Shown: one piece after another, positions 1 through 64,000 of the stretch
Numbering within the stretch: position 1 is the first letter of the stretch
Layout: each line of letters starts with the position of its first letter
From: a virus
Reading direction: 5' to 3' (one strand)
Virus record (IMG/VR): IMGVR_UViG_3300042898_002099
DNA length: 64,000 bases
Notes under the pieces: generated by a model
What the model saw: only the letters and a program-made list of their open reading frames with translations
Database searches by the model: none
What the model was told of the DNA's origin: nothing
Translations under genes and position numbers: made by a program

Positions 1-79
1 AAGGATTTATCGTCATTCTGCGTCTCGAATATTAAATTATATAATATTTATACCTAAGTATATTAGGTAAAACGAAGAC

Positions 80-102
80 AAAAAAAGGGCGCCGAAGCGC
101 CC
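80..102 (-). terminator. Intrinsic terminator with UUCG tetraloop
   Basis: Minus strand GGGCGC-TTCG-GCGCCC-TTTTTTT downstream of the 122..547 ORF. Confidence 0.9.
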
Positions 103-121
103 TGAAAGGAAAATATATGAA

Positions 122-547
122 TTATTTTTGAGAATGCAGAGCTTTGACGTGTGCTATTGCGGAAGGTAAATCTTTAAGGTGTTTTTCGTGAACATGAACA
201 TCGCTGTCATCTTGTCCGGACCAAGTCTTGTTGCTACCGGGTTGTTTATGATGAATAACCTTAACAGATGCGGTATTGTCTTTATGATGATTAACATAAA
301 CATTATACGCTTGGTTCTCATGTTCATGAAAATAATGATCTTTTATTGGAGACTTATGCTTTGGTTTAGTGTCTGGTTCCATCTGCTTTCGGGCTGAATC
401 GCCTGTTAAATGGATAAAATTCGGAGTCTCCCCGTGTAGTGTTTTTCCGCTGTGGGCATCTAATTGCTTAACAACTTCCTGATGATGATTGTTATGATCT
501 GATTCTCCCAACAACACACTTGTAATTGATTCGTGTAATGTGCTCAT
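122..547 (-). CDS. His-rich protein, probable internal head protein (paralog of 577..1008)
   Basis: N-terminal MSTLHESI..LLGE resembles T4 capsid-targeting leaders with a gp21-type LxE cleavage site; lies in a late-promoter unit. Confidence 0.55.
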   Translation of the reverse strand: MSTLHESITSVLLGESDHNNHHQEVVKQLDAHSGKTLHGETPNFIHLTGDSARKQMEPDTKPKHKSPIKDHYFHEHENQAYNVYVNHHKDNTASVKVIHHKQPGSNKTWSGQDDSDVHVHEKHLKDLPSAIAHVKALHSQK

Positions 548-576
548 TTATTTCTCCGCTATGTTTGTTATTATAA

Positions 577-1008
577 TTATTCTGGAGTATGTAACGTTTT
601 AACGTGCGCTATTGCAGAATGTAAATCTTTAAAGTGTTTCTCTTTGTGTTTTTCTGAATCATTATAATCTTGTGCTCTATCAGACCATTTTTGGCGATAT
701 GCAGAATGTTGAACAGTTGCGGTATTATCAGCGTGATGACTTACTGTAATATGGTGTTCATGTTGTTCATCTGCACCACCTGTAGCAAATTGCCCTTGAT
801 GGTAATAATGATCTTTTACAGGAGATGAATGTTTAGGAGAACCGCTAGGTCCGTCTTTATTTTCTCCTGATTCATGAGTAAATGCCGGTGTTTCTCCACC
901 AATATGTGGCCCAGCAGAGCTATTTAAGTGCTTAACAACTTCATCATGATTTTCGCTAAGGACTTTTCCTAACAGCATACCTGCAATTGATTCGTGCAAT
1001 GTTCTCAT
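577..1008 (-). CDS. His-rich protein, probable internal head protein (paralog of 122..547)
   Basis: MRTLHESI..LSE leader; shares GETPxFxH, SPxKDHY and KDLxSAIAHVK with its neighbour. Confidence 0.55.
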   Translation of the reverse strand: MRTLHESIAGMLLGKVLSENHDEVVKHLNSSAGPHIGGETPAFTHESGENKDGPSGSPKHSSPVKDHYYHQGQFATGGADEQHEHHITVSHHADNTATVQHSAYRQKWSDRAQDYNDSEKHKEKHFKDLHSAIAHVKTLHTPE

Positions 1009-1035
1009 TTATTACTCCAACTATGTTTGATATAT

Positions 1036-1043
1036 TATTTATA
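1036..1043 (-). promoter_or_regulatory. T4-type late promoter TATAAATA
   Basis: Exact gp55 consensus upstream of 577..1008. Confidence 0.8.
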
Positions 1044-1140
1044 ATAAAACATAATTAGATGTCATTAGATCCGCTTACGCCTTACGGAAGCACTTCTTTA
1101 GCATTGCGCCAAAAGGTAGGGAGAGTGCTCGAGAAGAATT

Positions 1141-1392
1141 TTAGGCTCGGCTAAATGCTTCTTTGCCCATCATGGCGTAGGCGGCAGCTACCATTTTGCG
1201 GCTAGGTGTACCGAGACGGTAAGCAGACTTGCCGTTCTTAGTAACGTTAGTGTAAACAGCGTAACCTTCTGAACGAAGTTCGCTGATACGAGGACGAATG
1301 CTGTCCTCAGAAGTGCCAGTTAAACCAGCGAGTTGAGCAGGCGTAAATTGACGACCGGACTCAAGAACTTTCAAAACACGGTTTTTCAACAT
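1141..1392 (-). CDS. Winged helix-turn-helix DNA-binding protein
   Basis: FTPAQLAGLTGTSEDSIRPRISELRSEGY HTH pattern followed by a beta wing. Confidence 0.7.
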   Translation of the reverse strand: MLKNRVLKVLESGRQFTPAQLAGLTGTSEDSIRPRISELRSEGYAVYTNVTKNGKSAYRLGTPSRKMVAAAYAMMGKEAFSRA

Positions 1393-1465
1393 ATGTTATT
1401 TCCATTAAAATATAATCGCATCAAAAAATTTTATAGCAACGGCGATCTTTCACTGCTATAAACAT

Positions 1466-1494
1466 ATTATAATATATTTCTACATTATAATCAA
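1466..1494 (-). promoter_or_regulatory. Sigma70-type early promoter
   Basis: TTGATT-N17-TATAAT. Confidence 0.7.
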
Positions 1495-1502
1495 GCATCA
1501 AG

Positions 1503-1763
1503 TTAACCTTTTCTGTGATGTCTACTCACATGGTTACCTTTAGCAAACTTATACAAATATTCATTTCCAATTTTACCTGATTCAATTTCGGTAAGAGCAG
1601 TTGAAATATTTTTCTTTGCGTCTCCAGATCCTTCTTTCTTTAGTTCTCGAGCTCTTGCGGATGCCACAAGAACTAAATCGTACCGATTACCTAGTTTAAG
1701 TACAGCTGCTTCTGAACTGAGACGTGTACGATCTGAATCGTCTATTGGATTAAATATAGTCAT
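1503..1763 (-). CDS. rpoZ: RNA polymerase omega subunit homolog
   Basis: GNRYDLVLVASARAREL and STALTEIESGKI match the omega motifs NRF/YxLxxxAxxRARxL and ALxEIxxG. Confidence 0.8.
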   Translation of the reverse strand: MTIFNPIDDSDRTRLSSEAAVLKLGNRYDLVLVASARARELKKEGSGDAKKNISTALTEIESGKIGNEYLYKFAKGNHVSRHHRKG

Positions 1764-1776
1764 AGTTTTCTTTAAA

Positions 1777-1853
<77 letters not shown>

Positions 1854-1859
1854 GTATTC

Positions 1860-1988
1860 TTAAATTGTTTCGTAATCTTCTTTGCCTACACCACATTCGG
1901 GGCACAGGAAATCTTCTGGTAACTGATCCCAATTACCTTCAAGTTCTTCATCATGGACATGACCGCATACAATACAAACGTGTTCCAT
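1860..1988 (-). CDS. Rubredoxin (42 aa, not in ORF track)
   Basis: MEHVCIVCGHVHDEELEGNWDQLPEDFLCPECGVGKEDYETI, two CxxC motifs; TAATG overlap with rubrerythrin. Confidence 0.9.
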   Translation of the reverse strand: MEHVCIVCGHVHDEELEGNWDQLPEDFLCPECGVGKEDYETI

Positions 1989-2428
1989 TATAGACTCTCC
2001 AATACTTGTTGATATGCCGCAGCATGACGTTGCTCAACTTTTTGCAGAGCAGCAAAACGCTTTTCAGCTTTAATCAATACTGCTTTAAATTGTTCCGCAT
2101 GTTCTTTACTTTCAGCAATCTGGTCTTTGTACTCAGTTGCTTCTTGTTCGCTCTTTGCACTTGCTAAGAATTCTGGATACATTGTAGTAAACTCATATGT
2201 CTCACCTTCAATTGCTTTTTCAAGACATTCTTTGGTAGAGGGTTTACCAATCAACAATTCCAAATGACCCCATGCATGAAGCAATTCTTGGTCAGCAGTA
2301 TGCCAAAAATGTTTGGCAATTTCTTCATAACCTTCTTCACGGGCAATCTTCGCAAAATAGCGATACTTGATATGCGCCATGCTTTCTCCTGCGAATGCAC
2401 TTTCTAAATTTTTAATAGTAACTGACAT
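1988..2428 (-). CDS. Rubrerythrin (ferritin-like di-iron protein)
   Basis: NLESAFAGESMAHIKY, ExxH motifs, EGETYEFTTMYP. Confidence 0.9.
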   Translation of the reverse strand: MSVTIKNLESAFAGESMAHIKYRYFAKIAREEGYEEIAKHFWHTADQELLHAWGHLELLIGKPSTKECLEKAIEGETYEFTTMYPEFLASAKSEQEATEYKDQIAESKEHAEQFKAVLIKAEKRFAALQKVEQRHAAAYQQVLESL

Positions 2429-2445
2429 TTTTGTTTCCTTTAAAT

Positions 2446-2530
2446 TGGTACCTGGAACCGGAATCGAACCGGTACACCTTTCGGCGAGAGATTTTAAGTC
2501 TCTTGTGTCTACCTATTTCACCATCCAGGC
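2446..2530 (-). tRNA. tRNA-Leu(TAA)
   Basis: Cloverleaf with long variable arm, CCA. Confidence 0.95.
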
Positions 2531-2537
2531 ATATCTC

Positions 2538-2566
2538 ATTATAATATAATATAGCGTTCTTGTCAA
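2538..2566 (-). promoter_or_regulatory. Sigma70-type early promoter
   Basis: TTGACA-N17-TATAAT. Confidence 0.8.
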
Positions 2567-2569
2567 ATG

Positions 2570-2848
2570 CTATTCATCCGAAACGTGATCTGCGATAAAT
2601 TCTCGATTCTTCAAAAAACGATTTTCATAATCTTTTCTACTCTTTTCAACATCAAAATTACTAACCATATTAGTTTTTATAACATCAAACAAAGCATGTT
2701 TAATTTTATTGGTAATACGTTTACTAAAATCTTCTAATACAATATCTCTATCCTCACCTTTGGCCAAACGCTGTAATGCGACACCCCGTTCAAATTGGTC
2801 AATACGTTCCAACCAATCCTCATAAGATTCAGTTTCAAGCTTTCGCAT
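2570..2848 (-). CDS. Standalone glutamyl-tRNA reductase (HemA) dimerisation-domain-like protein
   Basis: ERGVALQRLAKGEDRDIVLEDFSKRITNKIKH resembles the HemA C-terminal LxKGEDxxxVLExxSxxLTNKxxH; start moved to the ATG of MRKLE. Confidence 0.6.
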   Translation of the reverse strand: MRKLETESYEDWLERIDQFERGVALQRLAKGEDRDIVLEDFSKRITNKIKHALFDVIKTNMVSNFDVEKSRKDYENRFLKNREFIADHVSDE

Positions 2849-3386
2849 TTTTGAATCCCACAGATCCACCTTCTTTTTCTATTCGTTTAATGACATCTTC
2901 AAATAGAATAGGTCTAAAATCTGTTTGTTCTACGCAAACGCAATGATATCTAGTATCAATATTTCCGTTATACAATACTCGCCTTTGATGTGTGTGTCCG
3001 TGAATGTTAGTACCAAACCTACTCAACGAATCTGGATGCAAAGGTATGTGACTTAGAATCATACCATTCATTACATGATATGCTCGTAATTCTCTAAAAT
3101 GTTCTCGGTAGTCTTCGTCTTTGAAAATATCGTGATTGCCACGAATCAAGACTTTGTCGCCATTTAACCTGCTCATTATGCTTAGTGCTTTGCGGTTAAT
3201 GACAACATCGCCCAAGTGATATACTTTATCGTTGGGTCTTACTGTTTCATTCCAGCGCCGTACCATTTCTTCATCCATCTCCTCTGGACTAGTCCATGGG
3301 CGAATCTTTTCACCGTCGTCTCCGGTAAATACGCAAACACCTAAGTGTCCGAAATGTGTATCGCTTGTTAAAAATACTGCTGGCAT
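2835..3386 (-). CDS. Calcineurin-like metallophosphoesterase
   Basis: SDTHFGH, HLGD, GNHD and HGHTH motifs. Confidence 0.9.
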   Translation of the reverse strand: MPAVFLTSDTHFGHLGVCVFTGDDGEKIRPWTSPEEMDEEMVRRWNETVRPNDKVYHLGDVVINRKALSIMSRLNGDKVLIRGNHDIFKDEDYREHFRELRAYHVMNGMILSHIPLHPDSLSRFGTNIHGHTHQRRVLYNGNIDTRYHCVCVEQTDFRPILFEDVIKRIEKEGGSVGFKNAKA

Positions 3387-3401
3387 GATTTTAAAAATTA
3401 A

Positions 3402-3475
3402 TGGAGCGGGGTGGGGGAATTGAACCCCCGACTTTAGCTTGGAAGGCTAAGGTAATACCATTTTACGAACCCCGC
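3402..3475 (-). tRNA. tRNA-Gly(TCC)
   Basis: Cloverleaf, CCA. Confidence 0.95.
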
Positions 3476-3480
3476 ATTAT

Positions 3481-3556
3481 TGGTGCCCCCTGTCCGACTC
3501 GAACAGACCACCTACTGATTACAAATCAGTTGCTCTACCGGATGAGCTAAGGGGGC
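3481..3556 (-). tRNA. tRNA-Thr(TGT)
   Basis: Cloverleaf, CCA. Confidence 0.95.
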
Positions 3557-3562
3557 ATTATC

Positions 3563-4039
3563 TTATGCAACCATTGCTAAAACTTCTTTCAATCTGTCTG
3601 CCGCATAACTTGCAGCAAACGCATTTGGTTTAACCATTGGCACAACATTACAAGTACCTTTTATATATCCAACTGCCTGTTGAATCACTACAGAACTATT
3701 ATAACATTCTTTTGGATTAATGTCAAGATGAATTTGAACTTCTTTATCACCAACAACATCCAGTATTTTATGATACAATTCTGCAACCTTATATACTTCA
3801 GTCATTAGACGCATAGAAGGTTTACTGCTCTTAGCATCATAATCAATTTCGGTTTGAACCTCACCAAAGATTTTACAACCATGGCGACCATTGATGTGTA
3901 CTACAATAGCAAGAGTATAATCAGCATACCATTTTTCATTACGTCTATAGCGTTCAGAATCTGCACCAATATAAATTTTAGTATCAGGTCCTTGTGCTTC
4001 AATAAACGCTTTTACTTCTGCAATATCTATCTTTTTCAT
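3563..4039 (-). CDS. RNase H-like protein (YkuK/DUF458 family)
   Basis: IYIGADS, RLMTEV, IHLDIN, KPNAFAASYAAD; start set at MKKID because the longer ORF runs through tRNA-Gly. Confidence 0.8.
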   Translation of the reverse strand: MKKIDIAEVKAFIEAQGPDTKIYIGADSERYRRNEKWYADYTLAIVVHINGRHGCKIFGEVQTEIDYDAKSSKPSMRLMTEVYKVAELYHKILDVVGDKEVQIHLDINPKECYNSSVVIQQAVGYIKGTCNVVPMVKPNAFAASYAADRLKEVLAMVA

Positions 4040-4051
4040 AATACACCTTAA

Positions 4052-4125
4052 TGGAGCGGGTAGCGAGAATCGAACTCGCATGTTAACCTTGGCAAGGTTA
4101 CAGGTTACCATTACATCATACCCGC
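4052..4125 (-). tRNA. tRNA-Gly(GCC)
   Basis: Cloverleaf, CCA. Confidence 0.95.
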
Positions 4126-4136
4126 ATTGTTTATAT

Positions 4137-4165
4137 ATTATAACATCTTTTTACTTAAATGTCAA
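4137..4165 (-). promoter_or_regulatory. Sigma70-type early promoter
   Basis: TTGACA-N17-TATAAT with extended TG. Confidence 0.8.
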
Positions 4166-4168
4166 ATC

Positions 4169-4242
4169 TGGCACCCCCTCAAGGATTCGAACCTTGACCA
4201 ACGGTTTTGGAGACCGGTATGCTGCCATTACACTAAGGAGAT
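4169..4242 (-). tRNA. tRNA-Trp(CCA)
   Basis: Cloverleaf, CCA. Confidence 0.9.
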
Positions 4243-4268
4243 AAATAAAAGAACTACCGGCAATTAAC

Positions 4269-4850
4269 ATGAATCCATATGAAGTATTAGATGTTCCAAT
4301 AGATGCAAGCACAGAAGAAATTCGACAACGATATCGAACTCTTGCACAACTTCACCATCCTGATAAAGGTGGCGATGAAGAACTATTTAAACAAATAAAA
4401 CTAGCATATGAAATACTAAGTGATCCTTTACGAAGAAAGGACTTTGATCGAACAGGTAATGTTAATGCTAAAATTGATGTTCGAAATGAAGCATTAGATC
4501 ACATTGCCCAAATGTTATTTAGAATTGTTCCGAGTTTTAATCCAGAACAAGACGATTTAATCTTTCTTATGAAGAAAGAAGTTACTACAATTAAAACAGA
4601 TATGAATAATAATATTAATGTCTGTAATAGGCATTTAACTAATCTTGAAAAAGTAATACAACGATTAAAGATTAAAACTGATAATGAGAACTTGTTATTG
4701 CGGTTTGTTGAAAAACAAATAGAACAACGTAAACAAGAACACTCTAGCTTTATTCGTAGAATTGAAATTTGTGATATTGTTTTTGATATTCTAAACGACT
4801 ATGCTTACGGTTTACAAGAACTAGCGTTTAATGCTGGTGGTTCTAGTTAG
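4269..4850 (+). CDS. J-domain (DnaJ-like) protein
   Basis: NPYEVLDV...HHPDKGG...AYEILSDP. Confidence 0.9.
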   Translation: MNPYEVLDVPIDASTEEIRQRYRTLAQLHHPDKGGDEELFKQIKLAYEILSDPLRRKDFDRTGNVNAKIDVRNEALDHIAQMLFRIVPSFNPEQDDLIFLMKKEVTTIKTDMNNNINVCNRHLTNLEKVIQRLKIKTDNENLLLRFVEKQIEQRKQEHSSFIRRIEICDIVFDILNDYAYGLQELAFNAGGSS

Positions 4851-4909
4851 AGTCGAACTAACACTTGACAGCGTATGAAGCTGGTGCACTACCATTATGC
4901 TATAGAACC
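4835..4909 (-). tRNA. tRNA-Met(CAT), elongator type
   Basis: Cloverleaf, loop TTCATAC, CCA. Confidence 0.85.
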
Positions 4910-4911
4910 GT

Positions 4912-5003
4912 TGGTACCTCGGCCGAGAATCGAACTCGGATGAACCAATTATCTGTTGCTTACGGGATATAAATCCGCCGTTTTACCGTTAAACTACCGA
5001 GGT
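4912..5003 (-). tRNA. tRNA-Ile(TAT) with long variable region
   Basis: Perfect acceptor, D and T arms; loop TTTATAT; about 22 nt variable region. Confidence 0.7.
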
Positions 5004-5007
5004 ATGT

Positions 5008-5439
5008 TTATGCGTACTCGTAATTTACCGTGTCTATATTTTGACGGAAAATTGTAGCGCCATTTTTCAAATGAAATCGTTTTGCCATTTCAGTTGGTGG
5101 GCTTAGAGTAACAAATCTCTTTATACTTGGTCGTGTACTTATTATATTTTCTCTCGCTTTAAATATAAGATCGCGACCAGCACCAGGAGTGTAACTCCAT
5201 ATGGTGTAGAATATAACTGTATCGGGTTCGGCTGATTTAGAAAAAAGCTCTGCACAAGTAGTAGGTATGCTATCCATATAGGCAACACACACAACTGCTT
5301 GGGGCTTTTCATCTTTGAGGAGTATTAAGACTTCCCTGTTTTCGGTGATACGAAAGTCTACGGGAATCTCAGGGCGGACAGGATCGTCTTCAATTAGTCG
5401 AAGAAAAGGATCATCTAAATTTTTTGGTTTGTATATCAT
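5008..5439 (-). CDS. Hypothetical protein, GNAT-like
   Basis: FYTIWSY..GAGRDLI..VTLSP..AKRFHLKNGA resembles the GNAT fold; TATAAATA upstream at 5462-5469. Confidence 0.55.
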   Translation of the reverse strand: MIYKPKNLDDPFLRLIEDDPVRPEIPVDFRITENREVLILLKDEKPQAVVCVAYMDSIPTTCAELFSKSAEPDTVIFYTIWSYTPGAGRDLIFKARENIISTRPSIKRFVTLSPPTEMAKRFHLKNGATIFRQNIDTVNYEYA

Positions 5440-5510
5440 GATTAAGTCCTGTTGTCAATAATATTTATATAGATTACTGACAATTTTTTGCGGTAATCAA
5501 ACTTTATTTT

Positions 5511-5600
5511 TGGTGGAGAGCCTGGGAATCGAACCCAGTGAGCGTATTACTACACTCTACAGATTAGCAATCTGCTGCATTACCGTCCTGCCCGCTCTCC
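5511..5600 (-). tRNA. tRNA-Ser(GCT)
   Basis: Cloverleaf with long variable arm, CCA. Confidence 0.95.
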
Positions 5601-5604
5601 AAAA

Positions 5605-5844
5605 TCAATCCATGTCTTGTTCAAGTTTCTTTTCTTGAAATGTTTTTTCTTTCCAGACTTTTCTTGGATTAGCACACATAACACAATTTGGATCACCGCA
5701 ATTCATAGCGTGATGCTTGGCAAATTTGTGTGGCTCTTTTACTTCAATGCCATATGCTTTAGCAATTTTTGTTTGCCGTATAACAGCACTATTTTCTTTT
5801 AATAAACGCTTGCTATGTTTAAAACGATGCTCTTCATTTGACAT
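5605..5844 (-). CDS. Hypothetical basic protein with CxxxxCxxC motif
   Basis: HHAMNCGDPNCVMCANPRK. Confidence 0.7.
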   Translation of the reverse strand: MSNEEHRFKHSKRLLKENSAVIRQTKIAKAYGIEVKEPHKFAKHHAMNCGDPNCVMCANPRKVWKEKTFQEKKLEQDMD

Positions 5845-5871
5845 AAACTAACCCTTCAAAAAAATTATTTA

Positions 5872-5959
5872 TGGCGGAAGCGGTGAGATTCGAACTCACG
5901 GTACCTTTCGATACGCTAGTTTTCAAGACTAGAGCCATAGACCGCTCGACCACACTTCC
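5872..5959 (-). tRNA. tRNA-Ser(TGA)
   Basis: Cloverleaf with long variable arm, CCA. Confidence 0.95.
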
Positions 5960-5964
5960 ATATT

Positions 5965-6020
5965 AGGTGTAGGGTTTCCACCTACTCCCACCTCGCTTTA
6001 AAGTCTGCGTGTCCAAGACT
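5965..6020 (-). ncRNA. Small structured inter-tRNA RNA (putative)
   Basis: AGTCT/AGACT stem with possible CGC/GCG pseudoknot, then GTAGG/CCTAC hairpin. Confidence 0.4.
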
Positions 6021-6027
6021 CGTTGAT

Positions 6028-6107
6028 TGGCGGGTGGGAGTGAGAGTCGAACTCACATTACGCGGCATATACATCCCCGTTTCTAACCAATTGAAATATC
6101 CCAACCC
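6028..6107 (-). ncRNA. tRNA-like RNA with aberrant anticodon arm
   Basis: Canonical D arm, T arm and CCA; extended bulged acceptor stem; anticodon stem poorly paired. Confidence 0.6.
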
Positions 6108-6108
6108 A

Positions 6109-6183
6109 TGGGGAGAAGTACGGGGATCGAACCCGTGATAGCGGAATCACAACCCGCGGTTTTACCACTAAACTAACGACTCC
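6109..6183 (-). tRNA. tRNA-His(GTG)
   Basis: G-1 and C73; two acceptor-stem mismatches. Confidence 0.9.
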
Positions 6184-6189
6184 ATAAAC

Positions 6190-6266
6190 TGGCCGATCCT
6201 GCAGGACTCGAACCCACAACCTCCGGTTTCGAAGACCGGCACTCTAATCCATTGAGTTAAGGATCG
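6190..6266 (-). tRNA. tRNA-Arg(TCG)
   Basis: Cloverleaf, CCA. Confidence 0.95.
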
Positions 6267-6270
6267 ATAT

Positions 6271-6363
6271 CATATAGAAACACACTATAAAACACCCTGG
6301 TTGTTAAGTGTCACTACTATCCCGGTACCACCTCGGGGTAAGCGTGTAATGTGTTTTTATATG
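6271..6363 (-). ncRNA. Structured inter-tRNA RNA with long closing stem
   Basis: CATATAAAAACACA/TGTGTTTCTATATG closing stem enclosing two hairpins. Confidence 0.6.
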
Positions 6364-6437
6364 GTACGAGTAGGGGGATTCGAACCCACGACCAATAGAT
6401 TAAAAGTCTACTGCTCTACCAACTGAGCTATACTCGC
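6362..6437 (-). tRNA. tRNA-Lys(TTT)
   Basis: Cloverleaf, CCA. Confidence 0.95.
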
Positions 6438-6548
6438 ATTAATTTGGCGTCGCAATGCTTTGTTGCTTTTGCGATGCTCACCCGCTCTTCTAAATAAAGC
6501 CAATGCAACGAAGCGGTTACGTTGCTTGACGATCATCTTATGTCTCAT
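6408..6548 (-). CDS. Small basic protein (46 aa) whose ORF runs into tRNA-Lys
   Basis: MRHKMIVKQRNRFVALALFRRAGEHRKSNKALRRQINASIAQLVEQ; AGGAG SD and its own promoter. Confidence 0.7.
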   Translation of the reverse strand: MRHKMIVKQRNRFVALALFRRAGEHRKSNKALRRQINASIAQLVEQ

Positions 6549-6567
6549 TTTTATCTCCTAATATACT

Positions 6568-6596
6568 ATTATAACATCTTTTAGTATCCGAGTCAA
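6568..6596 (-). promoter_or_regulatory. Sigma70-type early promoter
   Basis: TTGACT-N17-TATAAT with extended TG. Confidence 0.8.
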
Positions 6597-6609
6597 ATGC
6601 TCGGGTATT

Positions 6610-6683
6610 TGGCAGAGGGTACAAGAATCGAACTTGTGATCTCGGAATCAAAATCCGATGTTATACCATTTAACTAACCCCCA
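6610..6683 (-). tRNA. tRNA-Gln(TTG)
   Basis: Cloverleaf, CCA. Confidence 0.9.
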
Positions 6684-6689
6684 ACATAT

Positions 6690-6764
6690 TGGTCCGGCGA
6701 CCAGGAATCGAACCTGGATTGATAGCTTAGAAGGCTACTGTTCTATCCATTGAACTACCACCAG
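6690..6764 (-). tRNA. tRNA-Arg(TCT)
   Basis: Cloverleaf, CCA. Confidence 0.95.
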
Positions 6765-6771
6765 ATAAAAA

Positions 6772-7035
6772 TTATTCTTCTACTGCAAGAATATCTTTTT
6801 CAGATATAACACCTAAATATTGGTCACCGTCTTTAACGACTTTAGCATTTGACCAAATCAAATACACGACATCGTCGACTTTAACTTCAGTTACATCTGG
6901 ACCGACAGCAAGAACCGTTGCAGTCTTTGTACTGTTATCTGATTTTGCTTTACCTAAGTAAATGCCGCTATCAGTTTCTTCTGGCTTTTCTGTATCAATA
7001 ACTAATACATTATCTCTTAATGGTTTATAATTCAT
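6772..7035 (-). CDS. groES: Co-chaperonin GroES/Cpn10 homolog
   Basis: KPLRDNVLV, ETDSGIYL, VLAVGP, ISEKDILAV. Confidence 0.9.
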   Translation of the reverse strand: MNYKPLRDNVLVIDTEKPEETDSGIYLGKAKSDNSTKTATVLAVGPDVTEVKVDDVVYLIWSNAKVVKDGDQYLGVISEKDILAVEE

Positions 7036-7051
7036 ATGCACTTTCAAAAAA

Positions 7052-7126
7052 TGGTACCTGGTGACAGTTTCGAACTGCCGACCCGCTGCGTGTAAAGCAG
7101 CCGCTCTACCCCTGAGCTAACCAGGC
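7052..7126 (-). tRNA. tRNA-Val(TAC)
   Basis: Cloverleaf, CCA. Confidence 0.95.
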
Positions 7127-7128
7127 GT

Positions 7129-7213
7129 TGGTGGAGGTGACAGGGATCGAACCTGTTGTGACATAAGTCGGCGGATTTACAGTCCGCTGCCATACCATTA
7201 CGGCGGCACCTCC
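7129..7213 (-). tRNA. tRNA-Tyr(GTA)
   Basis: Cloverleaf with long variable arm, CCA. Confidence 0.95.
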
Positions 7214-7217
7214 ATTG

Positions 7218-7293
7218 TGGCTCCCCGACCTGGGCTCGAACCAGGGACCTGCGGATTAACAGTCCGTCGCTCTACCGACTGAGCTATCAGGGA
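7218..7293 (-). tRNA. tRNA-Asn(GTT)
   Basis: Cloverleaf, CCA. Confidence 0.95.
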
Positions 7294-7298
7294 ATATT

Positions 7299-7469
7299 TT
7301 ATGCTACTTTAGCAATTGCTTCTCGCACATCTCGCAAGAGAGCATCGTCATCCCAAATAAGTTCTGTGCGACCATCAGGGTGTGTTATTACAGTTAGATG
7401 CGAACCGATGACAACTGTAGGTTCATCTTTTGCCTTTGCCTGTGCAACTTGTTTCTTGCGGCTTGCCAT
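7299..7469 (-). CDS. Hypothetical protein (56 aa, not in ORF track)
   Basis: MASRKKQVAQAKAKDEPTVVIGSHLTVITHPDGRTELIWDDDALLRDVREAIAKVA fills the gap exactly. Confidence 0.7.
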   Translation of the reverse strand: MASRKKQVAQAKAKDEPTVVIGSHLTVITHPDGRTELIWDDDALLRDVREAIAKVA

Positions 7470-7471
7470 GC

Positions 7472-7666
7472 TTAAGCCTTAGTTTTTGCTTCTGCTCTAG
7501 CGTTCTTTTCTGCAGTGATTTCATTGCGTCTGGCTTTGACAGCCTTTGACAATTCACCTAGTGCTTTACGGGCACGTGTTCCTGCGGCACTATTGCCTTT
7601 TTCAAACTTCTCGTTCTCTGCTAAATATGCATCGAGGTTTGTTTTAATATCTTCATTAGCACTCAT
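7472..7666 (-). CDS. Histone H1-like Hc1 family protein
   Basis: KFEKGNSAAGTRARKALGELSK motif. Confidence 0.8.
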   Translation of the reverse strand: MSANEDIKTNLDAYLAENEKFEKGNSAAGTRARKALGELSKAVKARRNEITAEKNARAEAKTKA

Positions 7667-7686
7667 TTTATTTCCTTTTTAAAAAA

Positions 7687-7763
7687 TGGTCGGAGTAGAG
7701 AGGTTCGAACTCCCGACCCCCTGGTCCCAAACCAGGTGCGCTACCAGACTGCGCTATACTCCG
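7687..7763 (-). tRNA. tRNA-Pro(TGG)
   Basis: Cloverleaf, CCA. Confidence 0.95.
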
Positions 7764-7765
7764 TA

Positions 7766-7839
7766 TGGTTGCGGGTCCTGGAATCGAACCAGGATCTAGA
7801 GCTTATGAGACTCTTGAGTTACCGTTTCTCTAACCCGCG
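7766..7839 (-). tRNA. tRNA-fMet(CAT), initiator type
   Basis: C1:A72 mismatch, CGCGGG start. Confidence 0.85.
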
Positions 7840-7848
7840 GTATATTTA

Positions 7849-7924
7849 TGGTGGAGGAGACAGGGATCGAACCTGCGACCTATTGCTTGCAAAGCAACCG
7901 CTCTCCCAACTGAGCTACACCCCC
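7849..7924 (-). tRNA. tRNA-Ala(TGC)
   Basis: G3:U70, CCA. Confidence 0.95.
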
Positions 7925-8018
7925 ATATTGAAACACTCTTGTTCTCCATACCTTCTTAGGGATCAGTCCAAGGTCTTACTTCTCAGAACCTGCGTCCAGT
8001 TTAGAATGCTTCAATATG
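7924..8018 (-). ncRNA. Structured inter-tRNA RNA with long closing stem
   Basis: CATATTGAAGCATTCT/AGAGTGTTTCAATATG closing stem, related to 6271..6363. Confidence 0.6.
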
Positions 8019-8092
8019 GTGCCCAGGGCGAGACTCGAACTCGCAAAATTTGGCTTCTAAGACCAACACGTATACCATTCCATCACCTGGGC
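8017..8092 (-). tRNA. tRNA-Leu(TAG), short variable loop
   Basis: Leu-type D arm, anticodon TAG, 76 nt. Confidence 0.85.
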
Positions 8093-8094
8093 AA

Positions 8095-8299
8095 TGCTCT
8101 ACATCCTCCGGCGGTAATTATAGTACATCCAAATATGACGCTATCATATTCTTCATTCGTACCCTCCACCCGCTCCCCGCGAGGACTGCTCTCGTGTTGC
8201 CAACGGCCTTTTGGTAAAAAGACTACCACCCTTGAGTGACGAACTCACTTCGCTTCGTACGGGTCATACTATCCAGACGTTACTCCGGCGGGTTTTAGA
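8095..8299 (-). ncRNA. About 200 nt multi-stem non-coding RNA (unassigned)
   Basis: GC-rich non-coding stretch with several hairpins and an ACCCGC/GCGGGT long-range pairing. Confidence 0.6.
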
Positions 8300-8371
8300 A
8301 TGGTTGGTCCCACTTTGAGGTGCCATTTAACTTAGACTTTCTTTATGCATTTATAGACTAAGACCATAACT

Positions 8372-8447
8372 TGGCGGTCTGTAGGGAATTCGAATCCCTG
8401 CTACAAGCGTGACAGGCTTGCGTGCTTACCGCTAACACTAACAGACC
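8372..8447 (-). tRNA. tRNA-Asp(GTC)
   Basis: Cloverleaf, CCA. Confidence 0.95.
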
Positions 8448-8457
8448 AAAAACTTTT

Positions 8458-8652
8458 TAATCGGGGATCTAAGCATATTTCACAAGACCGTCTCTTGTGC
8501 TGTTTGCTTCGACATTACAGGCCTACATACTCCAGCGTGACCACCGTATCAACCTTGCGGCTTCGTTTCCATCTTTCGTGTAATATAAAAGCTCTAATCC
8601 GTCGACTAGACCTACTTGTTATATTACCTACTGGTGCGGGTAACCCCGATTA
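8458..8652 (-). ncRNA. About 195 nt structured non-coding RNA (unassigned)
   Basis: TAATCGGGG/CCCCGATTA terminal stem, internal stems, dedicated promoter immediately upstream. Confidence 0.65.
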
Positions 8653-8661
8653 ATTAAATTA

Positions 8662-8690
8662 ATTATAACATCTTAACACACTTGTGTCAA
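8662..8690 (-). promoter_or_regulatory. Sigma70-type early promoter
   Basis: TTGACA-N17-TATAAT with extended TG. Confidence 0.8.
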
Positions 8691-8698
8691 GCATTATT

Positions 8699-8776
8699 TG
8701 GAACCTAGAGTCAGATTCGAACTGACGATTTTACGGATTTGCAATCCGTTGCATTTGACCTCTCTGCCATCTAGGC
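8699..8776 (-). tRNA. tRNA-Cys(GCA)
   Basis: Cloverleaf, U73, CCA. Confidence 0.9.
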
Positions 8777-8814
8777 GTACCATTGTTTTGTACACTTAGT
8801 AATATATAAAACAA

Positions 8815-8890
8815 TGGCGTCCCGTACCAGATTCGAACTGGTGTACTCACCGTGAAAGGGTGATGTCCTAGGCCTCTAGACGAACGGGAC
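8815..8890 (-). tRNA. tRNA-Glu(TTC)
   Basis: Cloverleaf, CCA. Confidence 0.95.
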
Positions 8891-8893
8891 AAT

Positions 8894-8967
8894 TGGTATC
8901 CAGTAGAGGTAACGCTCCTCTGTCTTTCGATTATCAGTCGAATGCTCTACTATTGAGCTAACCGGAT
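8894..8967 (-). tRNA. tRNA-Ile(GAT) with non-canonical D and T loops
   Basis: All stems pair; T loop is AGCGTTA and the D loop lacks GG. Confidence 0.8.
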
Positions 8968-8982
8968 ACAATGGTATGCTAA

Positions 8983-8995
8983 TTTTATAAAGAAC
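8983..8995 (-). promoter_or_regulatory. boxA-like antitermination element
   Basis: GTTCTTTATAAAA after a leader hairpin, just before the first tRNA. Confidence 0.55.
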
Positions 8996-9025
8996 TTAGC
9001 TTAAATAACGATCTATTTAAACTAT

Positions 9026-9054
9026 ATTATAACATCTTTTAGTACCCTTGTCAA
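9026..9054 (-). promoter_or_regulatory. Sigma70 promoter P2 of the tRNA array
   Basis: TTGACA-N17-TATAAT with extended TG. Confidence 0.85.
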
Positions 9055-9110
9055 GCAAAGGGTTTCTTTAAAATTCCTCAAACTTTAGACAACGATCTAT
9101 CTAAAAAACA

Positions 9111-9139
9111 ATTATAACACCTTTTAGTATCCTTGTCAA
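9111..9139 (-). promoter_or_regulatory. Sigma70 promoter P1 of the tRNA array (tandem duplicate of P2)
   Basis: TTGACA-N17-TATAAT; about 65 bp imperfect direct repeat with the P2 unit. Confidence 0.85.
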
Positions 9140-9154
9140 ATAAAGGGTTACTAC

Positions 9155-9192
9155 AAAGGAAAACCCTCGGACTTTAGGGGTACCGAGGGTTT
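9155..9192 (-). terminator. Intrinsic terminator, putative attenuator 3:4 stem
   Basis: AAACCCTCGG-N12-CCGAGGGTTT-TCCTTT. Confidence 0.8.
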
Positions 9193-9218
9193 GTAAGATA
9201 TTTAATATGAACTAATCT

Positions 9219-9317
9219 TTAACCCTCGTCTAAACTCCATGAATTTGTACGTGCAATAACCCCTGGCTGTTCGCCATAAGAAGTTTCACATATAATAGGG
9301 TGATTAATTTTTAACAT
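9219..9317 (-). CDS. Putative leaderless attenuator leader peptide (32 aa, not in ORF track)
   Basis: MLKINHPIICETSYGEQPGVIARTNSWSLDEG; ATG follows TATAAATA after a 6 nt spacer; 3' end complementary to the terminator 5' arm. Confidence 0.65.
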   Translation of the reverse strand: MLKINHPIICETSYGEQPGVIARTNSWSLDEG

Positions 9318-9323
9318 ATAAAA

Positions 9324-9331
9324 TATTTATA
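9324..9331 (-). promoter_or_regulatory. T4-type late promoter TATAAATA
   Basis: Exact consensus, intergenic. Confidence 0.8.
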
Positions 9332-9344
9332 TAACTTGAGGCGA

Positions 9345-10130
9345 TTATAAATCATCTCTTAAAGATTTATTTGATTTAATTGCAGCATTTAGAACAGATA
9401 ATGTTACACCTTGTTCTTCTGCAAATTTAGATAATGCCGCAGTATCTTTAGGGAAACACATTCCGCCAAATCCCATTTTGCCATCTGGACCTGGTACTTG
9501 CATATGGCTTCTACCAATTCGATTATCTACTTTAACTAAATCCATTACAGTATCAAAATTACAATTAGTTTTATTTGCCAATGCAAATATCTCATTCATG
9601 AATGAAACCTTTGTCGCAAGGAAAGTATTAATAGTATACTTTGCCAATGCCGCTTCACCGATAGTACAATATGCAACAACACTAAGACACGGTTGACCTA
9701 AACGAATTAGGCGTTCTGCTTCTCTTTGATATGCAGGTATGTTACCACCAATAAACGCAAATTTTCCATCTATATAATCTTGTTCCGCTTTTGCTTCAGT
9801 TAAAAACTCTGGCGAATGTACTAGGTTAGGATATTTTGCACTTAACTTAGTATATACATCAATAGGCGCCGTAGACTTACTAATGATTACACCCTTGTAA
9901 CCTTTTAGCTTATCTAATACAGATAGCAAAATGCTAGTATCACATTTACCATCCGCACTTTGAGGGGTGGGTGTACAAATGAACACTCCATCACACTCAA
10001 ACAAATCTTCATAGGTATGCGTTCCCTTTTCAGGATCACTATCTACAATATACAGAATTGCTTCGGGCGCAGTCGCATTTGCAATCGCACCGCCTACAAT
10101 ACCTTTACCTATAATACCCACCTTGGGCAT
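9345..10130 (-). CDS. ugd: UDP-glucose/GDP-mannose 6-dehydrogenase family protein
   Basis: GxGxVG, ISKST, SPEFL, GFGGMCFPKD. Confidence 0.9.
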   Translation of the reverse strand: MPKVGIIGKGIVGGAIANATAPEAILYIVDSDPEKGTHTYEDLFECDGVFICTPTPQSADGKCDTSILLSVLDKLKGYKGVIISKSTAPIDVYTKLSAKYPNLVHSPEFLTEAKAEQDYIDGKFAFIGGNIPAYQREAERLIRLGQPCLSVVAYCTIGEAALAKYTINTFLATKVSFMNEIFALANKTNCNFDTVMDLVKVDNRIGRSHMQVPGPDGKMGFGGMCFPKDTAALSKFAEEQGVTLSVLNAAIKSNKSLRDDL

Positions 10131-10227
10131 AGTATAACTACTTTTCATCTTAACCTAATCCTTATAATTCTAAAGGCAATGCTGCCCGCCTGATACATAT
10201 TGACCATTGGGCAGCAAGCCCTCTAAA

Positions 10228-10632
10228 TTACAGTGGTGCGTCAGCAAGTTCTTTGATCTCTTCGATTTCGAGATCATCCTCAACCACAGGCTTTGCAACT
10301 TTTGCGATCTTTGCTGTAGTTTGAGCAACTGCCTTGACCGGTGTAGCTTTAACCTTTGTAGCTTTAACTACTTTAGCCTTAGTCGGCGTACCCTCTTTCT
10401 TAGCCATCGTTTCAATGATAAGTTCTGTGTAGGGAACAAAGACACCACCTGCATCTAGAAGATGCTGACAAGCCTCAGCCTTTGTCATTGCCTTGGGCAA
10501 TTCGATAAGCTCGACCAAAGAGGTGTGTGTACCTTTAGACAAAATCTTAGTACGAGTAACAATGTCGTTTGCGAAACGAACCTTGGTTACACCATAGTGA
10601 GTAGAAACACCTGCAACTGTAAATTTAGACAT
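10228..10632 (-). CDS. Hypothetical protein with Lys/Ala-rich tail
   Basis: ORF with SD and a sigma70 promoter at 10689-10717. Confidence 0.75.
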   Translation of the reverse strand: MSKFTVAGVSTHYGVTKVRFANDIVTRTKILSKGTHTSLVELIELPKAMTKAEACQHLLDAGGVFVPYTELIIETMAKKEGTPTKAKVVKATKVKATPVKAVAQTTAKIAKVAKPVVEDDLEIEEIKELADAPL

Positions 10633-10742
10633 AATCAATCCTTAAATAATATAAACAAAATCACCAAGAACAACCGTTCTCATAGTCTATTATATAGCCT
10701 TTTGCTACACCTGTCAAGCATAAAGTTTGCGCTGTTGTTCTT

Positions 10743-11111
10743 TCACAACACCGTTTTAACTTTATTGACATGCCTACAAGTCCTTCGGAATTGGAAACCG
10801 ACGCAATCGCAAGTAACAAATCCTTCGAACGAAATAACATTGTATGTCTTTCCGTTTGATTTTGATTTGACTTTGAACAATCGTTCGAGGGTCCTTTTAT
10901 CCGAAAATTCATGACCAACAATAAATCTTTTATTGATATGAGAAACGGGATACATTGGGTTGCCAGTATGAACAGACACATAGTCACTATCTAACCACTT
11001 TGGATTCGGTACAACTTTACCCTCAAAGGTATTGATGTCGAACTCTTGTCCAAGTATGTTAGATCGCCATTTTGTAGTAATTGCTACGGATGACCCTACT
11101 GAAAAATTCAT
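10743..11111 (-). CDS. SWIM-type zinc finger protein
   Basis: TCDCVGFQFRRTCRH; promoter at 11135-11163. Confidence 0.75.
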   Translation of the reverse strand: MNFSVGSSVAITTKWRSNILGQEFDINTFEGKVVPNPKWLDSDYVSVHTGNPMYPVSHINKRFIVGHEFSDKRTLERLFKVKSKSNGKTYNVISFEGFVTCDCVGFQFRRTCRHVNKVKTVL

Positions 11112-11251
11112 ACTGTTTTCCTCATTGTTCCTTTATTATAATACCTTTTGGATCAGTTGTCAAGCCTTTTTTGTTCTTTTCAGCCAAAATAATACCCCAG
11201 ATTATGGGGTATTATCAGATTAATATTAATGATTATCTAATTGATTATCTA

Positions 11252-11434
11252 TTATTGATCTTTTGATTTTCGAATTTCGTCATCGTCGGTTATTTCTATT
11301 ATTCCCTTATCCTCAAAAAAGCCAACTGTATCGGATATTCCTTTTTGATATCCATATGCTTTACACGCAAAGCAGGCAAGTAACATTAAAACAATTTGAA
11401 TAACATCATATAAAGTAAAGGTAACTTGTTCCAT
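11252..11434 (-). CDS. Small membrane protein
   Basis: One hydrophobic helix, AGGAG SD. Confidence 0.65.
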   Translation of the reverse strand: MEQVTFTLYDVIQIVLMLLACFACKAYGYQKGISDTVGFFEDKGIIEITDDDEIRKSKDQ

Positions 11435-11468
11435 TACTACTCCTTATAATTAAGATTGAACTACATGA

Positions 11469-11996
11469 TTAAGTCTTCCACTCATCCAATTCATCGTCTG
11501 TTTCATACACGAACCAATCCTGTTGTTTCTGTCTAAGATTTTTAAACTGATCGTGTTCTATTAAAAATTTTGCAACTAGACTATTCTCTAAACCATATGC
11601 CTCAATTTCCCAAGGCTGGTCCCAGTAAGAATGATCTTCTTGGTATGTTTCCCCTCTCCAAATAGTTACATAGTTTCTTCTTAAATACCTATCTTTCATC
11701 TCGCCTGTTGCCCATTGTTTTAAATGAACCATTTCGTGAGCAAGAATTGTGAACATATGTATTTTCTTTTTTGTTCTGCCAATGTCAATATTAAAACATC
11801 TAGGAGATACGTTAGTATCTTCATCCATCTCGCAGAATCCACCGGCATTGATTTGTCCTCTTTCTCTTATTCTAACCTGTACAGTTATATTTTTAGACAA
11901 TTGCGGTGACAGTAATTTATCAGCATATGAATTTGCTGCCAACTTTAGCATCTTTGTTAGTTGACTATCTTTAGCTCCTCGTACACTAACTATCAT
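11469..11996 (-). CDS. Zincin-type metallopeptidase
   Basis: AHEMVHLKQ and QPWEIEA. Confidence 0.8.
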   Translation of the reverse strand: MIVSVRGAKDSQLTKMLKLAANSYADKLLSPQLSKNITVQVRIRERGQINAGGFCEMDEDTNVSPRCFNIDIGRTKKKIHMFTILAHEMVHLKQWATGEMKDRYLRRNYVTIWRGETYQEDHSYWDQPWEIEAYGLENSLVAKFLIEHDQFKNLRQKQQDWFVYETDDELDEWKT

Positions 11997-12033
11997 ATGA
12001 TTACCTTTCTGATAATTTACAATATTATTTATG

Positions 12034-12249
12034 TCACTTTGTTTCTAATATTGATTTCAAAAATGCTTGTTTTCTGATTTCTGCAATCGTTGCATCCTGT
12101 AGACCACCTTCTACTCTAGTAGTTTTTTGTGCTTTTGGAAACATATCAAGAACATTCATAGGTATAGGTGAATCAATTTCAGCAATTTCTGGCAATGGTT
12201 TATTTTTTAGTCTTGTAGATGATAAAAGAGTGCCTGTTAGTTTTTGCAT
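12034..12249 (-). CDS. Hypothetical protein
   Basis: ORF abutting gp41. Confidence 0.55.
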   Translation of the reverse strand: MQKLTGTLLSSTRLKNKPLPEIAEIDSPIPMNVLDMFPKAQKTTRVEGGLQDATIAEIRKQAFLKSILETK

Positions 12250-12250
12250 T

Positions 12251-13657
12251 TTATACCCTTATTTTAGTAAAGTCTCTTGTTGCTTTTTCAAATGGTTTCC
12301 TAGGTGTGTTTGTAGGTGCCCACTTGGGTTGTTCTTCTTTCATTCCCGAATCCATAATATTTTTCTGTGCAGATTGTTCCAAATCATATAACTTCATCTT
12401 TGCTCTATCTACACCAATGACAAATCGTTTATATAATGTAGGATCGTTATATCGATTCTTCAATTGCTTAACCATGATCTGATTCATTTGCTCTAATTCT
12501 TCAGTTGAAATCAAAGCAAACATAAAGTCAACAGTTGCAGGCAACCCGAACGACTCAGATGTGTCGGTTAGTTCAACATCTGTATTACCATAACCACTAC
12601 GAGTTGTCTGTGTTGCTGATAGAATAGGAACATTTTCTTCAACCGCCAACCCACGAAGTTCTTCAGCAATAGATTTAATTAACGTATAGGAATTAATATT
12701 TGATCCTGCTTTGAATCTAGAACTTGCACAAATATTTAAGTAATCAATAATAATGACATCTGGCTTAAATTGTTTCTTAAGTTGTAGTTCATTTAACAAC
12801 GCCTTAAAATGTCCAGTGTGTGCACCAGTTGTGGGATACTCTTTAATAATTAAAGTGCCTTCAGTCTTTCCCCTGATCTTTTCAATCCTGCTATCAAAAA
12901 TTGCTTTAGGCAAATCTTTAAGCTGATCCATAGTGATGTTCATTAGATTAGCATCAATACGTTCTGCAATTCTTTCCTCAGCCATCTCTAAAGTAATATA
13001 CAAAACATTTTTGTTCTGTGCCAAAACAGATGCCGCAACGTGACACATAAACAAAGACTTACCAACGCCTGTACCTGCAAGACAAACATTTAATGTCTTA
13101 TTCGGCATCCCGCCATTTGTAATCTTGTTAAAATAATCTAAGTCAAAAGGAATTCTCGTTTCTACTCGGTGATAGTATTCATACCGTTTATCAGCACTAT
13201 CAATATAATCATGACCAACATTATTGTCGAAGCACACTCCTAAAGCATCCTGCAATAATTGCGGAATACCATCTTCAGACTTTCCCTTGTCTCTACCATC
13301 AATGATAGCAATGGATGAGAGGATAGCATTGTAAATTGCTTTGTCTTTGCAGAACTTTTCAGTTTCTTTATATAACCAATCTTTATTATGTTCCGTAGGA
13401 TCTAAGTTGTGAATTGCTTCTACAACTTCTTTATATTGATCCTCACTCAACGATTTGTCATTTTGTGCCGCAATCGTTAATGCATCTTTACTCGGAATAG
13501 AATTGTATTCGTCAATAAAGCTTTTAATTTTATCATACAGAATTTTATCTGTGTTATCTAAAAAATAATCCCGCTTTAGGAACGGGATTACTTTTCTCAT
13601 GAATTCATCGTCATTCGCTAGATTCTGTAGAATTACGTTTTCGATCTTCGAAGTCAT
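12251..13657 (-). CDS. 41: Replicative DnaB-like helicase (T4 gp41)
   Basis: AGTGVGKS, ITLEMAEE, IIDYLNI, SESFGLPATVD. Confidence 0.95.
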   Translation of the reverse strand: MTSKIENVILQNLANDDEFMRKVIPFLKRDYFLDNTDKILYDKIKSFIDEYNSIPSKDALTIAAQNDKSLSEDQYKEVVEAIHNLDPTEHNKDWLYKETEKFCKDKAIYNAILSSIAIIDGRDKGKSEDGIPQLLQDALGVCFDNNVGHDYIDSADKRYEYYHRVETRIPFDLDYFNKITNGGMPNKTLNVCLAGTGVGKSLFMCHVAASVLAQNKNVLYITLEMAEERIAERIDANLMNITMDQLKDLPKAIFDSRIEKIRGKTEGTLIIKEYPTTGAHTGHFKALLNELQLKKQFKPDVIIIDYLNICASSRFKAGSNINSYTLIKSIAEELRGLAVEENVPILSATQTTRSGYGNTDVELTDTSESFGLPATVDFMFALISTEELEQMNQIMVKQLKNRYNDPTLYKRFVIGVDRAKMKLYDLEQSAQKNIMDSGMKEEQPKWAPTNTPRKPFEKATRDFTKIRV

Positions 13658-13913
13658 TAAGTGCTTTCTCTAAAATATCCATTACAACTAAATTCAATGT
13701 CTTATCAAATTCTGGGCCTTCAATATCTTCGGCCTTTTTACCTTCGGGCGCTTGAAACACGGTATAGTCTAAAACCAATTGTTCCGAAGCATCCTTCATA
13801 TCAAAATCATTGAAGGCGATTGCTGTTCCTATGAACTCACCTTCAAGAATTTTTACGCCCCAAAGAGCGTTATCTTTATCGTTAATTACCCAAGGCTCAT
13901 ACTTCACTAGCAT
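13611..13913 (-). CDS. Hypothetical protein at the gp40 position
   Basis: Lies between uvsX and 41 as gp40 does in T4. Confidence 0.5.
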   Translation of the reverse strand: MLVKYEPWVINDKDNALWGVKILEGEFIGTAIAFNDFDMKDASEQLVLDYTVFQAPEGKKAEDIEGPEFDKTLNLVVMDILEKALNDFEDRKRNSTESSE

Positions 13914-14958
13914 TCTCAAACTCCTCATCTATTGCAACTTGATCCATATCATTTATCATCATATCATTGCTTGCCATTTTATAGCGTGCCTCAATAAACT
14001 CTCTAAACTCTTTAGAAGTCAAAATAGGCATCCAAAACTCTTTAGTGTATGTGTCTTTCAAACGAACTTTTTGTTCTTGTCCCTTTTTAGAGTACCAACC
14101 GTTAGATGGCTTAATAACAAATCCACCTTCAAGTGCAACATCTAAAAGACCAGACCAAGTACTAATACCACCTTCGAATGTTACCTCAACAGGAATCTTA
14201 GATTTCTCTCGAACAAATCTAGACTTCTCAACATTAATGATAAAGTTATATCCAATAATATCTGTACCATCTTTTTCTTGTTGACGACCAATAATAAAGA
14301 TATTGTCTGCAGAATAATAAATGCCTGTGCCACCAGACACAATCTGTTTAGGGAACAATCCCATTTCAGAATATGTATGATTAACAACAATCATCGGAAT
14401 ATCTTTGATCGTTAAGTGAGGTGTTACCATTCTAAACAAAGATTTCATCTGTTTAGCACGAGTCATATCTGCAACAGACTTACCTTCAAGGGCATCTTCA
14501 ACTTCTTTCTTAGAAGCCAAATTACCTACAGAGTCAATAATGATAATGACATGATCGCCACGCTCAATATTATTAATCTGAGACATTGCATCAAATTTTA
14601 GTTGCTCTATGTCCGTGATGGGAGTATGGAGTACTCGATTGGTATCGATCCCGAAAGAATCAAAATAAGACTGAGGGCTACCAAACTCAGAGTCATAGAA
14701 TAAAACAATAGCATCTTCATATTTGTCCAAATAAGACTTCGCCAATAACAACGAGAACGCTGTTTTAAAATGTTTAGACGGACCGGCAAAGACAGTAAGT
14801 CCAGGTGTTAAACCACCTTCTAAACTACCCGAAAGGGCAACATTAATCATCGGAACGGTTGTCTGAATCATGTCCTTTTTATTAAAGAACTTTGATTTAT
14901 TAAGAACTTCCGTTTCTTTGATTGTAGAATTCTTTTTCAATTTGTCAAGTAAAGACAT
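13897..14958 (-). CDS. uvsX: RecA-like recombinase UvsX
   Basis: GPSKHFKT, YDSEFG, DSVGNLASKKE; promoter at 14982-15010. Confidence 0.95.
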   Translation of the reverse strand: MSLLDKLKKNSTIKETEVLNKSKFFNKKDMIQTTVPMINVALSGSLEGGLTPGLTVFAGPSKHFKTAFSLLLAKSYLDKYEDAIVLFYDSEFGSPQSYFDSFGIDTNRVLHTPITDIEQLKFDAMSQINNIERGDHVIIIIDSVGNLASKKEVEDALEGKSVADMTRAKQMKSLFRMVTPHLTIKDIPMIVVNHTYSEMGLFPKQIVSGGTGIYYSADNIFIIGRQQEKDGTDIIGYNFIINVEKSRFVREKSKIPVEVTFEGGISTWSGLLDVALEGGFVIKPSNGWYSKKGQEQKVRLKDTYTKEFWMPILTSKEFREFIEARYKMASNDMMINDMDQVAIDEEFENASEV

Positions 14959-15013
14959 TGTATCTCCTTAAGTAATACATTATTATATAATAAACATAGC
15001 AAAAAGTCAATAG

Positions 15014-15454
15014 TTAGTTGCACCAACTTTGTTTTGCATCTCCATAATATTCTCTAGCAAATCCGTTTTTAATTAATTCAGACCGCAAACTTGTTCCGTT
15101 TAAAATAATATCACCCAAAATTCTACCACCGAACTTGTCCCAGCCGTATAATATAACTTGATGTTTCTGTGTGCTTGCAATTGCATTTTTTGTAAATGCG
15201 CTAGCTGCTTCTCCTCTTTGTTTTTCGGAATCGCATTGTCCTCTGAATCCTTTTTCTGGAGTGTCGACACCAAAAATACGAACAGCTAATTCAGGCTTTA
15301 ATGGTGGAGGCAAATATGGTGCAGAAATGACTACAGTGTCACCGTCTGTTGCTCGTATAATTTTAGCATCATATGTTACTCCTTTGGGAGTCTTTTGTGC
15401 ATAAGCTAAAGATGCACAACATAAAAATGTGAGTGTTAGTAATAATTTTTTCAT
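15014..15454 (-). CDS. Staphylococcal nuclease (SNase)-like protein with signal peptide
   Basis: DGDT, RIFGVDTPE, DKFGGRILG; MKKLLL..AYA signal. Confidence 0.85.
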   Translation of the reverse strand: MKKLLLTLTFLCCASLAYAQKTPKGVTYDAKIIRATDGDTVVISAPYLPPPLKPELAVRIFGVDTPEKGFRGQCDSEKQRGEAASAFTKNAIASTQKHQVILYGWDKFGGRILGDIILNGTSLRSELIKNGFAREYYGDAKQSWCN

Positions 15455-17943
15455 CCGAATAATCCTTCTAAAGTTGCTTGCGGCTTTGCCGACCAACCAA
15501 TACCATCTAAAATTGTGTTCATGGGTTCCAAGAATGATTTCTCAAACATTGTCTCATAATCAGCATATTTTAATAAATCAAATTCGGCAGGAATGACACT
15601 AGTAAAAGCTATACAGTTTTCGCCGATGGTATTTGGTTCTTTTAAATAAATGAATTTGATCTTATCGCCTTCTTTGATTCTCTCATATTTTTTACTCAAA
15701 TCATATTTGTCTAAATAAAAATTATAGAGCAGAGCTCCCCTTACGTGCATAGGGGTTGCTTGTTTATATATATTTGCCCTGTCAGTATATTTATCTAACC
15801 CATTAACACCCCTGGGGAAAGATATGTCTTCAGGTTTCATCTTTCTATATTCTGCTTGAAAGTTTCTAATATATTCTTGTATCTTATCTTCTGTAGATGT
15901 CAGAGCAAGTTTAACAGCTTTTCGCAGACCTTCTCTAATAGGTTCGGGAGTAGATGACCTAACAATCTCCAATCCCATAACCTTTAATTTTGGTTCTGCG
16001 TATTTTACACCTTCATTATTATAAACATTCAGAGCGTATCGTTTCTTGGCAACCCATACCCCGGTTTCCGCAATCGCTTCTCGCTTGAAGTAAATCTTTT
16101 TATCAAATGCATTAGTATATTCTGCCATTTCATTACAGACTTTGTTCAATACTTCTTGAATCTTTGCTTCACACACTTGATCCAAAATATCTACAATTTT
16201 ATCTGGCGATTGATTCTTATAGAACTTCTCAACCAAAGGAGCAAATGTAACATAACAAGAGTCTGTATCTGAATAAAAGGAATAATTGTAATCTGTTGTA
16301 CCACATACTTTATTCAAATAAGCATTCAAAGCAACACCGACCTTCTGAATAATATATTGTCCTGTTAGAGTAATACCTTCAGCAATATTGTCATCATAAA
16401 ATCTAAAGAATTCATTTGCCATTGCTCCGAATAATGAATTCATCTGAATCTTTCGAGCCATCTGAAAATTATTATACTTCGAAATCTCTTTTTGCCAAAT
16501 AGGATCTTTTGTTTCCTCATATTTGGATTGCGCTACCAACATCAATTTTTTATATTGTGTTCGATCGTTAAACAATTTCTGAACAATCTCAGGAAATACA
16601 CCTTGCTTTGTTCTGGTAAAACATCTACCATTTGCCGCCATACAATAATCTTTATTTGTTAGATCAGATGTATCCTCTTTGCCTGCAAGAAGATCTTTCA
16701 TTTGCACATCAAAGTATTTAGAATCTTTAACAAGAGTTTCTGGTGACATATTATATTGCATAATAATACTAGGATACAAACTTGTCGCATCAAAAGACAC
16801 TACCCAATTATATTTGCCTGGTCTTGGTTCTTGCACATACGCACCTGCAATATTTCTACCTGCCTTGTGCTCTCTCTGATGAACAATAATGTTTTTCTTG
16901 AGTAGTTGATTATACAAAATACAATCCCAAGTTCTTACTGCAGAAAAAATATCTACATAATTACATTTAGCATCATACGCCATTGTCATAATCAATTCAA
17001 TAAGACGCATCTTATCTTCAAGTCGATCTACAAGTTCGCAGTCAATGACGTTATACTCTACAAACTTTTGCCAATTGCCTTTGTAGAATGCGGTAAAAGA
17101 ATCAAACTCATCATACGATAATTTTTCTCTGCCCAATTCTACTTTGGCAATGTGATCCAATTTATATGTTTCTTGCGCAGTATAAGTAAACTTTTTATAC
17201 AAATCCAAATAGTCAAGAACAGCAATACCTAGAATTTCAAAAGCAACGCTTTCTTTTTTCATTCTGGTGATTCGTTTTTCGTTAACTACTTTCCAGGGAG
17301 AAATTCGTTTTAAATAATCTTCACCCAACATCTTGTAGATTCGATTACACAGATATGGAATATCGAAAAATTCCACATTCCAACCTGTAATAATATGAGG
17401 GTGATCCTCATTGATATATTCTACAAATTGTTTTAATAGATCAACTTCGTCATCGCAATGAATGTATGTGTGTCTGTCGTTTACTTTTTCACAAGCATGC
17501 ACACCAAAAGTAGTTACTCGCTTTGTTTGATAATCTTGAATAGAGATTAGCAGTATCTGTTCTTGCGGGTTCGTAACATCAGGGAATCCTAGATCGGCAG
17601 TGGTCTCAATGTCAATTGTCCAAATATTAATTTGAGAAATGTCAAATTCTACATCGTCTTTAAAGGCAGAAGATATATATTGATATGCATAGTTTGTGTT
17701 GCCGAAAATAGGAAAGTTCTCAACTTCTTTATATCTAGACACATAATCTTTAGCCTCATTGATACTTTCGAATTTAATTTCGCCTAGTGGCTGACCAAAA
17801 AGAGATTTATACTTTGATTCGACTGCAGATTTAACGAACAAAGATGGTTTAAACGGCACTTTATCTTGTACTTTATGTCCATTATTTACCCCACGTACAA
17901 GGATATTGTTTCCGTATTGGTTGACACTAGTATAAAATTTCAT
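15451..17943 (-). CDS. 43: Family B DNA polymerase (T4 gp43)
   Basis: DIET exonuclease, SFDATSLYPSII, KIQMNSLFG, YSDTDS. Confidence 0.97.
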   Translation of the reverse strand: MKFYTSVNQYGNNILVRGVNNGHKVQDKVPFKPSLFVKSAVESKYKSLFGQPLGEIKFESINEAKDYVSRYKEVENFPIFGNTNYAYQYISSAFKDDVEFDISQINIWTIDIETTADLGFPDVTNPQEQILLISIQDYQTKRVTTFGVHACEKVNDRHTYIHCDDEVDLLKQFVEYINEDHPHIITGWNVEFFDIPYLCNRIYKMLGEDYLKRISPWKVVNEKRITRMKKESVAFEILGIAVLDYLDLYKKFTYTAQETYKLDHIAKVELGREKLSYDEFDSFTAFYKGNWQKFVEYNVIDCELVDRLEDKMRLIELIMTMAYDAKCNYVDIFSAVRTWDCILYNQLLKKNIIVHQREHKAGRNIAGAYVQEPRPGKYNWVVSFDATSLYPSIIMQYNMSPETLVKDSKYFDVQMKDLLAGKEDTSDLTNKDYCMAANGRCFTRTKQGVFPEIVQKLFNDRTQYKKLMLVAQSKYEETKDPIWQKEISKYNNFQMARKIQMNSLFGAMANEFFRFYDDNIAEGITLTGQYIIQKVGVALNAYLNKVCGTTDYNYSFYSDTDSCYVTFAPLVEKFYKNQSPDKIVDILDQVCEAKIQEVLNKVCNEMAEYTNAFDKKIYFKREAIAETGVWVAKKRYALNVYNNEGVKYAEPKLKVMGLEIVRSSTPEPIREGLRKAVKLALTSTEDKIQEYIRNFQAEYRKMKPEDISFPRGVNGLDKYTDRANIYKQATPMHVRGALLYNFYLDKYDLSKKYERIKEGDKIKFIYLKEPNTIGENCIAFTSVIPAEFDLLKYADYETMFEKSFLEPMNTILDGIGWSAKPQATLEGLFG

Positions 17944-17959
17944 GAGACATTCCTAAAGG

Positions 17960-17967
17960 CATAAATA
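17960..17967 (+). promoter_or_regulatory. Late promoter variant CATAAATA for the plus-strand island
   Basis: 7 of 8 match, upstream of 18032. Confidence 0.6.
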
Positions 17968-17975
17968 ATATAGCA

Positions 17976-18004
17976 ATTATAATATGTATCAGGAGATAAA
18001 TCAA
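17976..18004 (-). promoter_or_regulatory. Sigma70-type promoter for gp43
   Basis: TTGATT-N17-TATAAT. Confidence 0.7.
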
Positions 18005-18031
18005 TAGAAAATCAATAAAAAGGATAAAAAA

Positions 18032-19252
18032 ATGTTATACAAAAAGGTTGCTGCAATGGCACTTTTTGTTATGATGTTTGGAACCGTATCGGCTCAAACG
18101 ACAAGTGGAACTTCTAGCACAACTGGAGGAACAACGACAGGGACTACAAGTCTCATAAATCAGGGAACATACGATAGTAAAACGTTGGTAGATACCAACA
18201 GCACTTCAAATAGTGTCAGTACAGTTAATAGCAATAGCAATGCTACAAGCAACAGCAATGCTACAAGCAATTCAACTGTTAATAGCACTAGCGTTAATAC
18301 GAACAACAATAACAACGCAAGCACTAGCACATCCACGAACGTCAATACGAACAATAACGTAAATAGTGGCACTCAGACGTTAAACAATAACAACGTTAAC
18401 TCTGGCACTTTGACATACAATAATAACAATGTCAATACCGGAACGATGACGAACAATAACAATAACGTCAATACAACGACTAGTAATAACGTCAATAGAA
18501 ACGAAAATGTTAATAGTGGAACCCAAACGTTCAACAACAATAACAATAGCGTCAGTACATCTACCAATATTAATAAAAATGAAAATACTGGCACAATGAC
18601 GTATAACAACAACAACGTATCAACTAGTGATAATAAAAATATAAACGTCAATACAACGACTAGCAACAACGTGAATAAGAATGAAAATACTGGCACAATG
18701 ACGAACAATAACAATAACGTCAATGCGTCAACTAGCACTAGCACAAACGTGAATCAAAATGCTAATGTGAATCAGAACATCAATTCTGGTGATATGACTA
18801 ACCGTAACATCAATGAAACCACAATTACTCAGCGTGTGATTCAACCTCCACCCACTGCTGTAGCACCCGCAATGATGAGTGGTGGTAATAATGATTTGTG
18901 TTCAACTGGTTCATCTGGTTCTGTACAGACTCAAATCTTTGGCGTATCTTCCGGTGGCACTATCAGAGACTTGAATTGTGAACGATTAAAATTATCTAAG
19001 ACTCTTTTTGATATGGGTATGAAGGTAGCCGCAGTTGCTACTATGTGTCAAGATAGAAGAGTGTTTGATGCTATGATGGCGGCTGGCACACCTTGCCCAT
19101 ATGATGGCAAAATAGGTGAACAGGCAAAAACAGCATGGGAAGAAAATAAAGATAAAATACCTCAATTAGAAAAAGAGAACAAATATGAAACTGCTAAAAA
19201 CATTGGGCTTGGCTCTTTGCTTGGCGTTCTCGTTCACGCCGCTTTTAAGTAA
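18032..19252 (+). CDS. Secreted protein with Asn/Thr-rich repeats and a Cys-containing C-terminal domain
   Basis: Signal peptide (..VSA-Q), repeats [S/T]GTxTxNNNNV, four Cys in the C-terminal domain. Confidence 0.8.
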   Translation: MLYKKVAAMALFVMMFGTVSAQTTSGTSSTTGGTTTGTTSLINQGTYDSKTLVDTNSTSNSVSTVNSNSNATSNSNATSNSTVNSTSVNTNNNNNASTSTSTNVNTNNNVNSGTQTLNNNNVNSGTLTYNNNNVNTGTMTNNNNNVNTTTSNNVNRNENVNSGTQTFNNNNNSVSTSTNINKNENTGTMTYNNNNVSTSDNKNINVNTTTSNNVNKNENTGTMTNNNNNVNASTSTSTNVNQNANVNQNINSGDMTNRNINETTITQRVIQPPPTAVAPAMMSGGNNDLCSTGSSGSVQTQIFGVSSGGTIRDLNCERLKLSKTLFDMGMKVAAVATMCQDRRVFDAMMAAGTPCPYDGKIGEQAKTAWEENKDKIPQLEKENKYETAKNIGLGSLLGVLVHAAFK

Positions 19253-21023
19253 ATCACAAACACTAGACCCAACGCAGGTTTACAATACGGGGAATATTGT
19301 ATTGAATACTCCTCAAGGTGGACCTACGCCTTGGGTTGGTGGTGTTTATCAAGACAATCTAACTTGTTGGGGGCAACAGGGTGATACGGGATACTGTGGA
19401 CCGAATGCTATCGTGCGTCCGGGAGGCAACATCAACTTCTCTTATGGTTCAACATATCTGTATCAACAACAGCATATTTCAACATTACTACCTTCTGCTA
19501 CGGGACTTCAAGTCAATGGATATAATTTTGGATTTACTGCAAAGAATGGTAATGGTTGGGATGATGGTCGTGTCGACCAACTGACAGCACTTGTTCGCTT
19601 TTGGGATAACACTAATGGTAGAGCCGCAAATAATTTACTGTATGGTAACTCTTGGAATCTATCTTACAAATACAATTGGACAGATTTTAATTTTGGGGAA
19701 ACATTCACGAAACCTTTGGCGGTGACTTCTATAGGTCAAGTGCAGTATGGATTTATCGGTAGAGACAATAACTTTTGGGCAGGACCATATGGACCAGAAG
19801 TCTACAATGTTAATTTCAGTTTGAAATATTCTGTAGACCCATGTGCAACTAATCCAATGTATAGTCCAACTTGTCCTGGATATTTGGATGCATTAAATAA
19901 ATTACTGCCGAAGACTACAACACCATCCACAATAACAGATACAACACCATCAGGAACTATAACAATCATTGATAATGTCGCAATATCGCCAACTGGAACT
20001 TATGGCGGTGGGCCTCCTCCGCCACCTGGAAGTCCTCCGCCCCCTGAAGGTTTACCGCCACCACCGCCGCCATCAGGTCCTGCACTCATGGGGGCACCAG
20101 CACCAGCATCGCAAGTTGCATCTACACAACCTGCACCAAACGGGCAACAAACTAAAGTAGGTGAAGTGTCCGATTCTTCAGGCGGTTCAAAATCAACAGT
20201 ATCTCTGTCGTCAGTTCTTAATATGATTGGTTCTAATCAAGAAAAGACTGCGGCACTAGAAAAATCTGTAGTGCAAGCGGCTGATGCGCAAGCATTTTCT
20301 GCGGGTGAGACTGCTAAACAACAAGCAGAAAAAATTGCAGGTGATGTACAGTCGCAGAGCATTGCAAATAGTGGCGGTTCATCACAAACAGGAACATCAC
20401 TATCGGCAGGTACACAATCGGTCACACAATTGCAAGGGGCATCTGTATCAATGCAAGGCAATCAACAGGGAAACTCCGCATCAAACTCTGCGAGACTTCA
20501 ACAGTCTATCAATAGTGGTAGCATGGGTATGCAGTCCGATACAATCACTTCTAACGTAACAACTCAGCAACAGCAATACAATATTCAAAACACTACAAGA
20601 CAAGAGTTTAATGTTGCAATGGTAACACCACAAGTGTCGTACAGTTTAGTTGCACCGACAAGATATGCACCAGTTCAAATTGAATTGCCAACGACAGAAG
20701 GAATAAAATTTGGATATAAAGGTCCAGTTGACAATGCTATGGATTCTAAATCATTCTTAACACAAATGGATAATGGCTCGCAGCAGAATGATACAGTTAA
20801 AAAGAACGTGCAAAACAATGAAGCCGCAGGAAATGTAACTATCGAATCAATTGCGAAACAACCCGCAAATTATGCACAATATTTTACTGCGATTCCAGAT
20901 GTTGCATTCTATACACCAAAAGAAATTTATAAGAATCAAAAGACTGTAGACAATGCAAGAGCATTAAGACAATTAAGTTCTGATAAGTTACATCAAGACA
21001 TGGTCAATCAACAATACAAATAA
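19185..21023 (+). CDS. Secreted protein with Pro-rich linker and Ser/Gln-rich region
   Basis: N-terminal signal, DPCATNPMYSPTCPGY motif, poly-Pro. Confidence 0.8.
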   Translation: MKLLKTLGLALCLAFSFTPLLSKSQTLDPTQVYNTGNIVLNTPQGGPTPWVGGVYQDNLTCWGQQGDTGYCGPNAIVRPGGNINFSYGSTYLYQQQHISTLLPSATGLQVNGYNFGFTAKNGNGWDDGRVDQLTALVRFWDNTNGRAANNLLYGNSWNLSYKYNWTDFNFGETFTKPLAVTSIGQVQYGFIGRDNNFWAGPYGPEVYNVNFSLKYSVDPCATNPMYSPTCPGYLDALNKLLPKTTTPSTITDTTPSGTITIIDNVAISPTGTYGGGPPPPPGSPPPPEGLPPPPPPSGPALMGAPAPASQVASTQPAPNGQQTKVGEVSDSSGGSKSTVSLSSVLNMIGSNQEKTAALEKSVVQAADAQAFSAGETAKQQAEKIAGDVQSQSIANSGGSSQTGTSLSAGTQSVTQLQGASVSMQGNQQGNSASNSARLQQSINSGSMGMQSDTITSNVTTQQQQYNIQNTTRQEFNVAMVTPQVSYSLVAPTRYAPVQIELPTTEGIKFGYKGPVDNAMDSKSFLTQMDNGSQQNDTVKKNVQNNEAAGNVTIESIAKQPANYAQYFTAIPDVAFYTPKEIYKNQKTVDNARALRQLSSDKLHQDMVNQQYK

Positions 21024-21024
21024 T

Positions 21025-21117
21025 ATGGACCAAGAAGAATATATCTATCAATTAGTGTGTGGCATTTTACTAGTTGTATCTTTAATTGGTATCGCATGTT
21101 ATCTAATTTTAAAATAA
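21025..21117 (+). CDS. Small single-TM protein (30 aa)
   Basis: MDQEEYIYQLVCGILLVVSLIGIACYLILK. Confidence 0.55.
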   Translation: MDQEEYIYQLVCGILLVVSLIGIACYLILK

Positions 21118-21130
21118 ACTAGGAGAAAAA

Positions 21131-21718
21131 ATGACAGAAGAAATTAAAAACGTAAACGCTAAGATTGACGAAGCAGAAGCGGCAGTTAAGAAGTATGCAA
21201 GTAAAGATACTGTTATTAGTGTTGGTGGATATGAATTCACGCCTGCAAAATTAATGGTCGCTGCTACTATTGTGTCATCTATACTAGGTGGTTTATACGG
21301 TACATTTGAAGTATATAAAGATTACGTTGGTATGAAGAAAAAGATTGCATCATACGAAGCACCGGATTTATCAGGGTTTGATAAACGTCTAGCTGTTATA
21401 GAAGAAAACAGTTCTAAAACATCTGACTATACTCGAGACATTAAGACTGATCTAAAGAATGATATACGTCGTAATGAAACAGTCACTGAACAGGTAGAGC
21501 GGGGTGTAAAACAAGCTCAAAGAGAGACGGAGCAAGAAATGCGCCAGGCTCGTAAAGATATTCGTGAAGATTTAGATAAAGCTAGAGGAGAAGTAAATGC
21601 TATTCGTAAAGAAATGGCGGATGCTCGTAAAGAAATATCTAGAGAAGTTGAAGTGTTAAAGAAAGAAGTCGACGCTAAGATTCAAAAAGCTGTTGATAAC
21701 CCACTGGCAAACAAATAA
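21131..21718 (+). CDS. Membrane-anchored coiled-coil protein
   Basis: One TM then a long heptad region ending DNPLANK; AGGAG SD. Confidence 0.8.
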   Translation: MTEEIKNVNAKIDEAEAAVKKYASKDTVISVGGYEFTPAKLMVAATIVSSILGGLYGTFEVYKDYVGMKKKIASYEAPDLSGFDKRLAVIEENSSKTSDYTRDIKTDLKNDIRRNETVTEQVERGVKQAQRETEQEMRQARKDIREDLDKARGEVNAIRKEMADARKEISREVEVLKKEVDAKIQKAVDNPLANK

Positions 21719-21858
21719 TGTTTGCTACTGCTCTAGCCCTTTATATGTACGCTAAACAGCCCGAGTGTATCAGGTGGACTTGGAGCGGAGATGTATACAG
21801 TAGAAAAGTGGTTTGTTTAGAATGGCGTAAAAAAGAAAAAGAGGAGAAGAAAAAATGA
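21718..21858 (+). CDS. Small protein (46 aa) with Cys pair
   Basis: MFATALALYMYAKQPECIRWTWSGDVYSRKVVCLEWRKKEKEEKKK; overlaps both neighbours. Confidence 0.65.
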   Translation: MFATALALYMYAKQPECIRWTWSGDVYSRKVVCLEWRKKEKEEKKK

Positions 21859-22352
21859 TAGATCCAATGACAGCACTTGCAGGTATACAATCTGCAATAA
21901 GCATGGTTAAGAAAGCTAGTAAAGTAGCTAACGATCTGGGATCCCTTGCTCCTATGATTGGGAAAATGTTTGATGCTAAGAGTACTGCAACTAAAGCATT
22001 AATTGAGGCCAAAAAATCTAAGAAAGGTTCCAACATGGGAACCGCACTTCAGATTGAAATGGCTTTAGAACAGGCTAGGGCTTTTGAAGAAGAACTAAAG
22101 ATGTTGTTTATGCAGACGGGTAAAATAGATGTCTGGAACAAGATCAAAGCTCGTCAAGCAGAAATGGATGCAGACGATGCTAATGATATAAGAATGTTCA
22201 ACGACCAAGAACGTAAGCGTAAACAAAAAGAAGAAGAGTTAAATGAATGGGCAATGATACTTGGCGGAGCCGCTTTTGTCTTGTTCATATTGTTTATTGG
22301 TGGATATGAACTAATGCAGTTTTGCCAAACAGGTAATAGGTGCGGAAGATGA
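21855..22352 (+). CDS. Hypothetical protein with C-terminal TM
   Basis: MIDPMTALAGIQSAIS N-terminus, C-terminal hydrophobic helix. Confidence 0.8.
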   Translation: MIDPMTALAGIQSAISMVKKASKVANDLGSLAPMIGKMFDAKSTATKALIEAKKSKKGSNMGTALQIEMALEQARAFEEELKMLFMQTGKIDVWNKIKARQAEMDADDANDIRMFNDQERKRKQKEEELNEWAMILGGAAFVLFILFIGGYELMQFCQTGNRCGR

Positions 22353-22501
22353 ACGAATACCAAAAAACATTTGATATGTGCTTAAAAATATTTGTGTATG
22401 GTTGTGTCGCACTATACTTCTTAGGATTTCTTAAATTTCTACCAGACGATTTGTCAGACAAAATAGTCAACGGACTAATAGGTAGATTTTTACCAGGATA
22501 A
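22349..22501 (+). CDS. Small membrane protein (50 aa)
   Basis: MNEYQKTFDMCLKIFVYGCVALYFLGFLKFLPDDLSDKIVNGLIGRFLPG; ATGA overlap. Confidence 0.65.
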   Translation: MNEYQKTFDMCLKIFVYGCVALYFLGFLKFLPDDLSDKIVNGLIGRFLPG

Positions 22502-22509
22502 TATAAATA
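22502..22509 (+). promoter_or_regulatory. T4-type late promoter TATAAATA
   Basis: Exact consensus upstream of 22538. Confidence 0.8.
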
Positions 22510-22537
22510 AAAAAGATTAACAAAGGAGACAGTAAAA

Positions 22538-23128
22538 ATGGCATTAATTGATTCAGTATTAAATTTAATTAACAAACAACCTAAAGACCCGGACGCACCA
22601 AAACCTCCGGTCGGATCTCGTAGCGAACGCGAAGCAAAATTAAAAGATAAAGCCGGTATGGTTATTTCTGTATTTGCATTATTGCTTGCTGTCAATGCTT
22701 GGTATGGTGGTACATTAAGTAGCTTAACATTAGGTAACACAATTAAAGCAAACAACGTCTGGGCATTCTATCAAGCTAAGAGCATTAAACAAACTCTAGC
22801 AGAGCAATCATTAGACGATGCTACATATCGTAATGACAAAGAAAAGATGGCTAAACTGCAGGCCAAGATTGATCGTTACGAAAGCGATCCTGCTAGCGGT
22901 GAAGGTAAGAAAGAGTTAATGGAAAAAGCTCGTGTTTTAGAAGCCGAGCGAGATGAGGCTAAGAAACGTAGTCCATGGATTGGATATGCAAGCACTATGT
23001 ACCAATTAAGCATTGTCGTATTATCCGCAAGTATTTTAGCAGTTAGTATGGGGATGTTCTGGGGTAGTTTCTTTGTTGCGGGCTTAGGCATATTGCTTTC
23101 AGCCCAAGGCTTATTCCTTTGGTTCTAA
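22538..23128 (+). CDS. DUF4337-like membrane protein
   Basis: WAFYQAKSIKQ motif, three TM helices. Confidence 0.7.
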   Translation: MALIDSVLNLINKQPKDPDAPKPPVGSRSEREAKLKDKAGMVISVFALLLAVNAWYGGTLSSLTLGNTIKANNVWAFYQAKSIKQTLAEQSLDDATYRNDKEKMAKLQAKIDRYESDPASGEGKKELMEKARVLEAERDEAKKRSPWIGYASTMYQLSIVVLSASILAVSMGMFWGSFFVAGLGILLSAQGLFLWF

Positions 23129-23130
23129 AA

Positions 23131-23847
23131 ATGAAAACAGAACTACTATTAGAATTTGCAAAAATATCTGCAACTACCTACGACAATCCCGATGCGTCAA
23201 CTGCTAAGTTCAAAGCACTGGGATATAAAATTATTAAATTCTTTAACATTGATGGTGCGCAAGCATACCTGCTAACCAATGGCACAATAACTGTGCTATC
23301 ATTTAGAGGTACCGAAGTAACCGAAAAGTCAGATGTGCTAGCAGACTTGAAGTCTGGTAAGAACATTGAAGCCTGCGGTGGCAAAGTACACGTAGGTTTT
23401 AAAGGTGAGATCAACAAGATATGGCCCAGTATCTCTAAAGAGTTAGAAGACAATCCAGGCAATATCTATGTAACTGGGCACAGTCTCGGTGCTGCTATGG
23501 CTACTATCGCCGCTAGCCGCATACAAGATCGCGTAACTGCATTAATAACATTTGGAAGTCCTAGAGTTGGCAATGGCGAGTTTGTCAAGAGCTTAACTGT
23601 AGACCACTATAGAGTACAGAACAACTGCGATGATGTAACCAAAGTCCCATTTAGACTTATGGGATTTAGACATCATGGAACTCATATGTATATGAATTTT
23701 TATGGCAAGTTTAGAGATCTAACCCCGTGGCAGCGAGTAAAAGACATGGCTCGCAGTAGACTTCGAGCCAGAGCAAAAGGACAAAAGTTTATTGGTGTGT
23801 TTGATCACCTGATGGCCAACTACATTAGTAAATTAGAAAAACAGTAA
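23131..23847 (+). CDS. Lipase class 3
   Basis: SFRGT, VHVGF, TGHSLG, TFGSPRVG, DDVTKVP. Confidence 0.9.
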   Translation: MKTELLLEFAKISATTYDNPDASTAKFKALGYKIIKFFNIDGAQAYLLTNGTITVLSFRGTEVTEKSDVLADLKSGKNIEACGGKVHVGFKGEINKIWPSISKELEDNPGNIYVTGHSLGAAMATIAASRIQDRVTALITFGSPRVGNGEFVKSLTVDHYRVQNNCDDVTKVPFRLMGFRHHGTHMYMNFYGKFRDLTPWQRVKDMARSRLRARAKGQKFIGVFDHLMANYISKLEKQ

Positions 23848-23865
23848 ATTTTAAAAACTATACAT

Positions 23866-23890
23866 AAAAAATGGCGGGTACCCCGCCATT
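23866..23890. terminator. Terminator between convergent units
   Basis: AAAAAATGGCGGG-TAC-CCCGCCATT. Confidence 0.75.
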
Positions 23891-23902
23891 CCTATCTTAG
23901 CA

Positions 23903-24223
23903 TTAAGGTGCTTTAGGTATAGTCCTTGGTCTAGGAATATCCCCTGACACAATCTGAATACCTGTGCCAAAGATTGCATTGTATTGATTATATACATCAT
24001 CTTGTAGTTCTGCATTCCATACAATAGATCGCTTATCAATATGGATAATGTGATCTTTAGTATATCCCGCATATGGAATCAACGCCATCGAATGTTGGTC
24101 GGGTGTTGATTTAGAATTAACTAACATAACAGCACAAGGCTTTTTAACAATTACTTTGTTTTGTTCATATTTTGTGTCACCGACAATCTCTTCACCGGTA
24201 ACTAATTTAATCACTTCAATCAT
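23903..24223 (-). CDS. Conserved T4-like hypothetical protein (Sm-like)
   Basis: IKLVTGEEIVG...YNAIFGTGI; GGAG SD. Confidence 0.7.
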   Translation of the reverse strand: MIEVIKLVTGEEIVGDTKYEQNKVIVKKPCAVMLVNSKSTPDQHSMALIPYAGYTKDHIIHIDKRSIVWNAELQDDVYNQYNAIFGTGIQIVSGDIPRPRTIPKAP

Positions 24224-24240
24224 TTTCTTCTCCAGTTGTT

Positions 24241-24256
24241 GGGGGCCGAAGCCCCC
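24241..24256 (-). terminator. UUCG hairpin (terminator or stabiliser)
   Basis: GGGGGC-TTCG-GCCCCC without a U tract. Confidence 0.5.
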
Positions 24257-24450
24257 CGTTATTAATACCAAACTCTTATATTTTGCATAGTAGATAAATG
24301 TCTAACTTCTAGCCATTGATCGCAATACTCTATAAAAGATTTTAGTAATTGCTTAGACAAATTAGTCACCTCTGAATTCTAATTTACTTCTTCGTGTGGA
24401 TAATCTTTGTCGTACTTCTTGAACGATTGCTATAAAAGCTTTAATGAATT

Positions 24451-24636
24451 TCATATTAAACCTCTACGCATTAATGTATCTACTCTGTACTGCAAATCTT
24501 TATGATCTACCGCATCTTTTAAATACATTTCAACTTCATCTTGATATGAAGGTTTAAACGCCTTGCTTACCCATGACCAAAAGTCTTTCATCGAAGGAAC
24601 ATGAACTCCTTCAAATTCTTTTAGATCATTGTTCAT
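24451..24636 (-). CDS. DUF3563-like small protein
   Basis: EMYLKDAVDHKDLQYRVDTL. Confidence 0.55.
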   Translation of the reverse strand: MNNDLKEFEGVHVPSMKDFWSWVSKAFKPSYQDEVEMYLKDAVDHKDLQYRVDTLMRRGLI

Positions 24637-25148
24637 TATAGATTCTCGTCTTCTGTAAGTAACTGTGGCTTAGATTTTTTTACAGTCTTTGTTTTTACTT
24701 CAGAGTCTTTAACTTCAATTTTCTTTGGCTTCTTGTGCTCTGGAATAATTCTTTCCAAAAATACTTTAAGCATGCCATTGAACATTTCAGCATCTTTAAC
24801 TTCAATCTGATCTTCAAGTGTAAATGCACGAGTAAATGCTCTGTTAGCAATACCCTTGAATAAGAAGGTTTCTTCCTCTTCCGCATTTTGTACATTGCCT
24901 TTGATAATCATCTTACCGTTATCAAGTTCAATCTCAATGTCTTGCTTTGCAAAACCTGCAACTGCTACTTCAATAACATAAGTGTTATCGCCGGTTTTCT
25001 TAATATTGTAAGGTGGGTAATTTGGGATGCTCTTTGTTAGATCATCATGGATTTTAGCCATCTTGTTGAATTGATCGTCAAAGCCAACATATAGTTTGTC
25101 AAAGTCTTTGAACATATCACGACCAAAAACGTCTTTAACAAATGTCAT
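24636..25148 (-). CDS. Small heat shock protein Hsp20
   Basis: NYPPYNI, AVAGF, GIANRAFTRAF, NGMLKV. Confidence 0.93.
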   Translation of the reverse strand: MTFVKDVFGRDMFKDFDKLYVGFDDQFNKMAKIHDDLTKSIPNYPPYNIKKTGDNTYVIEVAVAGFAKQDIEIELDNGKMIIKGNVQNAEEEETFLFKGIANRAFTRAFTLEDQIEVKDAEMFNGMLKVFLERIIPEHKKPKKIEVKDSEVKTKTVKKSKPQLLTEDENL

Positions 25149-25149
25149 A

Positions 25150-25374
25150 TTACTCTCCCTTTTTATTTGTTATACCACTAATTGCGTTAGCAAAAGTTTC
25201 TGAAGCAATGTTCATTACATCGTTAGAAGTCTTGGCGACTTGCTTTGTAAAAACACGTTGTGCTTCAACAAAATCGATTAGAGGTTTTTGAAGAGAATCT
25301 TCCTTGACTGTTTGTTTGAGGAAGTTGATTTTGGCGTTTTGAATTGAATCGATAGCCATGTTTGCGTAAAACAT
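25150..25374 (-). CDS. Hypothetical helical protein
   Basis: AGGAG SD; ORF abuts hsp20. Confidence 0.7.
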   Translation of the reverse strand: MFYANMAIDSIQNAKINFLKQTVKEDSLQKPLIDFVEAQRVFTKQVAKTSNDVMNIASETFANAISGITNKKGE

Positions 25375-25565
25375 ATAGTTCTCCTATTAAGCGAGTTTTA
25401 AAATTTGCTACCCCGAAGGCATAGCGTTGATCCTGCTTACTGACTACAGGGGTACCATACGTTGTACCAGCTTTAGACGTTCCCAAGGTAGTGGGATTAA
25501 AATAGGTCGGCTTCTGGTTTATACAGCCCACACCGATTGCTGCGTTTCCCATCCCGGGGATATTA

Positions 25566-26000
25566 TTATTTAGTGCTAACAGCTAACTTTTTCTTGCCAA
25601 TGTTATACTTTGTTTCCATTTTCCATTCATCTTTTTCCTTGTGGGAAATAACCTTGATCTGTGAAAGTGGAGCATAATCTAAGAAATGCTCTGGATTATT
25701 AATTTTAACTAAGCCCCAGTCTACTAGCAACTTAGCAATAGTATTTCTTCTTTGTAAATCGTTGTCTGATAGGTCAGCCGTTTTTCCATCTAAAGCAAAT
25801 AGCTCTTTAAAGTGAACAATAAAGTATCTGCCTTGCTTGTGTAGTATGTGACAAGATTGATATAGTATTTTATCTTTTCTAGAAGCGACACCGATTCTAG
25901 TTAGAGTTTCTCGTACTTTTAAAAAATCATCCGGTTCAGCTAATATGACTTCTAAGGGATGATACCCAGGGAAGTCAATGTTTATAATGTCAGTAGTCAT
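25566..26000 (-). CDS. regA: Translational repressor RegA
   Basis: DDFLKVRETLTRIGVAS, QSCHILHKQGRYFIVHFKELF. Confidence 0.95.
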   Translation of the reverse strand: MTTDIINIDFPGYHPLEVILAEPDDFLKVRETLTRIGVASRKDKILYQSCHILHKQGRYFIVHFKELFALDGKTADLSDNDLQRRNTIAKLLVDWGLVKINNPEHFLDYAPLSQIKVISHKEKDEWKMETKYNIGKKKLAVSTK

Positions 26001-26433
26001 TCTTACCACCTTTTGTTATTCTTTTTCTCAATTCAATAATAATCGAGTCATTGAGCAGTGGTAACACTTGTTTGGCTTTTTCTGTGCTGTAGCCATAGTA
26101 TTCTTTTACAACTTCCAAGTCATCGATTTTCTCAGCCTTGATCCATTTATTGAATCTTTTTTTGGGCCTAATAATATTTATAAGAAAATCAAATTGTAGG
26201 ATTTTGTCAAGATGGGGTCTAGAATTCATCTCATTTGCGGGAATTACTGTATCATGCCCGTAAGATAAACCCTTATTAATAATATATGAGTTATATTGTT
26301 TCTCAGACCAATCATCCACAATCAACTTATCTTTGCTATAATGTATAGCATTGATAAAATCAAAGGGAGAAATTGCAGGAGCCTTATATGGAACTTCTGC
26401 TGGTTTTTCGACAGGGGTTCCAAATAGACTCAT
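25990..26433 (-). CDS. 62: Clamp loader small subunit (gp62)
   Basis: Synteny, plus EYYGYSTEKAKQ. Confidence 0.9.
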   Translation of the reverse strand: MSLFGTPVEKPAEVPYKAPAISPFDFINAIHYSKDKLIVDDWSEKQYNSYIINKGLSYGHDTVIPANEMNSRPHLDKILQFDFLINIIRPKKRFNKWIKAEKIDDLEVVKEYYGYSTEKAKQVLPLLNDSIIIELRKRITKGGKNDY

Positions 26434-26717
26434 ATTACCATCCTTATGAGCCCAATAGTATCTATAGTGGTAAGCAAGAGATAGTTGGCCAACATACCAA
26501 AAGATTTACGAGTCCAAGCAGCCCAAGCATAGAGACTGCAGCCGATAATCCATATAGGATAGAGAGTAAGAAGGGGCGGAGTGGGAACAGTAACAGCCAT
26601 GGTAATCGAACAACCAATACTAATAGCCCAAGCAACAAGCTCAACGATAAAGCGAAAAGGATGAGAATTAAAATCATCTTTTATCCAATCAAATGTGGGT
26701 TTCAATAAATCGTTCAT
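26430..26717 (-). CDS. Small membrane protein
   Basis: Three hydrophobic segments; overlaps its neighbours. Confidence 0.7.
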   Translation of the reverse strand: MNDLLKPTFDWIKDDFNSHPFRFIVELVAWAISIGCSITMAVTVPTPPLLTLYPIWIIGCSLYAWAAWTRKSFGMLANYLLLTTIDTIGLIRMVI

Positions 26718-27655
26718 TTAAATTCAACCGCTGCCATAATCTCTGTTAGACAAGCTACAAGATTGATTTCTTGATCTGCACAAAATGCTGCTTTATACTG
26801 ATAATCTGCAAGCAATAGAACAAGCTGTGGTACTTGTGTTACATGATCGGTCAATGTATCATATAATTTTCTAAAGATTGTTTGTGGATCATTGTCAATA
26901 TTATTAACAACCCACGTACGCATCTTTTTCCAATCTCCATCTTTTAACGATGAGATTAGTTCTTGCATATTAGATTCACCGAGACTAACAAAAATACCCT
27001 CATCAATTTTACCAGATGCACTATAACGCTGAAGTTCGTTTAGAACTCTTCGATAATCAGGGAAATGCTTCTCAATCACTTTTGCTATGACTTTGCCATC
27101 CGATTCGATATTCTCAATTGCCATAATTTCCATGACACGCTTAAAGAATGCGGATGCAATCTTTGGCTTTTCACTTTTAGGCAATTTAAATTCGATGACC
27201 GCTGTTCTAGAATGAAGCGGAGGAATGATTCGATTCTTAAAGTTACAAGTAAGAATGAATCTGCAATTTGACGAGAATTCTTCAATGAATGCTCGCAATG
27301 CAGGTTGTGTAGAATTAGGATTTAGATAGTCTGCCTCATCTAAAATAACAACCTTAGGTTTGCCACTGAATGATACAGTAGAAGCAAACTGTTTAATCTT
27401 TGTACGAAGAACATCAATACCAGATTCTTCTGAACCGTTAATGATGATATAATCTGTTTCTAATTCTTCACACAATGCTCGGGCAATAGTGGTCTTACCC
27501 ATACCGGCACCACCGCACAATAGCATATTTTGAATCTCCCCTTTAGACAACATCTCCTGAAAGATGTGTTTTTGGTCTGCAGGTAAAATACAATCTTCTA
27601 ATGTGAGTGGTCGATACTTCTCAACCCACAAAAACTCATTTTCACGATAATCCAT
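26714..27655 (-). CDS. 44: Clamp loader large subunit (gp44)
   Basis: WVEKYRP, GMGKTT, LDEAD. Confidence 0.95.
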   Translation of the reverse strand: MDYRENEFLWVEKYRPLTLEDCILPADQKHIFQEMLSKGEIQNMLLCGGAGMGKTTIARALCEELETDYIIINGSEESGIDVLRTKIKQFASTVSFSGKPKVVILDEADYLNPNSTQPALRAFIEEFSSNCRFILTCNFKNRIIPPLHSRTAVIEFKLPKSEKPKIASAFFKRVMEIMAIENIESDGKVIAKVIEKHFPDYRRVLNELQRYSASGKIDEGIFVSLGESNMQELISSLKDGDWKKMRTWVVNNIDNDPQTIFRKLYDTLTDHVTQVPQLVLLLADYQYKAAFCADQEINLVACLTEIMAAVEFK

Positions 27656-27708
27656 AATAACTCCATAATATTAAATTTGCGCGATTTTTATAGCGCAGTC
27701 AAAATGCA

Positions 27709-28365
27709 TCAAACAATAGAGTCGGGTTCCATTGCAATGAAATACTCAATTGCTTTTGTAGCGTGTTGGAAGTGAAAAGCTTTCTTCTTTGAAATTGTAA
27801 CTGTGTATGCGTCAGGGAAAATTTTAAAGTTCTCAACTGCCATATGGCAATCAAAAGAATGCTCGCTTTTACCAATTACTTTCTTGTAGGTATTTGCTGT
27901 GTCGTTTTTCTTATCACCGATAGTTAAAGAAACGTCGTCACCTTTACTGGAGATTGTGATTGTAGGTGAGCTTGTGATAGCAGCTGCCTTCATAATCATA
28001 TTAACATCTTCAGATGAGAGTTTAAACTGATAGTGATTATCAATCTCAATGCTCTTGTCAGGTGCCGCAACAATAACTGTTGGGCTAGAATAGAAGTACT
28101 CAAATTTGCCGTTGTCTTTAGAAATGTTTAGGCTCTTATCACCAAACTCAACATTTTGATTTTCCATTAATGTTAGCAACGCCAACAAAGAGTTCAAATC
28201 ATATACAGCTACTTCTGTGGGGAAATCTTCTACGACTTCAGCCTTAGCAAAAATGTTTTTTGCTGTACTAATTGTAGATAAAGTCTTACCTTTGCGAATC
28301 ATAATATTACTATTAATCGCCGCAAAGTTCTTCAAGATTTGGATTGTTTCATTACTTATTTGCAT
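27709..28365 (-). CDS. 45: Sliding clamp (gp45)
   Basis: ILKNFAAINSNI, VYDLNSLL, IAME. Confidence 0.92.
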   Translation of the reverse strand: MQISNETIQILKNFAAINSNIMIRKGKTLSTISTAKNIFAKAEVVEDFPTEVAVYDLNSLLALLTLMENQNVEFGDKSLNISKDNGKFEYFYSSPTVIVAAPDKSIEIDNHYQFKLSSEDVNMIMKAAAITSSPTITISSKGDDVSLTIGDKKNDTANTYKKVIGKSEHSFDCHMAVENFKIFPDAYTVTISKKKAFHFQHATKAIEYFIAMEPDSIV

Positions 28366-28652
28366 TATTTAGCTCCTTGGGTTTCAATGTCATGTACATA
28401 TAATAGCATCATTGCGTAGTGTAACACCTTTAGTATGTCTTGTCTATTGCTTCCGGCTTTCTTGCCGTATCTTTGTGCATACTTCATCACGTTACCGACG
28501 GTGAACCCTACACCGTGACCGCTATCAATTATAAATTCTGTTGCTTGGAATTTGTTCAAAGAATAATGCTCACCATAAGTAGCATCAATATATTGTTTGA
28601 ATTCTTTTAACAATTCGCCTTCGTTGTATTTGTAGTTTACTTCTTTCGCCAC
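28365..28652 (-). CDS. DUF3310-like protein
   Basis: TYGEHY, GNVMKYAQRYGKK, DILKVLHY. Confidence 0.7.
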   Translation of the reverse strand: MAKEVNYKYNEGELLKEFKQYIDATYGEHYSLNKFQATEFIIDSGHGVGFTVGNVMKYAQRYGKKAGSNRQDILKVLHYAMMLLYVHDIETQGAK

Positions 28653-29368
28653 GGATAATCACCTTTGTACTTTTGTTCCATAAATTTATTTCCTTGCAAG
28701 AAGAAATTTGCTTGCACGGAATCCGCTCTATTACCTACTCTATAATTGAGAGAATACTCACCATTCGTATTGTAGGTAAATCCATACTGAAGTAGAACTT
28801 GCATAATAACACGATCTATTTCAGGTTGATCGTCAGGATGTCTAGCTCTCCTATACCATAAAGGAGAGATTTGTATTGCTATAGGCGTTGGTAAAAAATA
28901 TGCACCAACATCAACAAACAATTCCTGTTCACTTAGACAGGTTGGCCATAAGCCAAGATTTTCGCAATCATCATTACAAATATAATTACTATCTTTGTCT
29001 ATAATTTTTCGCAGAGAAAACGCCCAGTCATGTTTCTCCGCAACCTTAACTAATGTCTCAATGTGTGTGGGATCAATGTAATTATCTTCGTCTAGGAAAA
29101 TGAGATAATCTGAATTACAAATATAAGACATAGAACCATATATCCTATGTCCGTTGTATTGATTTGCCCCAGTATTCTCTGGAAGACATAAAACAGTTTT
29201 TCCATCATAACCACCTATAACTTGTTGCGCATTCTTAATATAACCAGGGCCATCAATAACTACAAGATGTTCTACATTATCATAAGTTTGTTCAGAAACA
29301 GAACGAAGATTATCTTTTAAATAAATTGATCCTGTTGTGGGTGTAATCACCGTCACCTTTTTACTCAT
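28637..29368 (-). CDS. Glycosyltransferase family 2
   Basis: VTVITPT, SVSEQTY, FLDED. Confidence 0.85.
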   Translation of the reverse strand: MSKKVTVITPTTGSIYLKDNLRSVSEQTYDNVEHLVVIDGPGYIKNAQQVIGGYDGKTVLCLPENTGANQYNGHRIYGSMSYICNSDYLIFLDEDNYIDPTHIETLVKVAEKHDWAFSLRKIIDKDSNYICNDDCENLGLWPTCLSEQELFVDVGAYFLPTPIAIQISPLWYRRARHPDDQPEIDRVIMQVLLQYGFTYNTNGEYSLNYRVGNRADSVQANFFLQGNKFMEQKYKGDYPWRKK

Positions 29369-30050
29369 ATTCTACAACCTCTATACCATCAGGTACTTTT
29401 ACTACAATTCCACCCATATTAGGTTTTCTTGCGTTGTGATAAAACACTTTCCCTTTAATTTTATCTTTATAAAATAACTGGAATACTAAATTGTTTATAC
29501 CACTGTTAATCACATGAACTTCTTTTGCATTACAAATTGTATCTACATAATCTAATACATCATCTGTATCTTCTTTAATGGCAACATGACAAGGATAATT
29601 AGAATTAATCTTGAGATCAAAACTACCATAACTACTTGCATTGTGCATAAAAATATAGTCTGTTCCTAGCTTGCTAGTTATTTTATTATATAACTCTAAT
29701 GAACCATCTAATCTTGTTGGCAAAACAAATCTATCATATTCATCATTTGGATTAATACCTGATGTAGTATAAAATGATTCTTCAAAATTATCATAGTCAC
29801 AATTTTCAAAGCCGACTCTCATTAAAGCATGAGATGTTTGTTGAGCATGCTTTAAACAATCTTCCATTTCATTTTCAACAGGAATAATTGTTATATTAGG
29901 GAAGTCCTCATATAAATGTTCCACTGTCTTAGTATAATGTTTCTTGCATATTAAGTCAATATCGTAGTGATCCGTTAATGCATGAACCAAGCCATTACAT
30001 ATAAAATGGTCACCTAGACCAGTGTGATGATGTACTATTATTTTTGTCAT
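29361..30050 (-). CDS. Putative glycosyltransferase-like protein
   Basis: HHTGLGDHFICNG; sugar-cluster context. Confidence 0.55.
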   Translation of the reverse strand: MTKIIVHHHTGLGDHFICNGLVHALTDHYDIDLICKKHYTKTVEHLYEDFPNITIIPVENEMEDCLKHAQQTSHALMRVGFENCDYDNFEESFYTTSGINPNDEYDRFVLPTRLDGSLELYNKITSKLGTDYIFMHNASSYGSFDLKINSNYPCHVAIKEDTDDVLDYVDTICNAKEVHVINSGINNLVFQLFYKDKIKGKVFYHNARKPNMGGIVVKVPDGIEVVEYE

Positions 30051-30682
30051 ACTAATGCAGGATCATATATAGAGTTTTCGTGTTCGTCATATGTTTGTCC
30101 TATAAAGTCTCGGCCAACTTCTTTATAACTTTCACGCATCCAGACGCGTTCTTTAATACCATGTACCATCGCATCGTCTTTTAAAGCAGGCCAAACCATA
30201 TCTCGTAAATAGAACTGGTCAACTAGATATTGATGCGTAGACCAATATCGTTTAATGCCTTCTGCTAGATTGTGTGGCAACCCATCTTTAATTCCCCACA
30301 TACCTGCAAGTATCGGAAATTCGTAATGGTTAATATGATCTCGTATAACAGATAATTTACTATCTGTATCTAACCATTCATCTACAATTTGTCTTTCTCT
30401 TAAAGACAATCTAGAATCAGTATCTCTCGATAAGACAATAGTATCTTTTTGCATTGAGAAAAATCTCCAGAATGCACCAAATGAACCGTTATCAATTTTA
30501 ATTGTTTCCACATTAGAAAATTCATCTAATGCTGCAATGTAAATTTTAGGTACAGTTTGATCATAATAAAAATGACAAGTCCATTCTGGAAAAAACTTTC
30601 TTGCCAACTGGGCGTTTCTAATTGCGCCAACACAATACTTAGGGTTGTCTCCCCACAAACTAAATGATATAATTTTTTTCAT
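30047..30682 (-). CDS. Putative glycosyltransferase-like protein
   Basis: ISFSLWG, WRFF, RDTDSR, AGMWG. Confidence 0.6.
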   Translation of the reverse strand: MKKIISFSLWGDNPKYCVGAIRNAQLARKFFPEWTCHFYYDQTVPKIYIAALDEFSNVETIKIDNGSFGAFWRFFSMQKDTIVLSRDTDSRLSLRERQIVDEWLDTDSKLSVIRDHINHYEFPILAGMWGIKDGLPHNLAEGIKRYWSTHQYLVDQFYLRDMVWPALKDDAMVHGIKERVWMRESYKEVGRDFIGQTYDEHENSIYDPALV

Positions 30683-30683
30683 T

Positions 30684-31394
30684 TTAAGTATAATATTTAG
30701 ATAGACCGTCTTTATTATTTTTAATAAGACCAAATGCTTCTTTTACATCAGGTGTTAAACTATTATACAAATGCCACATTTCTTGTTCTGCTTGATCTGT
30801 ATTATAATTTGTTCCTCTTGGATGTTCTATAGTATGAGCATAGTCTCTCACAACAGGTCTCTTATTAATAAAACATAGTGCAGGGAAAATAATATCCCAG
30901 CACCATCCCATTTTATATTGGCTAAAATCTAAGTTGCGTTCCTTGTACCAATTGATTACATCTTTATGAATAAACCAACAAGTACAATCTGTATTAGCAA
31001 CAATTTTTAATTTATCGATAGGAAAATCTAAAGTGTTGACATCTGTGCGAGTAGAATCATACCAAGTGTAATCTACATTCGGAGCATAAATGCCCCAATC
31101 CGTTACATCATAATATTTTTCAGCATCATCGTATAACTTTTTCCAATCACTATAAGATGCATCTGCTTGTATATGAAACATGACATCAGCATCAAACAAC
31201 TCAATTGCTTTTAAAAATTGAGCAGTGAAATAACTTTCCTCGCCAATGTTGTGCCAATTAGGATCGTCCTCACGGTGATTGTCGTCACTATTAATAACGA
31301 CAGGCACGACCCCAATGGCACTCAGTTGCGTTTGCTTTTCTTTGGTCTTTTCATACTGACCTTGCCAATTAAAGATAAAGGTCTGTATTTTCAT
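30684..31394 (-). CDS. Putative glycosyltransferase-like protein
   Basis: Context, plus HIQAD and MGWCWD. Confidence 0.5.
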   Translation of the reverse strand: MKIQTFIFNWQGQYEKTKEKQTQLSAIGVVPVVINSDDNHREDDPNWHNIGEESYFTAQFLKAIELFDADVMFHIQADASYSDWKKLYDDAEKYYDVTDWGIYAPNVDYTWYDSTRTDVNTLDFPIDKLKIVANTDCTCWFIHKDVINWYKERNLDFSQYKMGWCWDIIFPALCFINKRPVVRDYAHTIEHPRGTNYNTDQAEQEMWHLYNSLTPDVKEAFGLIKNNKDGLSKYYT

Positions 31395-32269
31395 TAAGCT
31401 CTCATATCAATTTTATTATACACTACAGAATCAAACCAATTTAAGAAATTGTTCAATATCATATAATCGCGAGGTACACCTCCAGCAAGCTTAGGTGAAT
31501 TTAAGAATCTGTTATATAGATCTTCGTCTTCATCTAATTTCTGAATAAAGTACATAACCTCGCTCATGCTACCAAAGTCGTGTACATTGATAAAGGAGTT
31601 AGTATTAAAATCTGATGCAATTGTTGGACTACCCCAGTAAATAGGAATAGTCTGTGCATAGAATGCGTGAAGGATTTTCTCTGTAACATAACCAGGATTT
31701 GATCCAGACTCAAAACAAATATTAAATTTTCTTGTTGATAAGAAATCGATCTTAGCAACTTCTCCATCTAATTTTGCCTTGATGTTATTATATAAAGCAC
31801 CACCGCTGTCTACTGGTTTAACGGCATTAAGTTGTTTAAAGAAGTCATTACGTTCTTCGCAACCTGGATTTGATACAACAAAAGAACAGAATGAAGTTTT
31901 CTCTTTAGGTGTATGCTCGCCTAAAATATGATAATACTTATAATCTGTATTATGAATCATATCCAATGACCACATATAGATCACAAACAAAGGCAAACGA
32001 TAATGCCAATTATTGTAGTTGTGGTCAAATGATATTGCATAGTGACAATCATAATTATCGGGTCTACGATTTTCACCAGTATAGAAAATCTTAACGCAAT
32101 CCTTTTTAGACCATTTTTTATTTTCTGTACCGAAATTTTCGTCGCCGAAGATCAAATAGTCAGGATTTTCATTGTCAATTTCAATGTCATACCGATTAGA
32201 CAATAAGCTATAAAAGAACTGACTTAGATGGTCGTGGGTGTCAGCAAACCCTAATTTTAATTTTTTCAT
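31394..32269 (-). CDS. GT10 alpha-1,3-fucosyltransferase-like protein
   Basis: YTGEN, FVVSN, KFNICFES..GYVTEKI..IPIYWG. Confidence 0.88.
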   Translation of the reverse strand: MKKLKLGFADTHDHLSQFFYSLLSNRYDIEIDNENPDYLIFGDENFGTENKKWSKKDCVKIFYTGENRRPDNYDCHYAISFDHNYNNWHYRLPLFVIYMWSLDMIHNTDYKYYHILGEHTPKEKTSFCSFVVSNPGCEERNDFFKQLNAVKPVDSGGALYNNIKAKLDGEVAKIDFLSTRKFNICFESGSNPGYVTEKILHAFYAQTIPIYWGSPTIASDFNTNSFINVHDFGSMSEVMYFIQKLDEDEDLYNRFLNSPKLAGGVPRDYMILNNFLNWFDSVVYNKIDMRA

Positions 32270-33225
32270 AGGCTATCAGTCAATTCTTTCAAAGAGTTAT
32301 GAATGTTTGCTATATCGTCTGAAGATAAAGTGCTAATATCACTAATAGGTGTAATAGTATATTTGCACTTAATATCTAAGCCATTTGACATTGTTTCTGT
32401 AGGTGGTTTACCAATACCCCAACTTACATTATATGATAAGAACTTTTTATTTGGATTCATATAATTATTATATGTTTCGCAGAAGACAAACGGTCCTGAA
32501 TTCTTACCTACGATTGCGTCACAATGTTCACTTAGGTATGAAATTTCCTGCAAGTCGCAGTTGTTAACTTCTCGATCTTCCCATGGAGCACGCTTGTCCT
32601 CAACTTCATTATCTACAATAATATCATCAGTAAATAAAACATTGTTTAATGTAGTATCAAATTTTGTAGTGCAAATAAAATCGATGCTAGGAGATTCTTC
32701 TGCAGCAAGATTAATGAAGTCTTGCATATTGTCTGAGAATGATTGACCGGACTTCGGCGGACCATTACAAATTAGAATCTTTTTATTAGTATTGGTCTTT
32801 AAAAATTCATCGATACTAGACACATCAAATTTTGTAAAATCAATCTTTGGTAGATACGATTCTTTTTCTGCTCGTAATGCTATTTCTGTATTAAAATGAC
32901 CATTAATTGTATCTAAGATTTTATCCCATTGATGCCACAGTGAGTTCATATTAATACCACCATGCTCACAGAAAATATCCCAGAAACAACCGATCCAAGT
33001 ATTAATATACAACACACCTTCGTCTTGATAGAAAGGAGTCTTTGCATCTAAATTTTCAGGTGCACCAATTACAGGAATATTTAAATCTCTGGTTAATTTG
33101 GGGTGATTAAAATGCATATACTCAAAAGTAAAATCAGGCAACTCATTTTGTAGTTGACGAATAAACTCTTTATGTGTTAGCAAATCACCTCGGTGATAGT
33201 GATTAAAGAAAATAATTTTAGACAT
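32266..33225 (-). CDS. Putative GT-B-like protein
   Basis: HRGD at the N-terminus and VGKNSGP. Confidence 0.5.
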   Translation of the reverse strand: MSKIIFFNHYHRGDLLTHKEFIRQLQNELPDFTFEYMHFNHPKLTRDLNIPVIGAPENLDAKTPFYQDEGVLYINTWIGCFWDIFCEHGGINMNSLWHQWDKILDTINGHFNTEIALRAEKESYLPKIDFTKFDVSSIDEFLKTNTNKKILICNGPPKSGQSFSDNMQDFINLAAEESPSIDFICTTKFDTTLNNVLFTDDIIVDNEVEDKRAPWEDREVNNCDLQEISYLSEHCDAIVGKNSGPFVFCETYNNYMNPNKKFLSYNVSWGIGKPPTETMSNGLDIKCKYTITPISDISTLSSDDIANIHNSLKELTDSL

Positions 33226-33569
33226 TACTTAACACCTTTATATAATTTTACAGAATCTTCTACTAATGATCTGTTTGTTCTGATTGCATTATCGACCATT
33301 AAATTAACTGCTTGCACATAACGAGGTCTTTTAACTTTAAAGCAAATGTCGCACTTGCGTTTTAAGTCTGCAATTTCCTCATCTGATTTTGCAGCTTGAA
33401 TTGCATCTTCCAACATCCACATACGGATATGAATAATTGCGAGTTTTTCAATAACTTCGCCTAGGTTATCTGTTTCAATATATTCAGAGTCAGGAAGATC
33501 TCCCTTTGCTAATACATCATGAACAGTTTGTTTAATAATTTGTTCTATGCTCTCACCTAAATTTGTCAT
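33225..33569 (-). CDS. Hypothetical protein (DUF4254-like)
   Basis: GEVIEKLAIIHIRMWMLED. Confidence 0.55.
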   Translation of the reverse strand: MTNLGESIEQIIKQTVHDVLAKGDLPDSEYIETDNLGEVIEKLAIIHIRMWMLEDAIQAAKSDEEIADLKRKCDICFKVKRPRYVQAVNLMVDNAIRTNRSLVEDSVKLYKGVK

Positions 33570-34722
33570 CAATTTTCTCCACAACTTGTTTTAAGAACGC
33601 CATATCTTTTTCAGTTACAAAATGATTGTTACCAATATAAACACCTTGAGTATGAACTAAATCTGCATTTGTTCTGTCTTTAGATGTTTCAATTTTGTAA
33701 CCATTTAAAAATGGCTGTGCCAATAAATTACCAGCAACAACCGGTCTATATTCAATACCATTTTCAGCAAATGTTTCCTTCATTGCCAACATAATCTCTT
33801 TAGACTTGCAGATGAAAGGTAAACAAAAACTGCTGTTCGTTGCTGAATTTTTAATATTATAAAATAAATGTTCGTGCTTGTCTATAATATCAGTAAATAA
33901 TTTGTGATTTCTATTCCTAATTTCAATCATTTTAGTCAAACGCTTTAATTGCGATGAACCTAGAACAGCACAAATCTCATGATTTCTAAAATTGTAGCCA
34001 TCCGTAACAAACAAAAATTGTTTATCAATGTCTGGATTAAGTGCAGCATAATCGGCAAATCTTGTAGACTCTCTTGCCATACCGTGACTACGTTTTAATT
34101 TCATTAAATCATATAGGTCAGTATTGTTTGTTGAAACCATACCACCTTCAACTGTAGACATATGATGTCCAAAATAGAAACTAAATGTTGCGCCTAAACT
34201 ATTCGCGCCACGTTTAACACCGCTAGGATCAGTACAACCATGTGATTCGCATACGTCATCTATAATAATTGCTTTAGGAAAAATCTTAGATAAAGATTCG
34301 TTGTCTGCGGAGAATCCTAATAGATGAGTAACAAAGATCATTTTAATGTCATGATTCTTAGAAATCTTTATTGCGTCTACAAGATCAAAACTAAAATTAT
34401 CAACATTAATATCGCAGAATACAGGTTCAAGGCCTAGTTGCATAATTGGTGCAACATTAGTCATCCAAGTACAGGCTGGCAATAATACTTTGTCGCCATT
34501 CTTCAAACCATATAATTCTTTAACTGCAGCTACCAATAAGAAGTTTGCTGTGCTTCCAGATGAAACATACAATGAATGTTTAGCACCAAGCCACTCACTC
34601 CATTCTTGCTCAAACTTTTTAACCTTTTCACCGAAGGTAAATTTCTTAGCTGTTAGCGCAAAATGCGCCATTTTTAATCTGTCACCGAGGGTGATTGTTT
34701 CACCCATTAAAGGCCATTTCAT
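33553..34722 (-). CDS. DegT/DnrJ-family enzyme, ColD-like GDP-4-keto-6-deoxymannose 3-dehydratase
   Basis: SSGSTAN, DVCESHG, FSFYFGHHMSTVEGG with His at the usual PLP-Lys position. Confidence 0.8.
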   Translation of the reverse strand: MKWPLMGETITLGDRLKMAHFALTAKKFTFGEKVKKFEQEWSEWLGAKHSLYVSSGSTANFLLVAAVKELYGLKNGDKVLLPACTWMTNVAPIMQLGLEPVFCDINVDNFSFDLVDAIKISKNHDIKMIFVTHLLGFSADNESLSKIFPKAIIIDDVCESHGCTDPSGVKRGANSLGATFSFYFGHHMSTVEGGMVSTNNTDLYDLMKLKRSHGMARESTRFADYAALNPDIDKQFLFVTDGYNFRNHEICAVLGSSQLKRLTKMIEIRNRNHKLFTDIIDKHEHLFYNIKNSATNSSFCLPFICKSKEIMLAMKETFAENGIEYRPVVAGNLLAQPFLNGYKIETSKDRTNADLVHTQGVYIGNNHFVTEKDMAFLKQVVEKIDDKFR

Positions 34723-35654
34723 ACTAACCCCTTTTCTTTTTTGTACCAATCAATAGTTTGTTTTAAGCCCTTATCAAAAGTAACTTTAGCTTTCCAGCCG
34801 AGGTCTTTTAGCTTAGTGTTATCCATTTTGCGTCTTGGTGTGCCGTTTGGTTTATCTTTGTTCCAAACAATTTTACCTGTGAAACCCATTTCTTTTTTGA
34901 GCTTATTAACGAGATCTTTAATTGTAAGTTCTTCGTCACTACCAACATTAACAAATTCTGCTTTATCATAATTTTGCATCAACCAAAAACAAGCATCTGC
35001 TAGATCATCTACATATAAAAATTCTCTAGTTGGTGTACCATCACCCCAGCACTCTATGCTATTATCCCCTGTCTTCATAGCATTATGCATCTTGGTAATA
35101 ATACCAGGAATTACGTGACCATGTTCTGGAATAAAATTATCATTAGGCCCATATAAATTTGCAGGCATACAACTAATAGCATTAAAGCCATATTGACGTC
35201 TGTAATACTCACACATTCTTAAACCTGTAATCTTAGCTAATGCATAACCTTCATTAGTTGGTTCAAGCGGTGCTGTTAATAAGTATTCTTCTTTAATTGG
35301 TTGAGGTGTTACCTTAGGGTAAATACAGGCTGAGCCCAAGAACAATAGTTTCTGACAACCATTTCTATATGCAGAATCAATTACATTAGTTTGAATCTGT
35401 AAGTTGTCATAGATAAACTCACCGGGATTTGTCCAGTTCCAGTTAATGCCACCAACTTTAGCTGCTGCTAAGAAAACAAAGTCTGGTCTTTCTGTACTAA
35501 AGAAGTTTTTAACTGCTCGTTGGTCTCGTAAATCTAATTCGCCCTTTGATCTAAGAATTAAATTAGTATAACCTTCTTCTTTTAATTTTCTTACTATTGC
35601 TGATCCAACTAATCCTCTGTGACCAGCAACAAATATTTTGCTATTCTTTTCCAT
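34719..35654 (-). CDS. fcl: GDP-L-fucose synthase / ColC-like reductase
   Basis: GHRGLVGS, AAAKVGGI, LGSACIYP, YALAK. Confidence 0.93.
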   Translation of the reverse strand: MEKNSKIFVAGHRGLVGSAIVRKLKEEGYTNLILRSKGELDLRDQRAVKNFFSTERPDFVFLAAAKVGGINWNWTNPGEFIYDNLQIQTNVIDSAYRNGCQKLLFLGSACIYPKVTPQPIKEEYLLTAPLEPTNEGYALAKITGLRMCEYYRRQYGFNAISCMPANLYGPNDNFIPEHGHVIPGIITKMHNAMKTGDNSIECWGDGTPTREFLYVDDLADACFWLMQNYDKAEFVNVGSDEELTIKDLVNKLKKEMGFTGKIVWNKDKPNGTPRRKMDNTKLKDLGWKAKVTFDKGLKQTIDWYKKEKGLV

Positions 35655-35662
35655 TTTTATTC

Positions 35663-36322
35663 CTATCTTAAAGTAAACACATAATCGTGAAGGGATAATT
35701 TTTCAGTAAATTTATGAGTATTATCTACAACATCAATTATCTTTTGTATATCATCGTGCCATTCAACTAAAAGAACTTTCGGTAGATATTTTTCTATGGA
35801 AAAGCCTTTAAGGACTTCCAATTCATATCCTTCTACGTCTAATGAAAAAAAGTCTACTGTTGCTACATTTAATGATTCTAATATTGAATCTAGTGTTCGT
35901 GTAGGAACAACAAATTCATATCTAATTTCCTCTTCATTTAAAGCAGAGGCTTTTGCTGTCCAATTTTCATTTTTCCATATAGGAGAAGATTTTACAGAAG
36001 TCATTAATCCTGGATCGTCAGAATAAACCCGACGATGCGTCATAGTAATTTCCTTTGCGAGATTTCCGTGAGAAATTAAAGCAGAATTAAATACTTTAGA
36101 GTTGGGTCTATTATCGCGACACACCTCAAATGCTTCGGGGTTAGGTTCTACTAAAATACCTGTCCAACCTAGTTCTTCTTCGAGGTGCCATGTATTGCTT
36201 TGAGTAAAACCGTCAGCGCCGCCCACTTCAATAAAGAATCCATTTCTATAATTTAAATATTTTTCAACAACTTTGCGATTTACATCTTGGTATGAAGGAG
36301 GAAACATATTATCCTCAAGCAA
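35663..36322 (-). CDS. FkbM-family methyltransferase
   Basis: EVGGADG..SNT, LDVEGYE. Confidence 0.88.
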
Positions 36323-37328
36323 AATTAATGCACATATCTTCTACAAGAGCATCAAAAGAATGCTTAGGTGTCCAGCCGAGTACACTCTTGGCCTTTGACG
36401 AGTCACCCAATAATGTTTCTACTTCTGCAGGGCGGAAATATTTTTCATCTACGCGAACAATAATTTTTCCTGTATGCTCATTAATACCTACTTCATTAAG
36501 TCCTTCGCCTTCCCAGCGAATTTTTAATGCAAAATAAGGCGCGCATCTTTCAACAAATTCTTTAACTGAATATTGTTCACCTGTAGAAATAACAAAATCG
36601 TCAGGGGTATCTTGTTGCAACATTAACCACATTGCTTCAACATAGTCTTTAGCGTGACCCCAATCTCGTTTAGCATTCAAATTGCCTAGATATAAACACT
36701 CTTGGTTACCTGAGCTAATTGACTCTAAACCATTTACAATTTTCTTAGTTACAAAGTTGTGTCCACGACGAGGAGACTCGTGATTAAATAGAATGCCAGA
36801 GCAAGCAAACATATTATATGATTCACGATAGTTCTTAACTATCCAATATGCGTAGAGCTTAGCTACACCATACGGTGATCTAGGATAAAAGGGAGTTGTT
36901 TCTTTTTGCGGAATCTCTTGCACTAAACCATATAGTTCAGAAGTAGATGCTTGATAAATTTTACAGGTCTTTTCCATGTTAAGCAATCTAACAGCTTCAA
37001 GAATACGCAATGTACCTAAGCCATCAACCATAGCAGTATACTCAGGAGTTTCAAAAGAAACCTTAACGTGACTTTGAGCTGCAAGATTGTAGATTTCACA
37101 TGGATTGTGTTTCTTCAATACGTTCATAACAGACAAAGAATCTGTTACATCGCCATAATGAAGATGCAGATCTGGATTGTTGTAGATATGGTCAATGCGA
37201 CCTGTATTGATTGACGAGCTGCGACGGATAATACCGTGAACTTCGTAACCTTTAGACAATAAAAGTTCTGCTAGATAAGAACCGTCTTGTCCAGTAATGC
37301 CTGTAATAAGGGCTACTTTTTTACTCAT
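36315..37328 (-). CDS. gmd: GDP-mannose 4,6-dehydratase
   Basis: [34 protein letters not shown]. Confidence 0.97.
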
Positions 37329-37329
37329 A

Positions 37330-38169
37330 TTATAATCTCCTAAATAATATATCTTCTTTATAATTCAATATCTTATCAATATTGTTTACGGCGGAATTCC
37401 ACTCGCCTACTTTAAAATATTTATCGTCTGCGATATCCGCTATAAAAACATTAAGTTGTTCTTTTAACATTAAAGGATTCAAACTATGTTCTATGAATAG
37501 ATTGGTACAATAAAAGTTCTTTAAATTTTTAGAACAAAATGCAGATGAAATAGCAAAACTGCCAGCTCCAGATGTTGCTAGGTTTTTTGCCTTTAACATA
37601 AAGGAATATGCATCTTGAACAGATAAAAATCTAACATCAATACTATCACCTAATGTCTGATACAAACAAGGCACTATAGGATTTATATTATCTTCAGCTA
37701 GAAAAATTACTTTACCATGAAACAAGTTGTATAATTCCAAATAATATAGTAATGGATTTTGAGTATGTGAGTTAGGAAAATGGGTATACAAATCCCCGCT
37801 TCTTATATGTACGACACATACATCATCTAACGATTCTATTATTTCATCATGATCAATTTTTAAATTTGGTAGAATATATTTTTCACATATTTCTTTTCGT
37901 TTAAAATTTAAATCGGTTATATCTACATCGAAATCTTTATCAGGTCCCTCAAAAAAATAAAACCAATTGTGAGATGATTCGTTTATTTTAAATTCATTGT
38001 CCCCAAATGTCAATTCAATAGCATTAATAAATGGATGATCTGGTGACGTAAATTTTACTTTATTCTTTTCACAGAAATATATTCCATTAGAAATTTGCTG
38101 AATATTATTACCAAGCCGCCCAAACCACCTTGGGATAAATGTGTCGTGTACTATTTCGTTAGTGTGCAT
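37330..38169 (-). CDS. GT11-like (alpha-1,2-fucosyltransferase-like) protein
   Basis: GRLGN and VHIRSGD. Confidence 0.65.
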
Positions 38170-38181
38170 AAAGAAAGGTGC

Positions 38182-38199
38182 AGGACGCCGAAGCGTCCT
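38182..38199 (-). terminator. UUCG hairpin after the CobS-like gene
   Basis: AGGACGC-TTCG-GCGTCCT. Confidence 0.6.
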
Positions 38200-38219
38200 T
38201 GTGTTAGATTAATTTATTA

Positions 38220-39389
38220 TTAGAATGGAATTTCGTCATCCACTTTGTTTACAGTTGGTTGTTCTTCAACGACAACTTCTGGTGTACTCATTTTAACATA
38301 CAAATCCATGAATGCAGTCTTTGTGTCATCGTCAAACCTATTGATACAATAAGTAATTGCGTCTTCTCTGCTATTAAAGATTGAATATGCTTGAACAATG
38401 TTTACCAAACGACGTGTACTGATAATCTCATCCACACCACCTTCTTCAAAGGTTTTACGAATAACTTCTGCCCAGCTAATCAATTTGTCCGCAAATTCCG
38501 TATCGACTTTGCCAAAGAATTCCATCTTATTAGCAATGATCTTTTTCTCAATCGCCGGTGACGGAAATTCTTGTTCTACAGTAATTGGGAATCGCTCAAG
38601 AAAAGCATCATCCAAAATCTGAGCTGCAATAAAACGACCGTCTTCTGTGCCTCGACCTTTAGTGTTGGCAGTTGCTACGATAGTGAAACCTTTTTCAGCA
38701 TAGATCATTTCACCTGTCTTTTTATTGAAATAAGGTTTGCCTTCTAGGATACTCTGCAGGCACATTAATTTATTTGAACCACGATCAATTTCGTCAATCA
38801 AAAGTACTGCACCTCGACGCATAGCCATTAGAACAGGACCTTCACGATAAATTACATTACCATCTTGCAATGTATTACCACCAATAAGATCATCCTCATC
38901 TGTTTCAATACTGATATTGACCCTGATACATTCACGACCTAATTTAGCCGCAGCTTGTTCTACCATTGTGGTCTTACCATTGCCTGATAGACCAGTAACA
39001 AAAACAGGATAAAATGTCTTGGATTTTAAGATCATTTCCAATTGTTTGTAAAAACCAAAAGGAACATACGTGTTATCTTTTGCGGGAATAGTACTATCAA
39101 TTTCTACAGCAATTCGTTTCTTCATAGGAATAATTTGTGCTTGTAATGCTGGGAAAACATCTTCAGATTGCATAGTCTCAACTTTTGTAGTTTCAAACAT
39201 TTGTGACAAGTCATATTGACTTTTGCCAATTTTAATTTCTCGGCATGCAACAATAAAGTGCGGATTAGGCAATTTATTAGTTTCACAATAAGAAAGAATT
39301 TGTTCTTTAGTTACAACTTTGCCGAATTCGGCAATCAATTTAGCAACCAATTCTTTGCGCTGTTCTTCAGAATAATGAGATTTAGACAT
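38220..39389 (-). CDS. CobS/MoxR-like AAA+ ATPase
   Basis: GLSGNGKT, LIDEID, TANTKGRG, AFLERF; promoter at 39425-39453. Confidence 0.9.
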   Translation of the reverse strand: MSKSHYSEEQRKELVAKLIAEFGKVVTKEQILSYCETNKLPNPHFIVACREIKIGKSQYDLSQMFETTKVETMQSEDVFPALQAQIIPMKKRIAVEIDSTIPAKDNTYVPFGFYKQLEMILKSKTFYPVFVTGLSGNGKTTMVEQAAAKLGRECIRVNISIETDEDDLIGGNTLQDGNVIYREGPVLMAMRRGAVLLIDEIDRGSNKLMCLQSILEGKPYFNKKTGEMIYAEKGFTIVATANTKGRGTEDGRFIAAQILDDAFLERFPITVEQEFPSPAIEKKIIANKMEFFGKVDTEFADKLISWAEVIRKTFEEGGVDEIISTRRLVNIVQAYSIFNSREDAITYCINRFDDDTKTAFMDLYVKMSTPEVVVEEQPTVNKVDDEIPF

Positions 39390-39449
39390 GATATAAAGTT
39401 CCAATTAAGTTCAATTCACAATTAATTATAACACCTTTTTAATTGCGTG

Positions 39450-41735
39450 TCAAGCAATTTTATCGATAAATCTGCTCAAAAGCACACGGTTCACACTCTT
39501 GCTTTTCTGCATTTTCATGAACGCCGTTTTCAATTCGTTCTTTGAACTATTTGAATTGACATCCATTCCGTCTTCTTTAATTTCTAAATCATCACCACCG
39601 GGAATAATATAATAATCATCGTAGCCTACATTATTCAACATAAAGAATTTAGTCTTTCTAAATGATTTAAATTTCTCATCAAAATCGGTTATGTGTGTAC
39701 CTGATCTTTCAATTCTACCTAGAATATATCTTTTAGCATGTTTAGCTTGTGGTGTAATAAAAAATCCAATTACATTTACTCCAGTAATATTTTTAAGTAA
39801 ATTTAATAATCCAACTGTAAGATCTGCTCCTGGCGGTTTTTTACCTTCAGACATTGTACTAACGTCTCGAATAATAACATTTGAACTAAGAACAGAATGA
39901 GTAGTTCCAATATGTGTTTGACCAACTGCTCGTTGTTTATCTATAATCGTATTTGTATCATTGGATTCGCCATCTGTTAAAAACACGGTATTAACCACAT
40001 CCAATTTATAACTGGCTTTAAATTGTTTTACAATTGCTACGCTAGAAACAATTGCTTCATTTAAAGGTGTACCATTTAATACTTCGAATTCACTCAATTT
40101 AAATTCGCGAGGAAGACTAACATCACTCTGTTTATAATTCCAGCTACGATTAGAATGTAATTCACCAACCAATAACCAATACTTAACTGCTTCTTTAAAT
40201 TCTGTTCCAGACATTTCGCTAGAAATATATTCTCTCAATCTAAATCCATTAGAATTTAAGCACAACTCTTTATCATTTTCAGAAAACTTAGCGTACTTTG
40301 AAGCAAGTTTAGGATTGTTTATATACTTTGAAGTTGCCAAATATTCTTTATATTCTTCAGTATTAGGATAGTTCATTTCTTCTACTAGATTATTTGATAC
40401 TAAATCTGTAAAAGCATAAACTCGGAATGGAATATTTACTTTGCGACAAAATGTAGCAAGTACCAATGTTTGCTCAATAGTAGATTTAATATTGTCTGTC
40501 ATTGAACCAGAGTAATCAATGAACATTACTAAACCATGCGATTTACCTTTTGGCACAACTGTCATTCGACGAAACAAATCATCATTAAACTTATAACCAA
40601 ATACTTTTTTCATATCTAGTTCGCCAGTTTTAGACACACTTGCTCTTGCGAATTGACGTGCGTTTCTTTTAAGCTCAAATTCTTTAATTAGATAAGACAC
40701 ATACTTTTTGTTTGTGTCATAAAATCGTTTTAGCAATTTTGTTTTAGACGTTTCAATAAGTTCCAATGCCTGGTCTGCGGTGTATGAGAAATCAGCTACG
40801 CCAACAATCTCTGCATTTGGATATTTAAAATCATTATAATATTTTATAATATTTTTATAAGGAACAACGATATTTTCTAATTTGGGAGTAGGCATATTAA
40901 CATAGTAATATGGCTTTGTTTCATCGCTTAAAAAGTCTTTTTCACGCTTGCGAAAATTTTTATCAGTAATAGACTCTGGATCTAACTCGTCTAAATTATC
41001 CGATGATCCTGCTCTCCATCCACTACGTTTACCTTCACCATATTCGGTATCTTCCTCGTCTTCATCGGCGTCATCATAATCATAATCATTGCCATCCTCA
41101 TCTACATCTTCTTCGTCATAGAATTCATCTTCTAATTTATCTCGCAATTCTTGTTTGCCATTTTCAAATAACTCTTTAGCAATGTTATATACATCTTCCC
41201 AAGTGTCAAGTGAATCTAAACGATTTAAATATTCTTGTTCGTCAGAAGAAAATTGTACATTAAGATATGCTCCTACTTTATAGTGTAGGTTAATTCTATC
41301 AATCAGGGGAAGCGTATCAACATCGAGTTCTCCAGAATTGACACCGAAGAAATCGTTATGCATAAGTTCAGAATACCCTTTGATAAAGGATGTTTTGAGC
41401 CCGGGAAATTTTCTTTGAATTTGCTTTTCGATTCGAACATCTTCAACAACATTCAAATAGGTCTTGAAACCTTTGCTAACATTTCCAGTAACAGCAGTAT
41501 GCCAGCCTTCGGCAGGAGTAAAAAGAGCATGGCCTACTTCGTGACCCAATAACAGGTCATTTAGCCATTCAGACATGTTCTTCCAAATAGGAAGTACCAT
41601 TACTCTATTCTTAGTATCGAAATATGCGGTAGGGACTTTACGATGCTCAATCGTAATATTTTCAGAAGCGAGAAGTTTTGCTAGAAGGGATTTTGAAGAT
41701 TTAGATGTGTTTAACATTAGGTACTCCTTGGACAT
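39450..41735 (-). CDS. CobT-like protein (HExxH domain plus VWA/MIDAS)
   Basis: GHEVGHA, IDYSGSM, GTPL, LTDGE; promoter at 41741-41769. Confidence 0.85.
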   Translation of the reverse strand: MSKEYLMLNTSKSSKSLLAKLLASENITIEHRKVPTAYFDTKNRVMVLPIWKNMSEWLNDLLLGHEVGHALFTPAEGWHTAVTGNVSKGFKTYLNVVEDVRIEKQIQRKFPGLKTSFIKGYSELMHNDFFGVNSGELDVDTLPLIDRINLHYKVGAYLNVQFSSDEQEYLNRLDSLDTWEDVYNIAKELFENGKQELRDKLEDEFYDEEDVDEDGNDYDYDDADEDEEDTEYGEGKRSGWRAGSSDNLDELDPESITDKNFRKREKDFLSDETKPYYYVNMPTPKLENIVVPYKNIIKYYNDFKYPNAEIVGVADFSYTADQALELIETSKTKLLKRFYDTNKKYVSYLIKEFELKRNARQFARASVSKTGELDMKKVFGYKFNDDLFRRMTVVPKGKSHGLVMFIDYSGSMTDNIKSTIEQTLVLATFCRKVNIPFRVYAFTDLVSNNLVEEMNYPNTEEYKEYLATSKYINNPKLASKYAKFSENDKELCLNSNGFRLREYISSEMSGTEFKEAVKYWLLVGELHSNRSWNYKQSDVSLPREFKLSEFEVLNGTPLNEAIVSSVAIVKQFKASYKLDVVNTVFLTDGESNDTNTIIDKQRAVGQTHIGTTHSVLSSNVIIRDVSTMSEGKKPPGADLTVGLLNLLKNITGVNVIGFFITPQAKHAKRYILGRIERSGTHITDFDEKFKSFRKTKFFMLNNVGYDDYYIIPGGDDLEIKEDGMDVNSNSSKNELKTAFMKMQKSKSVNRVLLSRFIDKIA

Positions 41736-41799
41736 ACCTTATTATAACACCTTTAGGGGCAGTTGTCAAGCCCCCAGTTAGCCATATAGTATGTGGGGT

Positions 41800-42075
41800 C
41801 TAAGACCTCGTTATAGCCAAAATTCGCTCAATTTGCTTTTCTATTAAAGGAATGCGGTTTGGCCAATGGATATAATCCTTATCCGAATTCTTCATCAAAT
41901 TAACCAAAAGAGGTAGAATTAGTTTTTCAACGCTAGCTAGCTTTTCTTTAACTTTCGAATCCGCAGTTTGATTCGCTTCACTTATGAATGGATCTGCAAC
42001 ATCCGACTCATGTACCGCCGTAAATCCGAAGTCGTTACTTAAATCTAAATATTCTGCAGGGATTTTACTTGACAT
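41800..42075 (-). CDS. Conserved T4-like hypothetical protein
   Basis: DFGFTAV, PLLVNL..DYIHWPNR. Confidence 0.7.
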   Translation of the reverse strand: MSSKIPAEYLDLSNDFGFTAVHESDVADPFISEANQTADSKVKEKLASVEKLILPLLVNLMKNSDKDYIHWPNRIPLIEKQIERILAITRS

Positions 42076-42076
42076 A

Positions 42077-42670
42077 TTATTTCCAGCGTGGGCCGTGTAC
42101 CCAACCTACGAGTGCTTTACGTTGGCCTTTGGTAATGTGTTTTACATCATGTAATGTGTATGAGGGAAAGAAAGCAATAGTCCCTTTTGTTTGCGGAATA
42201 GCAAACGGAGTCTGCGATGTGTGCAAACGAGTTTCGCCACCTTCGTATTCTGATGGGTCGGTTAATTGCAATGAAAAACTTAATTTTCTTGGGTACTGAC
42301 CTGGACCTTGATAATGATGATCTACGTGTGCGTCATAGAAATCACCTTCATTGTAAACTGAATACTGAAGACCTTCGATGTTATGTAATTCAAACCCAAA
42401 CCATTTTTCATTTGCGGCTAGTACAACGTCTGTCAATTTTCTATATAACCAAGCATTTTCCTCGTTACCGGGAATCCATGCAATTTTTGTACTGCGAATA
42501 GTAGGATCTACTCTACCTTGTTCACCTGGACCTCCGCCGACATATGCCTGATCCAATCCCGCTTTTTCGCCAGCTGCAATAATGCCATTTATCATATCCT
42601 CATCAAATACGCCGTCATAATAACAAAACGCATTTACTGTATGTGTTGTTAGTTGCCATCCTAGTGTCAT
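42077..42670 (-). CDS. 2OG-Fe(II) oxygenase
   Basis: HVD, RKLS, FPSYTLHDV, R..LVGW. Confidence 0.9.
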   Translation of the reverse strand: MTLGWQLTTHTVNAFCYYDGVFDEDMINGIIAAGEKAGLDQAYVGGGPGEQGRVDPTIRSTKIAWIPGNEENAWLYRKLTDVVLAANEKWFGFELHNIEGLQYSVYNEGDFYDAHVDHHYQGPGQYPRKLSFSLQLTDPSEYEGGETRLHTSQTPFAIPQTKGTIAFFPSYTLHDVKHITKGQRKALVGWVHGPRWK

Positions 42671-42679
42671 AATATTCCT

Positions 42680-44395
42680 TTAAGTAGTAATTCTCGAAAA
42701 ATTCTGATGCTTTTCAAATTTAATAATACTTCTAAATTTATCAAAAAGCAAATCCCCTTTGTGACTAATAACGAATACATTAGTCTCTTCTCCTAATGTA
42801 TTTATTAAGTTCATCACGTAATCTGTGCCGTTAGCATCAAGAGATGAATCAAAAACCTCATCAAGTAACAGAAGGTTTGTGCTAGCACAATTCTTCATTT
42901 TAGCAATTGTTCTCCAGGTAAACAATAATGCCAAATCAATTCTTTGTTTTTCACCTTCACTAAATGAAGCATATGAAAATTCATCTCTGTGTCTAGATTT
43001 AATTGTCTCATTAAAGGTTTCATCCAATTCAAAGTGACAAAAGAAATCCATTGCAACAAGATATTTATTAACTAATTTATTGATGACAGGAAGATACTGC
43101 CTAATAATTTTAGTCTTAATACCTGTGTCTTTTAACAAAATACTCGCTATATCGAAATAGTGTTTATCCTCCGATAATTTGCTTTTTTCGCTGGCCGAAG
43201 CAACAACTTCTTTGGCCAACGCTTTAAGCTTCGTCTTTTCATCGTCAAGGTTTGCCGTATCATTAGTGTTGCTTGCCAGTTCCGTTTGCAATTTTTGTAT
43301 ATAACTCTGATTTGCAATAATTTTTGTATTGAGTTCGATAATGGTGTCGGTATGTTCAGAGATTTTCTTTTCGATATCAGCAATCGCATCAAGTCTAGTT
43401 TCAATATCTTGCAATTGTGTGGTAATGGTTTGAACTGCTGTCTCAACTTCTTCGAGTTTGTGTGTATGAAGTGAGATCGCTGAGTGTTTGTGATCTGTGT
43501 CAAGACCCTGGCTACACGTCGGACATACGTCATGTTCGTGGTAAAATTGTATGCTACTTTCTTGAGTCTTAATTCTCTCGGAAAGTTTTCGAAGGAGTTC
43601 TCCCATTTCAGTACGCTTGTTACGTTTCTCAGATGCGTCTGATATCGAGGATTTAAGATTACTTTCTTTTTGTTTTTGGTCAAGCACTCTGTCATTAAAC
43701 TGTGATATCTCTGTAGACGTTTCAGATATTCGTTTTTGTACATCATCTAATTTCTTTCTCTTGTCTTGCTCAAGTGTACCAATATACTGTTGTTGTATTT
43801 TAACCTTGCTTTTACCTAACTCAATAGCAGAATCAATTTCAGATATTTTAGTTTTAATGTCATTGACTTTATCTTTTAACACACTGTTCATTACAGTAAA
43901 GATTTGAATATCTAAAATGTCTTCAATAATTTCTCTACGATGTCCTAACGGCAATTGCATAAAAGGAGTAAAAGAAGCACTACCTAAAATTACAATTTGC
44001 GTAAACGACTTATAGTTTAATTTTAAAATACTATCTTCAAGATATTTCTGATAGTCTTTAGATGCCGCATCTTGGTTCAACAAAATACCCTGACAATGAA
44101 TTTCAAAAATGCCAGGTTTTATTCCCCGGACAATTTTATATTCTTTTTGCCCAATGTCAAATTCAATTTCAACTTGTAGGTTTTTACCGTTAATGCTATT
44201 CATTAACTGGGGTTTATTGATGCTTCTAAATGGTTTGTTAAATAGGCAAAAACAAATAGCATCAAGTATGGTACTTTTACCAGCACCATTCTCGCCTACA
44301 ATAAGTGTTGTGGATGTTTTATCTAATTTTACTTCTGTAAATTGACCACCCGTAGATAAAAAATTCTTCCACCTTACAGCTTTAAATCTTATCAT
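42680..44395 (-). CDS. 46: Recombination endonuclease ATPase subunit (gp46)
   Basis: GENGAGKS, CPTC hook, FSEGEK, LLDEVFD. Confidence 0.95.
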   Translation of the reverse strand: MIRFKAVRWKNFLSTGGQFTEVKLDKTSTTLIVGENGAGKSTILDAICFCLFNKPFRSINKPQLMNSINGKNLQVEIEFDIGQKEYKIVRGIKPGIFEIHCQGILLNQDAASKDYQKYLEDSILKLNYKSFTQIVILGSASFTPFMQLPLGHRREIIEDILDIQIFTVMNSVLKDKVNDIKTKISEIDSAIELGKSKVKIQQQYIGTLEQDKRKKLDDVQKRISETSTEISQFNDRVLDQKQKESNLKSSISDASEKRNKRTEMGELLRKLSERIKTQESSIQFYHEHDVCPTCSQGLDTDHKHSAISLHTHKLEEVETAVQTITTQLQDIETRLDAIADIEKKISEHTDTIIELNTKIIANQSYIQKLQTELASNTNDTANLDDEKTKLKALAKEVVASASEKSKLSEDKHYFDIASILLKDTGIKTKIIRQYLPVINKLVNKYLVAMDFFCHFELDETFNETIKSRHRDEFSYASFSEGEKQRIDLALLFTWRTIAKMKNCASTNLLLLDEVFDSSLDANGTDYVMNLINTLGEETNVFVISHKGDLLFDKFRSIIKFEKHQNFSRITT

Positions 44396-45456
44396 ACTTC
44401 CTCATAATGTTGTGCTTCTACATATAGCGTTTTTAAAATACCCTTGAGACGATCTTTATCAGAATCAGTATCAACGCTGTCTACATAGTTAGATAATAAT
44501 GTCATTGTGTCTTCTAAGTCAATAGATTCATCTAGAGCTTCAGATTCAAACTCTGAAAAGTCCTCAATAATTTTCAATTCTATTGGGTTCTGTTTATATA
44601 TTGATTCTATGAATCCGTCAAACTTAACAAAATCTTTTTTGTTAACTACAATAATTTTTATTAGCTTAGATGCAAATCTAGTAATATCAATTTTTGTTAT
44701 ATCTTCTTTTTCATCATCGTAATAATACTTCTCAAATATTGTAAAAGGATTTTTAACAAATTCTAATTCTTTAGTTTCAGTATCAAAGATATGAAACCCT
44801 CGGTCATCGTCAAAATCATTCCAGAATAATTGATATGGATTGCCCAAATATTGAACATTGCCTTTACCGTGTTTGTGATGGAAATGCCCAGAACAAACTA
44901 GATCAAAGTTCTTGAAAATACTAGGATCCATGCCTGAGTGATCTAGATGTGCATCTTGACCTTTGAACATTACAAATCCGGACAATTCCAAATGACCAAA
45001 ACATATTTTTGCTTTAGTATTTTTAATCATGTCAGATGCTTCTTGAAAATTATCTGTACATAACCAAGGTATCATTAAAATACTAGTACCATCGAAATCT
45101 AATTCAGTAGGTTTATCCCAGGCATTGATATTTGTATACTCACCCAATAACAAATCTGGTGAGTTTACATCATTAGTATTCTTAAAAAATGTATCATGAT
45201 TGCCCACAATCATATCCATTTTAATATTACGAGTTTTTATTTCCTCAAAGAAATAATTCTTGCAAGACTTTAACGAATTAAAATTAATATATTTTCTGCG
45301 ATCAAAACAATCACCTAAGTGTATTACATTAGTAATGCCTCTTTTATCTAGTTCAGGAAAGAATATTTCACTATAGAATTTTTTAAAAAATGCATCAAAT
45401 GGTTGAGAGTCTGATCTTGCCCCAAAATGCGTATCAGTTACTAGCGCTATCTTCAT
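44392..45456 (-). CDS. 47: Recombination endonuclease nuclease subunit (gp47)
   Basis: DTHFG, GNHD, SGHFH. Confidence 0.95.
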   Translation of the reverse strand: MKIALVTDTHFGARSDSQPFDAFFKKFYSEIFFPELDKRGITNVIHLGDCFDRRKYINFNSLKSCKNYFFEEIKTRNIKMDMIVGNHDTFFKNTNDVNSPDLLLGEYTNINAWDKPTELDFDGTSILMIPWLCTDNFQEASDMIKNTKAKICFGHLELSGFVMFKGQDAHLDHSGMDPSIFKNFDLVCSGHFHHKHGKGNVQYLGNPYQLFWNDFDDDRGFHIFDTETKELEFVKNPFTIFEKYYYDDEKEDITKIDITRFASKLIKIIVVNKKDFVKFDGFIESIYKQNPIELKIIEDFSEFESEALDESIDLEDTMTLLSNYVDSVDTDSDKDRLKGILKTLYVEAQHYEEV

Positions 45457-45916
45457 CAATATACTCCCATGTAGAATCACCCTTCTTTTGAACCGATGCT
45501 ACAAATTTGTAGTAATACGGAGGCCCTGCACACCAAGTTATAGGACTAATAGAGCTTAATATATTTTTATTTTTTATACTATCAAAATATAAAAAATACG
45601 GTTTACTATGTGTAACAATCATCCCAAATTCCGCACCGTGTACTAGTTCAGTTGCGTCTAGTCTATCAACAAGTTGTTTAGCTTGCTCTTGTAGAATATG
45701 TACCATTTCCATGATACGTTCATATTCTTGTTTGGCATGTTCTTTTGCAACATTTAAAGCAATGTCTTTTTCTTTTTCAATTTGAACAGGTGCAAAAAAT
45801 CCCGCACCTACTTCTACTGGATACTCACTTGAATTGCGATTAATAAAGGCAACTACTTGTCCATCAATAATAACATCTTTACTATTACGACCTTTTAAAA
45901 CATTACTTTCTTTCAT
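45434..45916 (-). CDS. DUF2452-like hypothetical protein
   Basis: YPVEVGAGFFAP..QEYERI..GDSTW. Confidence 0.55.
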   Translation of the reverse strand: MKESNVLKGRNSKDVIIDGQVVAFINRNSSEYPVEVGAGFFAPVQIEKEKDIALNVAKEHAKQEYERIMEMVHILQEQAKQLVDRLDATELVHGAEFGMIVTHSKPYFLYFDSIKNKNILSSISPITWCAGPPYYYKFVASVQKKGDSTWEYIDEDSASN

Positions 45917-46364
45917 ATTTTCCTTCTAAGTATTTTTCATTTTCTACCCATTTGCTGTCAACCAAGAAACCCCATTCTCTTGTTTGCTTACCAGGCATAA
46001 ACAATGTCCAACATTCGATATCTGGATCTAATTCTATACGATGATATGAAGTAGCGCTACAAGTTCTAAAATGACCAGGTTTTCTCCAACGAGCAATTTC
46101 ACTAATTTTTTTATTATTAGAATCAAAGATAGGTACCCACTCGTAGTATCCACCTTTAAGTATTATTGTTGCATATGGCCAGGGATGATCATGAACATCA
46201 TCAGGATCACCCTTTAAAAATTTATGCAGGAAGATATTAAACGGAAACTTTTTTCTATCTTTGAGGAAAAGATAATAGCGTTCGAGATATGGTTCGTTAT
46301 TTACACGATCCATAATAATTCTTTTTCTGTCTAATTTTTCTAAAATATTCAAAAACCACTTCAT
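45903..46364 (-). CDS. Cupin-like protein
   Basis: HDHPW..GGYYE..HRIEL..WGF. Confidence 0.7.
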   Translation of the reverse strand: MKWFLNILEKLDRKRIIMDRVNNEPYLERYYLFLKDRKKFPFNIFLHKFLKGDPDDVHDHPWPYATIILKGGYYEWVPIFDSNNKKISEIARWRKPGHFRTCSATSYHRIELDPDIECWTLFMPGKQTREWGFLVDSKWVENEKYLEGKYERK

Positions 46365-46379
46365 ATTAAATCCTACTAT

Positions 46380-46571
46380 TTACCAATGATGTATTACATT
46401 TATAATAATGAATAAGCACGTTACTATATGTATTGCTACCCAGAATGTTTTTAGGAATAATGCAATTTTTGCTTCTCGTAATGTAAGGATAGGAACATCT
46501 GGTCTATCATCATCGGTATTGCCCATCAGATGACCAGTTGCTCTTGCCCAGATTTTTTCTAAACTATTCAT
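46380..46571 (-). CDS. Small membrane protein
   Basis: C-terminal TM helix. Confidence 0.65.
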   Translation of the reverse strand: MNSLEKIWARATGHLMGNTDDDRPDVPILTLREAKIALFLKTFWVAIHIVTCLFIIINVIHHW

Positions 46572-46740
46572 TAGAATCTTTTTTTATCCACGGGGGTATA
46601 TGGGCTAATGCCATTACTAGCCACATTAATGGCATCTCTAAGTGTAGTCCGCCGCAATGACTTGGGTTTGAGTAAGATACTGCGGCTAATATAACGCATA
46701 GTGGCGTTATTGACTTGTTCAATATTTGTAACATTAACAT
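46564..46740 (-). CDS. Small membrane protein (not in ORF track)
   Basis: MLMLQILNKSITPLCVILAAVSYSNPSHCGGLHLEMPLMWLVMALAHIPPW.. fills the gap. Confidence 0.55.
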   Translation of the reverse strand: MLMLQILNKSITPLCVILAAVSYSNPSHCGGLHLEMPLMWLVMALAHIPPWIKKDSNE

Positions 46741-46749
46741 TCTTTATTA

Positions 46750-47439
46750 TTATTTCCTGTCACCAAACAGTTGCAATAGGTTAATAAACAAGTTAATGAA
46801 GTCCATGTATAAAGTTAATGCTCCACGCACCTCTGCGCTATCGCTAGTTTCTATACTAAGTTCTTCACGAATCTTTTGTGTGTCGTATGCTGTTAGTCCC
46901 AAAAATATAATAATTGCCAATGCGCTAATAACCATTTGCATTACAGTGCTACCGATAAAAATATTGACTATACTAGCAATAATGATAGCAATTAATCCAA
47001 CAAACATAAATTTGCCAAGACTATCTAGACTTTGTTTAGTAAAGTAACCATAGCCACTCATAACACCGAATAGGATTGCTGCACCCATAAAAGCACTGAC
47101 AATACTACCCATAGTAAACACAGCAAAGATCATTGCAAAGCTCAATCCCATTAATGCCGCAAAACCATGTAGACATAACTGGGCTACACCTTTGCTAGGA
47201 TTTCTACCTAACACATAGCTAACACCAAAGATCGCTACCAGAGGTGAAAAGATTACAATCCACTTTAGTATACCCGTAAAAAAGAATTGTAGTAACTCTG
47301 GGTTAGTGCCCACAAAATAACTAATAAACATTGATACCATAACAGCAAGACTCATATGTCCGTAGACACGGCCCATTGCTGAGTTAATTTCACTTGCAGA
47401 ACGATATGTCATTCCGCCTGTATAGTTTGTTCCAAACAT
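46750..47439 (-). CDS. Bax inhibitor-1/YccA family membrane protein
   Basis: Seven TMs, TAYDTQKI, ALTLYMDFINLF. Confidence 0.9.
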   Translation of the reverse strand: MFGTNYTGGMTYRSASEINSAMGRVYGHMSLAVMVSMFISYFVGTNPELLQFFFTGILKWIVIFSPLVAIFGVSYVLGRNPSKGVAQLCLHGFAALMGLSFAMIFAVFTMGSIVSAFMGAAILFGVMSGYGYFTKQSLDSLGKFMFVGLIAIIIASIVNIFIGSTVMQMVISALAIIIFLGLTAYDTQKIREELSIETSDSAEVRGALTLYMDFINLFINLLQLFGDRK

Positions 47440-47452
47440 TTTGTTTGTTCCT

Positions 47453-48037
47453 TTAAATATCTTTTAATAAAAATCCCAATCTATCTCCTGCAGGGCTAGA
47501 GTAAAACTCGTCACGCCAAACAGGTATAATAGTATTGGCATTGTGATTAACAAAATCATCATTGTATCTAAAATGCACTTCAATAATACGGTCACCTATT
47601 ACTTCTACATTGAACCAGGGATATCGATCTGCAACAGTTTGCAGTATCTCTGGCAATTTAAAGTCCATATCAATTTTTGTCCAACGACTAAATCTATCTA
47701 GGCGCATTGGATCATTTCTAAATCCCTCAACCGCTAGCGTTTGTTTGCCCCAATGGTAATCAAAACTTAAATGACGACCAGTAAACACCTCACACCAGAA
47801 ATAACCATCTGGAATTGAATCTGAATCTAGGTATTGTATTGTTGCGCCTACTGACATCATTTTTAGATTTACAATAGGGCGCACCACATACTTACCCGGA
47901 ACAGTGGGTGCTATACCTGCAGGACCACATTCATATCCTAACTTCTTTGATAGAATTAATTTATCTATACACCAAAGATCATCTAAGGATATACTGTCAA
48001 ATACATCTATATCACCAATCTGAAGTACAGCTGTCAT
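47453..48037 (-). CDS. ATP-grasp-like hypothetical protein
   Basis: VVRP, WCE.F.G, NVE..IIEVHFR. Confidence 0.55.
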   Translation of the reverse strand: MTAVLQIGDIDVFDSISLDDLWCIDKLILSKKLGYECGPAGIAPTVPGKYVVRPIVNLKMMSVGATIQYLDSDSIPDGYFWCEVFTGRHLSFDYHWGKQTLAVEGFRNDPMRLDRFSRWTKIDMDFKLPEILQTVADRYPWFNVEVIGDRIIEVHFRYNDDFVNHNANTIIPVWRDEFYSSPAGDRLGFLLKDI

Positions 48038-48044
48038 TTATAAA

Positions 48045-48521
48045 TTATTCAAATTCGTTATCTTCTCTGTGACCGACTCTCATTGCCATGTTTGCATCTG
48101 TTTCTCGTACTTCAACCTTACTGCACCAGACTCGTTCTGCTTCGGCTTTGCCATACATTGGGAGAAAGATAGTATTAATATACTCATAAAGAAAATCAGA
48201 AATCCCCTCACAACCTGTCTTCTCCACTTCTGTAATTTTTGCTAATTTTAATCTGCCTAATTCAAGCAAATGTTCTCGCATAGGATCATCCTGTGCGACT
48301 AATAGAGTATGGTCAAACCAATCCTCTAATTTTTCTTTTAATGGTTTAAGTCCACCAAAATCCATACACCAATTACGAGCATCCAATGTGTCACATTCAA
48401 ATTCAAAATGAAATGATAGTGCATATCCATGAACTAGATTACAATGACTATCAGCTCTCCATTGTCTGTATGCTACGGGACCTATTTGTTTATATGTTTT
48501 TGTTGAGATATATTTTGCCAT
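48045..48521 (-). CDS. queD: 6-carboxytetrahydropterin synthase QueD
   Basis: SHCNLVHGY, MDFG, FDH, VRET. Confidence 0.88.
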   Translation of the reverse strand: MAKYISTKTYKQIGPVAYRQWRADSHCNLVHGYALSFHFEFECDTLDARNWCMDFGGLKPLKEKLEDWFDHTLLVAQDDPMREHLLELGRLKLAKITEVEKTGCEGISDFLYEYINTIFLPMYGKAEAERVWCSKVEVRETDANMAMRVGHREDNEFE

Positions 48522-48561
48522 CTCTTGCCTCTCTGAGTAAGTTTGATGGCATGCAGAATAT

Positions 48562-49593
48562 TTAGAGAGGGGTGAATGCCGGAGACCTCTTTGTCATTTT
48601 CTGAAAAGCCCTAGAATCATACCAATCGAATAAATCTTCGATAATTTTATCTAAGTTACATTCCGGCTTCCAAGAAGTTTCAGATTGTAATTTTTCAGAA
48701 TTTGCAATTAATATTGCAGGATCACCATTACGGCGAGGTGCAACATTGAAAACAATGCCGTTGTTAATTCTTTCTTGATCTATTAAAAAGGTTTCTGTTT
48801 TAACAAATACTTCAAGATTAGAATATCCTTTGACTGAACCTATATTATATATGCCTTTGATATTATTCTCAATAGCTAAGATGTGTGCTTTGGCAATATC
48901 CGTGACATGAATATAATCTCTGATACAGGTTTTATCTTTTGTCGGATAATCTATACCATACATTGTAAATGGTTCATCGTTTAGCGCTGCTTCAAAAATT
49001 TTAGCAAAAATATGAGTAGCATTTGGTTCTTGACCGTGTGTGCCACCTTCAACCGCACCGCAAGCATTGAAATATCTAAATGATACATACTGCAAACCAT
49101 ATGCCTTATTGTGCCAATTAAGCATCATCTCAGTCATTAGTTTGGATTCACCATATGGCGATATTGGATTAGTATCTGATTTTTCAAATAGCATATGACT
49201 TTTTTCAGGGTCGCCATACACCGAAGCACTGCTACTAAAAATGAATTTTGTACCTGGAGAATATTTGGTAATATATTCCAAATACTTTGCAGTTTTAGCA
49301 ACATTATTTTCATAATATTCTATTGGGTCAGACATGCTTGGGCCAACCAAACTAGTACCAGCACAATGAATAATTGCATCAGGTATATTATCAGCTATAC
49401 AGTTTAATGATTTAGTATCAATAAAATCGCATTGAATGAATTCATCATAGTATGATTCTAAGTGAGAACTAACCCGCCTGTCGACACCAACTACTCTATA
49501 GCCTTGTTTCTTAAGTTCAATACAAATAGCGCCACCGATATAACCGGCGGCACCTGTGACTATAACTGTTTTAATATTTTGCTGCTGGGACAT
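48562..49593 (-). CDS. galE: UDP-glucose 4-epimerase-like SDR
   Basis: TGAAGYIG, SSSASVYG, YGESK, RYFNACG, RDYIHV. Confidence 0.88.
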   Translation of the reverse strand: MSQQQNIKTVIVTGAAGYIGGAICIELKKQGYRVVGVDRRVSSHLESYYDEFIQCDFIDTKSLNCIADNIPDAIIHCAGTSLVGPSMSDPIEYYENNVAKTAKYLEYITKYSPGTKFIFSSSASVYGDPEKSHMLFEKSDTNPISPYGESKLMTEMMLNWHNKAYGLQYVSFRYFNACGAVEGGTHGQEPNATHIFAKIFEAALNDEPFTMYGIDYPTKDKTCIRDYIHVTDIAKAHILAIENNIKGIYNIGSVKGYSNLEVFVKTETFLIDQERINNGIVFNVAPRRNGDPAILIANSEKLQSETSWKPECNLDKIIEDLFDWYDSRAFQKMTKRSPAFTPL

Positions 49594-50743
49594 GATCTCT
49601 GTAATCCTTACCACCTCGCCACCAATGTGATCCTTCGGCATTGAACATAATATCTATACAACGATCAATAGTATTAGATGTCCAAGTAGCTAATTTGCCT
49701 AGATTGGCTCGCTCTTGAAACAATAAACTATTTAGTTTAAACACTGCATCATCTTGTGACCATGGAATGTAAAGACATTCACGATCATTGGCAAATGTTT
49801 CAGGGAATGATCTATACGCAGGGTACAAACAATTTGTACCTAGTGCATCTGCTTCTGATGCCGTATTACTTACCCAATCTTGTAATGCACAATTAAATAA
49901 TACTCGGGAATCACCTAACAACTCATAGTATTCATTCTTTTTAAGATTCTCATAGATTTTAAAATTATGAGTCTTTTCCAATGCTCGCGCGCGATCCAAA
50001 TACTTTTGATTGTTACTACGTAAAGGACCGCCTGATAAAACAGCAAATTCTACAGCAGGATTAAGTGTATGGTATCTTTCAATTAGATCCATAAAGAAAT
50101 CAGGTTGTTTTTCTTGATCGAATCTTGCCGCAAACACTACACGAAGTTTGCGCTCATTAAAAGGAATCTGTTTCACTACACGACTGCGAACTTCATCTTT
50201 GTCAAATGCCAAACCAGAGATATTAAAGATTGGTGCTTCCCAACCTGCAATTTTCATATGAGCAACCATCTCTTCGTTAGATGCAAGTACACCTGTAACA
50301 AATTGGTCTGTCATTTTCTCATATAGACCCATCCACTTCTGCATATCCCATACGTGAACGAAATCATCTGGATCAATAGATTGTGCAAGGCAACGAACAA
50401 ATATTCGAGGCTGATACTCATAACTTACTTGATCCATAATATAAGGCAATGCCTCAATACCAGGAGTAAACATATCTTCAAAAAAGATTGTATCTTCGTA
50501 TGTAATTTCACCAGCTTTCATCTTCTTAATAAGATTAGCCATCTGTGTCAGCGAATAATAACTACGACCGTGTGCATCAAGCACTTGTCCTGTTACAATT
50601 GCTTTAGAGTCATCTAAAATATCACCATGAATTACTTCATAATCAATACCTCGGCGCTTAAATGCTGCCTCACTCCAATGCTGAAGCTGCAAGGTATAAC
50701 GACCTTCATACGGCTCCAAACCCATATAATATAATTTTCCCAT
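49571..50743 (-). CDS. GT-B fold glycosyltransferase
   Basis: VVFAARFDQEKQP and SEADALG GT4-like C-terminal motifs. Confidence 0.75.
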   Translation of the reverse strand: MGKLYYMGLEPYEGRYTLQLQHWSEAAFKRRGIDYEVIHGDILDDSKAIVTGQVLDAHGRSYYSLTQMANLIKKMKAGEITYEDTIFFEDMFTPGIEALPYIMDQVSYEYQPRIFVRCLAQSIDPDDFVHVWDMQKWMGLYEKMTDQFVTGVLASNEEMVAHMKIAGWEAPIFNISGLAFDKDEVRSRVVKQIPFNERKLRVVFAARFDQEKQPDFFMDLIERYHTLNPAVEFAVLSGGPLRSNNQKYLDRARALEKTHNFKIYENLKKNEYYELLGDSRVLFNCALQDWVSNTASEADALGTNCLYPAYRSFPETFANDRECLYIPWSQDDAVFKLNSLLFQERANLGKLATWTSNTIDRCIDIMFNAEGSHWWRGGKDYRDHVPAAKY

Positions 50744-50745
50744 TA

Positions 50746-51144
50746 TCAATCCCTAGTAAAATACATTCTGCAACCGTTTTCGCCATCTTCTGAGACTTCG
50801 ATTACATAATCTCGATCAGGCCACTGAGCAATTAATTTTGCGTGTAAATCTTTAGCAATCATCTCACAAGATTTGTGATTCAATTGCAATGTGTCTTCAT
50901 TATACCAGCGTTCAATAGTACGCTTTGCTTGTATAAATTCAACATCCCTATCATCATGAAACACTTCCATCTCAACACGGAAATGAAAAATGTGTCTATG
51001 CAAGTCTGCAAGGAAAGACACATCTAGCCAATGATCATCTGGTTTACCAAAACGCTTTGTTGCTAATTTCGGATCCGTTGCCGCTGCTGGGTAACGATGA
51101 ATACCTTCCTTCTGAAAGGTAACAAAAATAAAACTCTTGTTCAT
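50746..51144 (-). CDS. QueD paralog, DpdL-like
   Basis: LADLHRHIF (LxxxHRHxF), DRDVEF, SCE, VSEDGENG. Confidence 0.7.
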   Translation of the reverse strand: MNKSFIFVTFQKEGIHRYPAAATDPKLATKRFGKPDDHWLDVSFLADLHRHIFHFRVEMEVFHDDRDVEFIQAKRTIERWYNEDTLQLNHKSCEMIAKDLHAKLIAQWPDRDYVIEVSEDGENGCRMYFTRD

Positions 51145-52430
51145 GCAAATAAGTCCTCAAGTGTTGATGGGGCTACCTCGCTAACAGGTTCTGAATCCAT
51201 AAACCTGCCAACGTTCTTTTCCCAATAAAGAAAATCATCAGTGTTTTTCACATCGAATAATGTTGAAAATTCGTTCTCACAATTTTTATCTCTGCAGAAT
51301 CTTAAAAATTCTTCTTTAGAATTCATAAGTGTACTAACATCTAATGTGAAGTTATGCACATTAGTTAAGATAAATGCAAGTCTGGCTCTCATAACATCTA
51401 CAAATTTGCCGCCATTTTCAAGATATTCGCCTACAGAAATATTCATTAATTTATGATAATTTTCTGCGGTATATTCTGTGCCACACACAGCATTAATTTC
51501 TGCAACAACTGTTCTATAGATATTTGAAAATGGTCTTCCCATTTTTACAGATGAGCCACCATAATCACCGGGATTCTTTTTCTTGCTATGTGAAAAATAA
51601 AACAATCCATTATCTAAAGACATAGAATGTGTTGTCGAATCATATGAAATATCAATGCCATCATATAAGCCAGTTTGACTAAACAACAAATATGGCAAGA
51701 TACGTTTTAATGCACCTACACCCAATACGTGTAGATGAAATGGTCTTTCAAATGGTACAGCATTAACAAAGAATGCTCGCTTAACATCTTCAAGTGGTCC
51801 CATACCTAGAGCAGCTGATCCCATAGCTACACCACCAATACGATGATGTAATTCTTTTGGAATCTCATCAAGCATTGCCTCGCCCCATAACTTATAAGTT
51901 TCTTGACCTGAACCTTGAATAATAACAAACGGTCTGCAAGAACTTTTCATATCATCAAATCTTTGAATTTGTTCTAATACATTTTTACCAGTTTGTCTAG
52001 CATAACTTTCAAAATTTTCCATGTCAACATATCTACGCTTAGTATCAATTTTAGATGACACACCAGATGCAGATGTAGACTTAACCGGAATCTCATCAAA
52101 TGCCATTCCTATGTCTGCGTATGTTGCTTGATTCTCAAACACCTTATTACGAGTCTCAGATGTGTTTGGTAAACCTCTAGTAATAATCTGCAAACCTCCA
52201 GAGTCGGCATGAATGTTTTTAATTACTGGTCTAAATTTTTGTAATTTTGCACCAAAGTTCTTTTCAGTAAAACCATTATACAATAAAGAAAACTGATGAT
52301 TGTTTTTATTGTGAACAGTTCTGGAAATCATGTCTTTAATCATTTCCAATGTCTCAGGGTCATTACATTGTTCTGCACCCAACCTCAGATAAGCGGGACC
52401 TGATATAACATATTCTAATTGTCTGCTCAT
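51141..52430 (-). CDS. TGT-fold guanine transglycosylase (DpdA-like)
   Basis: ADSGG, FDEIP, IIQG, HLHVLG, SYDS. Confidence 0.75.
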   Translation of the reverse strand: MSRQLEYVISGPAYLRLGAEQCNDPETLEMIKDMISRTVHNKNNHQFSLLYNGFTEKNFGAKLQKFRPVIKNIHADSGGLQIITRGLPNTSETRNKVFENQATYADIGMAFDEIPVKSTSASGVSSKIDTKRRYVDMENFESYARQTGKNVLEQIQRFDDMKSSCRPFVIIQGSGQETYKLWGEAMLDEIPKELHHRIGGVAMGSAALGMGPLEDVKRAFFVNAVPFERPFHLHVLGVGALKRILPYLLFSQTGLYDGIDISYDSTTHSMSLDNGLFYFSHSKKKNPGDYGGSSVKMGRPFSNIYRTVVAEINAVCGTEYTAENYHKLMNISVGEYLENGGKFVDVMRARLAFILTNVHNFTLDVSTLMNSKEEFLRFCRDKNCENEFSTLFDVKNTDDFLYWEKNVGRFMDSEPVSEVAPSTLEDLFA

Positions 52431-53329
52431 AAAAATAAACTTTCTAATGAAGACTTTTGTGTGTCTCCAGCTTTTTCTGTTAAATTAACTGTAATCTGTT
52501 TTAGCTTAGGATTCTTTTGCTTGAACATTCTCATCCAAGTTCCTTTTGCTACTGTATCTTGTTTAGGCAAGTTCCATATCTCTGATATAAATTTTAGACC
52601 AGATGCTGTTCTTTCCCATCTTTGTTCTGCAGTCATTCCGGTTGACCAAGTAGACTTTTCGGGAGTTGCTTGTTCTTCTTTAAAAATAATGTTATTACAG
52701 ATAAAAACACCTAGACCGTTTTGAATAAATTCAATACCAAAATTTTGATCTTCACACGGAATTAGAGTACCATCCGAATTGACAAACTTCTCATCAAAAT
52801 ATATTTCTTTATTGTGATGTTTCTTAATATTCTTAATAATTAGAATACTTGTTTTTGTCATAAATGTTGGCCTGAATCTCCATCTAATTTTATCACCTTC
52901 AGCGTTTTCTGTCAAGTCCTTTGTGAAAGGCTGATTAGCAGGATTGACAGGTAAAAACATATCTACGTCTGCAAGATTCTCAAATGGAATATTTCTGAAT
53001 GTTTGAACAAAGGTATCATTCGCCCCATACTTTTGACCAGTATAAAGGTATGTGTCGTTGTCAGCAAAAATGGCATAATCCTCATCCGAATTGTAAAATT
53101 CTTTTAAGAGGACATTTCTTGCATCACCTGGAGTTAATACTTTACCTTGGTGTTTGATATATTGAACACCATCTTCGTATTGTTCTTCTTTGTAATTTTG
53201 AGCAAACACTACAGGCTGAAGATCATTTTTCTTAACCCAATCTAATTGCCGTTTGTGTATTTCTGCACGTCTAGCATTTGTGCTATCAGGGCCGAACCAT
53301 GATATAATGTAGCATTTCTCAAACTTCAT
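52427..53329 (-). CDS. GT-A fold glycosyltransferase-like protein
   Basis: GDARNVLL, FADND, CEDQNF. Confidence 0.6.
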   Translation of the reverse strand: MKFEKCYIISWFGPDSTNARRAEIHKRQLDWVKKNDLQPVVFAQNYKEEQYEDGVQYIKHQGKVLTPGDARNVLLKEFYNSDEDYAIFADNDTYLYTGQKYGANDTFVQTFRNIPFENLADVDMFLPVNPANQPFTKDLTENAEGDKIRWRFRPTFMTKTSILIIKNIKKHHNKEIYFDEKFVNSDGTLIPCEDQNFGIEFIQNGLGVFICNNIIFKEEQATPEKSTWSTGMTAEQRWERTASGLKFISEIWNLPKQDTVAKGTWMRMFKQKNPKLKQITVNLTEKAGDTQKSSLESLFL

Positions 53330-53839
53330 TTACTCACCTAGCATTTTAATCAAGTGTTTTGTCTGATGCATAGCATCGTCAAGAGCATTATGGTAAACGC
53401 CTTCTCGTTCGTCAGCAGGAATCCAATTGAATAATGCCTTTACTGTACGATAACATCTATCATCCCAGCATTTCCATGGTGGTTCTCTGTCTGTAATAAA
53501 GTAGGCATTTGATAAAATTGTATTATCAAAGACAGCACCGTTGCCCCAAACAGGCAAACTCTTAGGACCAAACCATTCCTCAAAATCATCTAATGCTTGA
53601 TTCAAAGGAATGTTATTACGAGTAAGTTCTCGCAAAGCTTCTTTATTTTGCTCCGACCACCATTTGATAGTTTCTTTAGAAACATGCATACCTACATCTT
53701 TGCAGGTTTTAAGATCAATGGTGCAATAGAAGGTATCTAAAATTTCTTTACCTTCAAATTTTACTGCACCAATTGAACAGATAGCGGCATTTGATCTTGT
53801 TGACATTGTCTCCAAGTCAACCATTACATTAACTGTCAT
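53330..53839 (-). CDS. DEDDh 3'-5' exonuclease (DexA-like)
   Basis: VDLET, WGNGAVFD, HNALDDA. Confidence 0.88.
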   Translation of the reverse strand: MTVNVMVDLETMSTRSNAAICSIGAVKFEGKEILDTFYCTIDLKTCKDVGMHVSKETIKWWSEQNKEALRELTRNNIPLNQALDDFEEWFGPKSLPVWGNGAVFDNTILSNAYFITDREPPWKCWDDRCYRTVKALFNWIPADEREGVYHNALDDAMHQTKHLIKMLGE

Positions 53840-54516
53840 TTACATCCTTGTCTTGCAATCTGATAAAATTCATTTCTAACTTCTGGGTGATTTTTAAATC
53901 CGCCACCTAAACGAACTGTTACTGTAGAACTACCTGTATCTTCAACGCCTCTAGATTTGACACAATAGTGTTGTGCATCAATTAATACAGCAACATCTTC
54001 AGTATCAAGAATATATTGTAGTGTGTGGAAAATTTGTTCTGTTAGTCGTTCTTGAATCTGTGGTCGCTTGCTGAAATATTCTACAATACGATTAATTTTA
54101 GATAGACCAAGAACTTTGTTCTTCGGAACATAAGCAACAGTTGCTAAACCATCGATAACAACAAAGTGATGTTCACAATTAGATTGAACATTAACATTGC
54201 GCTCAACAACCATTTCATTATATTTCATTTTGTTGTCAACGGTTGTGCATTTAGGGAATGCATCATAATCGAGTCCCCAAAAGATTTCGTTAACATACAT
54301 TTTAGCAACACGTTTAGGAGTCTCATTTAGACTATCGTCATCTAAGTCGAGACCTAATACCTGCATAATATGTGCAAAGCTTTTTTCAATTTCCGCAATT
54401 TTATCTTTGCGATCCATTGATATTTTAAATGTTGGTGTTTCCACTCCCATTTTAACCAAATGTTCGTGAACTTGTTGTCCCAATAATGGGTCTGTTTTTG
54501 TCTTGTTATATGACAT
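53836..54516 (-). CDS. folE: GTP cyclohydrolase I
   Basis: ETPKRVAK, CEHH, GLSK, QIQERLT, HYCVKSRG. Confidence 0.96.
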   Translation of the reverse strand: MSYNKTKTDPLLGQQVHEHLVKMGVETPTFKISMDRKDKIAEIEKSFAHIMQVLGLDLDDDSLNETPKRVAKMYVNEIFWGLDYDAFPKCTTVDNKMKYNEMVVERNVNVQSNCEHHFVVIDGLATVAYVPKNKVLGLSKINRIVEYFSKRPQIQERLTEQIFHTLQYILDTEDVAVLIDAQHYCVKSRGVEDTGSSTVTVRLGGGFKNHPEVRNEFYQIARQGCK

Positions 54517-54576
54517 TTTGAATCCTTCCTAACTCGGATATGATGATTGAAATTTGTTACCTTTGTGTAACATTAT

Positions 54577-54584
54577 TATTTATA
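54577..54584 (-). promoter_or_regulatory. T4-type late promoter TATAAATA
   Basis: Exact consensus upstream of folE. Confidence 0.75.
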
Positions 54585-55433
54585 TTAAGTGCCCCATGCA
54601 TTTTTAAATAATGGGATTTGTAATCTGTCGGAATATCTCCAACCTTTTTTCATTGCCAATTCTGCAACACTACGATTGTTCAACGAATACATTTCTTCTG
54701 TACCACCACAAGGCATAATATAAACAGCGCCACCGAAACCAGATTTGCGATATTCATTTACTGCTTGTTCTGCTTCTTCAGCATCTTCTTTAGTTGCAAC
54801 TACAAATTTAAGATATGTATTACCTAACAATTGATATTGTTGAACAACTTCTGGTCTGATTGCATCTTCCCATTTTTCACCGCTAATTGATAATTTAGGG
54901 GATACTGAAAATGTTATATTACCATAGTCTCGACCAAACCTTGTCCACTCCTGAAATAAGTATTCATCAAACTCATCAGTTATAAGTTGTGTACCATTAG
55001 TTTCAAAAGTAAGTTCTTTTAGAGCTTGCATCTTAGGATGTTCTAAAAGATCAGGATAAGCTTTTTGCCAACCCAATAAAGGCTCACCGCCTGTAATTAC
55101 AAGATGTTCGTCTCGCCATTCCTTGTACGGTAACGTATCAACAATAGCATCGGCAATCGCATCAGTAGAAAGAACGGGAGACAAATGCTTAAAACGAGGA
55201 TCCCAAGAAGCATAACTATCACAACCCGTAGACACCAAAGGTAACGATTTATATTCTGTATACTTAGAAGGGTCAACATTGTTTGCTTCATTGCTAAGTT
55301 CTCCTTTAGGCATACCAAAACCTGCACATTTAAAGTTACAACCAAATGTTCTTAAAAACACTGAGGGTACGCCCATATAGCGACCTTCACCCTGTATGCT
55401 ATAAAATAATTCTGCAATCTTAATTTTGCTCAT
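54585..55433 (-). CDS. queE: 7-carboxy-7-deazaguanine synthase (radical SAM)
   Basis: FYSIQGEG, FLRTFGCNFKC with split third Cys (GCDS), TGGEP, ETNG, VSPK. Confidence 0.92.
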   Translation of the reverse strand: MSKIKIAELFYSIQGEGRYMGVPSVFLRTFGCNFKCAGFGMPKGELSNEANNVDPSKYTEYKSLPLVSTGCDSYASWDPRFKHLSPVLSTDAIADAIVDTLPYKEWRDEHLVITGGEPLLGWQKAYPDLLEHPKMQALKELTFETNGTQLITDEFDEYLFQEWTRFGRDYGNITFSVSPKLSISGEKWEDAIRPEVVQQYQLLGNTYLKFVVATKEDAEEAEQAVNEYRKSGFGGAVYIMPCGGTEEMYSLNNRSVAELAMKKGWRYSDRLQIPLFKNAWGT

Positions 55434-55710
55434 ATTCACTTTCAAAAATAGTAGACCATTTCTTTAGTTTTTCAATTTTAGCCAATTTAGCAACACGCAA
55501 ATGTTCTAAGTCAACTACACCCATACCGCATAAAATATCTATCATAGCCAGCATGTCACCGAGCTCTTCTTCTAGATGTTCTCTATTTGTTTTGGGTTTG
55601 TTGGGTTTAAAATTGTCAATACCAAAGCGTTCGCATTTGCTAACTGCTTGTATAACTTCAGCACATTCTTCTTGCAGAATGTTAAAGACTTCTTTGATTT
55701 TTGTATTCAT
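55420..55710 (-). CDS. MazG-like NTP pyrophosphohydrolase
   Basis: EECAEVIQA..LEEELGD. Confidence 0.8.
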   Translation of the reverse strand: MNTKIKEVFNILQEECAEVIQAVSKCERFGIDNFKPNKPKTNREHLEEELGDMLAMIDILCGMGVVDLEHLRVAKLAKIEKLKKWSTIFESEYEQN

Positions 55711-55727
55711 AACGAATTATATGACAT

Positions 55728-56363
55728 TTAGTCAGTAATGTCAATTATGGGATTATCCTTTTCAGACGCTTTCTTTTTACGAGCTTTTGTCTCGGATGCC
55801 GTTTCTCGTTTTTCGGGATCGATTGTGTCTAATTGCTTTTTCAAATAATCAATCAAATGGCGGCCTGCTTCCGAATCTTCTGCATTTTGAATAATAGAAT
55901 CAATATCCATATTCTCCATGAGTTTATATTTCGTTGCCTGTTGTTTCTTTTCCTTTTGAATTCTGCGAATAAAGGCAAAGTAAATAATTTGAGTATAATA
56001 GGCAAATGGATTAGATGATTTTGTGGGATCAAATTTTGCAACAGCAGTTAGGCAATTTTCAATGCCATCCGAAACCATATCATCTCTAAATGTGTAATTG
56101 ATAAAATTAGATTTATATGATAAATGTGTTGCAATTTTAATAAAGCATTCGCCTATATATCGAGGTACTCGAGTCGGTTCCTCTCCTGCAGCTTTGGCTT
56201 TGTCTAATGCCTCTTTATATTCTATAAGAGCAGCAAGAAACTGTTTGTTGTTTACATAATGGGCAGGGGCCTTGGCGGGGATTTCTTCTTTAATGAAGGA
56301 TTCTTCTATTTCCTCGATCAATTCTAATATCTCGCTCTCCGGCGTCGTCGTTGTTTTCGTCAT
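55728..56363 (-). CDS. 55: Late sigma factor gp55
   Basis: HYVNN, NFINYT, NPFAYYTQI..AFIRRI. Confidence 0.95.
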   Translation of the reverse strand: MTKTTTTPESEILELIEEIEESFIKEEIPAKAPAHYVNNKQFLAALIEYKEALDKAKAAGEEPTRVPRYIGECFIKIATHLSYKSNFINYTFRDDMVSDGIENCLTAVAKFDPTKSSNPFAYYTQIIYFAFIRRIQKEKKQQATKYKLMENMDIDSIIQNAEDSEAGRHLIDYLKKQLDTIDPEKRETASETKARKKKASEKDNPIIDITD

Positions 56364-56772
56364 TCACATCTCCTAAAGATTGTTCAAATTTTTCAAATAA
56401 TTCTTCAATAATTTCTTCATCTGTTTCTTCAGCGTCATCGCTTTCAGTATACAGCTCGTCTTTGTTGTCTCTATACATTATATACTCTAAGTAGTTATTT
56501 TTCAAGCTTTCTTTGATGTTTGTTGCAACTACAATTTGATGTACTGGGATTTCATATACGTTTTCCTCTGAAAAACTAAATAAAGGAAACAATACGTATG
56601 ATTCTATTAACACACCATCTCTAGGCAATCGTAACATATTTAAGATTACTGGGTCTGTCACACTAATGATGCGCTTGCCTGTCAATTGTTTACAATCATC
56701 TTTCGTTTTACAGATTATGCTATCGCCAGATGTGAGGCGCAAAAATTTATAATTTACTTTTTCTTCTTCCAT
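56290..56772 (-). CDS. Conserved T4-like hypothetical protein (Sm-like, acidic tail)
   Basis: LRLTSGDSIIC; lies between uvsW and 55. Confidence 0.65.
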   Translation of the reverse strand: MEEEKVNYKFLRLTSGDSIICKTKDDCKQLTGKRIISVTDPVILNMLRLPRDGVLIESYVLFPLFSFSEENVYEIPVHQIVVATNIKESLKNNYLEYIMYRDNKDELYTESDDAEETDEEIIEELFEKFEQSLGDVNDENNDDAGERDIRIDRGNRRILH

Positions 56773-58253
56773 TATAATGATACCTTTACTAATTTATAGT
56801 TAAAATGCTCATCATTATAAATTTTTATTCGTTCAATCATATGCAATAATGTATAATTCTTTTTAGATTTCCATGTTAAATCATCTGCAATGTCATATAG
56901 TTTACACGATGTCTTACTTTCACTTGTTCTCAAGCCTCGACCAATAGATTGTAAGTTTCTTACTCTCGATTTTGAGGGTGAAGCAAAAATAATATTATGC
57001 AGGTTTTTAATATTTATTCCTGTAGAGAAAGTACCATAGCTAGCAACAATAATTGCATCAGTCTCTGTTTCGGTAATTCTACGAATATCTTCACGCTGCT
57101 CAGTATCAGTTCCACCATAAACAAAAAACACTTTTCGATTCACCGCTTTTTCTTCAATCATATCTTTTAAAACTTTGCCATGTTTTTCAACATACTGAAA
57201 TAACACTAACGTATTGCTCGTCTGTGTTATTGCAAGATTTCTAATAAATTTATTTCTAGCTTCATGCTGAACTAAAAAATCCATTTCATCTTGATATGAT
57301 TTACCTTTTTGGGCTTTTTTAATTTCATCAGAATATTCTAAAATGATATTAAAAATTTCTAAGTCTGCAAGTGTTTTATCGTTAATTAATTTTTTGGTTG
57401 TTGTGACTTTATAAACTGGCCCAAACAATCCTTCTAGAACTAATTTATGGGTATGAGTACCATCCAATGTCCCTGTCGTCCCAACTCTATATGGAGTAGT
57501 AGTACATTTATTTAGTATACTTGTTAATGACTTTGCTTTAAATAAATGAGCTTCGTCACCATAAATTGCTTTAAAATCTGCAAAGAACTGTTTGGGCAAT
57601 TTATAAATTGATTGCCAAGTACTAATGACTATATCATATTCATTAGACTTTTCGTGCCCGCCATAAATACGATGACAATGTTCTGAGGCTTTCCAGCCAT
57701 TTAAACAAGAATAATCTTGAAAATCCGAATACATCTGTTCAACTAAAGAAGTCGTTGGAACAAGTATTAATTGTCTACGACCAACTCGTTCATGCCATCT
57801 GATTAAACAGTAAATGATAAGAGATTTACCTGACCCTGTTGGGGACAATAATAATCTCCTGCCATCTTTAATTGCTTGAAATACTGCATCAAATTGATAA
57901 TCCCTAATTTGTATAGGTTTACCCTTTGAGCCAACATTTAGATCTTCGCAAAACTTTCTAACTATGTCGTAAGTAACTGCATCGTTTTCTTCTACATAAT
58001 TAGAATAATCAATAACATAATCTCGTTCTTCGCAGAATCGTTCTAGGTAGCTTTTTAGTCCTACATATAATTCTTGTGTGAACATAGAGTAAAGTCGTAC
58101 TTTACCATCCCACATACGAGATTTATAAAGAGGATGAAACTTAGCACCAGGAACATCAAAAGAAAAATGATCGTTTAACTCTTGTCCTATTGAAGGTTCA
58201 CATCTTACTTTTAAATATGCTTCGTCTTTTTTCGATAATTCGATATCTGCCAT
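56772..58253 (-). CDS. uvsW: SF2 helicase UvsW
   Basis: PTGSGKS, DEAH, QSIGRGLR. Confidence 0.95.
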   Translation of the reverse strand: MADIELSKKDEAYLKVRCEPSIGQELNDHFSFDVPGAKFHPLYKSRMWDGKVRLYSMFTQELYVGLKSYLERFCEERDYVIDYSNYVEENDAVTYDIVRKFCEDLNVGSKGKPIQIRDYQFDAVFQAIKDGRRLLLSPTGSGKSLIIYCLIRWHERVGRRQLILVPTTSLVEQMYSDFQDYSCLNGWKASEHCHRIYGGHEKSNEYDIVISTWQSIYKLPKQFFADFKAIYGDEAHLFKAKSLTSILNKCTTTPYRVGTTGTLDGTHTHKLVLEGLFGPVYKVTTTKKLINDKTLADLEIFNIILEYSDEIKKAQKGKSYQDEMDFLVQHEARNKFIRNLAITQTSNTLVLFQYVEKHGKVLKDMIEEKAVNRKVFFVYGGTDTEQREDIRRITETETDAIIVASYGTFSTGINIKNLHNIIFASPSKSRVRNLQSIGRGLRTSESKTSCKLYDIADDLTWKSKKNYTLLHMIERIKIYNDEHFNYKLVKVSL

Positions 58254-58693
58254 TACATCATGCCGTTGGTAAATTTATTCCATTCAATAGCATTTTTAAT
58301 ATCCCATGTTCTACTGTTCAAAGAGCGAATGATTTGTTCTAACTGATACATTACTGTTTTAAAATATTCGACTTTGTCTTGATATAAAACAAGATCATAA
58401 TCAACAGTTAGAAACTCATCCATTTCATTCTTTAATGGTTTATTGCCTTGCCATTGTTCCCAACCCTCGTCTGTCAATTCTGCTTGTGACATCTCGCCGC
58501 GATAATAACGATATTTCTTACGACGACAATTCAAATAGTCAGACTCAGCTTTACGAAGGTTGAGGCGTGTTGAAGATAGGTAGTTCAAATACTTGGCATG
58601 AAGGTTTGGAGTCCTCGCAGATTCATGGCCAAGATTCATCTCATTAATCTTACAATCCTCTGCCCAGGATTCTTGTAGATCTGATAATTTCAT
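58253..58693 (-). CDS. uvsY: Recombination mediator UvsY
   Basis: PNLHAKY, YYRG, RTWDIKNAIEW. Confidence 0.9.
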   Translation of the reverse strand: MKLSDLQESWAEDCKINEMNLGHESARTPNLHAKYLNYLSSTRLNLRKAESDYLNCRRKKYRYYRGEMSQAELTDEGWEQWQGNKPLKNEMDEFLTVDYDLVLYQDKVEYFKTVMYQLEQIIRSLNSRTWDIKNAIEWNKFTNGMM

Positions 58694-58709
58694 AATATAA
58701 TTTACCTAT

Positions 58710-59609
58710 TTAACCAACTTGGATAATTTGCGAAGGATTACCTTGGAAGTTGAATGAACCGTAGTGGTTCAAGGAGATTGAAGGATCAAGCCAGATTTCT
58801 CCGCCGATATCTTGCCAGCGTCTGCTGAATGTGTAATCCTCAGACAAATAACGCTTGTCTTTAGGATCAATCATTGTGTCGAAGAATGCATAGAAGTGAG
58901 GATTCAATTCTGGAGGTGTATTCAAGTCGTTGTTATATTTTAACTCTGGATACTTCTCAATCATCTGGTCTATAACTTCACGCTTAATCATCATGAAGCC
59001 TGTTGCGCCGTCGTGTAGACGAATTAGACCATTTTCAATTGCAATTTGTTTTTGTTCGCGATTAAGGAACTTAAAGTTAATTGCGTAGTCACTACCAAAA
59101 GATGCAATTGCTTTGTCATCAAGTGGTTGGTCTGTTTGTTTAACGCTATCACGAATGCGCTGCCAATTAACACCCTTCTTAGGATAGGCACCAACTGCAA
59201 CATCTTTGTTGTGTGCAATTAATTTAATAACGTCTTCAACCTGATATTCGATATCAGCATCAATAAACATCAAACGAGTGAAATTACTTTGTAGAAAATA
59301 TGCCACAAGAACATTACGTGCTCTTGTAACTAAAGATTCATTTGCAATTGTACCAAACGCTACTGGGATTTGATGTTGATTGCAAAATGTTAATAAACGA
59401 ATTGTTGATCGAAAATAAGCTTCCGTTAATTGACCGCCGTAGCACGGGGTCGCAATAAAGATTCTTTCTTTACGAAGAGCATCTAGACTAACTTCTAATT
59501 TTTTTTCATTAGGAGCAGCTGCAGCTGCGCTAGATTGTTGTCCCGCTTTAGGCAAGTTAGGAACAGGGGGCAAAGCCATAGGCGATACTTTTTTAATTTT
59601 TTTATCCAT
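58710..59609 (-). CDS. GT-A fold glycosyltransferase-like protein
   Basis: IATPCYGG, ESLVTRARN, FIDAD, YLSEDYTF. Confidence 0.75.
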   Translation of the reverse strand: MDKKIKKVSPMALPPVPNLPKAGQQSSAAAAAPNEKKLEVSLDALRKERIFIATPCYGGQLTEAYFRSTIRLLTFCNQHQIPVAFGTIANESLVTRARNVLVAYFLQSNFTRLMFIDADIEYQVEDVIKLIAHNKDVAVGAYPKKGVNWQRIRDSVKQTDQPLDDKAIASFGSDYAINFKFLNREQKQIAIENGLIRLHDGATGFMMIKREVIDQMIEKYPELKYNNDLNTPPELNPHFYAFFDTMIDPKDKRYLSEDYTFSRRWQDIGGEIWLDPSISLNHYGSFNFQGNPSQIIQVG

Positions 59610-59626
59610 AATAACTCCAAGTTATA

Positions 59627-60214
59627 TTATAAAGGTTCTACTTCGAAAATAGTATATTTGAACGATGCTATCGCTGTAAAATATTCTACGCTTGCTGACG
59701 CAATATCAAAATCTAAGGCTTGTAGGGACACAGGGAATAGATTTTTAAATATTATATTTACTTTAGGCGTATTTGTCGAGTCGAGAATAGTCAAAGTACC
59801 ATCCGAGTATGCCAAAACTTCTTCTTTTCCGCTTGTTTTTGTAACAAACGGGAATCTGCTCGGCCTATTACTTGTAAATGTTTTGAATTGAGAATAATTG
59901 TCAGGGAATCCCAGAGCAATTAACCATCTATACATTTCCAAATAATTGGACATATCCTCAGCTATAATGAAACGAATTGTAAATTCACCGAAATTAATTT
60001 TATCACCTATTGTCGGCACATCGATAAAAGGTGTTGGTTGTGTAGCAAATCCTAATTGCAAGTCAGGGATGTTTGCTGATTGACAGGTAAAAGATGTCTT
60101 AGGCATGTCCTTAATACTAAACTTAAATGCGTTCGGTCTTAAGAAATCATTCGTCGTGGGTGTTGAATTTGTCCAACTATCTTTTACGACATCAATGTTT
60201 GCAGTATAAGCCAT
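59627..60214 (-). CDS. 3: Tail tube terminator/completion protein (gp3-like)
   Basis: FTCQSANIP, GDK..F, DMSNY..MY.W; TATAAATA at 60238-60245. Confidence 0.8.
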   Translation of the reverse strand: MAYTANIDVVKDSWTNSTPTTNDFLRPNAFKFSIKDMPKTSFTCQSANIPDLQLGFATQPTPFIDVPTIGDKINFGEFTIRFIIAEDMSNYLEMYRWLIALGFPDNYSQFKTFTSNRPSRFPFVTKTSGKEEVLAYSDGTLTILDSTNTPKVNIIFKNLFPVSLQALDFDIASASVEYFTAIASFKYTIFEVEPL

Positions 60215-60267
60215 CTGTTTCCTTTATGCTATCTATATATTTATAGCCTGTAGTATGTGCAAAGATT

Positions 60268-60294
60268 AAAAAAGGGGGAATTACTTCCCCCTTT
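60268..60294 (-). terminator. Intrinsic terminator after gp23
   Basis: AAAGGGGAA/TTCCCCCTTTTTT. Confidence 0.8.
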
Positions 60295-60317
60295 AAATCC
60301 GATCTTCGCCGGCTTGA

Positions 60318-61604
60318 TTACATTAGGTTGATAACCCGTGTACGACGATAATACTGATTGCGGTTCGCAGTGAAATTCGATGCGTCAGAATCAGATAAGC
60401 TATCGCTAGATGTAACGTATGGGTTAGCAATTAAACCGTAACGTGTCTTGAAGCCAATCTTTGGCTGGAAGCTGTTAGGATCAATTGCACGAACCATTTG
60501 TAAAGGAACATATGGGCAGTAGAACATACCTGCGTCATATGGGCTAGAACCCTTATAACCAACCATGTAGAACTGATTTGCAGCGCCTAGGTTTGCAGAA
60601 TACGGATCAATGTACACACGGTAGCGTCCGTTTAGAACACCTGCGAATGTATTGCCTGTATCGTCAACATTTAAGTTTGTTGACAAAGCTGGAGTGTAGT
60701 CTAGAACACCAGACATAGCTAATGCACTTGCAACGTCTGCAGAGCAAACGATGAAGTTACCTTTACCACGACGTGTGTCTTGTGCAATGTGGTTAGCATC
60801 ACGTTCAATGTTGAACAATAGACCTTTGAAACGCTCTACAGACCAACGACCATTAGAATCAACGTCTAGGTCAAATGTGCCTGCTGTTGCTGTTCCTGGA
60901 GAACCAGGCTTAGCAACTTTGTAAATTGTACGAACAACTTCGCGATTAATTTCAAACATGAACTCTTGTGACAAGATGTTTGATAATTCTGCTTCTGCGT
61001 CAAGACCGTGAATTGCTTTCAAGTCTTGTGCCAATTCAACTGTATATTCAGCTTTCAATGCACGAGATTTAGCAGTAACAGTTGTCTTGTCAATAGAGAA
61101 AGACATTTCGCCGAAAGTATCTTGACCTTCCATTGAACCTGTTGTTGTAGCGTTACCAGTATTATATGTTCCAAATACTGGGTTGTTGCCTTCTGCATTT
61201 TGCATAGAGCTAGAGAAAGAAGTATTTGCTTCGTTGAACAATGCTTCTTTTCTTGTTGTTGTGTTGTTACGCTCTGCACCATAGATAGAACGCATTGCAA
61301 AGATCAAGCCTGTTGGGCCTGTCATTGGCTGTACACCGCAAATGTCATATGCCATTAGGTTAGGCATTGCACGACGTACTAAACCGATCATGATCGGGTC
61401 ATACTTGTCAATACCGCTAGTAGCAGAAATGTTGTTTGTTGGAGCTGTCTCAAACAATGCATTACGCTCTTCACGTAATGAACGCTCTTGGTTCTCTAAC
61501 AATACAGACGTAACTTGACGTTTGTAGTTGTCTTTAATTGGAGGAAGGTCTGGGTGATCCAGAATTGCTTCCCATTTCTTTTGGTAGTTTTCGGATAAAA
61601 ACAT
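60318..61604 (-). CDS. 23: Major capsid protein gp23
   Basis: GVQPMTGPTG, KSRALKAEYTVELAQDLKAIHGLDAE, YCPYVPL; TATAAATA at 61645-61652. Confidence 0.98.
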   Translation of the reverse strand: MFLSENYQKKWEAILDHPDLPPIKDNYKRQVTSVLLENQERSLREERNALFETAPTNNISATSGIDKYDPIMIGLVRRAMPNLMAYDICGVQPMTGPTGLIFAMRSIYGAERNNTTTRKEALFNEANTSFSSSMQNAEGNNPVFGTYNTGNATTTGSMEGQDTFGEMSFSIDKTTVTAKSRALKAEYTVELAQDLKAIHGLDAEAELSNILSQEFMFEINREVVRTIYKVAKPGSPGTATAGTFDLDVDSNGRWSVERFKGLLFNIERDANHIAQDTRRGKGNFIVCSADVASALAMSGVLDYTPALSTNLNVDDTGNTFAGVLNGRYRVYIDPYSANLGAANQFYMVGYKGSSPYDAGMFYCPYVPLQMVRAIDPNSFQPKIGFKTRYGLIANPYVTSSDSLSDSDASNFTANRNQYYRRTRVINLM

Positions 61605-61654
61605 TTATGTCTCCTTGTTGTGACTGTTTTAAATAACTTTTACTTATTTATAAG

Positions 61655-62791
61655 TTATTGTCTTTTGATTGTTCTTGATAAGGCATTTGCATAAGCTGAA
61701 ACAACATCGTTACTTTGCGTGAAGCTAGCTGGCGTGTCAGTCTCCTCTGTTAGCGCTTGCTTGGCTGTCTCTTTAATTACAGCGTCGCGTGGAAAATAAT
61801 TTTCCTTAATAACAGAAACTTTTTCTTTGTAGATTTCTTCATTCTCGAAATCAACACCTTCTAAAAGTTTTGTCAATTTATTTACTTCAGTATCTGCTAG
61901 ATCCTTAGCCATTTCCTTAATAATAAGTTTGCGCTTTAGTTCTGTTACTGATGTATTTAAGCCAACATTGTTTTCTACTTGGCCATTTAGGCTTTCTTCC
62001 AACTCTGTTACCTTAGCTTGCAATTCACCGATTACATCATATTTTTCCTCAGGCACTTCAATATAGTGTTCTTTGAAGAGCGCCTTAAGACCTGTCATAA
62101 AGTCTTCAGCAATTTCGCCGCGAAGACCATTTTCTACTGCCAATTTATTTTCTTCTATGTAATTTTCAACTACATAGTTAAGATATGCATCTACTTTTTC
62201 AACAATGCTTTCCTTGTATTCGAGGAATTCTTCAGCATATTTTTCTTCAAGTGATGCTGCAACTTTTTCCATTTCATTATTAACGCGAGCAATAACTGCT
62301 GCCTCAAAAATGGATGTTGCTTTTTGTCTAAAATCTTCTGAAAGTTCTTCACCGAAGATTGGAGAAAGATCGATAGGTTCAACTATTGATTCTTGTTCTT
62401 CTTCTGTTGTTTCTTCTTCAGATACAACTTCTGCAGATGCATCAGTTTCTTCATCTTCATGAATACCTGTGTTCTGCGGAATAGATGAAAGATCTTTTAC
62501 TGTTGTGAAGTTTGGTGCTGCACCAACAGGGCCCTTCATTGCAATAGTATTCTTAGAAATACCTTTTGCAGTAATGGCTCCTTGGTTCACATCCTTCTCA
62601 TCACGATCTTCGTGACTTGCAGATTCTGAATCACCCTGTTTAGGGTTTCCTGTATCGCCAGCATTAGCAGGCTTGATTGTGGAATCTTTTCCGCTAGTTG
62701 GAACCATTGGTCCTGCGCCCTCATTAACTTCCTGCGAAGTCTTAACAGAAACGCGTTCTAGCAATTCCTTAACTTTACTTTCTACTGACAT
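61655..62791 (-). CDS. 22: Prohead core scaffold gp22
   Basis: KATSIFEAAV, YLNYVVE; synteny; TATAAATA at 62827-62834. Confidence 0.92.
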   Translation of the reverse strand: MSVESKVKELLERVSVKTSQEVNEGAGPMVPTSGKDSTIKPANAGDTGNPKQGDSESASHEDRDEKDVNQGAITAKGISKNTIAMKGPVGAAPNFTTVKDLSSIPQNTGIHEDEETDASAEVVSEEETTEEEQESIVEPIDLSPIFGEELSEDFRQKATSIFEAAVIARVNNEMEKVAASLEEKYAEEFLEYKESIVEKVDAYLNYVVENYIEENKLAVENGLRGEIAEDFMTGLKALFKEHYIEVPEEKYDVIGELQAKVTELEESLNGQVENNVGLNTSVTELKRKLIIKEMAKDLADTEVNKLTKLLEGVDFENEEIYKEKVSVIKENYFPRDAVIKETAKQALTEETDTPASFTQSNDVVSAYANALSRTIKRQ

Positions 62792-62841
62792 TAGAGTCTC
62801 CTAAATGTATGAATGTTCTCAATCTATATTTATAAGTTTTA

Positions 62842-63492
62842 TTACCTAGACAATTGATTGACGAATTGTTCAAAAATTTGTAATTTAACTTCGTCTAAAT
62901 TCTTAGCTGAAGTCTTCCTTATTTGCTTTTGTGCATTTTCAATTTGTATTGCTTTCCACACGCCATTTTCAAGAATCCACTCCGCAGATTCCATGATTCC
63001 TTGAACAAAGGCGTCTGGGGCAGATGGGTCAGCAACAATGTCAACAGTTGCAAGGTGAAAATCACCTTGTACTTCGTTGATTCCTTCGGAGTTCATTTTT
63101 AACGATCCTAAACCTCTTGTGGATACGCCTAGTTGAACTTCATTTTCTATTAAATTCTTTGCTATAATTCCCATAGGTGTGTCCAATATTTTGGCTCTAC
63201 CTATAACATCATTACCTTCCATCTTTAGGCTAGTAATTAGATGGGAAACCTGATGTAAGTTAATTGAAGGATTCTCAGGATGACCTAGCTCTCCTAAAGA
63301 ACGCTTTTGTCCAATAAGCTCTTGATACTTTTGGACTTCGCGTTCCATGATACCTCTACCATAAGAACGATTGTTTCTATTTGGTTTTTCAGCTTGAGCA
63401 AAGATACCTTCAATAAAGATATTTTTTCCGCCACCTTGTTTGTCTTCTACAAGGTAGTGTAAATCTTGTGCAACTTCTTTAATTAATCTCAT
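62842..63492 (-). CDS. 21: Prohead protease gp21
   Basis: GELGHP, GVSTRGLGS, DIVADPSAPDA. Confidence 0.96.
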   Translation of the reverse strand: MRLIKEVAQDLHYLVEDKQGGGKNIFIEGIFAQAEKPNRNNRSYGRGIMEREVQKYQELIGQKRSLGELGHPENPSINLHQVSHLITSLKMEGNDVIGRAKILDTPMGIIAKNLIENEVQLGVSTRGLGSLKMNSEGINEVQGDFHLATVDIVADPSAPDAFVQGIMESAEWILENGVWKAIQIENAQKQIRKTSAKNLDEVKLQIFEQFVNQLSR

Positions 63493-63504
63493 ATTAGTTC
63501 CTAA

Positions 63505-63906
63505 TTATCTCTTAGTCTGTTGGTCTGGCTCAATAAAACCAGCAGGCTTAGATATGTGTAAATACATTGTACTATTTGCAGGCATTGTAACTGTAATATT
63601 TGCACTATTATTTGAGGTATCAACAAAGCCAAACATCTGCGATGTTGACCAATTGTCATTGCCATTTAATATCATTACCGTTGAATTATTACGAGTGATA
63701 ACAATTGGAAATGCGCCAGGCGTAGTCCACATCATACCAGTAATATTCATTTGTATATTTGGTAGATCTAAAGTTTCATCTGCTAATTTTAAATCAAACG
63801 GCGTAATGTTTGCCGTTCCATCAGATGTACCTGCAGAACGATCGCCTACAATTTTTACAACTGCTTGTTGTCTTACCTTTTTAAGGACTGTACGAATTAC
63901 TGGCAT
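63505..63906 (-). CDS. Hypothetical head-module protein
   Basis: ORF upstream of gp21 with AGGA SD. Confidence 0.65.
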   Translation of the reverse strand: MPVIRTVLKKVRQQAVVKIVGDRSAGTSDGTANITPFDLKLADETLDLPNIQMNITGMMWTTPGAFPIVITRNNSTVMILNGNDNWSTSQMFGFVDTSNNSANITVTMPANSTMYLHISKPAGFIEPDQQTKR

Positions 63907-64000
63907 CTTAATATCCTATTATTTTATTCTTTACTAACACTTGACGCATGATGTTTAGAAAGCTGGAATGTAAATTTTCCACCTTGAACTGGCTGACCAG

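What the first reader, a model, noticed from the sequence alone, without database searches (positions are those of the whole stretch)
9155..9331. Pan-amino-acid attenuator: a late, leaderless 19-amino-acid sensor peptide gating the tRNA array
Seen on the minus strand: (1) TATAAATA at 9331-9324, then 6 nt, then ATG with no SD, so the mRNA is probably leaderless. (2) A 32-codon ORF, MLKINHPIICETSYGEQPGVIARTNSWSLDEG, that uses 27 different codons and 19 amino acids; only Phe is absent. (3) The 26 downstream tRNAs cover exactly those 19 amino acids and also lack Phe. (4) The last codons (CGAGGGTT, 9228-9221) are complementary to AACCCTCG (9191-9184), the 5' arm of the terminator AAACCCTCGG/CCGAGGGTTT-TCCTTT; an inner AAGAT/ATCTT stem extends this alternative fold. 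Established: this is the 2:3 antiterminator versus 3:4 terminator logic of trp/his attenuators, which normally carry runs of one amino acid. Inference: a ribosome reaching the stop masks segment 2 and transcription terminates, while stalling at almost any codon permits read-through into the tRNA genes. That would give on-demand late tRNA supply when any charged tRNA runs short, for example in starvation or after host anticodon-nuclease defence. Caveat: stalls in the last few codons (Trp, Asp) would still mask segment 2.
Basis: partly seen in the sequence, partly recalled or inferred. Interest (0 to 1): 0.92.

Follow-up and report, generated by a model that had tools for sequence, protein, structure and literature searches.

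The report
All-amino-acid leader gating phage tRNAs
Just upstream of its 27-gene tRNA array, this uncultured T4-like phage carries a tiny late-expressed gene that uses nearly every amino acid once and is wired to a switchable transcription stop, so the phage can probably make extra tRNAs whenever ribosomes decode slowly; I found no published account of this control for tRNA genes.

Summary
All four observations hold at the stated coordinates. The reading as a leader-peptide attenuator is supported by comparison, not by experiment.

- **Conservation:** about 25 sequence variants of the cassette (late promoter, 30-41-codon ORF, terminator) exist. Every one sits directly before a tRNA array, whatever gene lies upstream.
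- **Amino-acid diversity:** every variant holds 19 or 20 different amino acids. The chance for a 32-mer is 0.9% for at least 19 and 0.06% for 20. Residues that are the only copy of their amino acid resist substitution.
- **Phe link:** the window lacks tRNA-Phe and its peptide lacks Phe. A sister lineage has both.
- **RNA switch:** the last codons pair with the terminator's 5' arm (8 bp, P about 0.005). This holds in most clades but not in one.
- **Other phages:** in 56 other arrays, unrelated small ORFs show the same three traits together.

Caveats:
- Two consensus promoters lie between the terminator and the first tRNA, so only late and read-through transcription is gated.
- Formal covariation for the antiterminator is inconclusive.
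- Nothing has been tested at the bench.

Earlier AI notes of this scan report the same class on other phage DNA. I found no paper describing it.

The parts
9324..9331 (-). T4-type late promoter box TATAAATA, 6 nt before the ATG (mRNA leaderless or nearly so)
   Evidence: Nine of the 10 copies of this octamer in the window are intergenic, and 7 sit 22-60 nt before long ORFs. The box is conserved in 18 of 20 related versions while the flanks diverge.
9219..9317 (-). Leader ORF: 32 codons plus TAA, 19 different amino acids, no Phe
   Evidence: Homologues hold 19-20 amino acids. pN/pS is below 1. Singleton residues are protected from substitution. No Pfam or PHROG family matches, and no confident fold is predicted.
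9297..9309 (-). Candidate segment 1 (codons 3-7), which pairs with segment 2 in the free-RNA minimum-energy fold
   Evidence: A similar pairing of codons about 4-10 with the ORF end recurs in several relatives. This rests on folding prediction only.
9221..9228 (-). Segment 2: CGAGGGTT, the last codons plus the first base of the stop codon
   Evidence: It is the exact complement of 9191-9184. P = 0.0055 against shuffles. It is paired with segment 3 in the truncated-transcript fold.
9195..9219 (-). Spacer with inner stem AAGAT/ATCTT that extends the antiterminator
   Evidence: Relatives carry different inner stems at the same place: TGTA/TACA, GTTAAG/CTTAAC, GTTAG/CTAGC.
9183..9192 (-). Segment 3: 5' arm of the terminator
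9171..9182 (-). 12-nt terminator loop, almost invariant across the family
   Evidence: The reason for its conservation is unexplained.
9152..9170 (-). Segment 4: 3' arm CCGAGGGTTT followed by a T-rich tail interrupted by CC
   Evidence: The isolated hairpin folds at -16.1 kcal/mol and the antiterminator at -13.8 kcal/mol.
9026..9139 (-). Tandem consensus sigma-70-type promoters P1 and P2 (12 of 12 matches, extended -10), downstream of the terminator
   Evidence: Conserved in relatives.
1777..8967 (-). tRNA array (27 genes by ARAGORN, 19 amino acids, no Phe), starting with tRNA-Ile(GAT) at 8967-8894
   Evidence: tRNA-Phe is missing from its syntenic slot between His and Ser.
9345..10148 (-). 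Upstream UDP-glucose dehydrogenase-like gene. It is an accessory neighbour, not part of the cassette.
   Evidence: Relatives carry other genes at this position.

Best explanation
This is a ribosome-mediated (leader-peptide) transcription attenuator placed in front of the phage tRNA array. Its leader uses nearly every amino acid about once instead of a run of one amino acid.

Proposed mechanism:
1. A T4-type late promoter starts an mRNA that begins at or next to the AUG.
2. A ribosome translates the 32 codons while RNA polymerase moves on.
3. If decoding is fast, the ribosome reaches the stop codon and covers segment 2 (9228-9221). Segments 3 and 4 then form the terminator, and a transcript of about 170 nt ends at about 9155.
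4. If decoding is slow because any aminoacyl-tRNA is short, segment 2 stays free and pairs with segment 3. The terminator cannot form, and the late transcript runs on into the tRNA genes.

The element would therefore be a negative-feedback sensor of overall decoding capacity. It would add late tRNA synthesis on top of the constitutive early promoters P1 and P2.

Shown here:
- the sequence parts and their conservation;
- the extreme and maintained amino-acid diversity;
- purifying selection on the ORF;
- the complementarity between the ORF end and the terminator arm;
- the fixed position before tRNA arrays;
- recurrence of the same design in unrelated sequences.

Inferred:
- promoter timing and a leaderless start, from knowledge of T4 late promoters;
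- actual termination and stall-dependent read-through;
- the physiological trigger, such as tRNA depletion by host shut-off or anticodon nucleases.
For: 1. **Cassette position.** The cassette is conserved in about 25 variants and always lies directly before tRNA-Ile(GAT), the first gene of the array. The upstream gene varies between the UGDH-like gene and at least three other genes.
2. **Diversity.** All variants hold 19-20 different amino acids in 30-41 residues (P0005-P0007). The background rates are 0.9% and 0.06%.
   - With the conserved core held fixed, every clade still exceeds expectation: 19-20 observed against 16.6-17.9 expected.
   - His, Tyr, Asp, Val and Lys sit at different positions in different clades.
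   - Differences between close relatives avoid residues that are the only copy of their amino acid: 3 of 54 against 165 of 584, Fisher 2e-5.
3. **Translation.** The ORF is translated: indels are in frame and pN/pS is about 0.2-0.9.
4. **Switch.**
   - The terminator is 97% paired with a compensatory AU/CG pair.
   - The ORF end pairs with the 5' arm in 19 of 20 truncated folds. Against shuffles, P is 0.03-0.06 in five clades and 0.0055 in the window.
   - GGG/CCC/GGG changes to GG/CC/GG together in segments 2, 3 and 4.
   - The spacing from stop codon to hairpin core is held at 26-33 nt.
5. **Phe.** The window and L021 lack both tRNA-Phe and Phe codons. The sister lineage L046 has tRNA-Phe and two new Phe codons.
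6. **Generality.**
   - An all-20 small ORF lies within 700 nt upstream (sense strand) of 13 of 56 other phage tRNA arrays. The rates elsewhere are 0 of 56 antisense, 1 of 80 further upstream and 46 of 2664 tiles overall.
   - These ORFs belong to several unrelated sequence families. Twelve of 14 carry an 8-12 bp complement between the ORF end and the terminator arm, with P of 0.0055 or less.
   - Picking ORFs by RNA architecture alone returns 19 hits. All lie before tRNAs and 79% have at least 19 amino acids. Among controls the figures are 17% and 17%.
   - In L063 and L132 no promoter lies between the terminator and the first tRNA.
7. **Late promoter.** TATAAATA behaves as a late promoter in this genome.
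Against: - Two perfect promoters sit between the terminator and the array. The array does not depend on read-through here.
- The T-tract after the hairpin is interrupted (TTTTCCTTT) and the loop is long (12 nt), so terminator efficiency is unknown.
- In the clade of L026, L030, L034, L035, L040 and L041, segment 2 is only 4-5 bp and no better than shuffles.
- On the MAFFT alignment the antiterminator shows no covariation above shuffles.
- Equilibrium folds with a 30-nt ribosome footprint give the antiterminator only for stalls at codons 5 and 10. Stalls at codon 15 and later give the terminator, because codons 3-7 can pair with segment 2.
- One codon per amino acid should be a weaker sensor than the codon runs of classical leaders.
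- The match between peptide and tRNA set is not strict. The L044 peptide lacks Val and the L046 peptide lacks His, although those tRNAs are present.
- Codon choice adds nothing beyond amino-acid diversity.
- The whole genome is not held, so a tRNA-Phe elsewhere cannot be excluded.
- There are no transcript or ribosome data.
Confidence: 0.66

Rival explanations
1. The ORF is an ordinary late microprotein gene with its own intrinsic terminator. The terminator merely insulates late and upstream transcription from the separately promoted tRNA array. On this view the amino-acid diversity and the complementarity with the terminator arm have no regulatory meaning.
For: - P1 and P2 drive the array independently.
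- The peptide has invariant residues (M1, C10, G15, A22, R23) and pN/pS below 1.
- Formal antiterminator covariation is lacking.
- One clade has a weak segment 2.
Against: - This view gives no reason for 19-20 amino acids in every variant, or for the relocation of His, Tyr, Asp, Val and Lys between clades.
- Protection of singleton residues explains the conservation without needing a folded protein.
- No fold is predicted (pLDDT 57) and no family matches.
- Unrelated peptides in front of other tRNA arrays share diversity, terminator complement and position.
Confidence: 0.12
2. The element is an attenuator, but it reports general ribosome availability or translation stress rather than the supply of individual aminoacyl-tRNAs. 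Host shut-off, ribosome-targeting toxins or antibiotics would be examples of such stress. This would resemble the BmrB leader of bmrCD or the antibiotic-sensing leaders of resistance genes.
For: - The same RNA architecture applies.
- A leaderless start makes initiation depend on free 70S ribosomes (inference).
- Codon choice shows no tuning beyond amino-acid content.
- BmrB-type attenuation is documented (PMC4191407).
Against: - A sensor of ribosome availability would not need every amino acid. Yet diversity is maintained by selection in several unrelated families.
- The regulated genes are tRNAs.
- Phe codons and tRNA-Phe are lost and kept together.
Confidence: 0.15
3. The terminated leader RNA of about 170 nt is itself the product. 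It would act in trans as a small RNA or dual-function RNA, as rnTrpL does, and its nearly invariant 12-nt loop would be the functional site.
For: - The terminator loop is almost invariant across relatives whose neighbouring protein gene is only 62-74% identical.
- Attenuator-derived sRNAs are known (PMC6614838).
Against: - No target was sought or found.
- The loop differs in L047 and in the other families.
- This reading does not explain the amino-acid diversity.
- It could coexist with attenuation.
Confidence: 0.05

Closest known systems
trp operon attenuator (trpL) of enterobacteria
   Same: It has a short translated leader and four RNA segments with 1:2, 2:3 (antiterminator) and 3:4 (terminator) pairings. 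A ribosome at the stop codon masks segment 2, and a stalled ribosome permits read-through.
   Different: There are no tandem regulatory codons; about one codon is present for each of 19-20 amino acids. The regulated genes are tRNAs, not biosynthetic enzymes. The promoter is a phage late promoter and the mRNA is probably leaderless. Segment 1 is only a folding prediction here.
Multivalent leader-peptide attenuators (ilvGMEDA leader for Ile/Leu/Val; thr leader for Thr/Ile)
   Same: One leader integrates the supply of more than one aminoacyl-tRNA.
   Different: Those leaders sense two or three amino acids through clustered codons. This one spans nearly all twenty with mostly single codons, and selection keeps each amino acid represented.
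BmrB leader of bmrCD in Bacillus subtilis and antibiotic-sensing leader attenuators (PMC4191407)
   Same: Ribosome-mediated attenuation that reports translation efficiency in general rather than one amino acid.
   Different: Those systems respond to drug-stalled ribosomes and control transporters or resistance genes. No requirement for amino-acid diversity is known for them.
T-box riboswitches
   Same: The purpose is the same: to read tRNA charging status and adjust genes of the decoding machinery through a terminator/antiterminator choice.
   Different: T-boxes bind one uncharged tRNA directly and need no translation. No T-box or other Rfam family matches here.
Leader-peptide attenuators before phage tRNA blocks reported in earlier AI notes of this scan
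   Same: A small test ORF plus a terminator/antiterminator sits in front of tRNA genes of large uncultured phages, and the peptide composition mirrors the tRNAs that follow.
   Different: Those notes describe several cassettes per genome, each matched to a subset of tRNAs. Here one late-promoter cassette with all amino acids heads one whole array, and constitutive promoters follow it. The notes are unchecked by me.

Membership tests
Leader-peptide (ribosome-mediated) transcription attenuators | A short ORF upstream of the regulated genes that is actually translated | tested here: met
   The ORF is conserved in all relatives with in-frame indels. pN/pS is about 0.2-0.9, and pooled synonymous changes are enriched. 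Translation itself was not observed.
Leader-peptide (ribosome-mediated) transcription attenuators | An intrinsic terminator between the leader ORF and the regulated genes | tested here: met
   There is a 10-bp GC-rich stem plus a T-rich tail at 9192-9152. The stem is 97% paired in 21 sequences with one compensatory pair. Termination activity cannot be tested here.
Leader-peptide (ribosome-mediated) transcription attenuators | A mutually exclusive antiterminator formed by an ORF-proximal segment and the terminator 5' arm | tested here: inconclusive
   In the window there are 8 Watson-Crick bp with P = 0.0055. The pairing appears in 19 of 20 truncated folds, and segments 2, 3 and 4 show a three-way matched change. 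However, one clade is at chance level, and there is no covariation above shuffles on the MAFFT alignment.
Leader-peptide (ribosome-mediated) transcription attenuators | Regulatory codons: a cluster or run of codons for the amino acid(s) sensed | tested here: not met
   There is no run. The 32 codons use 27 different codons and 19 amino acids. This is the feature that makes it a variant.
Leader-peptide (ribosome-mediated) transcription attenuators | Read-through rises when the ribosome stalls in the leader | not testable with these tools
   Only constrained folds are available. These give the antiterminator for stalls at codons 5 and 10, and the terminator for a ribosome at the stop codon.
Rfam leader and attenuator families (Trp, His, Leu, Thr leaders, T-box and others) | A match to the covariance model | tested here: not met
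   cmscan of 1-12000 at E up to 0.1 returns only tRNAs and weak plastid-UTR matches that overlap tRNA genes. Nothing matches at 9152-9331.
T4-type late promoters | A TATAAATA box a few bases before the transcript start, in front of late genes | tested here: met
   The box lies at 9331-9324. Nine of 10 boxes in the window are intergenic, and 7 lie 22-60 nt before long ORFs. The box is conserved in 18 of 20 relatives. Relatives carry T4-like UvsX, gp41-like helicase and family B polymerase genes. A gp55-like late sigma factor was not sought.

The most novel reading that the evidence does not exclude
Large phages carry a widespread, previously undescribed class of regulators: leader ORFs that contain all twenty amino acids and time the ribosome against RNA polymerase. 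Any shortage in the aminoacyl-tRNA pool, including tRNA cleavage by host anticodon-nuclease defences, would then switch on transcription of the phage's own tRNA array. The class has arisen or diverged into at least five sequence families that share only this architecture. This window holds the T4-type late-promoter version.
Probability: 0.55. Interest if true: 0.92.

Novelty: new variant of a known kind. Interest (0 to 1): 0.86.

Why it matters
Phage tRNA genes have been known for more than 50 years, and their role is still debated. The proposals include codon compensation, replacement of degraded host tRNAs, and escape from tRNA-cleaving defences (PMC10264068, PMC11555353, PMC11464382). How phages regulate these genes is barely studied.

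A leader that samples every amino acid would show that the phage measures decoding capacity and supplies tRNAs on demand. That would make the 'why tRNAs' question testable with reporters.

It would also extend classical attenuation from one to three amino acids up to the whole set, and from enzyme genes to tRNA genes. The three-part signature gives a simple way to find such controls in metagenomes. The element could also serve as a compact natural biosensor of global translation speed.

Tried and rejected
- **Cultured relatives:** none found. Nucleotide searches of GenBank phage records with the window cassette and with two other families gave nothing.
- **Whole genome:** not held. The nearest record is a 38-kb fragment without tRNAs, so tRNA-Phe elsewhere in the genome cannot be excluded.
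- **Peptide profile searches:** these found only more members of the same small family. The two further weak hits, both long proteins, were not examined.
- **Protein families:** no Pfam or PHROG family matches.
- **Structure:** AlphaFold gave no confident fold, with pLDDT 57.
- **Codon tuning:** rejected. The ORF touches 20 of 24 phage anticodons (P = 0.002 against random windows), but synonymous reshuffling gives the same number.
- **Pairing of codons 25-30 with the terminator loop and 3' arm:** seen in the window fold but not kept in L047 or the L034 clade, so it was dropped.
- **Segment 2 as a Shine-Dalgarno for a start-stop mini-ORF:** several relatives have ATG-TAA or ATG-TAG right after the leader stop. 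The window, L038, L020 and the L034 clade do not, so this was dropped.
- **Distant 354-kb relative:** the region upstream of its array was uninformative because the contig breaks there.
- **Formal antiterminator covariation:** inconclusive on the MAFFT alignment because the helices are out of register. I did not build a covariance model.

Full report
**Observation**

All coordinates are on the minus strand. The UDP-glucose dehydrogenase-like gene (10148..9345) ends, and the sequence that follows contains these parts in order:
- TATAAATA at 9331-9324, then six bases;
- an ATG-started ORF of 32 codons (9317..9219);
- a 26-nt spacer;
- a hairpin with a 10-bp stem and 12-nt loop (9192-9161) and a T-rich tail;
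- two perfect sigma-70-type promoters (9139-9111 and 9054-9026);
- tRNA-Ile(GAT), the first of 27 ARAGORN tRNAs (26 by Rfam).

The ORF uses 27 different codons and 19 amino acids, lacking only Phe. The tRNAs cover the same 19 amino acids. The last eight bases up to the first base of the stop codon (9228-9221) are the exact complement of 9191-9184 in the hairpin's 5' arm. The finding as given to me does not mention the two promoters that follow the terminator.

**Is it more than chance?**

- Of real 32-residue windows from this phage's proteins, 0.9% reach 19 different amino acids and 0.06% reach 20.
- Among 619 small ORFs of 34 codons or fewer in all six frames of the window, this is the only one with 19.
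- An 8-bp Watson-Crick match between the ORF end and the terminator arm arises in 0.55% of shuffles.
- TATAAATA is not over-represented in the window (10 copies against 9.4 expected). Its placement is far from random, though: 9 of 10 copies are intergenic and 7 lie 22-60 nt before long ORFs. This is what is expected of T4-type late promoters.

**Relatives**

I collected loci in three ways: searching IMG/VR with the upstream protein, searching with the hairpin, and searching protein collections with a peptide profile (then 29, 30, 37-39). Together these gave about 25 distinct versions of the cassette from freshwater metagenomes.

- The phages are T4-like. They carry UvsX, a gp41-like helicase and a family B polymerase.
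- The cassette always sits directly before tRNA-Ile(GAT), the first gene of the array. The upstream gene varies between the dehydrogenase-like gene and at least three others.
- The late box is kept in 18 of 20 unique DNA versions. The distance from stop codon to hairpin core is held at 26-33 nt.
- No locus has the hairpin without the ORF.

**The peptide**

- Every version holds 19 or 20 different amino acids in 30-41 residues. More than half hold all 20 (P0005-P0007).
- Only five columns are invariant. His, Tyr, Asp, Val and Lys occupy different columns in different clades.
- With the conserved core held fixed and the rest redrawn from the phage's composition, every clade still lies above expectation: 19-20 observed against 16.6-17.9 expected, P from 0.004 to 0.3.
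- Close pairs give pN/pS of about 0.2-0.9, so the ORF is read as protein.
- Differences between close pairs avoid residues that are the only copy of their amino acid: 3 of 54 states against 165 of 584 positions, Fisher 2e-5.

Selection to keep each amino acid represented explains both the diversity and the apparent sequence conservation. No folded protein is needed, and none is indicated: there is no Pfam or PHROG family and the predicted structure has pLDDT 57.

**Link to the tRNA set**

- Arrays of relatives whose peptides contain Phe carry tRNA-Phe(GAA) between tRNA-His and tRNA-Ser.
- The window and its 93% relative lack that gene at the syntenic slot, and their peptides lack Phe.
- A sister lineage in the same clade (L046) keeps tRNA-Phe, and its peptide has gained Phe at two new positions.
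- This is one evolutionary event, in the predicted direction.
- The match is not strict the other way. The L044 peptide lacks Val and the L046 peptide lacks His, although those tRNAs are present.
- Codon choice adds nothing beyond amino-acid content.

**The RNA switch**

- The terminator helix is 97% paired in 21 sequences and has one compensatory AU/CG pair.
- I folded transcripts truncated before the 3' arm. In 19 of 20 unique versions the ORF end pairs with the 5' arm and encloses a small inner stem. That stem differs between clades: AAGAT/ATCTT, TGTA/TACA, GTTAAG/CTTAAC, GTTAG/CTAGC.
- Where the terminator has CCC/GGG, segment 2 has GGG. Where it has CC/GG, segment 2 has GG, and the reading frame is re-set around it.
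- Against dinucleotide shuffles the pairing has P of about 0.03-0.06 in five clades. In the clade of L026 to L041 it is only 4-5 bp and at chance level.
- On the plain MAFFT alignment, where the helices are out of register, the antiterminator does not exceed shuffles. I rate this feature as inconclusive by formal covariation.
- The isolated hairpins fold at -16.1 kcal/mol (terminator) and -13.8 kcal/mol (antiterminator), as expected if the earlier-made structure acts kinetically.
- With a 30-nt footprint, a ribosome at the stop codon gives the terminator. A ribosome at codon 5 or 10 gives the antiterminator.
- For stalls from codon 15 on, the equilibrium fold pairs codons 3-7 (9309-9297) with segment 2, and the terminator returns.
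- That candidate segment 1 recurs in several relatives. It also leaves open which codons are effectively sensed.

**Generality**

A tRNA D-arm pattern fetched 119 unrelated phage tRNA loci. Fifty-six arrays had at least 300 nt of upstream sequence.

| Region scanned (700 nt) | Regions containing a small ORF with all 20 amino acids |
|---|---|
| Upstream of the first tRNA, sense strand | 13 of 56 |
| Same DNA, antisense strand | 0 of 56 |
| Further upstream | 1 of 80 |
| Downstream of the array | 3 of 55 |
| All tiles | 46 of 2664 |

- The ORFs fall into several families with no sequence similarity to the window's peptide. One family has seven diverged members.
- Twelve of 14 carry an 8-12 bp perfect complement between the ORF's 3' end and the 5' arm of a strong terminator 21-32 nt after the stop codon, each with P of 0.0055 or less.
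- Within the seven-member family, segments 2, 3 and 4 change together (A/T/A to G/C/G).
- Many of these leaders start 6-7 nt after a -10 hexamer. They are therefore leaderless like the window's.
- In L063 and L132 no promoter lies between the terminator and the first tRNA, so there the cassette is the only nearby entry to the array.
- The reverse test is not circular. I picked small ORFs only by RNA architecture, anywhere in about 1 Mb. This returned 19 hits. All are followed by a tRNA within 700 nt, and 79% have at least 19 amino acids. Among controls the figures are 17% and 17%.

**Interpretation**

The best-supported reading is a leader-peptide attenuator that measures overall decoding capacity and admits late transcription into the tRNA array when decoding is slow. 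In this window it can only modulate, because P1 and P2 drive the array without it. The late box suggests that it matters after early promoters decline. That timing is an inference from T4 biology.

The rival readings are a plain microprotein gene, a sensor of ribosome availability, and a trans-acting leader RNA. Each explains less. None accounts for the maintained all-amino-acid content together with the position and the terminator complement.

**Comparison with the known**

- The mechanism is that of trp-type and ilv-type attenuators.
- It fails their defining feature of clustered regulatory codons, and it controls tRNA genes rather than enzyme genes.
- It matches no Rfam family.
- Six full-text searches found no description of leader-peptide control of phage tRNA genes. 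The library is incomplete, so this is not proof of novelty.
- Earlier AI notes of this scan report the same class in other giant phages. I did not check their loci. My support comes from my own loci.

**Verdict**

- It is a new variant of a known kind.
- Interest is high.

Noticed in passing
window 6028-6106 (-): A 79-nt tRNA-like gene is called tRNA-Tyr(GTA) by ARAGORN only and is not reached by the Rfam tRNA model. It appears to have an enlarged anticodon loop. It is nearly identical in L021 and L046, and it lies between tRNA-His and the slot where relatives carry tRNA-Phe.
   Followed up: partly
window 8981-8995 (-), and before the first tRNA in many other loci (e.g. L063, L080, L132): A boxA-like GTTCTTTA(A/T)AAAATT or GATCTTTAACAATT motif lies just upstream of the first tRNA. 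This suggests rrn-style antitermination for the array. Another first-stage note (e1-5837529) covers it.
   Followed up: no
window 5462-5469 (-): A second late-type TATAAATA lies inside the tRNA array, 22 nt before a 144-codon ORF that ends next to tRNA-Ile(TAT). Late transcription may therefore enter the array here too.
   Followed up: no
L057:814-948, L063:6751-6867, L080:6251-6370, L132:996-1133(-), L133:1008-1148(-), L145:1431-1562(-), L164:4261-4362; also L067:8351-8473(-), L141:9548-9667(-), L119:2618-2716, L079:2685-2762, and further hits in L081, L117, L126, L140 (positions): Sequence-unrelated families of 25-46-codon ORFs with 18-20 different amino acids lie before other phage tRNA arrays. 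Each has a terminator whose 5' arm is complementary to the ORF end, and many are leaderless from a sigma-70-type promoter.
   Followed up: partly
L006, L011, L012, L033, L047, L049: the bases right after the leader stop codon: The stop codon overlaps an ATG that is followed at once, or after one codon, by another stop (TGATGTAA, TAATGTAG and similar). This forms a start-stop mini-ORF behind a G-rich stretch. It is absent from the window.
   Followed up: no
window 9171-9182 (-) and relatives: The 12-nt terminator loop is almost invariant across relatives whose neighbouring protein gene is only 62-74% identical. The stem plus loop contains a GGTACC palindrome. No explanation was found.
   Followed up: partly
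window 9345-10148 (-): The UDP-glucose dehydrogenase-like gene is an accessory insert. In L020 and L022 the cassette follows the homologue of the window's 136-residue ORF (10638..10228) directly.
   Followed up: no
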